Below are positions 1 to 64,000 of a stretch of 64,000 nucleotides of DNA, one piece after another. Location of the stretch: assembly GCA_964057225.1 (NCBI GenBank), contig OZ059897.1, positions 11,470,001 through 11,534,000 on the forward strand. Reading direction: 5' to 3'. This DNA comes from Auanema rhodensis. Taxonomy: Eukaryota; Animalia; Nematoda. The notes under the pieces are model-generated. The model was given only the letters and a program-made list of their open reading frames with translations, was not told the origin of the DNA and did no database searches. Numbering within the stretch: position 1 is the stretch's first letter; each line of letters starts with the position of its first letter. Both the position numbers and the translations under genes were made by a program.

Positions 1-179
1 AATACAAAATGAAAGCACATATAATATAGTAAAAGATAGAATTGAAACATGCAGCCACCCTGTCGGACTCGGACATCAGCGAGGACAACAAAGATCAGGA
101 ACAAGGATCACCAGAGCCATACCTTTTGTATGTCACACAACAACAAAGAAGAATGAACAACAGTACAATACACGAAATA

Positions 180-360
180 GAACACAAAAAAAAGAAATTC
201 AGGTTAATGACTTAGTTATGAAAAGTGAATTCTACTCGAAACAAACTAACATTATTTAGTTACAGCAGTTCAAAGATCTTTCGTCGTGGTTCAAATAGAT
301 AAAGGAAAAAGCAGAAGAGTACACAAGGACTTTGTCAAACCTTATCAACGGACAACATTT
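180..360 (+). pseudogene. Degenerate Ty3/gypsy-like integrase C-terminal tail
   Basis: Broken frames read EIQVNDLVMK...VVVQIDKGKSRRVHKDFVKPY, resembling the C-terminal module of gypsy integrases; lies upstream of a PPT and LTR start. Confidence 0.45.
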
Positions 361-968
361 ATTCCGGTTATCACGATTTCTTGCAGGTAGTTTTTTTTAA
401 CTAAATCAAACTGTTGAAATTTTTTTTTATTTTGTGCCATTTCTGATTGTAACACTTCTTTGTTGTTGATTGATTTTCTCTGAGAAGTCTGCTATTGCTT
501 TACAAGGTTTTGTTTTATTACTCCAATTTTCATTGAGTAGATTTTTTTCAATATTCTCTTGTGAATCTTGCTATTTGTTATGCTTAATCATTACTTGTAT
601 TCACCTTATGGACATTAGTCATACGGGTCAAACGAGTTTTTATTTTTTTGTACAGAACGGGCTCGATCTATTCTCAGGGTAACACCGTACCTGTACAACT
701 CAAGAAAATGAACGACTATATCACAGTCGAATGGTTTAGAAGCAAAGCTCTCGTTTGCAAGCATTTCACTACTCAAGTGAATGGAATAGAATCTACTCGA
801 TACTACATTTCAAATTCAACAAACTTGAAGAGACAATAGCTAAACTTTCAAATCGTATTGTATACATTATTTTTTATCGACTACACCATGATTTTCTTTT
901 TCCAACATCCAACTATCTTAAAAAGTGAATTAATTTATTTTGTTTTGAACGAGGACGTTCAACTTTTT

Positions 969-1361
969 AAGGTGGGGGGATGTCACATCTGCTAGCACAT
1001 GGTAAACATGTGCGCGCTATTCAAATAGCGGGAGCCTGAACAAGCCCCGCCTACAACATGGGACACACATGGCACTCTTGCTTCTGGCCTAACCCAGATA
1101 GGTTGTCTTATAGTCATGTGAGTCTCATCTCTATATCATCTATATATATACTCTATTTAATACTTTATTAGATCTCTCTATATTCTTTCTTAATGTAATT
1201 CTTATATTGTATTTTCTTGTTATCTGATAATGAATTCTTTTCTCGTTAAGTATTTGTCTTAATAAGGAAATCGAAGCGTTCGGGTCTGCCTACCTAAGGA
1301 ACAAGGTAGAAGTACATATATCTTCCGACCATGAAAAGACGGGAAGAAACAATATGTAACG
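969..1361 (+). mobile_element. Polypurine tract plus truncated 3' LTR of an LTR retrotransposon
   Basis: AAGGTGGGGGGA (969-980) directly followed by TGTCACA (981); TATA-like tract downstream; cut by Maverick sequence at ~1362. Confidence 0.55.
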
Positions 1362-1773
1362 CAGTTATGAATATTCCCTGTCACTGTGAATTATGTATAA
1401 GATACACGTTGGAACAATCTGTGCCAACACCCCTGTACAAAAAGATTTTGAAACGTATTTCAGTGCCATTCATTAAAGGAATATCTCTGGGACTAGGCTT
1501 TTGTACAACACTAGTCATTATTCCACTCATTATATAAAAGTGAGTTGACTGTGTGTGGTTGTTTTTTATTTTCCTCTAATGGAACTTTTATGTAACAAGT
1601 ATTGTATTGTATTACGTGCCAGAAAATATTTTCATCAGCCAAGCATTTTAGTGATCATGTATTGAAAAGACATGACGGGATTCAACCCGTATGTAACAGT
1701 TATATCAGCAATGCTGACTTTATTCAAAAATATGGACATTTGGATGGTGTTCGTAGACGTTTGTGCCCTTATT
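1362..1773 (+). mobile_element. Internal fragment of a subfamily-B Maverick (56-aa TM ORF and start of the C2H2 ORF); target of the copy-A left end
   Basis: Near-identical to 47586-47992; ends exactly where the A TIR begins. Confidence 0.9.
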
Positions 1774-2743
1774 AGTAGAGAGCCGTGCAAAATTTACTAA
1801 CCACGCCCCCAAACAGCTGTCAAAAACATACTTTTGGGGGCGTCAGCTGCTAAAAACATACTTTTGGGGCGCGTCAGCTGTCAAAAACATATTTTTGAGC
1901 GTCAGCTGTTAAAATCATATTTTGGGATCATGGTTCATGGATTTTCCTTTTTTAAACTTAAAAATCATGATTTAAAGCATGATTAAAATTTTTTTTTTAA
2001 AATCAAAATTAAATATGCTTTTTTAAATGTATATATATATATATATATATATAATTATATATTTTTAATTAATTTTTAAATATATTAAGTGAAAAAAAAA
2101 TTATATTAAAATTAATTAATTATATTTAAATTTTATATTTATAAATTATATTTAAATTTTAAATATTTAAATTATATTTAACCTTCATATATATAAATCA
2201 TATTTAAATTTTAAATATATTAATTTGTTTTAAAATTTTATTTATTTCTTTATTCATTTATTAATTATGTTCGTTTACTTATTCTGTTTACTTATTTTGT
2301 TTATTATTTTATAATATTGTTTTTTTTACTGTTTTTGTTTTTAAAGATCAATAAAATTTTTGCATGTAGATAATTTTGTTCACCGTACTTGTTATGGGTA
2401 ATTCAATGGAACACATATCGAAAGTTAATTCGATAAGAACGATATGAAATACCAAAATTTAATGGAACACATATCGAAAGTTAATTCGATAAGAACGATA
2501 TGAAATACCAAAATTTAATGGAACACATATCGAAGGTTAATTCGATAAGAACGACATTAAATTATTAATTTTTGAAATTACAAATTGTTATTAATTATAT
2601 TTATTCTAACAATTAAAAGTTTCAAATTAAAAGAAAAGATTAGTTTTAAACTTTATTTTACTAATATAACAATACAATAACTAAATAGAGCACACATTGA
2701 AGGTAAATACAATAAGATTAACAAACAGTTGCGCTGACCTCAA
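1774..2743 (+). repeat. Left TIR of Maverick A (~970 bp)
   Basis: Reverse complement of 14876-15841; four ~30-bp CAGCTG repeats (1805-1925), AT-rich core, three ~56-bp palindromic repeats (~2406-2555). Confidence 0.92.
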
Positions 2744-2950
2744 TGAAACGCATAAAGTTAATTTAATAAGAACTAATAACAAAAATTAATCCGACGGTTA
2801 CAATAAAAACAGATGTATTCAATAAGCTTATTTATTTTAAAGTTTATCGCAACTACTAGTTTTGACAGCTGTACCCAAATCCATGTTACATAACAAATTA
2901 CAATGCCAACAGCAATGTGTAGACTGATGTATTCATTATATCAAGGTACA

Positions 2951-5900
2951 ATGGCTGCTAATAGGTTGTGTCTTTTTGATTATTTGTTTGTAAACTTTTT
3001 CTTTTTTTAGTTATAAACGTTTATGTGAAGAGCTAGGATTTGATTATGAAGAAATCAATCAGCTCAGGTAATTTAACAATATTTTGAATCTTTATATATA
3101 TTTTGTTTTTTAGTAAACGTATAAAGTTTACCGAGGCTGGTGGGATCGAGCTCTGTGAGCCCACATCAACCACTTTTAACAGTGGGCCCTCATCATCAAG
3201 GGTTATTGAAGTAATAACCTTGGATGACAGTGATGAGTAAGCGATATTAAAATTATAACATTTAGTTTTTTCTTTTTAAGCGAATGGGATCCTGCTACCC
3301 CATCAACCAGTGGAGGGCAAGTCGGATATGGAGCGACATTCAACGATGTCTGTAAAATAGAGGTGCGATCTTTTATTTACATATTATTTCATAATATATC
3401 TTTTGAAACATGAAATTTTCTCTTGCTCCAATTGCATATTTTGAAAACATTTTGAAATTTATTTCTCTTTTTCAATTGCATTCATAAAATTCTCTCTTTC
3501 TCATCTTTACATTTCATCTCAATCTATATCTTTTATCAAACAAATTGCAAATATTTTGAAATTTATATATTCATTCTTTTGAACAGCATTCATTTTAAAA
3601 TCTTTACATTTCATCTCACTATCTATCTATCTTTCCTCATCTATCTTTCTTTCAACCGATTTTGAATTCTTACAAATTATAAATATTTCAAACATTTTGA
3701 ACTAGTAAAATAATAAAACACAATCTTGACCTTTCCATTTATTTTTAAACATTAACAAATGTTTATAAAAGTTTTTTCAAAGTTGAAAAAAAAAATTTAT
3801 ATTTAAAAATCAAATGCCATTTATTTTTAATAAAAGAATATAAAAATAATTTAAAGAAAAGTAAATTTATTAAAAGTTATAAACAAAAATTATTTATATT
3901 TAAATTAAAAGCGTATAACCATTATAAAAAATATGTATTATAGTGGTCACACCGACGCATAAAACGAACTGGTCGGTTCACCAACGTGGTCGTTTGATCG
4001 CTCACGTTCCCACATTTGGAAGCCATTAATGAGCCAATGCATGTTGTCATGCCGCGGCTATTTAATGAGTTTCTTGATCGGTGCCTTGCTGAAAGTGGTG
4101 TGCCAGATAAACAAAAAGCACTGTTTTGTTTATCAATAGAGCACCCATCCTTTGAAAAGGGATCCATATTTATGGATTTCCGTAGAAGGGAGCATTTGGA
4201 TGGCGTTGTCATCATGAATGCCATCAGCAAGGTGCAGCAATCAAAGCGAGAGGCTGTAATTAGCCAGGCAATGAATATTGAAATGTATGTGTTTGATGAA
4301 AGACCGGTGCAGCCAAGCCTGATGCCTGGTGAAGGTAGAGTTGGTTTCTATTTTGATGCCGAACTCAAAATACCTGGCACAATTGAAAACACTGACACTC
4401 ATTGCCTGGCTAGAGCAGCAGTTGTGGGAATGTGGAGAGCCGATGAAGAGGCAGCAGAAGATGTTGTTGAGAAGCGGAGGATTCAAAATCTTTGTCGCAA
4501 CTACATCTTGTTGCCAAATCAACCACATCATATCAATTTATTAAATAGGTGTGGTATTTCTGTACATTTACCAAATTATAATTTGAATCATTTAAATACT
4601 ATTGCAAGTTGTAATACAGACTATAAGTTTGTAGTATACGCTAGGCCACCTGGACAGCGTATGTACGCTATTCAGCGTATCTTTAATGAAACGGCTAGCA
4701 AAGTGGTAACACTAGGCTACCGAAATAATCATTATGACTATATTACAACTTGTAGTAGATCACAGCTTTTTGATGGTATTATATGCCAACACTGTGAATT
4801 ATCTTACAAAACAGTGTTGCATAGATGTAAAGCCAAGTGTAAGAAATGCCACACCTTAAAATGTAATTCGATGGAAAATGTGGTTGAAAGTAGCATAAGA
4901 TGTGATAGTTGTAGAGTTTTGTTTAAAACTCGTCAATGCTTTGACAAGCATATTAGAAAAACATGTCGAATGTTTAAGGTAATTTAAAAAATATATATAA
5001 AATTTAACAAGACTAAATTCAGACATGTGAAAACTGTGATCATTATCACAGAGTACGTGCTGATAGACCGTACAATTGCAATGAGAAATTTTGCAAAAAG
5101 TGTGGTCAGACAAAGCCTGAAGATCATTCTTGTTGTTGGGTACCACCTAACGACAAGAAGAAGGATCAGTTAAAAAAGAGGCAAGAGAAATACAAGGTTT
5201 GTATTTAACATCTTTACAAGTGTAATGCTTAATTGTTTAAGATTATATTTTATGACTTTGAAACGGTTGTGTTAAAAAACGGAACAAATGTTCATGAATA
5301 TGCAGATGAACAATGGCCCAATATGGTTGTGTATAACAAATTTTGTGAAAGTTGTATAGATGCCAACTCATGTGAAAAATGCACAACCAAGGAGGGCCAT
5401 TTTGGGTATCAACAAGGTGATAGTGAATGGTCTGTAACAGATCGTTTCCTTGATTGGTTACTTAACTCTGTTGAGAATGATAATGCAATTTTGATTGCGC
5501 ATAATGGTTCACGCTTTGACATACATTTCTTGGTGTCTAGGCTGATAAACCGTGGTATATATCCTGATCCAATTTTAAATGGGACCAAGATTATAAGCAT
5601 GGTTGTCAAGCCTTTAAGAGGTCAAAAATTTAATTATTTATATTTTAAAGATAGTTATTTATTAGTGCCTTCACCCTTATCAGCGTTACCCAAGGCATTT
5701 GGTGTACCTGATATGAGTAAAGGACAGTTTCCTTACCTCTTTAATCATCCAATAAATTATGGCAAAGTGTTGCCATCTTTACCACCAAAACAGTACTATT
5801 GTACTGCTAGAATGAAAGCAGAAGACCTAGCTTTATTCAATATTTGGTATGAATAGCGTAATCAAAGAGCGTTTGATTTTGATGAAGAGCTTTTGGAATA

Positions 5901-7957
5901 TTGTAGGACAGATGTCCGTATTTTAACCAACTGTATGAAAGTTTACATGAAGTTGGCAACCGCCACCACTGGCTGGAATCCTGTCATACAATGTATGACA
6001 TTTGCCAGTTTCTCTTTATTCCAGGCAAGTTTTTTAAAATACAAGCATTTTCAAAACTAGTATATTACAGTTGAAAATGAACCACATTAAAGAGAACCAA
6101 GTGGGTATTCTGCCCGAGACTGGTTATTATGCCGGTCAAAAGCAGAGTATATTAGCCATAAAGTATATAAAATGGCTAGAACAAGGATTGGGCCGCCCAT
6201 TAATGCATAAGCTTAATGGTGGCGAATTTGCAGTGAGAGTAGATGACCATCGCTATCTACTCGATGCTTATGACCCCGTTGCCAATCATGGCTATGAGGT
6301 GAGTAATTTGTAATAAATGTAAAAAATGCAAATTTTTGTAGATTAATGGTTGTATTTACCATGGTTGCCCCCAGTGCACCAACAAGAGCGCTATAGCACC
6401 AGGCAGAAATGGTGAAACAATGGAAGAGGTAATTGATAATTTTTAATCATTTTAATTTGAAAAATTTAGGTTTATGATAAAACCATGAAAAGGCTTCAAG
6501 CAATTCAAAGCCAAGGCATTAGTGTTACCACAGTGTGGGAGCACGAAATTAATGCTCAAATTTCGGCCAATGAAGAAATGGCGAAATTTATGCGTGAAAC
6601 AAATGTTGTTACACGCTTGGCACCTAGAGATGCCTTTACCGGTGGCCGCACCCAGACATATAAGCTTTTGGCACAAGCTTCGGATAGATACTCGCTCGAG
6701 TATGTGGACTTTTGTTCACTATATCCATATGTCACCGCTTTTGATGCCTATTACCCTGTAGGTAATCCCAAAGTGATTACTGAGGGTTTCAAAAGCTTTG
6801 AGACATGTTGCCCATACAAGGGGCTAGTAAAATGTGACGTGCTTGCACCCACAAATTTGCTGTACCCTGTATTAGGTACACGTATTGGCGGTAAACTAAT
6901 TTTTACAAACTGCCGCACTTGTGCAGTCAAAAGTAAAAATGTAGCATGTGACCACCAAAATGATGTAAATGCTAGAAAGCTGCATCTAACTGTGACACAA
7001 GTTGAGCGTGCCATACAACGTGGCTATAAAGTGCTTCATGTGCATGAGGTGTGGCACTGGGAAGAATGGCAACAAGGCGGCCTGTTTAAAGAATTTGAAG
7101 AAAAGGTATGTTTTGATAAAAGTATCACATTAAATAGAATTTTTCAGGTAATATATCTCCAAGAGCACGAGGAGAACACTGGTGTTGCTCTGGAGAGCAA
7201 TAAAATTGAAAAGAATGCTGCCATGCGTAGCATTGCCAAACTGCAGCTAAATAGGTTTGTAAACTTTTAAAAACAATACATTACAAATTTGCTTATAGTG
7301 TCTGGGGTAAAATGGGTCAAAGACCTGATAAAGCCCAAACCAAGATTATTGGTGTTGAGGACCCAGAAATTGGTAGGATCATTACTGATCCTGCAAGGGA
7401 ACTCACTGGGTTCAAAATTGTGGATAATGTTGCGTACTGCACAACAGTACCAGAGGATTCACATTTGGCGCCACCGCCTTTTACAAATGTAGCTATTGCG
7501 GCCTATACAACCGCTCATGCAAGGCTACTATTGTATAAGGCAAAGGAGAAAAATGGAAAGAATTTGGTGTATACAGGTAATTTTATACTTTGTATTCAAT
7601 TTAAACTTCAGCAAAAGTTTATAGTTATAAACTTGTAAATGCAGCTGGTGATGTAAAATATGTAACAAAGGCAAAGGGAGTGGTAAGTACGAGCTTTGAC
7701 TTTTCAAATAATTTTATAATTTTCAGACGTTGGACCACACGGCAGCATCAGTGGTAAACTTTGAAAGTATGGAGCGACTGGTTCGCGGACTCGTTATGGA
7801 TGGAGAGAAATTGGTTTTAAAAACCAATACAACCTTGTAAAAGAGGCAACTCGGTGCCATATCCACAATGGATATGACAAAAAGTACTAAAGTTGTAATG
7901 GATAAACTTTGTTATCTAGACGATTATAGTACTTTACCCTACGGTTATTGTGAATAA
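2951..7957 (+). pseudogene. Spliced protein-primed family B DNA polymerase of Maverick A (leader, putative terminal protein, OTU-like, Cys-rich, exonuclease, Vsr-like, polymerase)
   Basis: Introns 2965-3010, 3068-3113, 3237-3280, 3363-3943, 4979-5022, 5197-5241, 6025-6070, 6299-6341, 6429-6469, 7106-7147, 7255-7298, 7577-(deleted), 7683-7726. Motifs YDFET, AHNGSRFD, DFCSLYP, KLQLNSVWGK, KAKG, TLPYGY. Stops near 3995, 5854 and 7838; motif C lost by deletion. Confidence 0.9.
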
Positions 7958-8094
7958 GTTTTAATATATTTGAATTTATAAATTTTATTATTGCGTGTAT
8001 ATTTGTATATGGTTGTATTTATAGATTTTTATTTATAGTTGTATTAATAAATTTTATTCTTCTCATCAAATGTTTTAAAGAATTTATTACATAC

Positions 8095-8897
8095 ATTACA
8101 AACTGGTATCAATATATGGAGCACTTTGCGAGTTTATCTTCTATAGCCATAGCTAATCCAGCGTTTAGATCAAACTCTTGAATGAGCAAATGTACATCGC
8201 TGATATCTACTTTCAAATTTGGAAACTCCTCCTTTAATGTAGTATCCTTGTTTTCATTATTCCAGCCTAGAGTGTCAATTAAAAAGTTATCACGGTTTGG
8301 ATATGCAGTTAGCTCCATTTTTGAATAGTTTACAAACAGTCGCTCTTGATTAAATAGGTCGATACTGACGGGAGCAGCCATCTCACACAATATGCCATTT
8401 TTTACAAGCGTTTGACGCGTTCTAAATCCAGCACTGGATGCATTATCTATATATCTATCAGCATAATAGCCTGATATGGCAAGTTTGCTCTCTTTAACAT
8501 CGTTGCTATACATTTAAATATTCTCGATATATGTTTTATAGGCATGATTCACGGTAGAGTCATACACGCTAACATCGCCAATTTTCAAATGATACGAATG
8601 TATTAAACTGGCAGCAAATTGTTGACATGGTGCAAAAACAAGGTTGTCTGGTACTGGATCACCGTTTGTGGTTACAATTTTAAATTTTACATTCAACCAA
8701 CATCTTCTCAGATTGAGGAATGATTTGGAATTTTGAGCTATAACAAATTCCCATGGTCCTTGAGGAAGAAAAGTATTTTTCAAAGGGACTTGTACAGTAC
8801 GAGTAGACTCTACACCTAATGCCGACGCTGGTATATCACCATAGTTGATATTAGATAAAAGGGCTTGTGCTGATTTTGAATCTATCAATTTAGCCAT
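8095..8897 (-). pseudogene. Major capsid protein (double jelly-roll, PY-like), copy A, with stop and C-terminal deletion
   Basis: ORFs 8514-8897 and 8109-8513 match the 425-aa ORF of copy B; ~540 bp deleted near 8124. Confidence 0.85.
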
Positions 8898-9362
8898 TTA
8901 AATGTGAAACGACCGCTCACGAGTGATGCACAACCGCTTATGAGGTTTTGTGGTTTTGCGTCGTCGCCGTTTGCCCAAGCCGGTAAGATCTCGTATAGCT
9001 TGCCGGCCGGCTGTTTTAAGAGTTTCCTTGATATTATCGCCTTTCAGCACCCCATCGACAATTTCATTACCAGTTTTTAGCAACTGTCCACCAAGAGGTG
9101 AATTTACAACTGGACTATTGCTTACAGCACTGGATAAGGCGTTTCTTCCGGCATTGATGAGATTTTGGGCTATAGGTGATTGAATGATGCGTGGTAGAAA
9201 TGATGCCAAAGTTGCCAAAATACCACCCAAACCATGACCCCTCTGCATTCCACGTTAAAACATCATTCCGCTAAATGGGGCGCCACCCATTTGTTGATTT
9301 AAAAGTGTTGTCCATTGAATAGAGTTGACATCCAAAAGGAGGTGCGGCATATCGAACCGCAC
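8898..9362 (-). pseudogene. Basic core-like protein (PZ-like), copy A
   Basis: Homologous to 46586-47050; QRGHGLGG and LTGLGKRRRRK motifs; N-terminal part interrupted by a stop. Confidence 0.65.
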
Positions 9363-9401
9363 GCGCGCAATACAAAAGTTACACTAGATCATTCTACTAA
9401 A

Positions 9402-9857
9402 ATGTATTCGTCTGAAATAGTATCACTATTGCAATCTGTCCCCAGCACTCGGAAACTATTCCTCGGTGTATACAGCGCTGATACTCTACCCAAAACGCGT
9501 CGTAAAAACTTTGCACTTGTCGTAAATACTGACACACATGATAAGCCAGGCACACATTGGCAGGTCATCTTTGTCCGTAACAAGCAAGCCTATTTTTTCT
9601 GTAGCTTGGGATATAAAATGAACAAGTACATTCAAAATTATCTGGCCAAATATAAAAAGGTAAAAATTAATACTTGCAAACCACAACGTTTAATTGAATA
9701 CACTTGTGGTGGCTATGTGGTTTTTGTAATACTAATGTTGTCGGCTGGTAATTCATTTGAAAGCATTTGTTCATTTTTTAAACTATTGAAAAATGATGAT
9801 GTCTTTATTAAAGCGTTTATGCATAAAGTATTCGACTATAAATTGGCTACTATATAA
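9402..9857 (+). CDS. Adenain-like cysteine protease (Maverick PRO), copy A
   Basis: NTD...PGTHW...FFCSLG...PQ...TCGGY; start inferred from copy B (MYSSEI). Confidence 0.85.
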   Translation: MYSSEIVSLLQSVPSTRKLFLGVYSADTLPKTRRKNFALVVNTDTHDKPGTHWQVIFVRNKQAYFFCSLGYKMNKYIQNYLAKYKKVKINTCKPQRLIEYTCGGYVVFVILMLSAGNSFESICSFFKLLKNDDVFIKAFMHKVFDYKLATI

Positions 9858-9898
9858 GAAATTTGTCATTAATAACCTGCTACATTACGTGATCAGTT

Positions 9899-10069
9899 AT
9901 GAATATTCCTTGTCACTGTGAATTATGTGTCAAATACACGTTGGAGCAATCTAAACCAGCGCCTTTATACAGGAGTATGTTGAAATGTATTTCAGTGCCA
10001 TTTATTAAAGGTATAGCATTGGGATTGGGCTTTTGTACAACACTAATCATATTATTGCTCATTATATAA
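9899..10069 (+). CDS. 56-aa CxCxxC protein with C-terminal hydrophobic anchor
   Basis: MNIPCHCELC...KGIALGLGFCTTLIILLLII; same length and frame in copy B (47591-47761) and in the 1.4 kb fragment. Confidence 0.65.
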   Translation: MNIPCHCELCVKYTLEQSKPAPLYRSMLKCISVPFIKGIALGLGFCTTLIILLLII

Positions 10070-10110
10070 AAGTGGGTTGATTGCGTGTGGTCGTTTTTCA
10101 TTTTCCTCTA

Positions 10111-10577
10111 ATGGAACTTTTATGTAACAAATATTGTGGTACATGCAAGGAAATATTTTCTTCAACCAAGCATTTTAGTGATCACGTTTTGAGAAGGCAT
10201 GCAGGTGCATTCAACCCATATGTAACAATTATATCAGCAATGCTGACTTTATTCAAAAATATGGACATTTGGATGGTGTTCGTAGACGTTTGTGCCCTCA
10301 TTGTAGTGCAACTTTTGGAACAAGATTCAATTGTGAGCGTCATATTCGGCGTATTCATAATAATAATGGAACGAATGGTGAAGATGGTGATGGAAATGAT
10401 ACCAGCAAACCCTTTGAAAAAGCTGAGGAGTTTGTACATTCAACCCAATCAAAAAGATGCCGCAGCAATAGTGACGGAGAACATTCACAACACGAGCCGA
10501 GCGACAAACAAAACTGCCCTAAACTATCTTTTAAACCTTCGAAAATGAAAATGTGGTATTGTATAACTGTTGAATAA
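10111..10577 (+). CDS. Dual-frame locus: C2H2 zinc finger(s) and overlapping hydrophobic protein, copy A
   Basis: CGTC...HVLRRH and CPHC...HIRRIH in different frames; hydrophobic frame open to 10548. Confidence 0.6.
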
Positions 10578-10584
10578 AACGTTT

Positions 10585-11440
10585 ATTTCATATTTTTAAC
10601 ATGCAATGTAACAACTGTAGAACCATAATTAAATTGCATAGGACGACCAAATTCATCTAAAATTTCAATACGTATGGTATCGAGTGTTTGTCTAGTGATT
10701 GGTACATAACGAATAGGATTAAATGTTTTGGCAATCATTTTACCAAATTCAGTAGGAGGTGGTACAGGTAAACATGCAAGTAAATTAAATTACATTACCA
10801 AGAATGGAATATTCTACAATATTACAATATATATATACATTGTATTAATGTTATTTGAAAAATCAATGGGACGCCTGGCTATTATTGTATCGTTGATGTT
10901 TTTATTTTCAAAACCAAGAAAATATGCAAAATCATCACCAAGCGTTGCATTCATTAATAGTCGCTTGCTTGTTACAAACTCTATGCGCTGCAATGTTTTG
11001 TTAAACTGAAATGTGGCATCTGCGAGCATTTCCTCCACTAGCTTAGCCTCAGCCTGGCGATTATTATACCATTTTTTTACATCTTCATCTTTATCTATTA
11101 AACTTTTTATACGTGCTTCTTCCTCAGCTCCAAGAGGCTTTGTATTGTTGGCGATAAATGATTCTCTTCCAGCATTGATTCCGCGTATTATTTCATCACC
11201 ATTTGCATAGTTGCCTTTAGGCAAGTGCAGAATAAACTTTCTATTGGAAAAACGTAGTGTATAAGATGAATCTTTTTGAACATTTAATATAGAACAAGGA
11301 AAAATGATGTCTGTCAGCCCAATGCAATACCTATTATTGCGTATCCTTAGTGTTTCAGGTAATCTGGTAAGAAACACTGATGATGTATTACTTTTTTCAG
11401 AGTCAACTGATGATGGAAGAGTAATGTAAAAATCATCCAT
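10585..11440 (-). pseudogene. Minor capsid/penton (PX-like), copy A, frameshifted
   Basis: FYITLPS N-terminus; matches the intact 285-aa ORF at 48273-49130; small deletions near 10790-10825. Confidence 0.8.
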
Positions 11441-11519
11441 GACAAACCACCACTTGATACGTGTACACTACTGCAAATGAAATCATTTGCATTTTAGGTA
11501 CATTTACGAGTGGTTGATT

Positions 11520-12167
11520 ATGGTTTTCAGCTTCAAACTACCCAGTCAGACAACTGTAATAGGTGCTACCCAATGCGGTAAAACAACCCTCATAAAGCAC
11601 ATATGTGAAAATACTGAAAAGTTTTTCAACGTCCCCATTGATAGAATATTCTGGTTCAGTCAATGTGGGTCATCGTCAGGTGTACCAATAAATGATGAGC
11701 GTTTAATAATTATTCAAGGGCCACCTGATCCTGATTTAATAAAAGAACAAAAGGGAGTAAATACTATACTAGTGCTGGATGATTTGATAAACTTTTTTTC
11801 ATCGAATAAAGCAGCAAAGGAATTACTCAACAACATTTTTACAGTGTGGGCACATCACTGGAATTTGGCAGTGTTTAATCTTGTGCAAGCGGCATTTCAA
11901 CTGGACAGGACCAGTCGAATCAATAGTACATATATAATACTGATGAAAAGTCATTCAGATATATTACAAATACGTAATTGTCTGCAGCAATTATTTGGGC
12001 CACGTTTCAAAAATGCTCTAGAGGCGTATAATGATGCAATGTCTACTCCCTATAGTCATTTACTGATTGACAATCATCCTTTAACAAGTGAGAAGCAGCG
12101 TATACTATCTGATAGAACAGCGGAGAACCCTATTGTTTATGTTGCCAGAAATGTGTTTAGTGTTTAA
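11520..12167 (+). CDS. A32/FtsK-like genome-packaging ATPase, copy A
   Basis: Walker A GATQCGKT, Walker B LVLDD, RINSTY; ATG at 11520. Confidence 0.9.
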   Translation: MVFSFKLPSQTTVIGATQCGKTTLIKHICENTEKFFNVPIDRIFWFSQCGSSSGVPINDERLIIIQGPPDPDLIKEQKGVNTILVLDDLINFFSSNKAAKELLNNIFTVWAHHWNLAVFNLVQAAFQLDRTSRINSTYIILMKSHSDILQIRNCLQQLFGPRFKNALEAYNDAMSTPYSHLLIDNHPLTSEKQRILSDRTAENPIVYVARNVFSV

Positions 12168-12179
12168 AGTGCTTGTTCA

Positions 12180-12401
12180 ATGAGTGGTCGTATTTTGTCA
12201 AATTTCAACTTTTTGTCTTCTTGCGCCAAAACTCCTTGTTCTGTTTCCTCATTTTCTTTTGCACAAATTGAAATTATTGTTGAAATTGTATTTAATATTG
12301 TGAAAAATAATAATTTTCTTTTAACTAACAAGGAATATAAAACCCTCTTGCCCATATCTTCATTATTACGTCAAATGTGGTATTGCCTATTTTGGTTTTA
12401 A
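12180..12401 (+). pseudogene. PW-like small protein, truncated by deletion (the downstream 245-aa gene is also deleted)
   Basis: Matches 49870-50178 up to LLRQ, then jumps at deletion junctions near 12375 and 12405. Confidence 0.65.
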
Positions 12402-12404
12402 ATC

Positions 12405-13360
12405 ATGAAGCACGAAAACATGGCATTTCAAAGGTACAAGTTGATGATTTTTTGCAAGATTCTGAAACTTTTACACGACATAAACCAACCAGAATGCGTA
12501 TGCAGACTAAAAAGACTAGAGGATGTGGTCGATTTCTAACAGTGCAAGCAGATTTGGTTGATATGCAAAAATATAAAAAATTAAACGACGGCTATGCTTA
12601 CATGTTGACCATGATTGATGTTTATACACGCATATTATATGTTAGGCCTTTGAAAACTAAAGGTGGTATAGAGGTTGCTAGTGCATTTGAAAGTTTATTC
12701 AAGAATTTTATACCAATTCAGTTGATTACTGATAATGGCACAGAGTTTTATAATAGTCATTGTGAAAAACTATTCAAAAAGTTTGCCATACTGCACGGAT
12801 CTAGAAGTTCACCACAAAAGGCTGCAATGGTGGAGCGAGCAAATAGAACTTTAAAAACCCGCATGATGAAATATCTCTATTACAAGAATAATCATCGTTG
12901 GATTGATATCCTAGATGATTTGGTTGAAGGAATAAACAAATCTTATAATCGGTCAATTAAAATGCGGCCCATTGATGTTAAAGCAAATATATTCATTGAA
13001 GAATATGCACCAGCTGTTAAAAGCCGCTTTAAAATTGGTGATACTGTTCGCATAAGCAAAAATAGGCGTACTTTTGAAAAAAGCTACGAGTCTGGATATA
13101 CAATGGAGCTATTCACAATTGATGAGGTTGTAACCGGAAACCCAACCGTGTATAAACTTGTAGATTATAATGGTGAACGTATAAAGGAAACATTCTACGA
13201 ACCTGAACTTGTCTTGGCTACTAATAAAAGTAACAAGTACTATATAGAAAAAGTTTTAAAAGAGCGTACTCGGAGCGGTAAACGTCAAGTTTTTGTAAAA
13301 TGGAGTGGATATCCCGACAACTTTAATGAATGGATAGATGCAGAAAATTTAAATGTATAA
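12405..13360 (+). CDS. RVE integrase with C-terminal chromodomain, copy A (N-terminus deleted)
   Basis: QADLVD, TDNGTEF, VERANRTLK triad; KIGDTVRI; YYIEKVL...VKWSGYP...NEWI chromodomain. Confidence 0.9.
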
Positions 13361-13655
13361 TTTTTCAATGTTATAAACAATTGTAATTATAATAAATGAT
13401 TTATTTGATATATCGCATAATGTAACAATAAAAAACCAGCAAAATACAAACAACAATTCAACCTGCAAAAAAAAAAATGTAGACTATTCAAATTTTCAAA
13501 TTCTTACCAGTTGGTTGATCATTCGTCCACAATTGATGAGCCATTGATGGATATTCGCAAGAGCTGGAAAAAAAAATGTTACGGCTGAGAATATAAAAAT
13601 GCCACATAACAAAACAAAAATAAAACGCCAATTGTACTATTTGTGCTTGTTGTAG

Positions 13656-14241
13656 TCAAAATGAAGGATCAAAGCGGATAAACATGTTCAGGTTGAGTGC
13701 TTCAGGACTTAGTTTAAAGTAGAATACATTCTGCTTATAACCAAAAGTCTTTACAGTAGCCTCATCTGCATATATAACAATATAGCCCATATTGTTCAAC
13801 AATTGCTTGCACGTCATGGTGTTATAAGAGCGCATCTAAAAAAATTATAAAATTGAAAATAAATAAATATGCAAGCTTACATTAATAGAAAAGGTTTCGG
13901 GCTTATAGTGACGAAACTCCTTCAAAAGACCCAACGCATCATTCCTTCCTCTACACTTTATACAGAGGCTGAAACAGTGATACTCGTCTATAACCTGCAA
14001 TGATTCCCTACAAGTTTTGCAGAGACAAATTGGTCTCATTAATACACTCCTTGGTGGAGTGCTCTCTCTCAGAATCTCCATCTGCTTTATTGGTGAATCT
14101 AAATTAAAGATTTAAAAAAGACAAGTTAAGGTTCATACCAAAACTTGTGAAATTTGGAGCTGGTGTGGGTGGTCGTGGTACTTCAGGTTCAGGCGATTTG
14201 CGCACAACATTTGTCACATCAGCAAGTACAGCACGCTTCAT
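13656..14241 (-). CDS. Spliced 166-aa Maverick accessory protein (D-box, CDK sites, Cys cluster)
   Basis: Exons 14241-14139, 14098-13881, 13835-13656 join in frame with GT-AG introns; last exon conserved at protein level in copy B (52411-52232). Further upstream exons possible. Confidence 0.7.
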
Positions 14242-14875
14242 TTCCGCTAAAGATCCAACTTTCTAAAATATAAGGCAAACTTGCAGAGAGGAGCAGTCTA
14301 TGGCGATTGGCAAAGAGTGGCAGGAGATGGTGAAACGTCGGATCCTCGGATAGTTGGCAGAGCTGAAATGTAAATGTAGCAAAATTGCCAACCTTTTATA
14401 CAAAGATTTTTGTAAAGTACAACCCATTGTGTTACAATCAAGTTTGCTGATGAAATTCTCTTATTAATTAGATTTTACAGCATATTTATGCAGATATACT
14501 CATCTCATCGACAGTTGCCAGCAGTTGGCGCACTCTGAACCTGTAAACAATCTGCATATTAATTAGTTTTTACATCTCTTTTAACATTATTGTTTACCGT
14601 TTGTGCCATAAACAACAGCCATCTCTGTAAAACATTTAGGCTTTTTAAACTTTGCTTAATAGCTCATATATTATTCATAGTATACTTTTACACCCATATT
14701 GTAGCACAAAACATATGACTGCCAACGTTTTATATGTGAAAAATATTTCATTCTTGAATATTTAATAATGATTATATTACGAAACTAAAACTTTTGAAAT
14801 GTTAAAATGATTATACTATATTTAGAACCCCACAGTGCAGTTATTAGTGTTTATTAACCATCGATATGCGTGGCG

Positions 14876-15841
14876 TTGAGGTCAGCGCAACTGTTTGCTA
14901 ATCTTATTGTATTTACCTTCAATGTGTGCTCTATTTAGTTATTGTATTGTTATATTAGTAAAATAAAGTTTAAAACTAATCTTTTATTATAATTTGAAAC
15001 TTTTACTTGTTAGAATAAATATAATTAATAACAATTTGTAATTTCAAAAATTAATAATTTAATGTCATTCTTATCGAATAAACCTTCGATATGTGTTCCA
15101 TTGAATTTTGGTATTTCATATCGTTCTTATCGAATTAACCTTCGATATGTGTTCCATTGAATTTTGGTATCTCATATCGTTCTTATCGAATTAACTTTCG
15201 ATATGTGTTCTATTGAATTATCCATAACAAGTACGGTGAACAAAACGATATACATGCAAAAATTTTATTGTTCTTTAAAATAAAAACAATACAAAAACAA
15301 CACAATAAAAAATAAACAAAATAAGTAAACAAACATAATTAATAAATATAATAAATGAATAAATGAATAAAATTTTAAAACAAATTTATATATTTAAAAT
15401 TTAAATATAATTTATATATAAAATTTAAAGTTTAAATATAATTTATATATATAAAATTTAAATATAATTTAAATATTTAAAGTTTAAATATAATTTATAT
15501 ATATATAAAATTTAAATATAATTTAAATATTTAAAATTAAGATTTTTATTTTTACTTAATATATTTAAAAATAATTAAAAATATATACCTACATTTGAAA
15601 AAGCATATTTAAATTTGATTTAAAAAAAAAAATCATGCTTTAAATCATGATTTTCAAATTTAAAAAAGGAGAATCCATGAACCATGATCCCAAAATATGA
15701 TTTTAACAGCTGACGCTCAAAAATATGTTTTTGACAGCTGACGCGCCCCAAAAGTATGTTTTTAGCAGCTGACGCCCCCAAAAGTATGTTTTTGACAGCT
15801 GTTTGGGGGCGTGGTTAGTAAATTTTGCACGGCTCTCTACT
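14876..15841 (-). repeat. Right TIR of Maverick A
   Basis: Mirror of 1774-2743, ending GCACGGCTCTCTACT. Confidence 0.92.
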
Positions 15842-15861
15842 GAGAGAAATCAGAACTGATT

Positions 15862-16255
15862 TCATTCTGCTAATTCCTCCGCAAACTGCAGCTTGCATAA
15901 TACACCAGGATGATCGTGGTCCAGTCCGCTTCCTTTGCACACATGACATATTTTCTTCATCTTCTCCACACACGGTTTTCCAAAGTGGTTCCGCAAACAC
16001 TTCAAGCACATGTTGATCAACTTGCAACGCTTGACGCGTTGTGCTGCAGTCTTGTAGACTGTGCATTTTCCCATGGTGTGGCCCTTCTTCCAACAGAGTT
16101 GACATTTCATGTCTTCTTCCATTTTTCTCTACTTCACTTTAGAGTTGTTCTGCTTTTTTGGTGCAGACATATTCTGACTTTTGTTAGGCATCTTTGCGTT
16201 GCCGTTATCCTGGAGTTGATCAAGGGAATCGCTCCATTCTTTAATGTTATCAAGA
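15862..16255 (-). pseudogene. 3' accessory exon of the BEL element encoding three Gag-like zinc knuckles
   Basis: CQLC..GH...C, CLKC..NH...C, CHVC...H...C; TTTCAG acceptor before 16255; one in-frame TAG near 16130. Confidence 0.6.
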
Positions 16256-16418
16256 CTGAAATAATGATGGTTTTTATACATAGTATACCTCCCCCCGGCG
16301 AAATGATAAATTGTGTAGGACTGGTGTAAATCAAATTGAACAATCGTTTGCTATGATAGGGAACTAAGAAATCGAGAAAATAAATCGAGGACTCACTGGG
16401 TGTTGAACCCGTCATCAA

Positions 16419-18770
16419 TCACTGAGAGTGCGTACCCTTAGCCACTGCGCTATGACTGGCTCGAACTACAATCTTGAACAACAAATGAATTGTGAAAAAA
16501 ATGATGCGAAAAGGAATTGCGCAGATAATAAGTATTTGTATGGGTAAATATGCTGAGAGAGCGGGTGTACTTGACAACTGGAAGACGCGGTCAATTACGG
16601 CGGTTACAAAGCCGAGTACTGTGATCAAAACACTCAATAGTATTACAATCGTTTTAAGGTAGTCCGAGTAAAACGAAACAAGTGAGCTGATTAAGTGAGT
16701 GGGTACAAAAAAGCTCGGTATGGTAAACTCGACGTTCAGGAGACTGAATGAACTGTTTGTAATCTGATAAGTGGACTGTTCAAAACCTATGTATTCGTTC
16801 ACGTAGTACAAGTTGCCTTTGAGATGTAATGTGGCGGAAGTACACGGATGAGTACACGTTATAGACGGTGTTGAAAAATTGCTCTGTATGCGAATAGAGT
16901 TGTTGTAACCCTGAAAATTGCATGTAAGCAGAAATTCTTCATCGTCGCACGAAATTCGAATGTGGGATGATGTACTGATGCAAGTAATGATTGTTGTTGC
17001 TCCAGTAACACAGTCAAAACATCCAACTAGGTCTTTGGATTTTAGTTCGCAAATAGTAGGACTATTGTCGTATTCATAAGTGACATCTGAGATATTTGTC
17101 CACATTTTAATGTCAACAGCGCTTATGGGATGAGCAAAAATGAGATTGTTTTTTTGGGATCATGGTCAGAGATGGAAGAGATAATGGTAGGGTGTAGTTA
17201 TTAGTATAGAGCTTGTTAGGATTGTTGTCCTGACAATAGCAATTTTCGACTGTTTCGGCTGGTCTGCATGAACATGTGTCTGTTGCAGTACATTCGGAGA
17301 ATGGGTCAGCGGTTTTAACTTTTCCGCACGAGTATGAAAATGTAGCAGAGTGAGGTAAAACTGCAATTCTCGAGTTGGAAGTAATGAATCGTCTATGGAG
17401 GATTTCATTATCAGAATATGTTATTCTCCCAAGAGTAATATGGTACCCATTAATGATTTTTGTAGAGTGTGGTAAAAAGGGGACGTGCGAGATCGTTTCA
17501 GTTTTGTTCTCAATAGCTGTATGGATGCTAATCTGGAGAAAAACCCTAGGTGTCCATCGTGAGCAGTAGAAAACTTCGTGGGTAATATTGCCATTGGGAA
17601 CATGAAAGTTGCGATAGAAGAGACAACCAGAAGTTGGCAACGCACAACCGCATGATAGAAATCCACAGCTTTCTGAACAATAGCTGGTACCTGGATATTG
17701 GTTGGCTAATGAGAGTTCTGAGATTGATGTATTGGGTCGAACGTTCGCACAAAACGATCCTACACAAGAGCCCATATGGGGACACCGTTTTGCGGATTCA
17801 GTTTTTACGATGGTGTGACGTGTAAAAAATAAGGATACTTTTGTGCACAGTATACGTGTATACATAAGTTTGATGCGCAGGTGTGAGTTCGTGAGGGGAT
17901 TGGCGTATGATCGGTTTGAATGTGAAGTTGTAAAACATACCTCATTATCGTAAGTATGGAGGGTGGTGGAGCTGCTGACTTGGTTGACTTGGTGGGTAGG
18001 TGATAAGTTCGAGACGGAGTTGCCTGGAACATGTGATATACTCGGAGGAACAATAGTACATGCATTAACTACAAGAGATTCAATCAAAAAAATGACGATT
18101 ATTGCAACAAAAAGATACCCGACTCGGTGAACTAATCGGTCACGTTGTCGTGATCGTTGTGAGGGTGTAGACTTCTGCCATCGAGGTAGCTTGTGAGAAC
18201 TGAGCGGGACGTACTCGAGTACCGATCGTTCTTCCTGAATAGAGATATGAAATCTTATATGAGAGGGGAGACATTGAGTGATCATACGCCAAACGGAAAA
18301 AAGGGTGTATTGTGCAATATGAACAAATTTTTTAGAACAAATTCGGATGACTATGATGCTTAAAAGAATGCTAAATAGAATGAGCCATATGATGAGTGCG
18401 GTCGCCGAGAGTGCTGCGTATGGGAAACAAGATGGGTTGTGGAGTAGTTCAAGACAGAACAGACATTGAATCATATCGCAAAACGGAGTTGCTGGACAAT
18501 CAAGTTGATGCAATGCAAATGTGTCATTTTTATCGATAATATGTCGTGAGATGAATGTGTGGTCATGCAATACAACATGAGCCGGAAATACTATGGTGAA
18601 GTTGGGAGTATTTGGGTTGTACTCTACACATGTTTCCCGGGCACAAACTCGGATGGGATGTCCAGTACCGCAGTTTGATATGCCTACTCCTCCTTTGATG
18701 CAAGAGAACTGGCAGATGTTGGTTGTGGACATTGGATTGACGAGAATACCCAGTATCATGGCTATGAAAA
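16419..18770 (-). pseudogene. Env: phlebovirus Gn/Gc-like class II fusion glycoprotein (frameshift near 17110)
   Basis: KRCPHMGSC, CSESCGFLSCGCALPTSGCLFYR fusion-loop-like region, internal signal/TM segments and C-terminal TMs, as in nematode BEL/Cer env. Confidence 0.85.
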
Positions 18771-21700
18771 AATGTGTGTAACTGGGGAGACGTCGTCGTT
18801 TTCGAGGTTGTGGTTCATTTTCACCTTCATCATCTGCAATGGTGATCACTTCGATGTCATCATCATCGTTGATAGTGATAACGTTTGGGTCTATCACGTT
18901 TTCAGTTGTATTGGGTCCGGTCGATGTGCTGGTTTCCACAACAAGTTTCCACAAGGATGATACTTCGTTATCGAGTAAAATGACCTCTGGAGTTTCTTTA
19001 AACGTGACAGTTTTGTCTGATTTGTGTGGGGACTGCGTATGCCTGTTTTCCGTATGATGCTCGTTGTCGGAAGGAATTTCAAGGGGAATCAGGCGATTGA
19101 TGGGTCTAAATAGTTTGTGTCCATCAGATGTACGGACTTCTGCAACTCTCACAGATTCCGTGTTCTGTATGCTTGTTATTAAACCCATTTTCCACTGGTT
19201 TCGTTTCGTATTGTCATCTGACATTAGCACTACTGTGCCTACTTTTGGTGTAGCTGTGGAGAAATGTCCTTGCTTGTGATCCAACATGTGTGTTGCTCGA
19301 AGGGCGACGACATATTCATTATGCCATCGTTGCCAAAATTTGTCAAGTGTTTTCTGAATGTTGTTTAACCGATCTATGCAGTCTCGCCTGGATCGTAAAT
19401 GAGTGGGCAGTTCACTGAGTTCTATGTCGAGGATTGTAACTGATGTGTTCGTTTGTAGAAAGTCGATCGGTCGAATGGGAGATAGATCGGTTGTGGTATT
19501 AAAGGTGTATGTTAATGGTCGAGTATTTACAATTTGTTCAACCTCTGTCACAATCGTTGAAAACATGTGGGCTTTACATGATGTTGTTAGACTAGTTCTA
19601 AGAGCCGATTTCATGATACCGACCATCCTCTCGTAAAAACCACCTTTCCAAGGTGCCAACGGAGTGATGAACTTCCAAGTTACCTTGTGATGCGTCAGAT
19701 ACGTGTCGACGTTTGGATCTTGTATGAGAGCAAAGATTTTCTGACAGAGGGTAAAATTAGACCCGTTATCGCTCCAGATGAGATCAGGAGAACCTCTTCG
19801 AGAGATGAATCTGCGAAGTGCTAACAAGGTTTCGGATGCGGATAGGTCTTGTACCACTTCAAGATGGATAGCGCGTGTGGCCATACAGGTGACAAGCATA
19901 ATCCATCTTTTCTCTGTGATGTGACGTGTGTCATCGTGTATGTTGAAGGGACCAGCAAGATCAATGCCGCAATTTTGAAAGGGGTTACTGCGTTGTACTC
20001 TCTCAGGAGGAAGTGAGGACATGTTGGGGTATTTGAATGGTCGTCCATGAAGTTTTTTACAAACCGCGCATTGTTTCAAAATGTTCTGTACCTTGCGGGG
20101 AAGTCTTGGTAACCAAAATCGTCGTATTTCGGAACGTAAATGATTACCACCGGCGTGGAAAAGTTTGGTGTGCATGTCTCTTATCATGATAGAAGCAAAT
20201 GGGTGATTATCCGGTATGAAACTAGGATGTATACAATCCTCCTCAGCTTCCATGTGTTCCAGTCTACCTTTGCATCGAATGACACCCAATTCATCGTGAT
20301 AGAGGCCAAGGTGTTTCCATCTCTTGTCTTCTATATCTACTGTACTCTGTACATCAATATAAGTAACTCTCTCTGCTTCCTTATATTCTTCAGCTGATAT
20401 TGTTGAAGGGTTTAGAGCGATCTCGTTGTCGTTGTTGATGCGATGTAGACGTCGTTGTTGTAAGAGTTGTATAAACCGAAGTACGTATGCGGTTGTTCGT
20501 ATGAGACATGTTAATCGCGAGCTTTGATATCGGAAAATTGATGGATCGTCGACAAATGTAGTGATGGAGGTACTAGCGATCAGTACTTGTGAGTCGTCCT
20601 CTACATAAGTATAGGGTCTGGTCATCTCCCATTCTTTGTCGTGCGTTTGTGAGAATTTCGGTCCTGTGAACCATGTGGATTTGTCAATGTTTTCCCTTGT
20701 AAGTCCACGCGTTGCGTGATCAGCTGGGTTGTGGTCTGTATCGACGTGGTAAATAAAGAAATTATAACTGTCTTTGACTTTATCAATGATAACGCGACAC
20801 GATCTAACTCGGTTATCGACGAATATTCCTGCATCAGGATTTGGTTTGCATACCCACGCAAGTGATATTTCCGAATCTGAGAAGATTCGTACGATCGATA
20901 TGTTCAATTTACTTTCTTGTAACAGAAACTCAATGATGTGACATCCGATAAAAAATGAAAGTAGTTCAAGTCTAGGAATAGTGAGCGGTTGCTTTTTATT
21001 TTTATCTGTTTTCTGCGATTTGCTTTTGTTCTGTGGTGCTAATCGCTGTTTCGCTATGAGGAAGTGTACTCCGGTAACATGAGATTTTTGGTCTAGTGTA
21101 CGTAGATATCCTACCGCACCGTATCCGATAGTACTAGCATCTACAAAAATGCAGAGTTCGTTCACGTGGTCATTGCGAATGTTTCGAGGTACGTGGTATC
21201 GGTATCCATGAACCGAACTGCATATCTGTTTCCATTCACGTTGAAGGTCGGGAGAGATTGGTTCATCCCATGCGTAACCGAGTGTCCACAGTTTTTGTAA
21301 GAAGTGTCGTGATAATAAGATTAAAGGACTCAACCATCCTACTGGATCAAATGTTTTGTGCGCTGTACTGAGTACCAGTCGCTTGGTTATACTGTCACCT
21401 GTATAATCCATTTGAAGTGCAAGACTGAATGTGTCTAGGTGTGAGTCCCAATAAATTCCCAAAACTTTTTGCAGTACCTTCTCTGCTTTGTCATGTTTTG
21501 GAATGCTTTTCATAGTGTTCTCGTCATTAGTACAAAATTCTCTCAAGTTCATCTTCATATCGTTGAACGCAGACTTACACTGTATGTATAACATTACTCC
21601 TTGTTAGGTCTCATCAAAGGTGAGAATGAGATTGTCTACATAAAGATTATCTATGATACAACTCGTAAGTTGTGTGTCTGAATGGGATTTCAGCCCAAAT

Positions 21701-24700
21701 TGGATTGCGCCAGCGAGGAGGAATGGAGAAGCATTGACTCCGAATGGTACTCTGTTAAATCGGAACACCCGTATATTATCCTGTTCAGGTGGTAACGAAA
21801 GATCGTGAAGCCAAAGGAATCGAGTGGCGTCTTTTTCGGTGTTATTAAGATGTACCGAAGATGTGAAAGGCCTTCTCAACGTCACTGATGATCATGTATT
21901 TTCCAAACCTGCATCGTAACAATAGACCTGTTAGATTTGGTAAGATTGTGAGACCCTGATGTATAACATTATTCAATGATAGTTCTCCTCGTCGATGAGA
22001 GGATGCATCAAGTACTATACGTACTTTGGTAGTGTTACTCGACAACTTAACTACCGCTTGATGCGGTATATAATAAGTTGGGGAGCTATCAGGGTGAATA
22101 GGTGCGTCTTCAATGATATTACTCTTCAATTGCTGTTAAAAAATTTCATTGTATTTTGCCCACATTTCGGGATTGCTCTTTGCGTGATTGAATTGTTGTC
22201 GCAGTCTAGCTAATGCGATACTGTAGTTATCGGCCAGTTGCGTGTTTGTTTTCCTTCCACGGAAAGGATACGTGTACGCCTTCCCATGTCTTTCTTACTT
22301 GTTCATTGAACTGGCTCAGTACCCCTTGTTGTTCTTCTTCGATTGATATGTTGTCTCGAATCCCAATAAATTCCATGGACCACATTTTTGTGAGATCAAC
22401 ATCGTCATGTATTTTTGTTGTGCATGTGATTACATTATCCGCGTATGTGGGGTTGTTGTTATCTATGTCATACCTTCCCGATAGTGTATATCCAAAGAAA
22501 GTGGGGTGAGCGACTAGATTGCAATCTGGCAATTGCATAATTGGTTCCTCATATATGGTACTCGCATGGACCTCAGCAATGCCCAAGATGATATCAATCT
22601 CTATAGGATCATTCAAGTTGCGAGATAAGTAGCCAATGTTCTGGCGTATAAAACGCTGATCGGCATTTGTCAGTCTTAACGGTTGTATGGCTGAAAGAAC
22701 CTTATCCATTATAACGCATGGGGCAGATATGCACGCTCCATCGTTATTGTAGAGATCGATCATAATAGCTTGCGTGTCTTTAAGAAGAAATTGTTCCCCC
22801 GCGGTTTCCATTCTCATGCGTACATCTTCATCGAATGGTAATCCCAAGCGGTTGATCAACTCTCTACGTACGATAGCTACTTGTGAACCCGAATCCAACA
22901 AGGCGTATACATGATGTGGATTATCGTGGCAATCAAATACTGTCACACTGACTACTCCAACGTGGTTTCGTCTGAATTCAAAGGCCTTGTCATTGACTGG
23001 TCCTGATGTATTTGAAATGTGGTCGTAAGGGTAAGTGAGTGCAGTAGCAGTCGAGATATGTTGGCGTGGGGAGTGAGCTCTGTATTGTTTTCGTTGTGGG
23101 TAAGGTGATCTGCTCCGTGAATATGAGGGTGATTTGCTTCTCGATGAGTGTCTCATAGACGCACTGCGGTCTTTTCTGTTGTTTTCGTTGTTCCGATGAG
23201 GTGATCTTCTTGTATTAGCCTCAAAACTTCTGTACGTTTGTGGTGGATGCCGATTCATCCTATCCTTCGAGTGAGTTCTAGTCCTACTATTACTCCGGGA
23301 TTGAGAATCGCGTTGACACAGAGACTCATGATGTGTTTTGTCACAGCGGTGACAATTCGGTGCGTGACATCCAATGGCTGAGTGTATCTTCGAAAAACAT
23401 TTGAAGCATAGCTGTTTGGATACAGCTATCTTCTTCCTTTCTTCTACCGATTGAATAGAATAACATTTGGTGGGAGAATGATTGCCAAGACAGAGATTGC
23501 ATTTCTGGTTATTGAACTGTTCTCGCCGACTAGTGTGTAGTTGTCCTGCTGCAATATGAAGAGTATTGCTATTTCTCTGACTCATTGCATTTTTATCGGC
23601 TTCTTCAAGCTGCAATGCTTTTGCGGCTTCCGTGATGTATTCAATGATTGACGTAATTGTAGTATGTTGTTTCGATTTGTATATGCTGTTATAGATGTGT
23701 CGAGGTACTTTTGAGAAGAGTATGACGCGAAGTCCTGTGTGATCTACATTAGGACTGTATCGTATCCTCATCGATATGATTTGATCAGCTTTGCGGATCG
23801 TATGTAGTATCGAAGCACTATTGTCTAGTGCTGCCGGTAAGGCTCTCAGTGAATCGTATAGTTTAGAGTCTAACATAGAGGGGTTCATGTACTCTTCCAT
23901 GAGGATGGCCTTTGCCTTACTGTAACTCTCACCAATGCGTGGCAAGCACAGTAAACATTCTTCAGCTGGACCAGAAAGTCTGTCGAGCAAAATGGAAAAC
24001 TTTTCAATCTCTGACAAGGGTTGAACATCAATAACTGCTGTGAACAACTCCCAAAATCCAAGAAAGTCTTCTGGATTAACGTTGAAATGTGGTACTTTAA
24101 CTGTTGGAAGACGAGGCGTGAGTATTGATGTTTGTACAGTAGGTGGGATCGAAGATTGTCGTGTTATGTTCTGTTGCATAGTTGACCAATGATCGGGAAC
24201 ATTATTTGTATGTTGTTCGACTGTAATTGGTCGAGAATCGTAGTGCGCGTGTCGCAATGGTGAGAGAGCTTTCCGCTTATTAGCTGCTCCAAGTGGGGTT
24301 CCAACATTGTCAGCATCAGCTCTAGCTCTTTTCAAGCTATGAGAACCAGTACTCAGATTGTTAAAAGAATGAACAAGATCATTTTCTGATATCGGCATTA
24401 GGTCATCGTTCAAAAGAGTGGAGTTACTGTTTGGTTCCAGCATTGAAATATCGTGCTGAGGAGATGCGATCATAACGTCACTATTGTTCGCTCGAGTAGT
24501 GTACACTCGTTTTGGAGTAGGTTGTCTTTGTGTGGAACCGATTTCATCAGAACTTGTGCTTTGTGTTCTGTGTCGTCGTGTTCTATCTGGTGTGATGTTC
24601 AAATGTTTTTGTATTCCAGAAAAGAAACTCATCTCTAAATTTTTTCTGGAGTATTTCATTCTGTTCATGTCATTTTGCAATGTTGTTGAGTCATGTACTG

Positions 24701-25307
24701 TAGAGTCAAATGAACTCAGATAGTCATCGAGTTCATCTCGGCGAAGTTGGATAAGTTGAGTATATTCCTCAACTTCGCCTGTGTTCACCATGAGATCTCT
24801 CTCATCGCAATAGTCCAAAATGCCCTTGATCAGTTTTGCAACTGTGGGCGGATGTTCTTCGCCAATGTCTTTGGTGACAAGTTGGTCGATTTCATGAGCT
24901 TTCATGGTCTTATGGGCTTGAGGGTGTTTGGTCAACATCCTTTTATAGCTACCTTGGTATAATTCCAACCAAGTTGCTGGGTAGTCCACATGGGTGCGTT
25001 CCTCGAGCATCACTCGATGTTCGTCTAACTGATCTCGTAGTGATCGGAAGACGTCCCCAACCGGTATGGCTTTATAATATATACGCATCAAGCTAGGCTT
25101 GTGCGTATGTATGAACTCTTGACATCTGTCGATGTCATCAACCGGGGGGAAGATGAATGCTTGATGGTACGGGAGGATGTCCTCCTTCACCGTGTTGAAC
25201 AACTTCAACGCGTGAGTTATATTTCTTTTTAAACAACTTAACTGTCTTGCTAAGGCAGTCAGGTTACGAGTTTCCTTTTCCGATGGAGAAGAGGGACTCA
25301 TAATCAT
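17113..25307 (-). pseudogene. BEL gag-pol(-env) polyprotein split by a stop and frameshifts
   Basis: ORFs 22227-25307, 21845-22129, 21604-21885, 17113-21594 are consecutive parts of one polyprotein (YYIPH, RIVLDAS, DVEKAF, RVPFG, YVDN, SDNGSNF, GGFYER). Confidence 0.9.
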
Positions 25308-25680
25308 TTTGTTTGAAGAGAAATATTATTGTTCAAGTTAATTTTGTGTTTAATCTAGCTAATTTGTTGATTGATTATTAAAATCAATTGAATTAAAGTC
25401 CGAATACAATAGCTGTCGATAGAAGGAATAACAATATATAATATAAATAGGAGAAAAAAAATGCGAAGATAAGAAAAGATATGCAAGTAATATAAGCGAA
25501 TAAGATAAGCAAATAGTTCACTATTAGAAGGTACAATGAATATTTAGTTGAATATTTGTTAACAGTTTTTTCTTTGGAGAGTTATACTGTTAGTTTTTTC
25601 GTGTAGTTGTTACTGTTTCGTTAAATTACGTGTGTGGAATCTTTCGTAAAAAATTGTATGTTTTATCTTTTGAATATATA

Positions 25681-27296
25681 CACTCGTGGCCATAAATTCT
25701 CGGCAGGTGGTGCCTCGACGAAAAAAATTTTTAAAAAATTTAAAAAAATATTTAAAATTTAATTTTCAGGATAATGTAGTTTGTAATAGTTCAGGCTTCT
25801 AGAATTTTCAGTTTCAATGTCAAAGTAACGATGGGAAGAAAGTTATGAAAAAATATCTGACGTCCATATTTGGACTAAATTTACATTTTTATATCTTGAG
25901 TTAGGGAGCATGAACATTGATAATTATTTCGCTGAATTGTAGACAAAACCTTATTTTATCATTTTAGAACATGACAAGGGGTTTTTTTGTTTCCGAAGAT
26001 CTAAGAAAATCAGTTTTACAAGCACATGCATCTGGCATGAGCCAAGTTGCTGTTGGACGTCTTCTGGGTGTTCCAAGATCTACAGTTGGAGATATTGTCA
26101 GGAAAGGACATTCTGGAGATGACGGAAGACTGCAGAATCAAGGAAGACCAAGATCTACCACAGAACGAGAAGACAGAGTGATACGAAGGTTGGCTGTCAT
26201 TAATCCCTTCACGACGTCTCAGGAAATCCGTGAAGAGCTGAAGTTGCTAAAGCCCAACGTTTGCTCCGCTAGGACAATTCGTTCCAGGTTGTTGGCACAA
26301 GGGTTACGTTCCCACTCCTCGGCCAAAAAACCTCTACTCTCCAAGAGGAACGTCAAAAAGCGTCTGGAATTTGCTAAGGAGCACGTGAACTGGACCCAGG
26401 AGCAATGGAAAAAATGCATCTGGACGGATGAATGCAAGTTCATGTTGGCTGGGAATGGTGGAGCTAGGAGAGTCAGACGTCCCACTGGCTTCAGGTACCA
26501 TAGAAGATACACGACTGGCACCACCAAGTTTGGTGGAGGCTCAGTGATGGTGTGGGGAGCCTTCACGTCATCTGAAGTTGGTCCCTTGCACCAAATTGAA
26601 GGAACCATGGATCAATATGGGTACAGAAACATTCTGGAGAATGTAATGTATCCATACGCTCGCTCAAAACTTCGTAGAGGCTTCATCTATCAGCAGGATA
26701 ACGATCCAAAACACACGTCACGTGTTGCCAAGGAGTGGATGGCTAGTAACGGGGTGACGCTGATGAAGTGGCCTCCACAGAGCCCTGACCTCAACCCGAT
26801 TGAAAATTTGTGGTCGATATTGAAGTGGAGGGTCAGAGGAACAAACTGCAAAAAACCGGATGAAAAAATGAAGATCCTGAGGGAAACCTGGAAGAAATTA
26901 CCACGAAGACTTCTGGAAAAACTAGTTGCATCGAAGATGCAAAGCGGTTATTGAAGCTAAAGGACACGCCACACGATATTAAGTATTTTTTTTAGTTTTT
27001 CGATAGTTTAAAGTATTGTTTTTTTGAAGAACTTTTTTATTTTTGTTCGGAAAATATTTTTTATGATTTTTTGAAATTTTAAAATTTTTTGGTTATCTGT
27101 TCATGCTCCATAAATCATTCTAATAAAAATTTTGGACTAAAAACGTGGGTAAAACCTTTTGAAATTAGAGAATAAAGTTCAAAACAGTTAAATGAAGTAG
27201 ATTATACTCGAATAATTGTGAAAAACAGAAAAACTTTTTTTAAAATAAGAAAAATTGAAAATTTTGGGGGGTGCCGAGAATTTATGGCCACGAGTG
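25681..27296 (+). mobile_element. Tc1-family DNA transposon (1616 bp) in the BEL 5' leader
   Basis: Perfect 25-bp TIRs CACTCGTGGCCATAAATTCTCGGCA (25681-25705, 27272-27296) with flanking TA. Confidence 0.95.
25971..26982 (+). CDS. Tc1 DD34E transposase with a C-terminal frameshift
   Basis: GRPR, WTDE, QQDNDPKH, SPDLNPIEN (34-residue spacing counted); expected end RCKAVIEAKGHATRY is in another frame. Confidence 0.92.
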
Positions 27297-29634
27297 TATA
27301 TATATATATTTTTTTTTTTTTTGTTAGCTAAGTTAGTATATTTTTAAATTGTTTTTTTTTTTTAAATGGAGATTGTTCAGGCAAAGATAATTCAATAAGT
27401 ATCTTTATCTGGTTAAAAAAGAAAAATTGGATGATTCACTAGATGAGAGAACAATTCAAGTTGAGAGATTACTGTAGGAAATAGAGAGAAAAAATTGAGT
27501 TTCCCAAAATCGATCAAAAAATGTGAGCAAACTAGCTTGGATGAATTCAGTAAAGTTTTCTGAGTAATTTGATACTAAATATGCTGTTGTTTTTTATCAA
27601 AAAATATAATATCAATATTAATATTAATTGGTTGAAATATAATAAGGATATCCAAAAAGTATTCAAAATATTATTGTTTGATTGATCAGAAAGTATGTGT
27701 ATGAAAAGGATGAGTAATTTGAGACAAAAGATTTATTTCTGGACAGATGAACAAAGGAAATTGTATAAGATAACAGATGTGAATGAAATATAAACAATAT
27801 AAAATGTGAAATAATAAAATTAAAATAAAACAAATTGAAATTATAAAATAACTTACCAACTTAATGTAAATGTATAATTGATACCAGAGAGTATCAATTC
27901 AAATTCAATAAGCGGTTAAAGTGTTAATGCGAACAAATGAAAACTAACTTGATTCTCCTTGAGGATCCTTGATGTCGATTGTCCTTGTCTGGTGAATAGG
28001 TTAGCAGATGGCGTCGGGTGCTGTGGCTGGTTGTAGCGGCGGAATGAATGACCTGTCTGGCAGCTAGGCCGTGAGGGATGTTAAGAGGGAGGAGCTAATC
28101 TGCAAAAAGTATATGTAAGATTATTAAATGAGATTATTTAATGGATTTGAAACAAAACGAGTGGGTTAACTTTTCATAACATTTTAAAATGTTTTGATAT
28201 TCCATGTCATTCGATGATGACCTAGATAATGTGTGAGAGATGTTTGCGTGGTGCTAATGGCGCCGCACCAGGTCAATGAACAGATGGCAACATCTTTTGT
28301 CTTATTTCGCGTATCTTGTCAACATATTTGCTAAAATCGACTTTTTGGTGCAAAATGTTGGAAATATCTCATTTAACCTTTGCTGAGATTTATATTTTAT
28401 GCTTTAACATGCGTAGGATGATAATTCGTAGCTCTTTCGTGTCTTATCATTATCTCATCTATGTAGGATGGGATATTATGATGTTTTGTGATTTTTCACA
28501 GAAATTTTCATCTGCGTAGGATTTTAACAATATAGTTAATGTATTTTGTCCTATAGAACGTGGGTGATGATCTTATATAAGATAAAATATATAAATTTTA
28601 TGAATTTCATGATTTGGACTCTGACCTTTCTCATTGACCCGTTGGTCGTTACATATGACTCATATGGTTGGAAACAATAGATTTACAGACAATGGATGAA
28701 TAAAGAAATTTAAAAACTATAAAACAAGCCGTAAATAGTAAAAACTCGGAACTCTTTCGCATTTTTATATAAACAACACCTACCGAGAGTGCAAGGGTAC
28801 CAAACAAACATCAACAAGTAGGTCAACAGACGTTCCGTGTTGATAGGCTCCTTCCACACATGTTCACAAATAATCGTTGATCTCTAAGATACTGACTCCT
28901 TTACAGATGAGGAAACAGACAGCATTACTCATATAGCAAGGAGACATTGGTCTAAGATGCCTTTTAGTCACCTATTCAATTGATTCACAATTGTTAAAAT
29001 AACTTTTGCACTCGAAGTCTATCAAAACTGTTTGCAATGATTATTGAAAGTCACGTAAAATATAAAAGATATAAAAAGGTCTCAAAATCAAAGAATAAAT
29101 GAATAAATAGCGTTTTTAGACGGTAGCTCTGCTAATGCGTAATTCATATCATTGTTTCTCACTGTCCTCAGTCAGTAGAAATAAGATCGCCATAAAATGT
29201 GTTTGTTGGTACTTTGTCTGCATTTTTCTCGTACTCTCGCATATTCTTCCTAGGAAATACTGTGAAACATAATAAGGGGTGATCAATCCCAGCTGAGTCA
29301 CTGCCGGCAAGTTAAAGGAAGTAGCCATTGGGTAATCCAATAGAGTTTATATAGCGAACAACCCACTATGTTACTTTCTGTAATCATGTGGTACAAAAAT
29401 ATGGTATCAACCAAAATTTTAAATAATGTTTAATTATCACTGATATCTAGACAATATTTAACAACCAATTATGTCGTACTGACATACGATTCCTTTAGAG
29501 TATTTAGATCATTGAACTTATACTGTAAAGGACATCCAACGAGTCACTATTAACGAGCAGACTGGCATGAAGAAAAAAAGAAAAAGAAAAAAGATAAAGT
29601 AGCGCAATAGAAAGGTTATAGAGTAGGAAGTGAT

Positions 29635-29646
29635 GCCGATGCACCA
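29635..29646 (-). promoter_or_regulatory. Primer binding site complementary to tRNA-Gly 3' end
   Basis: Minus strand TGGTGCATCGGC, 3 nt after a CA that could end the LTR. Confidence 0.8.
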
Positions 29647-29649
29647 TTT

Positions 29650-30061
29650 TGAAGATAGAGGGCTCTTCAAATAGCCTCCCAGGTTCACACTTTCTATTCT
29701 ATGCCCTGTTAACATAAAATACTATTAGAGGAAGAAAGATTCATTCATATGCCATTCAGATATACATAATACAGAATATAAGGACTAGAAGATATATAAT
29801 AAGACTAGATAAAGTACATAGAAGACTAGAGTGAATGTAATAAGACTAGATGTACATCACTAATGAGACTAGAGATAGTCTTACTAAAGGACAAGGATAA
29901 AACGGTGGTTCAGACTAGATGAGTCATAAGATTAAGACAGCGACGAGGAGAGAGAAAAGCGACCGTCCGCGACGGTGGTATAAAACAGAGTGCCCGTGAA
30001 TCTCATCAGCCAACGTGATGAGATTGCATCGATTAAATGATGAACAATCGCATTCGCGATA
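29650..30061 (-). repeat. Truncated 5' LTR of the BEL element
   Basis: Adjacent to the PBS; no second LTR copy to confirm limits; cut by Maverick at 30062. Confidence 0.5.
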
Positions 30062-32625
30062 TATAGTCTGTATTACAACTTGCAATAATATTTAAATGGT
30101 TCAAATTATAATTTGGTAAATGTACAGAAATACCACACCTATTTAATAAATTGATATGATGTGGTTGATTTGGCAACAAGATGTAGTTGCGACGAAGATT
30201 TTAAATCCTCCACTTCTCAATTACATCTTCTGCTGCCTCTTCATCGGCTTTCCACATTCCCACAACTGCTGCTCTAGCCAGGCAATGAGTGTCAGTGTTT
30301 TCAATTGTGCCAGGTGTTTTGAGTTCGGCATCAAAATAGAAACCAACTCTACCTTCACCAGGCATCAGGCTTGGCTGCACCGGTCTTTAATCAAACACAT
30401 ACATTTCAATATTCATTGCCTGGCTAATTACAGCCTCTCGCTTTGATTGCTGCACCTTGCTGATGGCATTCATGATGGCAACGCCATCCAAATGCTCCCT
30501 TCTACGGAAATCCATAAAAATGGATCCCTTTTCAAAGGATGGGTGCTCTATTGATAAACAAAATAGTGCTTTTTGTTTATCTGGCACACCACTTTCAGCA
30601 AGGCACCGATCAAGAAATTCATTAAATAGCCGCGGCATGACAACATGCATTGGCTCATTAATGTTTTCCAAATGTGGGAACGTGAGCGATCTAACGACCA
30701 CGTTGGTAAACCGACCAGTGCGTTTTATGCGTCGGTGTGACCACTATAATACACACTTTTTATAATGGTTATACGCTTTTGTTTTAAATATAAATAATTT
30801 TTGTTTATAACTTTTAATAAGTTTACTTTTCTTTAAATTATTTTTATATGCTTTTATTGAAAATAAATGGCATTTGATTTTTAAATATAAAGTTTTTTCT
30901 TTTATAAACATTTGTTAATGTTTAAAAATAAATGAAAAGGTCAAGATGGTGTTTTATTATTTTACTAGTTCAAAATGTTTGAAATATTTATAATTTGTAA
31001 GAATTCAAAATTGGTTGAAAGAAAGATATATAGTGAGATGAAATGTAAAGATTTTAAAATGAATGCTGTTCAAAAGAATGAATATATAAATTTCAAAATA
31101 TTTGCAATTTGTTTGATAAAAGATATAGATTGAGATGAAATGTAAAGATGAGAGAGAAAGAATTTTATGTATGCAATTGAAAAAGAGAAATAAATTTCAA
31201 AATGTTTTCAAAATATGCAATTGGAGCAAGAGAAAATTTCATGTTTCAAAAGATATATTATGAAATAATATATAAATAAAAGATCGCACCTCTATTTTAC
31301 AGACATCGTTGAATGTCGCTCCATATCCGACTTGCCCTCCACTGGTTGATGGGGTAGCAGGATCCCATTCGCTTAAAAAGAAAAAACTAAATGTTATAAT
31401 TTTAATATCGCTTACTCATCACTGTCATCCAAGGTTATTACTTCAATAACCCTTGATGATGAGGGCCCACTGTTAAAAGTGGTTGATGTGGGCTCACAGA
31501 GCTCGATCCCACCAGCCTCGGTAAACTTTATACGTTTACTAAAGAAAAATGTATAAATAAATTCAAAATATTGTTAAATTACCTAAGTTGATTGATTTCT
31601 TCATAGTCAAATCCTAGCTCTTCACATAAACGCTTATAACTAAAAAAAGAAAAAGTTTACAAACAAATAATGAAAAAGACACAACCTATTAGCAGCCATT
31701 GTACCTTGATATAATGAATACATCAGTCTACACATTGCTGTTGGCATTGTAATTTGTTATGTAACATGGATTTGGGTACAGCTGTCAAAACTAGCAGTTG
31801 CGATAAACTTTAAAATAAATAAGCATATTGAATACATGAATACAAAATTTTTGTTATTCCTTCTTATTAAATTAACTTTATCCGTTTCATTGAGGTCAGC
31901 GCAACTGTTTGTTAATCTTATTGTATTTACCTTCAATGTGTGCTCTATTTAGTTATTGTATTGTTATATTAGTAAAATAAAGTTTAAAACTAATCTTTTC
32001 TTTTAATTTGAAACTTTTAATTGTTAGAATAAATATAATTAATAACAATTTGTAATTTCAAAAATTAATAATTTAATGTCGTTCTTATCGAATTAACCTT
32101 CGATATGTGTTCCATTAAATTTTGGTAATTCATATCGTTCTTATCGCATTAACTTTCGATATGTGTTCCATTAAATTTTGGTATTTCATATCGTTCTTAT
32201 CGAATTAACTTTCGATATGTGTTCCATTGAAATACCCATAACAAGTACGGTGAACAAAACGATATACATGCAAAAATTTTATTGTTCTTTAAAATAAAAA
32301 CAATACAAACACAATACAATAAAGAAAAACAAAATAAGTAAACAAACATTATTAATAAATTTAATAAATAAATAAAATTTAAAAAACAAATTTAAAATTT
32401 GATTTTAAAAAAAAATCATGCTTTAAATCATGATTTTTAAATTTAAAAAAGGAAAATCCATGAACCATGATCCCAAAATATGATTTTAACAGCTGACGCT
32501 CAAAAATATGTTTTTGACAGCTGACGCGCCCCAAAAGTATGTTTTTAGCAGCTGACGCCCCCCAAAAGTATGTTTTTGACAGCTGTTTGGGGGCGTGGTT
32601 AGTAAATTTTGCACGGCTCTCTACT
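30062..32625 (-). mobile_element. Inverted left-end fragment of Maverick A (TIR plus pPolB exons 1-5 partial)
   Basis: Reverse complement of ~1774-4625; terminus CTCTCTACT at 32625; pol ATG at 31699. Confidence 0.92.
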
Positions 32626-34986
32626 TATAATAAATGTTCTCCGAAACATTACTTCCATAATCTAATGTAGAATCGTTTACGGCCTTTGCCATTCTGTATA
32701 GCTTTGGATTTGAATGTACGACGCGGAGAGGGTGAATATCGAATAACAGCCTTACGATGACGTGGTGTTCTAGGTAATATATTAATAGTAGCATCCAAGG
32801 CTGTGACAGCCGATGTGGATGTAGGCACGGGATCAACTGAATCCTTGTTACTGACGGCAGGCTCTTCATTTTTTGCCTTCTTGTTAGGGCTAGAGACCCC
32901 ATTACTGGCTAAGAATTTGGCTAATACTGAGAATCCATTGGGTTCCGTCTTTGTTTTATCCAGTACAAAATCCAAAATTTTTGTAATATTTGTGTCTGGT
33001 ACGGGCTCATTATTAATCACAAGTTGGTTATTTTTGTTTGTACGCACCTCTGGAAATCTTTCCCACAGATCGTTATACTTTCGTGGCAGCTTGTATTCTG
33101 GCAATAATGGTGGATCAGCATTTTCCACTTGTACTGATATAGGCGCATCTATGCTTTCTCTATAGTTTTTGAGACGGGTAATCAAGTCTTCGTATAGTTC
33201 AGCCTTTTTATAATCGGGTATAGATTTATTCTCTCGTAAGAGCTTCAATTCAGCATCAAACTTGTCTATATTCAGCGTTTCATCATCAACAGGGATTAGA
33301 CGATATTTATGATTGAGTTTCATCTTTTAAAACCAAAATAAGCAATTCCGCATGAAACTATTGTTTTCAATTGTTTGTGTGAAATCGTTGCCAATAAAGT
33401 TTTAGCCTTTTCGGGTGTGCGTATCAATACGCAGAATCAATGCTGGAAAAGAACAATTTATTGCTAGCAGCACTAAACCTCTCGGAGCTGAGGAAGAAGC
33501 ACGTATAAAGAGTTTGATAGATAAAGATGAAGATGTGAAAAAGTGGTATAATAATCGACAAGCTGAGGCTAAACTTGTCAAGGAAATGCTGGCAGACGCC
33601 ATGTTTCGGTTTAACAAAACACTACAACGCATAGAGTTTGTAATAAGTAAGCGTCTATTATTGAATGCAACACTCGGTGATGCTCTCGCATATTTTCTTG
33701 ACTTTGAGAATAAAATTATCAATGACACGTTAATAGCCAGGCGCCCCATTGAATTTTCAAATAACATTAATACAATGTATATACAGTCAAATTACAACTT
33801 TTTATCTTCTTGTGCCAAAACCCCTTGTTCTGTTTCCTCATTTTCTTTTTCACAAATTGAAATTATTGTTGAAATTGTATTTAATATTGTAAAAAATAAT
33901 AATTTTCTCTTAACTAACAAGGAATATAAAACCCTTTTGCCCATATCCTCATTATTACGTCAAATAGCTTTGATACGCACACCCGAAAAGGCTAAAACTT
34001 TATTGGCAACGATTTCACACAAACAATTGAAAACAATAGTTTCATGCGGAATTGCTTATTTTGGTTTTAAAAGATGAAACTCAATCATAAATATCGTCTA
34101 ATCCCTGTTGATGATGAAACGCTGAATATAGACAAGTTTGATGCTGAATTGAAGCTCTTACGAGAAAATAAATCTATACCCGATTATAAAAAGGCTGAAC
34201 TATACGAAGACTTGATTACCCGTCTCAAAAACTATAGAGAAAGCATAGATGCGCCTATATCAGTACAAGTGGAAAATGCTGATCCACCATTATTGCCAGA
34301 ATACAAGCTGCCACGAAAGTATAACGATCTGTGGGAAAGATTTCCAGAGGTGCGTACAAACAAAAATAACCAACTTGTGATTAATAATGAGCCCGTACCA
34401 GACACAAATATTACAAAAATTTTGGATTTTGTACTGGATAAAACAAAGACGGAACCCAATGGATTCTCAGTATTAGCCAAATTCTTAGCCAGTAATGGGG
34501 TCTCTAGCCCTAACAAGAAGGCAAAAAATGAAGAGCCTGCCGTCAGTAACAAGGATTCAGTTGATCCCGTGCCTACATCCACATCGGCTGTCACAGCCTT
34601 GGATGCTACTATTAATATATTACCTAGAACACCACGTCATCGTAAGGCTGTTATTCGATATTCACCCTCTCCGCGTCGTACATTCAAATCCAAAGCTATA
34701 CAGAATGGCAAAGGCCGTAAACGATTCTACATTAGATTATGGAAGTAATGTTTCGGAGAACATTTATTATAAGTAGAGAGCCGTGCAAAATTTACTAACC
34801 ACGCCCCCAAACAGCTGTCAAAAACATACTTTTGGGGGGCGTCAGCTGCTAAAAACATACTTTTGGGGCGCGTCAGCTGTCAAAAACATATTTTTGAGCG
34901 TCAGCTGTTAAAATCATATTTTGGGATCATGGTTCATGGATTTTCCTTTTTTAAATTTAAAAATCATGATTTAAAGCATGATTTTT
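32411..34986. repeat. Long inverted duplication: arms 32411-33427 and 33970-34986, 542-bp spacer
   Basis: Identical 224-aa ORFs at 32649-33323(-) and 34074-34748(+); TIR tips at 32625 and 34772; symmetric coordinates sum to 67397. Confidence 0.95.
34074..34748 (+). CDS. B-type conserved Maverick protein (224-aa variant of the 245-aa ORF); duplicated at 32649-33323(-)
   Basis: Near-identical to 50175-50912 with a 21-codon deletion; ends QNGKG...W. Confidence 0.7.
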   Translation: MKLNHKYRLIPVDDETLNIDKFDAELKLLRENKSIPDYKKAELYEDLITRLKNYRESIDAPISVQVENADPPLLPEYKLPRKYNDLWERFPEVRTNKNNQLVINNEPVPDTNITKILDFVLDKTKTEPNGFSVLAKFLASNGVSSPNKKAKNEEPAVSNKDSVDPVPTSTSAVTALDATINILPRTPRHRKAVIRYSPSPRRTFKSKAIQNGKGRKRFYIRLWK

Positions 34987-37080
34987 GCAGCAATCAAAGC
35001 GAGAGGCTGTTTTAATAAAAGTATCACATTAAATAGAATTTTACAGGTGATATATCTCCAAGAACACGAGGAGAACACTGGTGTTGCTCTGGAGAGCAAT
35101 AAAATTGAAAAGAACGCTGCCATGCGTAGCATTGCCAAACTGCAGCTAAATAGGTTTGTAAACTTTTAAAAACAATACATTACAAATTTGCTTATAGTGT
35201 CTGGGGTAAAATGGGGCAAAGACCTGATAAAGCCCAAACCAAGATTATTGGTGTTAAGGACCCAGAAATTGGTAGGATCATTACTGATCCTGCAAGGGAA
35301 CTCACTGGGTTCAAAATTGTGGATAATGTTGCGTACTGCAGAACAGTACCAGAGGATTCACATTTGGCACCACCGCCTTTTACAAATGTAGCTATTGCGG
35401 CCTATACAACCGCTCATGCAAGGCTACTATTGTATAAGGCAATGGAGAAAATTGGAAAGAATTTGGTGTATACAGGTAATTTTATACTTTGTATTCAATT
35501 TAAACTTACATTATTTAGACACGGATTCACTAATTTATCAAAGGTGCCTGGATGAGCCAGATCCAATTGAGGATATGAAGGGTGAATGGTTAGGTAAACT
35601 AACCTCTGAAATACCCGATGGTTGGTCAATGACCAAGTTTGTATCACCAGTAGCAAAAGTTTATAGTTATAAACTTGTAAATGCAGCTGGTGATGTAAAG
35701 TATGTAACAAAGGCAAAGGGAGTGGTAAGTACGAGCTTTGACTTTTCAAATAATTTTATAATTTTCAGACGTTGGACCACACGGCAGCATCAGTGGTAAA
35801 CTTTGAAAGTATGGAGCGACTGGTTCGCGGACTCGTTATGGGTGGAGAGAAATTGGTTTTAAAAACCAATACAACCTTGTTAAAGAGGCAACTCGGTGCC
35901 ATATCCACAATGGATATGACAAAAAGTACTAAAGTTGTAATGGATAAACTTTGTTATCTACAAGATTATAGTACTTTACCCTACGGTTATTGTGAATAAG
36001 TTTTAATATATTTGAATTTATAAATTTTTATCATCTTGTATATATTTGTATTTATAAAATTTTATCATTGTACATGTATTTATTTTTAAAAATAGTTGTA
36101 TTAATAAATTTTATTCTTCTATCTTTTAAAAAATTCATTACATACATTACAAACTGGTATCAATATATGGAGCACGATTGTTGTCAATGGAAAGAATAGA
36201 GTCATACTCTGCATAAACAATTGCATATAAGCCCTCTTGCGGCGTTTGTTGACCAAATTCCAATTTCAAGGCTACATTACCTTGTCGTATAACATCAAAT
36301 AACTCTGACGAATGCACAGTACGACTAATATCAAATACAAAAAATGTGAAACCAACTTTATACATTGCTGGTGTAATACCATTGGATGAATCTGTACGAC
36401 CAAGCCCCAAACCTTCCAGCATGTCAATATATGCTGTGGCATAGGAAGATCGCCATTCTAAATTATAAGGACGGGTAGGTATTACCCTATTGTTGAGCGT
36501 CAAGTATATATTTTTCAAATCAAACGGTTTAAAGTTGAATGGCGAATGTTTAAAAGTACCATTATAAGCGTGTGCGCCGACAAGACCTACTACAACACGT
36601 TTTGGTGTATGAGACGTGAATAATATATTATTAGGTGAATCCAAGCGGCCTCCTTCTATGAAATAAGAGCGCATTTTCACTGATGTCATGGGGTAGTGTA
36701 TTCGATCTTTTGCGAGTTTATCTTCTATAGCCATAGCTAATCCAGCGTTTAGATCAAACTCTTGAATGAGCAAATGTACATCGCTGATATCTACTTTCAA
36801 ATTTGAAAACTCCTCCTTTAATGTAGTATCCTTGTTTTCATTATTCCAGCCTAGAGTGTCAATTAAAAAGTTATCACGGTTTGGATATGCAGTTAGCTCC
36901 ATTTTTGAATAGTTTACAAACAGTCGCTCTTGATTAAATAGGTCGATACTGACGGGAGCAGCCATCTCACACAATATGCCATTTTTTACAAGCGCTTGAC
37001 GCGAGCACTGGATGCATTATCTATATATCTATCAGCATAATAGCCTGATATGGCAAGTTTGCTCTCTTTAACATCGTTGC
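34772..37080 (+). mobile_element. Internally deleted Maverick A derivative (215-bp TIR tip, 24-bp pol patch, pPolB 3' exons, MCP 3' part)
   Basis: AGTAGAGAG at 34772; pol exons ~35011-35999 with intact spliced YTDTDS; MCP C-terminal 275 codons at 36147-36974(-). Confidence 0.9.
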
Positions 37081-37291
37081 AACGATCTTATCGAATTAAC
37101 CTTCGATATGTGTTCCATTAACTTTTGTTTTTCACATCGTTCTTATCGAATTAACCTTCGATATGTGTTTCATTAACTTTTGTATTTCATATCGTTCTTA
37201 TCGAATTAACCTTCGATATGTATTCCATTAACTTCAAATTACATGAAAGAATAGTTTAAAGAAATTGTTTTAAATTTTATATTAGTATATT

Positions 37292-37889
37292 AACCCTGGG
37301 CAGGAAGTTCCAATGACCCCCAGGGCAAACCCACAAACGCCTAAAAAAGCGCTCCTATCCGTTTTCTGGAGCGAAAACGGTGTTCTTTTCTATGAGCTTC
37401 TTCCTTATGGAAAAACCATAGATGGGAACTACTATTCTGAGCAACTCAGAAAGCTTCATGCTACAATTGAAGCTGATGAGGGGCTCAGAAACAGGAGTAT
37501 CGCGCTACTGCACGACAACGCGCGCCCACACTGTTGTGCGAAAGCTCAACAGACGCTTCAGGACATGAAATGGACGGTTTTGAAGCATCCCCCATACTCT
37601 CCAGATTTTGCTCCAACAGATTACCATCTGTTTAGATCAATGGAGCATAGTTTAAGGGGTGAAAGCTTCAAAACCTTAGAGGAAGTTGAAAATTTTGTTA
37701 AAATCTTTTTTGCATCTAAAAGTAAACTATTTTTCAGAAACGGAATTCGAAAGCTGAAAGAAAAGTGGGAGAAGGTTATTGCCAACAAAGGGCAATACAG
37801 TATTTAATAAATTTTTTGCAACTCTCATACTTTTTTTTGATTTTTCATATCACACTAGGGGGGCGCAAGACTTAGTTCGGGACCTAATA
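37292..37889 (+). mobile_element. 5'-truncated mariner (DD34D) element
   Basis: HDNARPH and YSPDFAPTDYHLF; 3' end ACCTAA-TA. Confidence 0.9.
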
Positions 37890-39193
37890 TATATATAAAA
37901 GCTAATTAATATGTTCACCGTACCTCTTATGGGTTAATCAATGGAACTCATATCGAAGGTTAATTCGATAAGATATATTTTATATATTTATTTTTTAATT
38001 TTATTTGTTTACATTGTTTATAGATTGTGTTTATTATAGTTTATAATTATTAATTTAACTTTTAAAAAGTTTGTTGTTTATCTAGGCGAACCATTTTGTT
38101 CACCGTACCTCTTATGGGTAAATCAATGGAACACATATCGAAAGTTAATTCGATAAGAACGATATGAACGATATGAAATACAAAAGTTAATGGAACACAT
38201 ATCGAAGGTTAATTCGATAAGAACGATATGAAATACAAAAGTTAATGGAACACATATCGAAGGTTAATTCGATAAGATCGTTAAAACAGGTGCCCTGACC
38301 CACACAAAAACCACATGGTAAACGTTTTGTTCATTAAAATATGATAAATAGCTGTACACCACATGTACCAAGTTGCCTAACATTTTCAAATTACATGAAA
38401 GAATAGTTTAAAGAAATTTTTTTTTTTAATTTTATATTAGTATATTCTAATATACTAACTCAATAAAACACATATCGAAGGTTAATTCGATAGGATTCAC
38501 AAACAATTGTGTTGTTTCCAATGGAACACATATCGAAGATTAATTCGATAAGATCGTTAAAACAGGTGCGCTGACCCACACATGTACCACATGGCAAAAG
38601 TTTTGTTCATAAAAATATGATAAATAGCTGTACAGCACAAGTACCCATAACGCTAAAGAATACTTACTATGCCAAGGGGTCATGGGTATATACTTTTTAG
38701 TATCAAAAATGTTAATGGAACACATATCGAATATCAATTCGATAAGATTGGTGAAACAGATACGTTGACCTACAATGAACCAAATGGCAAAGCACTTATT
38801 CATTAAAGTATAACAAATAGCTGTATAGCATATGCATCAAGATTTCTAATATTCTCAAATTACGTAAAAAGAAGAGTATATAGAAAAAGTTTTAGTGTGT
38901 ATATTACTAATATTCTAATACCCTAACTCAAAGAACACATATCGAAGATTAATTCGATAAGATTGTTGAAACCGGTACGCTGACCACAACAATACATGCG
39001 TATTTATTAACAACGGATTGGCAACTGCCACTGTTGACAGCTGCAATATGATACAATGTTGAGTGTTGGCAACATTGTTACGTGACAATAAAACAACTGA
39101 CTGTTCTTGCAATGAAGTGTAATATAAATGTGTAAAATGAAATATGGATAACTACCTCTCAGAGTTTGCATAATTTTATTCTAACAAGATACA

Positions 39194-42100
39194 ATGGCTG
39201 CTAACAGGTTGTGTTTTTTCCTATCTTTTTTTTTAATTAAAATATTTATTTTCAGTTATAAGCGTGTATGTGAAGAGTTGGGGTTCGATTATGAGGAAAT
39301 TTATCAACTCAGGTAATTTAACAATATTTTTAAAATATACATCTTTGTTTTTTTTTTAGTAAGCGCATAAAACTTACCGAGAGTGGTGGTGTTGAGCTGT
39401 GTGACCCCGCAATAACCACTTCCAATAGTGGTCCCTCGTCATCAAGGGTTATTGAAGTTATCACCTTGGATGACAGCGATAATGAGTAAGCTATCATATA
39501 ATGAAAAAGCATGAAATTTTTTTTTTCAGAGAATGGAATCCCGAGATGCCATCAACTAGTGGAGAACAATTAGGAGGCGGTTCATCCTTCAACGATGTTT
39601 GTCAAATAAAGGTACGAGCTTTTAACCTTTTTTTTTTTACATGTTACAATTCTTTTCACTCTATATCTTTTATTTGATTACATATCTTGAGCAATTTTGA
39701 ATTCTGCCATCTATTTTTAAACAAATCATCATACATTTGGTGGCTTTTTGAAAAATAAAATAAAATCTTATCCCAAATCCATGCAATAATATCATTTATT
39801 AAATTTTTATTCATTAAAATACACTTAAATTTAAATATTTTGATGCTCAAAAACTGACACATTTAAATATTTTGTATTTTTTAAATCATTTCACTCCATC
39901 TCTTTTATTTAATTTCATATTTTAAACAATTTTAAATTTTTACCACTACTTTATAATTTTTATTTATTAAACTTTTTAATCATTAAATTACACTTAAATT
40001 TAAATATTTTGATGCGCAAAAACAGAAACATTTAAATATTTTGTTTTTTCTAAACCATTTCACTCCATCTATTTTAAACAATTTTATATTTCTACCACTA
40101 TTTCATAATTTCATTTTTTAAATTTTTAATCATTAAAAAAAAAAACATTTAAATTTCAATATTGTGATGCTCAAAAACTGAAACATGAAATTGATTTATG
40201 TTTTCTAAGCCATTTCACTTCATCTCTTTTATTTAATCACATATCTTGAACAAATTTAAATTTCTATCACTTTTTCATAATTTCGTTTATTAAATTTTTA
40301 ATCACTAAAAAACATTTAAATTTCAATATTGTGATGCTCAAAAACTGAAACATGAAATTGATTTATGTTTTCTAAGCCATTTCACTTCATCTCTTTTATT
40401 TAATCACATATCTTGAACAAATTTAAATTTCTATCACTTTTTCATAATTTCGTTTATTAAATTTTTAATCACTAAAAAACATTTAAATTTCAATATTGTG
40501 ATGCTCAAAAACAGAAACATTTAAATATTTTGTATTTTCTAAACCATTTCACTTCATCTCTTTTATTTATATATATTTTAAACAATTTTATAATTCTACT
40601 ATTATTTAATTTTTATTTATTAAATTTTTAAACATTAAAAAAAAATGATGCTCAAAAACTGAAACATTTAAATATTTTGTATTTTTCTAATCGTTTTGAA
40701 ACAAACTAAACATATATTTGAAAACATTTCAATTAAATAAAAAAAAAATAACGACTATAACAAACAAAGAGACATAATAATTTTAAGCAAAAGATGAAAC
40801 AATTCATATATATTCTTAAAACTATTTTTATTTAAACTTTTAAAAATAAAAATAAAAAAAGCATGTAAACTGTTATAAATGTTGTTTATTATAGTGGTCA
40901 CACCGGCGCATAAAACGCACCGGTCGTTTTACCAACGTGGTCGTTCGATCGCTCACGTTCCCACACTTGGAAAATGTTGATGAACCAATGCATGTTATCA
41001 TGCCGCGGTTATTCAACGAATTCCTTGATCGTTGTCTTGCTGAAAGCGGTGTGCCTGATAAGCAAAAAGCCTTATTTTGTTTATCAATTGAGCACCCTTC
41101 CTTTGAAAAGGGCTCCATATTTATGGACTTTCGTAGAAGAGAGCATCTCGATGGCGTAGCCATTATGAATGCCATCAGCAAGGTGCAGCAATCAAAACGA
41201 GAGGCTGTAATCAGCCAGGCAATGAATATTGAGATGTATGTGTTTGATGAAAGGCCAGCGCAGCCAAGCCTGATGCCTGGTGAAGGTAGAGTCGGGTTTT
41301 ATTTTGACCCCGAACTCAAAATACCTGGAACCATTGCCAACACTGACTCACATTGTCTGGCTAGATCAGCAGTTGTGGGAATGTGGAAAGCTGACGAGTT
41401 GGCTACTGAAGATGGCGATGAGAAGCGAAGGCTGCAAAACCTTCGTCGCAATTACATCTTATTGCCAAATCAGCCACACCATATCAATTTATTAAATAGG
41501 TGTGGTATTTCTGTAGATTTACCAAATTATAATTTAATTCATTTAAACATTATTGCCAGCTGTAATACAAACTATAAGTTTGTAGTATATGCTAGACCGC
41601 CTGGACAGCGTATGTACACTATTCAGAAAATATTTAATGAAGCGGCTAGCAAATTGGTAACACTAGGTTACCGAAATAATCACTATGATTGTATTACAGC
41701 TGGTAGTCGTTCAAAAATTTTTGATGGTATTATATGTCAACACTGTAAGTTATCTTACAATACAGTGTTGCATAGATGTAAAGCCAAATGTAAAAAATGC
41801 CACACCTATAATTGTAATGCGATGGGGAATGTGGTTGAGAGTAGCGTGAGGTGTGATAGTTATAGAGTTTTGTTTAAAACTCAACAATGCTTCGATAGGC
41901 ATTTGCGAAAAGCCTGCCGAAAATTCAAGGTATTTTGAGAAAATTTAAAGTTGTACATAACAAGCTTAAATTCAGACATGTGTGGCGTGTGATCACTATC
42001 ACATGGTCCGTGCTGATAGACCGCACAATTGCAATGAAAAATTCTGCAAAAAGTGCGGTCAGACAAAGCCTGAAGAGCACTCTTGTTGTTGGGTTCCACC

Positions 42101-45100
42101 TAACGACAAGAAGAAGGCTCAGCTAAAAAAGAAGCAAGAAAAGTTCAAGGTTTGTATTTAACATCTTTACAAGTGTAATGCTTACTTGTTTAAGATTATA
42201 TTTTATGACTTTGAAACAGTTGTGTTAAAAAACGGCACAAATGTTCATGAATATGCAGATGAACAATGGCCCAATATGGTTGTGTATAACAAATTTTGTG
42301 AAAGTTGTATAGATGCCAATTCCTGTGAGAAATGCACAACCAAGGAGGGCCATTTTGGGTACCAACAAGGTGATAGTGAATGGTCTGTAACAGATCGTTT
42401 CCTTGATTGGTTACTCAACTTTTCTGAGAATGATAATGCAATTTTGATTGCGCACAACGGGTCGCGCTTTGACATACATTTCTTGGTGTCTAGGCTGATA
42501 AACCGTGGAATATATCCTGACCCCATTTTAAATGGGACCAAGATTATTAGCATGGTTGTCAAGCCTTTAAGAGGTCAAAACTTTAACCATTTATGTTTTA
42601 AAGATAGTTATTTACTAGTGCCTTTACCCTTATCAGCGTTACCCAAGGCATTTGGTGTACCTGATATGAGTAAAGGACAATTCCCATACCTCTTTAACCA
42701 CCCAATAAATTATGGCAAAGTGCTACCATCCTTGCCACCAAAGCATTACTATTGTACTGCTAGAATGAAAGCAGAAGACCTAGCTTCATTCAATATTTGG
42801 TATGAGGAGCGTAATCAAAGTGTGTTTGATTTTGATGAGGAGCTTCTGGAATATTGTAGGACAGATGTCCGTATTTTAACCAACTGTATGAAAGTGTACA
42901 TGAAGTTGGCAACCGCCACCACTGGCTGGAATCCTGTCATACAATGTATGACATTTGCCAGTTTCTCTTTATTCCAGGCAAGTTTTTTAAAATACAAGCA
43001 TTTTCAAAACTAGTATATTACAGTTGGAAATGAACCACATTAAAGAGAACCAAGTGGGTATTCTGCCTGAGACTGGTTATTATGCCGGCCAGAAGCAGAG
43101 TATAATTGCCATAAAATACATAAATTGGCTAGAACACGGATTAGGCCGCCCATTAATGCATAAGCTTAATGGTGGTGAATTTGTTGTGCGAGTAGATGGC
43201 CAACGCTATCTACTTGATGCTTATGACAGTGTGGCTAATCACGGCTATGAGGTGAGTAATTTGTAATAAATGTAAAAAATGATAAAATTTTGTAGTTTAA
43301 TGGCTGTATTTATCATGGTTGCCCCCAGTGCACCAACAAGACTGCTATTGCACCAGGCAGAAATGGTGAAACAATGGAAGAGTTAATTGTGACTTTTTTA
43401 ATCATTTTAAGCTGAAACATTTAGGTTTATGAAAAAACCATGAAAAAGCTTGAGGCTATTCAAAGCCAGGGCATTAGTGTAACCACTTTGTGGGAACACG
43501 AAATTACTGCTCAAATGTCATCAAATGAGCAAATGGCAAATTTTATGAAGGACACTGAGGTTGTAACTCGATTGGCACCTCGAGATGCCTTCACCGGCGG
43601 CCGAACTCAAACATATAAGCTTCTGGCCCAAGCTTCGGATAGATACTCACTAGAGTATGTGGACTTTTGTTCACTTTATCCATATGTAACGGCATTTGAT
43701 GCCTATTACCCTGTGGGTAATCCTAAAGTGATTACTGAGGGCTTTGAGAGTTTTGAGGCATGCTGCCCATACAAGGGCCTTGTGAAATGTGACGTGCTTG
43801 CACCCACAAATTTGTTGTATCCTGTATTAGGAACACGCATAGGCGGTAAATTAATTTTTACAAACTGCCGCACATGTGCAAACAGAGGCAAAAATGTAAC
43901 ATGCCCGCACCAAGATGATGAAGACGCTCGAAAGCTGCATCTGACTGTAACGCATGTAGAGCTCGAATGTGCCATACAGCGTGGCTACAAAGTGCTTCAT
44001 AGTTATGAGGTTTGGCACTGGGATGAATGGCAGCAAGGAGGCCTATTCAAGGATTTTGTACAAAAGTACATAAAAATTAAGCAAGAGGCATCGGGCTGGC
44101 CTAAGCCAAATATGACAGAGGCTGAAAAGGTATGTGTCATGAAAAGTATGGCATTAAATAGAATTTTACAGCTAAAATATCTCCAAGACCACGAGGAGAA
44201 CACTGGTGTTGCTCTGGAGAGCAACAAAATTGAAAAGAATGCGGCCATGCGTAGCATTGCCAAACTACAGCTGAATAGGTATGTAAACTTTTAAAAATAA
44301 AAATTTACAAATTTGCTTATAGTGTATGGGGTAAAATGGGTCAAAGACCGGATAAAGCCCAAACCAAGATTATTGGTGTTGAGGATCCTGAAATTGGTAG
44401 GATCATAACTGATCCTGCAAGGGAACTCACGGGCTTCAAAATTGTGGACGATGTGGCGTACTGTACAACAGTGCCAGAAGACTCACACTTGGCACCAGCG
44501 CCGTTTACAAATGTAGCCATAGCGGCTTATACAACCGCTCATGCAAGGCTACTATTGTATAAGGCAATGGAAAAAATTGGAAAGAACTTGGTGTATACAG
44601 GTAATTTTATACTTTGTATACAATTTAAATGTACATCATTTAGACGCCGATTCTCTAATTTATTTAAAATGCCTGATCCAATTGAGGATATGAAGGGTGA
44701 ATGGTTAGGTAAACTAACCTCAGAAATACCCGATGGATGGTCAATGACCAAATTTGTTTCACCAGCTGCAAAAGTTTATAGTTATGAGCTAGTAAATGCA
44801 GCTGGCCAGGTCAAGTATATCACCAAGGCAAAGGGAGTGGTAAGTATAAAAATATATTATTGAGAAACTTTTTAAAATTACAGACGCTGTACCACACGGC
44901 AGCCACCGTGGTAAACTATCAAAGTATGGAACGATTGGTTCGAGGACTCGTGATGGATGGAGAAAAATTGGTTTTAAAAACCAAAACAACGTTATTAAAG
45001 AGGCAGCTTGGTGCCATATCCACGATGGACATGACAAAGAGTACCAAGGTCGTAATGGATAAACTTTGTTATCTAGACGATTTTAGTACTTTACCCTATG

Positions 45101-45114
45101 GTTATTGTGAATAA
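39194..45114 (+). pseudogene. Spliced pPolB of Maverick B
   Basis: Same intron positions as A (e.g. 39612-40894, 41930-41975, 42150-42194, GC-AG 42978-43023); intron-9 donor GT>TT near 43383; motif C reads DADS, followed by a 10-nt deletion. Confidence 0.9.
39820..40700 (+). repeat. AT-rich ~168-bp tandem repeat in pPolB intron 4 of copy B
   Basis: Recurrent GATGCTCAAAAACTGAAACAT; units starting ~40143 and ~40311 are essentially identical. Confidence 0.8.
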
Positions 45115-45252
45115 TTTTTAATATATTTGAATTTATAAATTTTATTATTGCGTGTATATTTGTATATGGTTGTATTTATAGATTTTCATGTATAGTTGTA
45201 TTAATAAATTTTATTCTTCTCATCAAATGTTTTAAAGAGTTTATTACATACA

Positions 45253-46585
45253 TTACAAACTGGTATCAATATATGGAGCACGATTGTTGTCAATTGAAAG
45301 AATAGAGTCATATTCTGCATAAACAATAGCATATAAACCCTCTTGCGGTTTGTTGACCAAATTCCAATTTCAGGGCCACATTACCTTGTCGTATAACATC
45401 AAATAACTCGGACGAGTGTACAGTCGGTGAAATATCAAATACAAAAAATGTGAACCCAGCTTTATACATTGCTGGTGTAATACCATTGGATGAATCTGTA
45501 CGACCAAGGCCCAAACCTTCCAACATGTCAATATATGCTGTGGCATAGGAAGAACGCCATTCTAAATTATAAGGGCGGGTAGGTATTACCCGATTGTTGA
45601 GCGTCAAGTATATATTTTTCAATTCAAACGGTTTAAAGTTGAATGGCGAATGTTTAAAAGTACCATTATAAGCGTGTGCGCCGACAAGACCTACTACAAC
45701 ACGTTTCGGTGTATGCGACGTGAATAATATGTTATTGGGTGAATCCAAACGACCTCCTTCTATGAAATAAGATCGCATTTTCACTGACGTCATGGGGTAG
45801 TGTATTCGTTCCTTTACAAGTTTATCTTCTATAGCCATAGCTAATCCAGCGTTTAGATCAAACTCTTGAATAAGCAAGTGCACATCGTTGATATCTATTT
45901 TCAGGTTTGGAAACTCCTCCTTCATTGCAGCATCTTTGCTTTCATTATTCCATCCAAGTGTGTCAATTAAGAAATTATCACGGTTTGGATATGCAGTTAG
46001 CTCCATTTTTGAATAGTTTACAAACAGTCGTTCTTGATTGAATAAGTCGATACTGATGGGAGCAGCCATCTCACACAATATGCCATTTTTAACAAGCCCT
46101 TGTCGCGCTCTAAATCCAGGACTGGCTGCATTATCTATATATCTATCCGCATAATAGCCTGATATGGCAAGTTTGCTCTCTTTAACATCGTTGCTATACA
46201 TTAGAATATTCTCAATATATGTTTTGTAGGCATGATTCACGGTAGAGTCATACACGCTAACATCACCAATTTTTAAATGATACGAGTGTATCAAACTGGC
46301 TGCAAATTGTTGGCATGGTGCAAAAACAAGGTTGTCTGGTACTGGATCGCCGTTTGTGGTTACAATTTTGAATTTTACATTCAACCAACACCTTCTCAGA
46401 TTAAGAAATGATTTGGAATTTTGGGCTATAACAAATTCCCATGGTCCTTGAGGAAGAAAAGTATTTTTTAAAGGAACTTGTACAGTACGAGTGCATTCAA
46501 CACCTAATGCCGACGCCGGTATGTCACTATAATTAATATTAGGTAAAAGTGCTTGTGCTGATTTTGAAACTATCAATTTAGCCAT
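45253..46585 (-). CDS. Major capsid protein (PY-like), copy B; 2-nt deletion near the C-terminus
   Basis: 425-aa ORF (GPWEF, PKRVVVGLV, SPFNFKPF, FFVFDIS); true C-terminus visible in 36147-36974. Confidence 0.88.
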
Positions 46586-47050
46586 TTAAATACGATACGA
46601 CCGCTCACGAGTTATGCACAGACGCTTATGAGGTTTTGTGGTTTTGCGTCGTCGCCGCTTGCCCAAACCGGTAAGATCTCGTATAGCCTGCCGGCCGGCT
46701 GTTTTAAGAGTTTGCTTGATATTATCACCCTTGAGCACCCCATCAACAATTTCATTGCTAGTTTTTAGCAACTGGCCGCCAAGAGGTGAATTTACAACTG
46801 GACTATTGCTTACAGCACTGGATAATGCATTCCTTCCAGCATTGATGAGATTTTGGGCTATAGGTGATTGAATAATGCGTGGTAAAAACGATGCCAAAGT
46901 TGCCAGTATACCACCCAGGCCATGACCTCTCTGCATTCCACGTTGAAACATCATTCCACTAAATGGCGCCCCACCCATTTGTTGATTCAAAAGTGTTGTC
47001 CATTGAATTGAGTTCAAGTCTAGAAGGAGGTGTGGCATATTGAACCGCAC
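46586..47050 (-). CDS. Basic core-like protein (PZ-like)
   Basis: QMGG, QRGHGLGG, amphipathic middle, Arg/Lys tail; stop abuts the MCP ATG (TAAATG). Confidence 0.7.
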   Translation of the reverse strand: MRFNMPHLLLDLNSIQWTTLLNQQMGGAPFSGMMFQRGMQRGHGLGGILATLASFLPRIIQSPIAQNLINAGRNALSSAVSNSPVVNSPLGGQLLKTSNEIVDGVLKGDNIKQTLKTAGRQAIRDLTGLGKRRRRKTTKPHKRLCITRERSYRI

Positions 47051-47088
47051 GCGCGCAATACAAAAGTTACACTAGATCATTTTACTAA

Positions 47089-47544
47089 ATGTATTCGTCT
47101 GAAATAGCGTCACTATTGCGATCTGTCCGCATCACTCGAAAACTATTCCTAGGTGTATTTAGCGCCGATACTCTACCCAAAACACGTCGAAAGAACTTTG
47201 CACTTGTTGTAAATACTGACACACACGATAAACCGGCCACACATTGGCAAGTCATCTTTGTACGTAATGATCAAGCCTACTTTTTCTGTAGCTTGGGTTA
47301 TAAAATGAACAAGTACATTCGTCATTATCTGGCCAAATATAAAAATGTAAAAGTTAATACTTGCAAACCACAACGCATAATTGAATACACTTGTGGTGGT
47401 TATGCAATATTTGTAATACTAATGTTGTCAGCTGGTAATACATTTGAAAGCATTTGTTCATTTTTTAAACTATTACAAAACGATGATGTCTTTATTAAAG
47501 CGTTTATGCATAAAGTATTCGACTATAAATTATCTAGCATATGA
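47089..47544 (+). CDS. Adenain-like cysteine protease, copy B
   Basis: THW...FFCSLG...PQ...TCGGY. Confidence 0.85.
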   Translation: MYSSEIASLLRSVRITRKLFLGVFSADTLPKTRRKNFALVVNTDTHDKPATHWQVIFVRNDQAYFFCSLGYKMNKYIRHYLAKYKNVKVNTCKPQRIIEYTCGGYAIFVILMLSAGNTFESICSFFKLLQNDDVFIKAFMHKVFDYKLSSI

Positions 47545-47590
47545 TCAACTTCGCCATTAAAACGTCACCTGCTACATTAGGTGGTCAGTT

Positions 47591-47761
47591 ATGAATATTC
47601 CCTGTCACTGTGAATTATGTATAAGATACACGTTGGAACAATCTGTGCCAACACCCCTGTACAAAAAGATTTTGAAACGTATTTCAGTGCCATTCATTAA
47701 AGGAATATCTCTGGGACTAGGCTTTTGTACAACACTAGTCATTATTCCACTCATTATATAA
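47591..47761 (+). CDS. 56-aa CxCxxC tail-anchored protein, copy B
   Basis: Homolog of 9899-10069. Confidence 0.65.
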   Translation: MNIPCHCELCIRYTLEQSVPTPLYKKILKRISVPFIKGISLGLGFCTTLVIIPLII

Positions 47762-47802
47762 AAGTGAGTTGACTGTGTGTGGTTGTTTTTTATTTTCCTC
47801 TA

Positions 47803-48267
47803 ATGGAACTTTTATGTAACAAGTATTGTGTTACGTGCAAGGAAATATTTTCATCAGCCAAGCATTTTAGTGATCACGTATTGAAAAGACATGACGGGAT
47901 TCAACCCGTATGTAACAGTTATATCAGCAATGCTGACTTTATTCAAAAATATGGACATTTGGATGGTGTTCGTAGACGTTTGTGCCCTTATTGTAGTGAA
48001 ACTTTTGGAACAAGATTCAATTGTCAGCGTCATATTCGGCGTCTTCATAATAGTAATGGAACGAATGGTAAAGATGGTGATGGAAATGATACCAGCGAAC
48101 CCTCTGAAAAAACTGAGGAGTTTGTACAGTCAACCGAACCAAAACGATGCCGCTGCAATAGTAACCGAGAATATTCACAACACGAGCCGCGCATCGAACA
48201 AAACGGCGCTGAACTACCTTTTAAACCTTCGAAAATCGTAATGTGGTCTTGTATAACTGTTGAATAA
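47803..48267 (+). CDS. Two-finger C2H2 protein overlapped by a 116-aa hydrophobic ORF (47891-48241)
   Basis: CVTC..HVLKRH and CPYC..HIRRLH in one frame. Confidence 0.65.
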   Translation: MELLCNKYCVTCKEIFSSAKHFSDHVLKRHDGIQPVCNSYISNADFIQKYGHLDGVRRRLCPYCSETFGTRFNCQRHIRRLHNSNGTNGKDGDGNDTSEPSEKTEEFVQSTEPKRCRCNSNREYSQHEPRIEQNGAELPFKPSKIVMWSCITVE

Positions 48268-48272
48268 AACAT

Positions 48273-49130
48273 TTATTTCACATTTTTAACATGTAATGTA
48301 ACAACTGTAGAACCATAATTAAATTGCATAGGGCGGCCAAATTCATCTAAAATTTCAATACGTATAGTATCGAGTGTTTGCTTAGTGATTGGTACATAAC
48401 GAATAGGATTAAATGTTTTGGCAATCATTTTACCAAATTCAGTAGGAGGTGGTACAGGTAAACATGCAAGTAAATTAGCTTTCACATTACCAAGAATGGA
48501 ATATTCTACAATATCACAATATATATACATTGTATTAATGTTATTTGAAAAATCAATGGGGCGCCTGGCTATTAACGTGTCGTTGATAATTTTATTCTCA
48601 AAGCCAAGAAAATATGCGAGATCATCACCGAGTGTTGCATTCAATAATAGCCGCTTACTTGTTACAAACTCTATGCGTTGTAGTGTTTTGTTAAACCGAA
48701 ACGTGGCGTCTGCCAGCATTTCCTTGACAAGTTTAGCCTCAGCTTGTCGATTATTATACCACTTTTTCACATCTTCATCTTTATCTATTAAACCCTTTAT
48801 ACGTGCTTCTTCCTCAGCTCCAAGAGGTTTAGTGCTGCTAGCAATAAATTGTTCTTTTCCAGCATTGATTCCGCGTATTATTTCATCACCATTTGCATAG
48901 TTACCCTTGGGTAAGTGCAGAATAAACTTTCTGTTGGAAAAACGTAGTGTATAAGAAAGATTTTCTTGTACATTTAATATCGAACACGGAAAAATTATGT
49001 CTGTCAGCCCAATGCAATATCTGTTATTGCGTAGCCTTAATGTTTCAGGTAACCTGGTAAGAAACACTGATGAGGTATTACTTTTTTCAGAGTCAACTGA
49101 TGACGGCAAAGTAATGTAAAAGTCATCCAT
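48273..49130 (-). CDS. Minor capsid/penton (PX-like), intact
   Basis: FYITLPS, YIYCDIVE, YVP, IRIEILDEFG, VTLH motifs typical of Polinton pentons. Confidence 0.85.
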   Translation of the reverse strand: MDDFYITLPSSVDSEKSNTSSVFLTRLPETLRLRNNRYCIGLTDIIFPCSILNVQENLSYTLRFSNRKFILHLPKGNYANGDEIIRGINAGKEQFIASSTKPLGAEEEARIKGLIDKDEDVKKWYNNRQAEAKLVKEMLADATFRFNKTLQRIEFVTSKRLLLNATLGDDLAYFLGFENKIINDTLIARRPIDFSNNINTMYIYCDIVEYSILGNVKANLLACLPVPPPTEFGKMIAKTFNPIRYVPITKQTLDTIRIEILDEFGRPMQFNYGSTVVTLHVKNVK

Positions 49131-49209
49131 CAGAGACCACCACCTGATGCGTGTACACTAGTATAAATGAAATCATTTGCATTATAGGTACATTTACGAG
49201 TGGTTGATT

Positions 49210-49857
49210 ATGGTTTTCAGCTTCAAACTACCCAGTCAGACAACTGTAATAGGGGCAACGCAATGTGGTAAAACTACCCTTATAAAACGTATATGTGAAA
49301 ATACTGAAAAGTTTTTCAACGTCCCCATTGATAGAATATTCTGGTTCAGTCAATGTGGAGCATCGTCAGGTGTTCCATTAAATGATGAGCGTTTAATAGT
49401 TATTCAAGAACCACCTGATCCGGATATAATAAAAGAGCAAAAGGGAGTAAACACCATTCTAGTGCTGGATGATTTGATGAATTTTTTCTCATCGAATAAA
49501 GCGGCCAAAGAATTACTCAACAACATTTTTACAGTGTGGGCACATCACTGGAATTTGGCAGTGTTTAATCTTGTGCAAGCTGCATTTCAGCTCGACAGGA
49601 CCAGTCGAATTAATAGTACATATATAATACTGATGAAAATTCATTCGGATATATTACAAATACGTAATTGTCTGCAACAATTATTTGGCCCCCGCTTTAA
49701 AAATGCTCTAGAAGCATATGATGATGCAATGTCTACACCCTATAGTCATTTACTGATTGACAACCATCCTTTAACAAATGAGAAACAGCGTATACTATCA
49801 GATATAACAGCGGAGCACCCTATTGTTTATGTAGCCAGAAATATATTCAGTGTTTAA
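49210..49857 (+). CDS. Genome-packaging ATPase, copy B
   Basis: GATQCGKT, LVLDDLM. Confidence 0.9.
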   Translation: MVFSFKLPSQTTVIGATQCGKTTLIKRICENTEKFFNVPIDRIFWFSQCGASSGVPLNDERLIVIQEPPDPDIIKEQKGVNTILVLDDLMNFFSSNKAAKELLNNIFTVWAHHWNLAVFNLVQAAFQLDRTSRINSTYIILMKIHSDILQIRNCLQQLFGPRFKNALEAYDDAMSTPYSHLLIDNHPLTNEKQRILSDITAEHPIVYVARNIFSV

Positions 49858-49869
49858 TGTGCATGTTCA

Positions 49870-50178
49870 ATGAGTGGTCGTATTTTGTCAAATTACAACT
49901 TTTTATCTTCTTGTGCCAAAACCCCTTGTTCTGTTTCCTCATTTTCTTTTTCACAAATTGAAATTATTGTTGAAATTGTATTTAATATTGTGAAAAATAA
50001 TAATTTTCTCTTAACTAACAAGGAATATAAAACCCTTTTGCCCATATCCTCATTATTACGTCAAATAGCTTTGATACGCACACCCGAAAAGGCTAAAACT
50101 TTATTGGCAACGATTTCACACAAACAATTGAAAACAATAGTTTCATGTGGAATTGCTTATTTTGGTTTTAAAAGATGA
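49870..50178 (+). CDS. PW-like conserved small Maverick protein
   Basis: IVEIVFNIVK motif; follows the ATPase; ATGA overlap with the next gene. Confidence 0.6.
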   Translation: MSGRILSNYNFLSSCAKTPCSVSSFSFSQIEIIVEIVFNIVKNNNFLLTNKEYKTLLPISSLLRQIALIRTPEKAKTLLATISHKQLKTIVSCGIAYFGFKR

Positions 50179-50912
50179 AACTCAATCATAAATATCGTCT
50201 AATACCTGTTGATGATGAAACGCTGAATATAGACAAGTTTGATGCTGAATTGAAGCTCTTACGAGAGAATAAATCTATACCCGATTATAAAAAGGCTGAA
50301 CTATACGAAGACTTGATTACCCGTCTCAAAAACTATAGAGAAAGCATAGATGCGCCTATATCAGTACAAGTGGAAAATGCTGATCCACCATTATTGCCAG
50401 AATACAAGCTGCCACGAAAGTATAACGATCTGTGGGAAAGATTTCCAGAGGTGCGTACAAACAAAAATAACCAACTTGTGATTAATAATGAGCCCGTACC
50501 AAACACAAATATTACAAAAATTTTGGATTTTGTACTGGATAAAACAAAGACGGAACCCAATGGATTCTCAGTATTAGCCAAATTCTTAGCCAGTAATGGG
50601 GTCTCTAGCCCTAACAAGAAGGCAAAAAATGAAGAGCCTGCCGTCAGTAACAAGGATTCAGTTGATCCCGTGTCTACATCCACATCGGCTGTCACAGACT
50701 TGGATGCTACTATTAATATATTACCTAGAATACCATGTCATCGTAAGGCTGTTATTCGATATTCACCCTCTCCGCGTCGTACATTCAAATCCAAAGCTAT
50801 AAATAAAAAGGCTAAACCCGCTGACACTGGTGAATCATATTACACACCTCAGGCGGGAGAAACACAGAATGGCAAAGGCCGTAAACGATTCTACATTAGA
50901 TTAAGGAAGTAA
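50175..50912 (+). CDS. Uncharacterised Maverick protein (245 aa) ending in QxGxG and a basic tail
   Basis: Long ORF present in three copies; overlaps the integrase start. Confidence 0.7.
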   Translation: MKLNHKYRLIPVDDETLNIDKFDAELKLLRENKSIPDYKKAELYEDLITRLKNYRESIDAPISVQVENADPPLLPEYKLPRKYNDLWERFPEVRTNKNNQLVINNEPVPNTNITKILDFVLDKTKTEPNGFSVLAKFLASNGVSSPNKKAKNEEPAVSNKDSVDPVSTSTSAVTDLDATINILPRIPCHRKAVIRYSPSPRRTFKSKAINKKAKPADTGESYYTPQAGETQNGKGRKRFYIRLRK

Positions 50913-51978
50913 TGTTTTGGAGAACATTTATTATAATATTAAGCATCCAGCTTCTTATACGTCTGCCAAAAATCTATTATTGGAAGCGCGAAAGCATGGC
51001 ATCGCAAAAGCACAAGTTGAAAGTTTTTTGCAAGACTCTGAAACTTTTACACGTCATAAACCAACCAGACTGCATATGCAGACTAGAAAGACTAGAGGAT
51101 GTGGTCGATTTCTAACAGTGCAAGCAGATTTGGTTGATATGCAAAAATATAAAAAATTAAACGACGGCTATGCTTACATGTTGACCATGATTGATGTTTA
51201 TACACGCATATTATATGTTAGGCCTTTGAAAACTAAAGGTGGTATAGAGGTTGCTAGTGCATTTGAAAATTTATTCAAGAATTTTATAGCAATTCAGTTG
51301 ATTACTGATAATGGCACAGAGGTTTATAATAGTCATTGTGAAAAACTATTCAAAAAGTTTGCCATACTGCACGGATCTACAAGTTCACCACAAAAAGCTG
51401 CAATGTTGGAGCGAGCAAATAGAACTTTAAAAACACGCATGATGAAATATCTCTAGTACAAGAATAATCATCGTTGGATTGATATCCTAGATGATTTGGT
51501 TGAAGGAATAAACAAATCTTATAACCGCTCCATAAAAATGCGGCCCATTGATGTTAAAGCAAATATATTCATTGAAGAATATGCACCAGCTGTTAAAAGC
51601 CGCTTTAAAATTGGTGATACTGTTCGCATAAGTAAAAATAGGCGTACTTTTGAAAAAAGCTACGAGTCTGGATATACAATGGAGCTGTTCACAATTGATG
51701 AGGTTGTAACCGGAAACCCAACCGTGTATAAACTTGTAGATTATAATGGTGAACGTATAAAGGGAATATTCTACGAACCTGAACTTGTCTTGGCTACTAA
51801 TAAAAGCAACCAGTACTATATAGAAAAAGTTTTAAAAGAGCGTACACGAAATGGTAAACGCCAAGTATTTGTAAAATGGAGTGGCTATCCCGACAACTTT
51901 AATGAATGGATAGATGCAGAAAATTTAAATGTATATTTTTTCACTGTTGTTGTAAACAATTGTATTAATAATAAATGA
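50869..51978 (+). pseudogene. RVE integrase with chromodomain, copy B
   Basis: Start MAKAVNDSTLD inferred from the 34.7 kb copy; stops near 50902 and 51454; natural stop lost. Confidence 0.88.
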
Positions 51979-52231
51979 TTTATTTGATCAATCGTTCATA
52001 TTGTAACAATAAAAAACCAGCAAAACATAAAAGCCAAGACAATGATATAACCTATAATTATAAACTGATTAATATTTAAATTTTTAATGCTTACCAGTTG
52101 GTTAGAGAGTCGGCTGTTGATGGATAATTTCAAACTTCAAGAGCTGGAAAAAAATGTTACGGCTAAGAAAATTTAAATATAACATAACAAAATCAACCAA
52201 CTGTCCATTAAACAGTTTGTGCTTGTTGTAG

Positions 52232-52520
52232 TCAAAACGATGGATCAAAACGGATAAGCATATTCAAGTTGAGCGCCTGTTGACTTAATTTAAAGTAGAA
52301 CACATTCTGCTTATAACCAAAAGACTTGACAGTTGACTCATCAGTATAGATGGCAATGTAACTCATATTATTCAACAATTGTTTTGATGACATGCTAGAG
52401 TAGGAACGCATCTGTAAAAGAAAAAATAATAATTAGAATTAATAATTTTATAATCTTACATTGATTGTTGAATTGATCGCAGGATTGTTGCGAAAAACAG
52501 ACTTGTACACATCCGATTAC
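52232..52520 (-). pseudogene. Copy-B homolog of the spliced accessory gene (last exon intact, 5' part lost or diverged)
   Basis: MRSYSSMSSKQLLNNMSYIAIYTDESTVKSFGYKQNVFYFKLSQQALNLNMLIRFDPSF; same 180-nt exon and splice sites. Confidence 0.7.
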
Positions 52521-52752
52521 AAGTACAACATTTCCAGACACTTTGTAGAATAGAAACTCTTACAAAATGTTAACACATGTTCTAATTTTAAATAAAAATT
52601 CATTGTTCAATAAATATATTACGAAACATTTATTCTATTCTTGAACATAGTTATGAAATACATTAGCTATCAGAACATTTATAAACTATTAGGGCTACAA
52701 CGACAATTACTTTAAAGTAACATTTTTGATGTTAAAAAGTTTGAAAATATTC

Positions 52753-53523
52753 GTATATACTCATGACCCCTTGGCATAGTAAGTATTCTTTAGCGTTATG
52801 GGTACATGTGGTGTACAGCTATTTATCATATTTTTATGAACACAACTTTTGCCATGTGGTACATGTGTAGTGCACCTGTTTTAACGATCTTATCGAATTA
52901 ACCTTCGATACGTGTTTCATTAAATTTAGTTTAAATATTTAGAACTTCTTATCGAATTGACCTTCGATATGAGTTCCATTGATTAACCCATATGAGGTAC
53001 GGTGAACATATTGATTACCTTTTAAAAATGTTTTTAAATAAATAAAAAACAATATATATGAGAAATAATTTATTCAGTTTTAAAGATACAATTAAAAAAT
53101 ATATAAATATTAAAATACATTTAAAAATAAATATTATTAAAAATATATTTAAAAAGAAATAATTAAATAATAATATTTACAAATACAATTTACAAATATA
53201 TAAATAATAAAAATTCATTTAAAAAGAAATAATTTTGAAAATATTTACAAATACAACTAACAAATATATAAATAATAAAAATTCATTTAAAAATACATTA
53301 AAAAATGATTTTAAAAAAGATTTAAAATCATGCATTTTGATCCATGCGCAGGCTCGAGAGCCTGCCTCGGGAGGAAAAGTATATTTTTGACAGCTGACGC
53401 CGAAAATATGATTTTAACAGTTGACGCCCCCAAAAGTATGATTTTAGCAGCTGACGCCCTCAAAAGTATGTTTTTAGCAACTGTTTGGGGGCGTGGTTAG
53501 TAAATTCGGCATGGCTCTCTACT
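52753..53523 (-). repeat. Right TIR of Maverick B
   Basis: Terminal ~30-bp repeats and CTCTCTACT end; inner part mirrors 37.9-38.7 kb. Confidence 0.9.
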
Positions 53524-54410
53524 AACGTAACTGTTTCACCAATCTTATCGAATTAACCTTCAATGTGTGCTCTATAGAGTTATTGTATTGTTATATTGTA
53601 ATATCCTTGATTTGGATATTAATGTTCCATGTTATTGACCCTTAAATTGATGTGTTGTAAAAGAAACAATGAGATTTGAGGAAGAGAGAAAGATTTATTA
53701 TAAATAAAAAACATTTAAACAATAAACAAATAAAGATAAAGATAAGTCCGCCAACTGAAGATTCAGTTGAATGGCAAGCTTATATAGCGAATGTTATCAG
53801 CATTTTCCACGAAAGGTTATAAGTTGTCAATGACAATTATAACTATCTCAGAAAATGCTGAGGCTGCAAAATATAACTGATAGCATAATACACTAAGACA
53901 AGAAACTAGAATTATAAAATATAAAATATAAAACACAGAATAAAGAAATACATAAAAATTATAGAAAGAATAAAGTAAAGAATTATAAAGTATAACAATA
54001 TTAGTAAAATAAAATTTAAAACTATTCCTAATGTTCATCTTTTCTTATAATTTGAAAATTTTACTTGTTACAATAAATATAATTAATAACAATTCATAAT
54101 TTCAAAAAATAATAATTTAATGTCGTTCTTATCGAATTAACCTTCGATATGTGTTCCATTGATTAACCCATAAGAGGTACGGTGAACATATTGATTAGCT
54201 TATATATATTCAAATTTTGTAAATTAAAACAAAACAATATATAATAAAAAATTTTTTCAAATGTATAAATATTAAAAATACTTTTAAAAAGAAAAAATTT
54301 AAAAAATAGGCTCAAGTGCAGTTCAAAAAATTCTGTAAAACCTGATATTGGGGGGTAAACCCCCCAATCCCCCTGTCCATGCGCAGGCTCGAGACCTTCC
54401 CTCGGGAGGT
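53524..54410 (-). mobile_element. Remnant of another Maverick TIR flanking copy B
   Basis: TATCGAATTAACCTTC repeats, GTACGGTGAAC, and a CCATGCGCAGGCTCGAGA block matching 53342; terminus absent. Confidence 0.75.
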
Positions 54411-56226
54411 AACCTGATCATTAACAATTTCATTTATATTTGTGTGTTTGTTAACAGTTGTTACTTGTATATGTTCTGACTTCTCAAATTATAATTTTAA
54501 TAGCTGAAGCCATATCTAAAAAAATTCATTTTCATTTTAATTGATTTTATTTTGCTCTGGACATTATATAATTCTTTAAAATGTAATCATCTTGTTACCC
54601 GTACCTTTTTAATATTTTTTTTCAAATTATAGTTTTTCATTAAATATATTTATTTATAATGTTTGCTTATTCATCTAATATATTTATTATATTTGATTAT
54701 TAACGTTTGACTTAAATCAGAGTCAAAAAAGAGATATGTGAACTATGTAAACATATATATGCTACTTCAGGTTGATGAAGTTATTATTTAATTTAGCTCA
54801 GGCTTAGCCTAAGCCAAACCATTACTTAGTGAAAGATTAAAATTAAAAATATAATAACTAATAATAGAAATGATATCAATAACTGATATCAATAACTGAT
54901 ATTGATAACCTGATCATTAACTATTTTCTTCATATTTCTGTTTGTTAACATTATTATACATTTAATACATACTAATTAATTTTGTTTTATCTTACTGCTT
55001 TAACTTATTGAATATGCAATTTAATGCGAAACCGTACCAGACCTCAAAGCCACATGTTCATCTACATTTCAACATCTGATTGCTAACGTTTTGATGAACA
55101 TTTCATAAATAATATTTGTTAATTCTACCAACAAATTCATAGCCAACAGAGACTATTTAGATATTTTTGAGTAATAGACAATATCTTGCTCATAAAATAG
55201 ATCATGATAATCTTGAAAAAATAAAAAAAATTGAAAAAGTGTTGCTTATGAAATGCCCAAGCAGTTGAATAAAGACAAATACTCTCAGGCAGTGCATTAT
55301 ATTACAGAAAAAGCATTCACGAATTTGTTGCTATAGCCAAACGGCTACATGAAATGACAAGTAAACACTGTTATTGGAAACAAATTGAAAACCGGAGAAA
55401 TATGTTTTGTGTTTTCACAATTTTAAAAAAAGGGAATGTTTGAACACATTTTCTAGCGCCATCTGATGAAAAACTAGCTAAAAATAATGATAATCCATTT
55501 ATTACTTATTGCGAAAAGTGTATACCAAATGAAAAAAATGAGATAAATTATTACCATACAAAGTTTTTATATTTGCCTGCAATCAGTATATATTGGTTCT
55601 ATAAAACTCGATAAAATGGTATAAATAATAACACAAATGGTCCTCGAGACATAAATGAAGTTCAAAAAACATTTTCCAAATATGTTTATAATATAACAAA
55701 ATTCAAATAAATGTAGGTATTTCTAAAATTGGTTATCGAGCATATTCAAACACAAACAGAGAAAAATTGTCATGTGGTATTGAAGTTAGTATTTGGTATG
55801 AAAAGATCATATCGGAGGATTGAAGTTTTAAAAACTCCTGATTCAATTATCAAGATTTTCAGAAATTGAAAACCTATCACAGTTTCTTTCCGAAAAATTT
55901 TTTGTACTAATTTTATAATCTTAAAAAACAGTAGTGAAAAATCACATAGTTAACTATATGCAAATAGCATGTATATATATATATATATTAAAAGCAATAT
56001 TTATCAAGTTAACAATATTGGCATATCGCCATAATAGCTACAGTAATCTGAAGTGATTATCCTGCACATCATTATCATTTGATAAACTGATAATTTGGCC
56101 TAAAATGGTTGATGTGAACATTTTTCCTTTTGCGGGCTGTTCTGCATATTGTGCTATATTCTATGTATTCTGAACTTTGTTTAAATAACATGATTTAGTT
56201 AAAATCCATGTTTTTTCTAGTTAAAA

Positions 56227-57558
<1,332 letters not shown>

Positions 57559-59460
57559 TTTATTACTGATTTATGTTATTTATAAAACTTTATTCTTGTT
57601 GCTAGTTATCTATAAACAGTTGACGGTTGGAATTTGTTGCTTCATCTACTTTCTCATAGAACAGATCAAGAAGTTCCTCATCGATTTCTCCCAAAAGAAT
57701 TCCTCGTTTTTGAATTTTCCAATAAGGCCGTAAGAGTCCTACAAATACACATACCTAGTTAAAAGTGCAGTACTTACATAACCACCTTTAAGATCTTCGT
57801 TTATGCCAGCAGCTAAAACAACTGGAACAGTTAAATACATATGCACCGAGAGCAGAACTAAAACAGTGTTCCATGTTTGAGGCAAACGTTTTCCACAAAT
57901 AATACGGGTAATACGGCGTATAAGTCTGTTATGATCAATCGTATAACCCATTTCACCATGTATTAATAAAATTTGGATCAGTGGTTATTAGGAATGTCTA
58001 AATGAATTAAATATTATAAAACGCAAAACTAGAGCTTTGAAAAAAGATGAAAAATAAAAATATTGCATTCTTAAGCATATGTGAACTGAGAATAATGTAA
58101 CAATTTTAGAAGATTAATGTGCTATGTAGTTTATTTTGCTTGTTAGGGAGTAAATAGCTTTTCTAAAATTATGTAGTGAAGCTCGAATACACAAACTGAA
58201 TGGGTCTGATTTTAAACCGAGGAGTATGTATAAGTAACTAATGGATTACGCTTAAATTTATTCTGTGTTCATGCTCATAAGTTGGAAAGCCTAACAATCA
58301 TTCAAAAAAAAGTTTTTTTTCTTGAATGCTTATTTATGCTTCAAGAAGCAAGGTTTAACAATAATCGAAACGATATAGAAAGCTTGTTCAAAAAAAATCT
58401 TTAAGGTCAATTTAAAATGATTCAATTAAATTTAAATCAAGAGGAATCATTTCGAATTTGGGGAAATATTCTGCGGCAATCTATGAAACTAATCCAACAG
58501 AGATAACAGATATTAAATGGCAACAATAATGTTGATCTGCGAGCTCCAATCACTTACAAACTCATCCTTCATTAACTGCATCCCCATGGATTACAGGGAA
58601 AATGAAAAAACGAATACGTAATGAAATAGAGAAGTTTGAAGTAAGAAAACATTATCATACACTGTGCCAATTGCATGAAATTTCTTTCCTCCAGTCTGGT
58701 GTAATTATAATTATAATATTTGCCATTCAAAATACTGTAATCTTTGTAATATATTAACCTCGAATTTTCAATGTACGACATTTGATTATTGAGTAATAGA
58801 AAAATTAGAATGTGATCAAATTCTGCAAATACTATACTTGCTGTTTTTCTAGGATCAGTCTGTTTCTTGCCTAAATTATTACCAAAGTAAGCTCGAAGAA
58901 AATCATTTAGAAGTGTATCATTATTTAATTTTGTTTCTCTTTCGTTTTTTATTATTTTAATGATAAATGAGTGATAAATAACCTGATGATATAATACTAG
59001 TGATAAATAATATGTATAATATTATTAATTTCTTTATACTTACAGTTTATTTTTTAAAGTTGGTATAAAATTTTAGCACTGTTTTTACACCAAACTGTGG
59101 TGACGCCGCATAGAAAACCTTTTTGAACCGCCCCCTCAATTACGCTTGGATATTTTATAAGTATGTATTATCCAGACTGAAATGTCTTTTTAAAGAAATG
59201 TGATTATTTGTTTATATTCTTAATTTTTTGTTGCATTATAGTTAAATTTGCTTTGATTAAGAATCGTAAACTTCACTTTTTGTAGAACAACTCATTGTTA
59301 GTTTTGTATTCTTCTTACTATTATTCATTTCAATTTCATTTATTAGAAATATTAAATAATTCTTATTTTATGTTAGCAGTGTTTTTATGTGAATTTTTTT
59401 TCAGTTATTCAAACATAGGTAGCTAGCCAAACTTTCCTTGTATTATTTGCTGTATTTTAA

Positions 59461-62099
<2,639 letters not shown>

Positions 62100-63235
62100 T
62101 TGAAAAACTAAAAACTAATCTTGATTCTTTTGGCCATTACATATTGCGGAGCTGGTTATCATATCAAAAATGTTGTGTTAATTTTTGAGTTTAAAATATA
62201 ATTATTTTATTATTTCCAGGGCATAGACAATAGTCAGTCAATACACAATTTCATTTCTTAATAACTATTTTCTGGGTTTATAATGCATTTTCAGTTAGAA
62301 AATTCAAACTATCAATTATTTTAAGCTCTTTATTTATATTTGAATTTCATGCAAACTGTCTAACAGGGGTTGAGCGAATTATTTGTAACCGGCTGGTAAT
62401 CAAAGCCATGATTGAATAGAACACCAAGAATTATTTTGCAGTATATTTTCGATGCTTCGTTGCTACTTTAACATTGTACACACACTTTCATCTTTAAAAT
62501 AGAATTGTTGTAGTATATAACAGCGATGCATATCTTCAATTTTAAGCTTTTTTTGTTTCAACTTGATATCGTCCCTAAAGCATGACAAGTGAATAAATAT
62601 TCGCTATTTCTGAGTGTTTACATGAATTATGTTAGGAAATGACATGAAATCGTTGTTTTATGAAAAAAACTAACCAAACGTCCTTTCCGCTTTGTATACT
62701 CGTGTTTTGCTCTCTGAAGTATGTACATGTTTAATATCTTTTAGAACATCTGTTTTGGAACACTCTAAACCAGATCCAAGGCAGTTCATTGGTGATTTTG
62801 GAATAGTATCTTGCTTTCTTAACATAATCTATCAGTAATTTGAATTTTTTCACTGATTCTCTTGCAACATCGCTTGAATCGAATGTTGAGCAGGGTTCTA
62901 TACAATTTTTTTTTGCGATCACTGGCTTTGAACCGATATATTTCAAAAATGGCAAAAAAAGAGTTTAAGCTGTTGTTAACTTCATTGATTTATGTCGTAT
63001 TCCTCTTCTATATTTAAGCACCCTTTTTGAAATTTGTCAGTTTCATCTGGGAATTCTTCGTCTTTGCTTTTTAATGTTCAAGCATAAGAAGTTGAGATAT
63101 TTCTTGAAAAGTATAGATGTCTCATGCTATGTGCATTCTGTTTAAAATTTTACTCTCATTTTTAATGTTTTATTTTAGAAGTTGTATATTTTATCTTAGG
63201 AAACTGTCGAAAAATTCCAAAAAAATTCGAGTCTA

Positions 63236-64000
63236 ATGAAAGAGATATTTATTTTTTTCTCACTTATTGGAACGGTTTGTTTTGTCTTTCTAATAAATAT
63301 ATATAAGTTGTTGCTAGCACATAATAAATGAAATAATATAATTTATATTACTTTTATTTCTACTTTCATCAGACATGGGCAGTTCGGGGAGCTCTTGTAT
63401 CAAAAAAAATCAGCCAGATGTCAACTGAACATGACAATAGTGCTGAAGAACTTGAGGAAATAGAAGATGAAGAAGAAGATTTGAACATTTTAGATAGAGC
63501 ACAAATCTATGAGCAAGGGTTGGTTAATAGTGAAGAAAATCGAAAACAATTCTTTTAGAGAAACTAGACATTTTCTTCAATTTTTACGAAAGATAAAGTA
63601 TGATCATAGGCAATGTCCAGGAGATGAAAGAGGAGGTTAGTGATGCTAACTGAATTTAAAATAAATGTTTCCCACGGTTTATAGGTCCAGTAGTCGTAAA
63701 TGTCAGTATAGTTATTAGTAACATACGAGCTGTCTCTGAAGTAACGATGGTATGTCATAATGTATGGTACTTGAAAAATATTTTTTTAAGGACTATAACA
63801 TTGAAATGTTCTATAGAGAATCGTGGAAAGATCCTCGTTTGATTTATACAATAGATAAGTTCAAGAACAAGAGCGAAATAGCTTTACATGAAAGTTATTC
63901 CAACTTTTTGTGGCACCCAGATACCTTTGTTCCCAACGCCATTGCTTCGAAAAATCCAAGAAAACAAAGCATCACACACAGATCTCTTCTGCGGTTTTAA
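63236..64000 (+). CDS. Cys-loop ligand-gated ion channel subunit, 5' part (runs off window)
   Basis: Spliced signal-like N-terminus, [38 protein letters not shown]. Confidence 0.88.

Follow-up and report, generated by a model that had tools for sequence, protein, structure and literature searches.

The window, the whole 64-kb stretch of Auanema rhodensis DNA analysed here, contains copies of Maverick/Polinton elements belonging to two subfamilies, A and B. Copy A1 comprises the following features.

1774..2780, +: left terminal inverted repeat (TIR), 88.6% identical over 1025 nt to 15841-14840; terminus at 1774
2951..7957, +: protein-primed DNA polymerase B (pPolB) gene of 14 exons, broken
8124..8897, −: major capsid protein gene, reduced to its 5′ part; colinear with copy B, no intron-sized gap
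9402..9857, +: adenain-like protease, single ORF; Peptidase_C5 E 0.0015, under the curated cut-off
11481..12167, +: packaging-type P-loop ATPase, single ORF; weak ATPase_2 match, homologous to the ATPase ORF of a distant element, L012
12407..13360, +: rve integrase with chromodomain (PF00665, PF00385), single ORF, 5′ end deleted
13460..14622, −: another spliced gene, without a Pfam match, with in-frame introns at 14138-14099 and 13880-13836
14840..15841, −: right TIR, paired with the left

Further copies used for comparison are:

31699-31290: inverted A copy, polymerase mini-exons open and in phase
35047..35999, +: second A-type copy, polymerase exons 11-14
39194..45114, +: subfamily B pPolB gene, 14 exons
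45308..51978, both strands: intron-free gene block of subfamily B

A1 has the long TIRs of a Maverick/Polinton, and its integrase, which matches PF00665 at E 7e-8 and carries a chromodomain, is of the retroviral-like type. PF03175 was found above its cut-off in polymerase exons 7 and 10 of both A1 and B. The Pfam matches of the packaging ATPase and protease were weak and below curated cut-offs; against ORFs of the L012 gene set E was ~1e-14. TIRs, pPolB, rve integrase, ATPase, adenain-like protease and a double jelly-roll capsid are held in common with the Mavericks/Polintons of nematodes and vertebrates, and 33-44% identity to nematode, cnidarian and tardigrade proteins makes it likely that the present polymerase belongs to the pPolB1 class of Jeong et al. 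The A1 flanks, in which a 5-6 bp target-site duplication was sought, differ; since the locus is a rearranged nest of elements, the two ends may not stem from one insertion. Every copy in the window is damaged. The A1 polymerase is dead: three in-frame stops (3995-3997, 5854-5856, 7838-7840) interrupt it, exon 10 has lost 6 and 63 nt in frame, and a further deletion, over the intron 12/exon 13 border, takes away the second half of motif C. In copy B, exons 1-12 are free of stops; the donor of intron 9 is degraded and exon 13 carries a frameshift.

Introns of the polymerase gene

The A1 gene model (all +) is as follows.

2951..3362: four mini-exons (14, 57, 123 and 82 nt), separated by introns 1-3; phase kept without stops in A1, B and the inverted A copy
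2965-3010, 3068-3113, 3237-3280: introns 1, 2 and 3; no homologue spans these junctions
3363..3943: intron 4, the long one, of 581 nt, against 546 in the inverted A copy
4979..5022: intron 5, 44 nt, phase 0
5197..5241: intron 6, 45 nt, phase 0, directly upstream of Exo I; position also implied in the relative P0193
6025..6070: intron 7, 46 nt, phase 0, GC-AG in both subfamilies; position also implied in P0193
6299..6341: intron 8, 43 nt, phase 0
6429..6469: intron 9, 41 nt, phase 0
7106..7147: intron 10, 42 nt, phase 0; position implied in relatives P0028 and P0085
7255..7298: intron 11, 44 nt, phase 2, within polymerase motif B; site common to distant pPolBs
7577..7611: intron 12, phase 1, within motif C; position implied in relative P0051
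7683..7726: intron 13, 44 nt, phase 0

Twelve of these introns are GT-AG and one GC-AG, and the reading phase runs through all 14 exons, the longest of which has 345 codons. The earlier note had proposed twelve introns of ~41-46 nt and one long one, at the same positions in both subfamilies. The number was borne out and all 13 positions agree in subfamily B. The short introns of B measure 42-48 nt (the long one 1283 nt), and intron 12 of A1 has only 35 nt because of the deletion across its border with exon 13. The same intron has 43 nt at 44601-44643 in B and at 35476-35518 in the second A-type copy, where both halves of motif C flank it and the motif is intact, as the note had stated. An AT-rich segment at 5622-5650, considered as a further intron, was rejected as in-frame coding sequence in both copies.

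Mismatches between A and B in the spliced frame fall at codon positions 1, 2 and 3 in 89/1303, 79/1302 and 287/1301 cases, a bias which takes the spliced gene model beyond chance and which follows the pattern of the intronless ATPase (7, 6 and 41 of 228). Purifying selection thus acts on the spliced polymerase frame.

A profile-guided spliced aligner, run on A1 without coordinates, recovered introns 5-13 to the base (9/9). The spliced protein aligns contiguously with other pPolBs, as had been suggested for a check: each of junctions 5-13 is crossed by 52-156 of 177 relatives whose net gap there does not exceed 3 residues, whereas at that threshold junction 4 is crossed by three of the 177 and junctions 1-3 by none. 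Motifs B and C both align across their junctions, confirming that splicing creates them; replication must therefore depend on the host spliceosome, as had been argued.

Public contigs from runs X1 and X2, which are probably but only by guess RNA (depth 2-4, all from one study), bear on the further proposal to look for junction reads. Those from X1 contain two 44-nt GT..AG joints corresponding to exact skipping of introns 11 and 13, and loose ends fit the removal of introns 8 (X2) and 10 (X1); the X2 contig lacking intron 8 appears to keep intron 9. Contig cover is absent over 2900-3415 and 3588-5823, leaving introns 1-6 uncovered, which has no bearing on expression, and the contigs carry no strand, timing or level of expression.

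The introns have spliceosomal (U2-type) ends and a host-like length, the median being 44 nt in the polymerase and 43 nt (n=15) in two neighbouring host genes. An introner origin was rejected, since the 12 short A1 introns are unlike each other (the best pair scores 22, shuffled sequences up to 22.3; 114/200 shuffles reach the best score).

Genes without introns

In the subfamily B block neighbouring ORFs touch or share a few bases; they comprise the capsid (45308-46585, −), a core-like ORF, the protease, a zinc-finger ORF, a penton-like ORF (48273-49157, −), the ATPase, two ORFs and the integrase. No intron-like candidates were found in nine of 11 of them. Over 96-99% of its length the capsid ORF aligns with five single-ORF relatives at 48-72% identity, and its predicted structure is a double jelly roll (pLDDT 66) with best Foldseek matches to the capsids of PBCV-1, iridovirus, mavirus and Sputnik (E 2e-12 at best); a fold from the single sequence was not usable (pLDDT 31). 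The penton-like ORF, which gave no Pfam or PDB sequence match and a weak match to an L012 ORF, is presumed to be the penton from its position, size and an N-terminal pattern. Among the ORFs listed for copy B none of fusogen size was noticed.

That virion and integrase genes lack introns accordingly stands for capsid, ATPase, protease and integrase, and for the penton as far as its presumed label does. As the A1 capsid and integrase are partly deleted, the statement rests on B and on A2 (36147-37016). All 13 polymerase introns lie within 4.1 of ~10.5 kb of core coding DNA, the second spliced gene left out, a clustering with a probability of ~5e-6 under uniform placement per coding base. L012, whose polymerase is 38% identical, shows the same layout: its polymerase is spliced, and the ATPase, integrase, penton-like, capsid and protease genes behind it are single ORFs, of which those for capsid and protease are incomplete or truncated at the end of the contig. 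The proposed split between spliced and unspliced genes is thus non-random here and recurs in a distant element, these being the two elements in which late genes were compared.

The placing of spliced genes next to the TIRs was also upheld, the second spliced gene adjoining the right TIR. Its model covers the 3′ part, and it has no Pfam match. According to three reports (10.1101/2022.07.12.499685; PMC8097293; 10.1101/2023.08.22.554363), intron-bearing cargo genes of nematode Mavericks sit near a TIR, and the core genes of nematode and vertebrate Mavericks, including the polymerase, are intronless. The right-end gene of A1 resembles such cargo. The polymerase, in contrast, has 13 introns, two of them within catalytic motifs, and departs from the usual trait of intronless core genes, which is descriptive rather than definitional. 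A literature search returned no description of an intron-bearing polymerase in animal Mavericks; Repbase entries and paper supplements, which may mention some, lay outside it.

Introns in distant polymerases

An intron at the same nucleotide of motif B was found in 13 of 14 metagenome loci, retrieved with a search pattern that selected for it, and is implied in seven of the 177 relatives found without that selection. These loci and relatives are 29-39% identical to the present polymerase and do not form one clade (AU p ~1e-7). Relatives sharing any intron site with the present gene span 29-64% identity, the closest being P0193 (64%), which appears to have a GT donor at the intron 7 position. 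The locus L021 has only one of its 12 called introns in common, and intronless relatives are interleaved with intron-bearing ones. The intron-bearing polymerase is not singular, motif-B and other introns occurring in many distant pPolBs.

The motif-B intron was present in none of eight viral loci, and viral contigs gave no match to either a single-protein scan or the intron-selective pattern. Because the aligner gave false calls where homology was weak (L001-L003 and the N-terminal parts of L004, L006 and L007), calls were relied on only if short and in conserved cores; L017 was a chance match and was left out. Introns are weakly enriched at conserved columns: across lineages p is ~0.006 for 28 positions when the motif-B site is excluded, and the present gene by itself gives p 0.15, both values being open to detection bias.

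Expression from provirus and viral DNA

We consider it somewhat better than an even bet (probability about 0.55) that the polymerase is read from the integrated copy like a host gene, and that the intronless genes are likely expressed later from amplified viral DNA. The spliced genes near the TIRs would be the first read from the provirus. Introns there would be tolerated and probably favoured, raising expression and blunting nuclear small-RNA silencing in nematodes, while the tightly packed late block would be selected against them. Most introns were gained separately in different lineages, but the motif-B site recurs, being a hotspot of insertion or else the place of an ancient intron with frequent losses. 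Such an early/late programme is plausible. Published accounts describe introns impeding nuclear RNAi in C. elegans (PMC5554785) and intron-bearing genes dividing latency from virion production in a giant endogenous virus (10.64898/2026.10.09.758095). Because many Maverick polymerases lack introns and apparently work, the life cycle does not require them.

The introns might instead be real but neutral, accumulating in the polymerase and right-end gene because these are driven by promoters of their own and have room to spare, whereas insertions would not be borne by the other genes, which abut, overlap or share signals. This account, possible but clearly less probable, fits the close packing of the B block, the mostly different positions between lineages (one of 12 shared with L021), the interleaving of intronless relatives and the divergence of short introns (16.7%, 80/480, vs 22.1% at third positions), which suggests little special constraint. 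A short intron within the 1.3-kb capsid or 1.1-kb integrase ORF would be harmless to neighbours, yet none occurs here or in L012, and the reuse of one site across lineages also argues for more than neutrality. Splicing can act as a switch through intron retention, as in the P-element transposase. Here a retained weak intron (GC-AG intron 7, or 9) could truncate the polymerase in most cells and limit replication to one tissue or condition; retention of any of 12 of the 13 A1 introns would stop or shift the frame, intron 7 is identical (46/46) in both subfamilies, and intron 9 appears retained in the X2 contig. However, exon 7, next to intron 7, also diverges little at third positions (31/261), so local homogenisation may explain the intron's identity; the GT donor of P0193 and the partial splicing expected of nascent RNA further make a switch unlikely. 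An artefact, with the gaps reflecting decay of dead copies or insertions into them and the joined contigs derived from intron-lacking DNA, would agree with the damage to every copy and the guessed status of the runs. It is highly improbable and already largely refuted by 13 gaps of host-like size with canonical ends that occupy matching places in both subfamilies, their exact blind recovery, the bias among codon positions, and the sharing of sites with relatives of 29-64% identity.

A broad eukaryote survey of Maverick polymerases accepted tBLASTn matches of at least 650 residues and only ORFs of at least 900 residues. Elements like the present one, whose longest exon has 345 codons, would be excluded by this filter, and a class of spliced Mavericks has likely been missed by surveys demanding long unbroken genes. 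If such elements are dropped or taken as degraded, copy numbers, host ranges and 'dead' calls may be biased. More tentatively, animal Polintons may include a large hidden class with spliced polymerases and one ancient, repeatedly lost motif-B intron, in which splicing separates provirus-phase genes from intron-free virion-phase genes; the intronless elements of the literature would then be a filtered subset. Recurring in a virus that moves horizontally, the motif-B intron offers a clean case for asking whether an intron is old or was gained in parallel, and the contrast between gene classes offers a direct test of how Mavericks pass from provirus to making virions, a step about which little is known.

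Among known systems, the Chlamydomonas endogenous giant virus Punuivirus is similar in that its latency genes are rich in spliceosomal introns and its virion-phase genes are under viral promoters (10.64898/2026.10.09.758095). It is, however, a 617-kb nucleocytovirus with expression data and a mean of 2.5 introns per intron-bearing gene, whereas the present element is 14 kb, concentrates its introns in the replicative enzyme and is known from sequence rather than expression timing. Dinoflagellate eupolintoviral elements are Polinton-like and carry spliceosomal introns, which are described as mobile introner copies, mostly gained after integration (PMC12166617). The present introns, unlike those, are mutually dissimilar, older than the A/B split and confined to certain genes. 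The related protein-primed polymerase of adenovirus is translated from a spliced early message, E2B, that begins with a tiny upstream coding exon; its body is one long ORF, and adenovirus late genes are also spliced. The 14-nt exon 1 of the present gene resembles that first exon, but here the catalytic core itself is interrupted by introns.

Structure and splicing of the polymerase gene

The window consists of nested Maverick copies and other transposons, with two host genes as intron-size controls:

1774-15841: Maverick copy A1, bounded by 1-kb inverted repeats
13460-14622 (-): second spliced gene, of unknown family, with a Cys/His-rich exon; B counterpart at about 52050-52460 (-)
17113-25325 (-): BEL/Pao retrotransposon whose ORFs are long and open and include a Phlebovirus G2-like envelope domain
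25968-26954 (+): Tc3-like transposase, one ORF of 328 codons
30062-37080: second A-type Maverick copy, rearranged
37286-37807 (+): mariner-like fragment
roughly 37900-53523: Maverick copy B (A and B are ~88% identical)
56227-57550 and 59460-62100 (+): the host genes, presumably encoding a phosphoglycerate dehydrogenase and a BTB-domain protein, judging from their translations

An earlier note had proposed that the protein-primed DNA polymerase B (pPolB) gene contains 13 spliceosomal introns at identical positions in subfamilies A and B, and A1 (2951..7957) has all 13, with B matching it at every position. Twelve have GT-AG ends and intron 7 has GC-AG ends in both copies, with phases, from intron 1 to 13, of 2,2,2,0,0,0,0,0,0,0,2,1,0; host-gene introns in the window span 39-88 nt, one of several signs of a likely nematode host, alongside the BEL/Pao element with its phlebovirus-like envelope, the Tc3-like element and a capsid relative named from Auanema. 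Exons 1-12 of B contain no stop in the spliced frame, and A and B differ there by indels of 3, 6 and 63 nt, all in-frame; intronic indels have any length. Mismatches between the A and B pPolB genes (89/1303, 79/1302 and 287/1301 at codon positions 1, 2 and 3) show a third-position excess, as do those in the intronless ATPase and protease. When a spliced aligner was supplied with nothing but a profile from 61 relatives, it placed introns 5-13 of A1 exactly, and likewise eight of the nine in B; the sole shift was at the degraded intron 9 donor. Introns 1-4 are placed by open frames and splice sites conserved in three copies, the relatives' proteins giving no junction support there. Spliced exon ends abut gap-free inside conserved motifs of the relatives, giving the contiguous alignment that the note had named as a check: of 177 relative proteins, 126 cross the motif-B junction (intron 11) and 110 the motif-C junction (intron 12), the net gap never exceeding 3 at either. 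A1 carries a dead gene: it is interrupted by stop codons at 3995, 5854 and 7838, its exon 10 contains deletions, and its motif C lacks the latter half. Damage in B affects exon 13 and the donor of intron 9. Intron 4 of B has expanded to 1283 nt through tandem copies of a 167-nt unit (39786-40690).

Splice junctions, also suggested as a check, were sought in three runs of one study, chosen by species label and guessed to be RNA. Among ten contigs placed, at a depth of 2-4, two are joined across 44-nt GT..AG stretches that coincide with introns 11 and 13. The loose end of the intron-11 contig matches, by eye, the end of B exon 10 at 24 of 28 letters, in a stretch deleted in A1, which fits removal of intron 10 and a transcript from a copy other than A1. 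A contig from a further run begins with a match to the exon 8 end (12/14 letters, by eye) and continues into apparent intron 9, and so looks like a partly spliced molecule. Overall, the Maverick polymerase gene is genuine and unusually rich in introns, and the RNA evidence supports it in part.

Intron-bearing relatives and the motif-B intron

In a set of 177 relatives gathered regardless of introns, seven (records from ENA, Logan or NCBI) imply the motif-B intron, since their alignments end exactly there and continue in a tail as if a phase-2 intron were read. Protein tails, read without DNA, likewise imply introns 6 and 7 in P0193 (64% identity), intron 10 in P0028 and P0085 (55-57%) and intron 12 in P0051 (45%). 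Searching DNA for motif B with a donor after it, a pattern that selects intron-bearing loci, yielded 14 metagenome loci. In 13 of them a GT-AG intron (52-158 nt) precedes the remainder of motif B, and most have extra introns at other sites; the motif-B intron was found in none of eight viral-collection loci. In one metagenome locus, L021 (393-4926 in match orientation), 12 introns of 52-91 nt were called in an independent pPolB gene; only the one at the motif-B site is shared with the window gene, and the closest neighbour of L021 on the tree is read through there. Other recurrent intron sites in catalytic motifs lie two codons downstream of the window motif-C intron (L010, L014 and protein P0102) and inside motif A (L011, L016).

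When 21 intron-bearing rows and 19 read-through ORF rows were placed on a tree, with five near-duplicates and all unknown or gene-model-source rows left out, the motif-B intron had to change 10 times, at least five of them forced by strong branches, although the count could be inflated if some read-through rows are transcript assemblies. Monophyly of intron-bearing rows was rejected (AU p 9.7e-8). The intron is therefore either ancient, with frequent losses, or the product of repeated gains at a single site.

The gene is not unique: such polymerases appear widespread, yet undescribed in the main texts of the animal-Maverick papers that could be searched. PMC8097293 saw no introns in vertebrate elements that are intact and notes that this agrees with Kapitonov and Jurka 2006; the Widen preprint gives a nematode element intronless core genes and intron-bearing cargo; and the Jeong preprint makes no mention of spliceosomal introns, and its length filters exclude the window gene. 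Passages picked out by keyword from PMC6431247, PMC5803895, PMC12220804, PMC11296320, PMC8502044, 10.1101/2024.03.25.586562 and PMC11414722 contain nothing on intron-bearing Maverick polymerases. Introns of dinoflagellate Polinton-like elements differ in being introner insertions (PMC12166617), and introns reportedly mark a latency gene class in a giant virus (10.64898/2026.10.09.758095).

Unspliced genes and a possible expression programme

Virion and integrase genes are intronless, as claimed: in B, abutting ORFs for capsid, core-like, protease, zinc-finger, penton-like, ATPase, two unknown and integrase proteins form an intron-free block. The capsid ORF, with a predicted double jelly roll fold, can be aligned almost end to end (96-99% of its length) with five relatives that are themselves single ORFs, at identities of 48-72%; a capsid relative at 66% identity is named from Auanema. 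Nine of 11 ORFs scanned hold no intron-like stretches, and the remaining two, both open, hold weak candidates only. That all 13 introns fall within 4.1 of ~10.5 kb has p ~5e-6 under uniform, independent placement, a figure that leaves out the second spliced gene beside the right TIR, whose last intron and exon are kept in both subfamilies. The same contrast is seen in L012, where the end of a spliced polymerase gene precedes ATPase, integrase, penton-like, capsid and protease genes that are each a single ORF.

Since unspliced pPolB lacks motifs B and C, which exist only after splicing, replication needs the host spliceosome, as the note had argued. Its two-class expression programme is a reasonable reading of the gene layout: the two inward-pointing, TIR-proximal spliced genes would be transcribed much like host genes, from the integrated copy, and the compact ORF block would likely be read later, from amplified DNA. 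Keeping introns in the TIR-proximal genes may be favoured because, in C. elegans, introns hinder nuclear RNAi and transgenes that lack them are poorly expressed (PMC5554785). Neutral accumulation of introns under packing constraints could instead account for their distribution and is the less likely reading, and intron retention acting as a switch is improbable.

Acceptor-like sites lie immediately upstream of the start codons of both spliced genes, at 2935-2950 (+) and, more clearly, at 14623-14632 (-) for the right-end gene, and are possibly trans-splice sites, trans-splicing being a nematode feature. An additional GT-AG stretch (13507-13463) lies beyond the stop of the second gene, its donor retained in B (52094).

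Nesting and terminal repeats

The left flank of A1 (1343-1773) matches internal copy B DNA (47586-47999) at 97% identity, so A1 lies inside another Maverick. An essentially perfect inverted repeat of 1017 nt at 32411-34986, in which termini of A type are linked with internal DNA of B type, is either a rearrangement or an assembly artefact. The TIRs of both subfamilies carry a 55-56-nt tandem unit (2398-2577, 15048-15222, 37933-38989 and 52867-54168), expanded in B, which may form a putative protein-binding array.

What the first reader, a model, noticed from the sequence alone, without database searches (positions are those of the whole stretch)
13656..14241. Hidden spliced Maverick gene with a cyclin-type destruction box and CDK sites
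The spliced product begins MK-RAVLADVTN, a full RxxLxxxxN D-box (APC/C degron). It continues with an S/T-P-rich segment including full CDK consensus sites SPIK and TPPR, a CxCxxC...CxxxCxxC cluster, and a 59-aa C-terminal domain conserved in copy B with many synonymous changes. It is transcribed inward from the right TIR, mirroring pPolB from the left. Inference: a cell-cycle-timed regulator or APC/C decoy linking element replication to host S/G2. It is not among the standard Polinton core genes I know.
Basis: partly seen in the sequence, partly recalled or inferred. Interest (0 to 1): 0.85.

Follow-up and report, generated by a model that had tools for sequence, protein, structure and literature searches.

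The report
Maverick gene with cell-cycle destruction box
A virus-like Maverick element, likely in a nematode, carries a transcribed, spliced gene of no known family whose predicted protein starts with a textbook cell-cycle destruction signal, so the host's mitotic disposal machinery would likely time it; an extra intron seen in RNA would cut the predicted protein short.

Summary
The gene is real. Both predicted introns are spliced in public RNA contigs, and the last exon is under purifying selection against copy B (dN/dS 0.067). It is spliced out in 2 of 4 runs, which shifts the frame and leaves a 66-aa product that keeps the D-box. The 166-aa form needs that intron retained; one contig runs 29 nt into it, and no contig shows the whole path. 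The intron looks coding (GC 0.42, open frame), so two isoforms are likely. The D-box fits the structure-based consensus at positions 1, 4, 6, 7 and 9 (17 of 20,000 shuffles), but it is seen in one copy only: window copy B lacks the 5' exons. No homologue or fold match was found. The gene sits in the known intron-bearing cargo slot between TIR and integrase of nematode Mavericks. Best reading: an accessory protein that is likely an APC/C substrate, with a splicing switch. A decoy role is less likely (single degron). The link to element replication is untested.

The parts
14139..14241 (-). Coding exon 1 (34 codons + 1 nt): start codon, D-box, Pro-rich stretch with SP and TP sites
   Evidence: covered by contigs of X1, X2, X3
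14209..14235 (-). D-box RAVLADVTN (residues 3-11)
   Evidence: consensus positions from PMC3690534
14099..14138 (-). Intron 1, 40 nt, GT-AG
   Evidence: joined in X1 and X3
14012..14098 (-). Exon 2a: SPIK, TPPR and Cys59, Cys61
13969..14011 (-). Alternative 43-nt intron (exon-like, codons 64-78 of the long form; holds His75 and Cys76 and splits codon Cys64); removal shifts the frame
   Evidence: removed in X1 and X2; X3 contig runs 29 nt into it; GC 0.42
13881..13968 (-). Exon 2b: Cys80, Cys83 in the long form; stop of the 66-aa short form at 13960-13958
13836..13880 (-). Intron 2, 45 nt, GT-AG; donor and acceptor also present in copy B
   Evidence: joined in X1, X2, X4
13656..13835 (-). Exon 3 coding part: 59 aa, begins with its own ATG, small alpha/beta domain under purifying selection
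13463..13507 (-). Intron in the 3' untranslated part, 45 nt
   Evidence: joined in X1 (cut +2)
14242..14441 (-). Transcribed 5' region (spliced contig reaches 14354; another contig 14441); TATA-like word at 14400
12341..13360 (+). Neighbouring Maverick integrase (rve + chromo), convergent with the gene
14840..15841 (.). Right TIR of element A (88.6% to left TIR 1774-2780)
52232..52411 (-). Exon 3 homologue in copy B; this type is transcribed, but the window copy has no 5' exons

Best explanation
This is a transcribed, alternatively spliced accessory gene in the TIR-integrase slot of a Maverick, likely in a nematode, and its predicted protein likely carries a working APC/C destruction box, so it would build up from S phase to mitosis and be destroyed at mitotic exit. 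Shown: transcription, four GT-AG introns, purifying selection on the last exon, the motif. Inferred: keeping the 43-nt intron gives the 166-aa working form (disordered D-box/CDK tail, a metal-binding cysteine cluster, a conserved 59-aa domain); removing it gives a 66-aa D-box-only product or a decay-prone transcript, so splicing would act as an on/off switch. Inferred and untested: the timing serves the element in dividing cells, for example the germ line.
For: Splice joins in 4 runs of one study; B-type exon 3 transcribed and joined at its acceptor in two studies (position checked). dN/dS 0.067 in the predicted frame versus 2.3 and 1.9 in the other two. Extended D-box pattern in 17 of 20,000 residue shuffles, 0 of 20,000 within the first 15 residues; 2 matches in 127,996 six-frame positions of the window. 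It matches R1, L4, D/E6, V/I/L7, N9 of PMC3690534. Two full CDK sites in the first 55 residues: 383 of 20,000 shuffles. Lys2 and Lys15 flank the motif. For the long form: the 43-nt intron has GC 0.42 versus 0.16-0.23 for the other three; the 131 nt of intron plus exon 2b are stop-free in the long frame (858 of 20,000 shuffles; the other frames have 3 and 5 stops); the one listed RNA variant in exon 2b is synonymous in that frame; the X3 contig is spliced at intron 1 yet enters the 43-nt intron.
Against: The D-box is seen in one copy only; window copy B has none. The frame-shifting form is the better supported transcript (2 runs, fully bridged); retention rests on one contig with 29 nt in the intron, under the tool's 31-nt bridging rule, and may be unfinished splicing. 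P3 is Val (Ala/Pro/Ser preferred), P8 is Thr (Ser preferred), and the P-1 and P+1 preferences are not met. The motif was noticed first and tested after, so the shuffle rates overstate its surprise. Both elements in the window are decayed. No protein-level or cell-cycle data exist.
Confidence: 0.45

Rival explanations
1. Passenger cargo: a captured host gene or gene fragment that keeps its D-box from its host role and does nothing for the element's own cycle.
For: The TIR-integrase region of nematode Mavericks is described as a cargo region with intron-bearing genes taken from the host. The introns match the host's 40-50 nt introns. Exon 3 has dS 1.55 versus 0.31-0.51 for three core ORFs, so this arm has its own history.
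Against: No host-type homologue was found. Core pPolB also appears to carry such introns, so introns do not mark host origin here. Both element types keep exon 3 under selection and transcribe it.
Confidence: 0.22
2. The working protein is the 59-aa exon-3 frame (or a two-ORF transcript); the D-box exon is an upstream ORF or a chance motif.
For: The fully spliced transcript cannot join exon 1 to exon 3 in frame. Exon 3 starts with ATG right at the acceptor in both copies, and only exon 3 could be shown to be conserved.
Against: Seven ATGs precede that ATG in the spliced transcript. The quality and position of the D-box, and the coding-like 43-nt intron and exon 2b, are unexplained.
Confidence: 0.15
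3. APC/C decoy: the protein, or its 66-aa short form, occupies the D-box site and holds cells in an S/G2-like state.
For: Near-optimal D-box. The short form keeps only the D-box/CDK tail. Adenovirus and HCMV proteins act on APC/C (passages; listing).
Against: No KEN or ABBA match; inhibitors often rely on several motifs (PMC6721574 passage). Lysines next to the motif favour ubiquitination. Contig depths are low (about 3-7, a poor measure).
Confidence: 0.13

Closest known systems
Cargo genes of nematode Mavericks (WASP proteases, KRMA kinases; Widen et al., bioRxiv 2022.07.12.499685, sections 11-12 and passages read)
   Same: Position between a TIR and the integrase, introns, lower conservation than core genes.
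   Different: Slot is 1.5 kb, not 2-5 kb, and not GC-richer overall (0.335 vs 0.362); the product is small, with no protease or kinase match; no fusogen-sized ORF in copy B.
Adintovirus 'Oncoid' genes (Starrett et al., PMC8502044, section 8 and passages read)
   Same: Small non-core Polinton ORF with a host cell-cycle linear motif next to paired CxxC.
   Different: No LxCxE; the motif is an APC/C D-box; the gene is at the integrase end, not upstream of PolB; it is spliced.
D-box substrates of APC/C such as cyclin B and securin (PMC3690534, PMC6721574, passages read)
   Same: N-terminal RxxLxDVxN motif in a Pro/Ser/Thr-rich tail with CDK sites.
   Different: No cyclin fold or other known domain; carried by a mobile element; degradation untested.
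Adenovirus E1A (recalled, not from a call)
   Same: Terminal gene read inward from the inverted repeat; alternative splicing adds or removes a four-cysteine zinc region.
   Different: No sequence or fold match was found; E1A targets Rb by LxCxE and its splice keeps the frame, while this one shifts it. An analogy only.

Membership tests
Maverick/Polinton (host element) | Long terminal inverted repeats | tested here: met
   1774-2780 and 14840-15841, 88.6%
Maverick/Polinton (host element) | pPolB, integrase, packaging ATPase, adenovirus-like protease | tested here: met
   DNA_pol_B_2, rve and Chromo above cut-off; Peptidase_C5 (E 0.001) and ATPase (E 4e-4) below cut-off
Maverick/Polinton (host element) | Major capsid protein | tested here: inconclusive
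   425-aa ORF 45308-46585 in the expected place; no Pfam or PDB hit
Maverick/Polinton (host element) | Target-site duplication (5-6 bp, recalled) | tested here: not met
   Flanks of element A differ; A may be a mosaic or its flank rearranged
Nematode Maverick cargo slot | Between TIR and integrase, intron-bearing, less conserved | tested here: met
   (78.5% nt vs 87-92% for three core ORFs)
Nematode Maverick cargo slot | 2-5 kb and GC-richer than the core | tested here: not met
   1479 bp, GC 0.335 vs 0.362; exons alone 0.36-0.48
Nematode Maverick cargo slot | Host-derived: a host homologue exists | tested here: inconclusive
   No homologue; host genome not held
Adintovirus Oncoid | LxCxE motif | tested here: not met
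Adintovirus Oncoid | Paired CxxC | tested here: met
   residues 61-64 and 80-83, long form only
APC/C D-box substrate | RxxL core with D/E6, V/I/L7, N9 | tested here: met
   P3 and P8 are not the preferred residues
APC/C D-box substrate | Unstructured context with lysines | tested here: met
   18% Pro in residues 1-55; pLDDT 36-44 for residues 36-55 in a single-sequence model (exon 1 not modelled); Lys2, Lys15
APC/C D-box substrate | Motif conserved in homologues | tested here: inconclusive
   Only one copy of exon 1 available
APC/C D-box substrate | D-box-dependent degradation | not testable with these tools
   needs a bench assay
APC/C pseudosubstrate inhibitor (Acm1 type) | Several degrons (D + KEN + ABBA) | tested here: not met
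   no KEN or ABBA pattern; two further bare RxxL at 51 and 65

The most novel reading that the evidence does not exclude
A Maverick-encoded early regulator aimed at APC/C: an E1A-like terminal gene whose alternative splicing switches between a zinc-binding 166-aa effector destroyed each mitosis and a 66-aa D-box micro-protein that competes for APC/C, letting an integrated DNA virus-like element read and bend the host cell cycle.
Probability: 0.2. Interest if true: 0.8.

Novelty: new variant of a known kind. Interest (0 to 1): 0.55.

Why it matters
What wakes integrated Mavericks, and in which cells they copy themselves, is open; the main nematode study found no transcription of Maverick genes. 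Here a non-core gene is transcribed and spliced in two element types and has a testable host-control motif. If the D-box works it would be a direct tie between a Polinton and APC/C, which my searches did not find in print, and would extend the Oncoid idea from Rb to APC/C.

Tried and rejected
Homologue searches with single exons found nothing: exon 3 in 5.8 billion proteins, longer and near lengths; exon 2, longer; exon 3 in 1.84 billion representatives gave 1 hit, E 4e-4, in a bacterial MBG-repeat protein, rejected as chance. Pfam: 0 families for 4 of 4 pieces at E 10; PHROGs: 2 weak hits to exon 1. PDB by sequence: none for exons 1 and 3, 2 at E>1 for exon 2. Viral contigs: none. Metagenome contigs: none for exon 3; the integrase gave one distant Polinton fragment, L001 (42%), which matched only integrase and protease. 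Folds: exon 3 model pLDDT 71, best Z 2.2, no Foldseek hit at E<=0.001; exon 2 model pLDDT 57, best Z 3.1; these absences show nothing about novelty of fold. Complex of exon 3 with exon 2 residues 20-72 plus zinc: no verdict, score 0.00. The whole 166-aa form was not folded or searched in databases. The protein atlas gave no answer. No host genome is held. Earlier findings: none in 4 look-ups. A splice route that would give window copy B an upstream start: none of 18 paths. Lack of RNA cover on most core genes of B is not used as evidence.

Full report
Setting. The finding lies in a 14,068-bp Maverick (element A, 1774-15841) with 1-kb TIRs that are 88.6% alike. Pfam finds pPolB pieces, integrase with chromodomain, and weak protease and ATPase hits. 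A second, longer copy (B, core about 40.9-52.5 kb) and fragments also lie in the window. Both copies are decayed: A lacks stretches of pPolB and the capsid region that B has, and B's integrase is split by a stop. The host is likely a nematode (inference): a Pao/BEL element with a phlebovirus-type envelope lies next to A (such elements are described from a hookworm, listing), and host genes have short introns. No genome is held.

Observation. The motifs are where stated. Exon 3 is 47/59 identical in copy B, with 24.5 synonymous and 13.5 non-synonymous differences, dN/dS 0.067; the other two frames give 2.3 and 1.9. So exon 3 codes for protein in this frame.

RNA. Five runs held part of the region; four, from one study and only guessed to be RNA, were laid on A (assembled contigs, 95-99% or more alike, so partly another allele or copy). 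Intron 1 is joined in X1 and X3, intron 2 in X1, X2 and X4, and a 45-nt intron after the stop in X1. All skips read CT..AC on the plus strand, so these are minus-strand spliced transcripts. It covers codons 64-78, the middle of the cysteine cluster. Removing it shifts the frame to a stop at 13960, giving 66 aa, and exon 3 can then be read only from its own ATG. The contigs have no gap in exon 2b, so allelic letters cannot restore the frame. X3 has a contig spliced at intron 1 that runs 29 nt into the 43-nt intron, just under the tool's 31-nt rule for bridging; X4 does not reach it. No contig shows the whole 166-aa path.

Is the long form real? Probably. The 43-nt intron has exon-like GC (0.42; the other three 0.16-0.23) and a poorer T tract. 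The 131 nt of intron plus exon 2b are stop-free in the long frame, with 3 and 5 stops in the others; 858 of 20,000 shuffles are stop-free. The single listed RNA variant in exon 2b is synonymous in that frame, as are those in exon 3 of A and one of two checked in B. This is modest support; unfinished splicing is not excluded.

Copy B. Upstream of the conserved donor, window copy B has 19 open codons, no start by any of 18 splice paths, and no RxxLxxxxN in 52412-54300. Yet the B type is transcribed: an 800-nt X1 contig matches 52109-52411 over 306 nt, X3 has a matching contig, and an X5 contig from a second study matches 52359-52411. In X1 and X5 the match stops at 52411, the first base after the acceptor, and 494 and 139 further letters were not placed on copy B. 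So expressed B-type alleles have a 5' part that the window copy lacks. Whether it holds a D-box is open. Exon 3 has dS 1.55 versus 0.31-0.51 for three core ORFs, so this arm has been exchanged between element lineages or is older (inference).

The motif. He et al. (PMC3690534, passages) give R1, L4, D/E6, V/I/L7, S8, N9, small residues at 2, 3 and 5. RAVLADVTN meets 1, 4, 6, 7 and 9; it has Val at 3 and Thr at 8 and lacks the P-1 and P+1 preferences. The pattern R..L.[DE][ILV].N, written from recall before reading the paper, occurs in 17 of 20,000 shuffles of the protein and in 0 within the first 15 residues; plain RxxLxxxxN occurs in 987. The window has 2 extended and 17 plain matches in 127,996 six-frame positions. 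Two full CDK sites in the first 55 residues occur in 383 of 20,000 shuffles. There is no KEN, ABBA, LxCxE or PIP match. These are after-the-fact tests, but the motif, its terminal position, the Pro-rich context and Lys2/Lys15 fit a substrate degron. I put a working D-box at about 0.6.

Relatives and fold. Single-exon searches of protein, family, structure and contig collections found no relative. Exon 3 folds as a small alpha/beta unit (pLDDT 71) without a match; exon 2 is disordered then helical, with His75, Cys76, Cys80 and Cys83 on one predicted helix (pLDDT 57), also without a match. Short queries and unannotated spliced genes make these blanks weak.

Mechanism. Most likely (0.45): an accessory protein whose long form carries a metal-binding cluster and a conserved C-terminal domain behind an APC/C degron, so it would be present from S phase to mitosis and removed at mitotic exit, with CDK sites tuning this; removal of the 43-nt intron would turn the long form off. 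What the C-terminal part does is unknown, and benefit to the element is inferred from its retention under selection in two element types. Rivals: passenger host cargo (0.22), exon 3 alone as the protein (0.15), APC/C decoy (0.13).

Comparison. Widen et al. (bioRxiv 2022.07.12.499685, sections 11-12 and passages) describe an intron-bearing cargo region between TIR and integrase; this gene fills that slot but is neither a WASP protease nor a KRMA kinase by size or family search. Jeong et al. (PMC10748475, abstract and section 5) list core genes and uncharacterized ORFs without such a gene in the text read. Starrett et al. (PMC8502044, section 8 and passages) describe Oncoid genes with LxCxE and paired CxxC; this gene has the CxxC pair but no LxCxE, so it works like the idea but is not a member. 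Viral action on APC/C is known (adenovirus E4orf4, passages; HCMV pUL21a, listing only). The E1A parallel is recalled, not tested. Searches for Polinton with anaphase-promoting complex (1 paper, unrelated by title), Maverick with destruction box (0) and Maverick/Polinton with cell-cycle terms (11, none on this by title and abstract start) found no report. Supplements of these papers were not read and may annotate similar ORFs.

Verdict. A real, expressed, alternatively spliced orphan gene in a known slot, with a strong but single-copy APC/C motif. New variant of a known kind; interest 0.55.

Noticed in passing
window 2952-3363 (+), about 31690-31290 (-), 39195-39612 (+): A run of short exons beside the left TIR, conserved in three copies, includes a SUMO-interacting-like motif (hydrophobic run then acidic residues; label recalled). 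Probably 5' exons of pPolB or a second hidden gene. Not tested by RNA.
   Followed up: partly
window 4037-7638 and 40988-45114: pPolB is interrupted at the same places in A and B by AT-rich, GT-AG bounded gaps of about 40-50 nt (for example near 4979/41930 and 6301/43254), likely host-type introns in a core Maverick gene. No RNA join was seen.
   Followed up: partly
window 13658-13641 and 52234-52217 (-): The exon-3 stop and the next 15 or so bases are the same in A and B (19 of 20 in that block); the stop is followed by CTA, a read-through-like context (recalled), or this is a 3' UTR element.
   Followed up: no
window 17113-25307 (-): Pao/BEL retroelement with long open frames and a phlebovirus G2-type envelope domain (E 2e-62).
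   Followed up: no
window 47803-48267 (+): C2H2 zinc-finger ORF inside the Maverick core, covered by contigs in X1, X2 and X3.
   Followed up: no
window 40800-52000: No ORF of fusogen size in copy B, unlike Caenorhabditis Mavericks; a spliced one is not excluded.
   Followed up: partly
window 13360-13430: The gene's 3' end overlaps the integrase 3' region; AATAAA words occur on both strands, so the two transcripts may overlap in antisense.
   Followed up: no
window 32411-34986: A perfect 1017-nt inverted repeat around 542 nt joins rearranged Maverick fragments.
   Followed up: no
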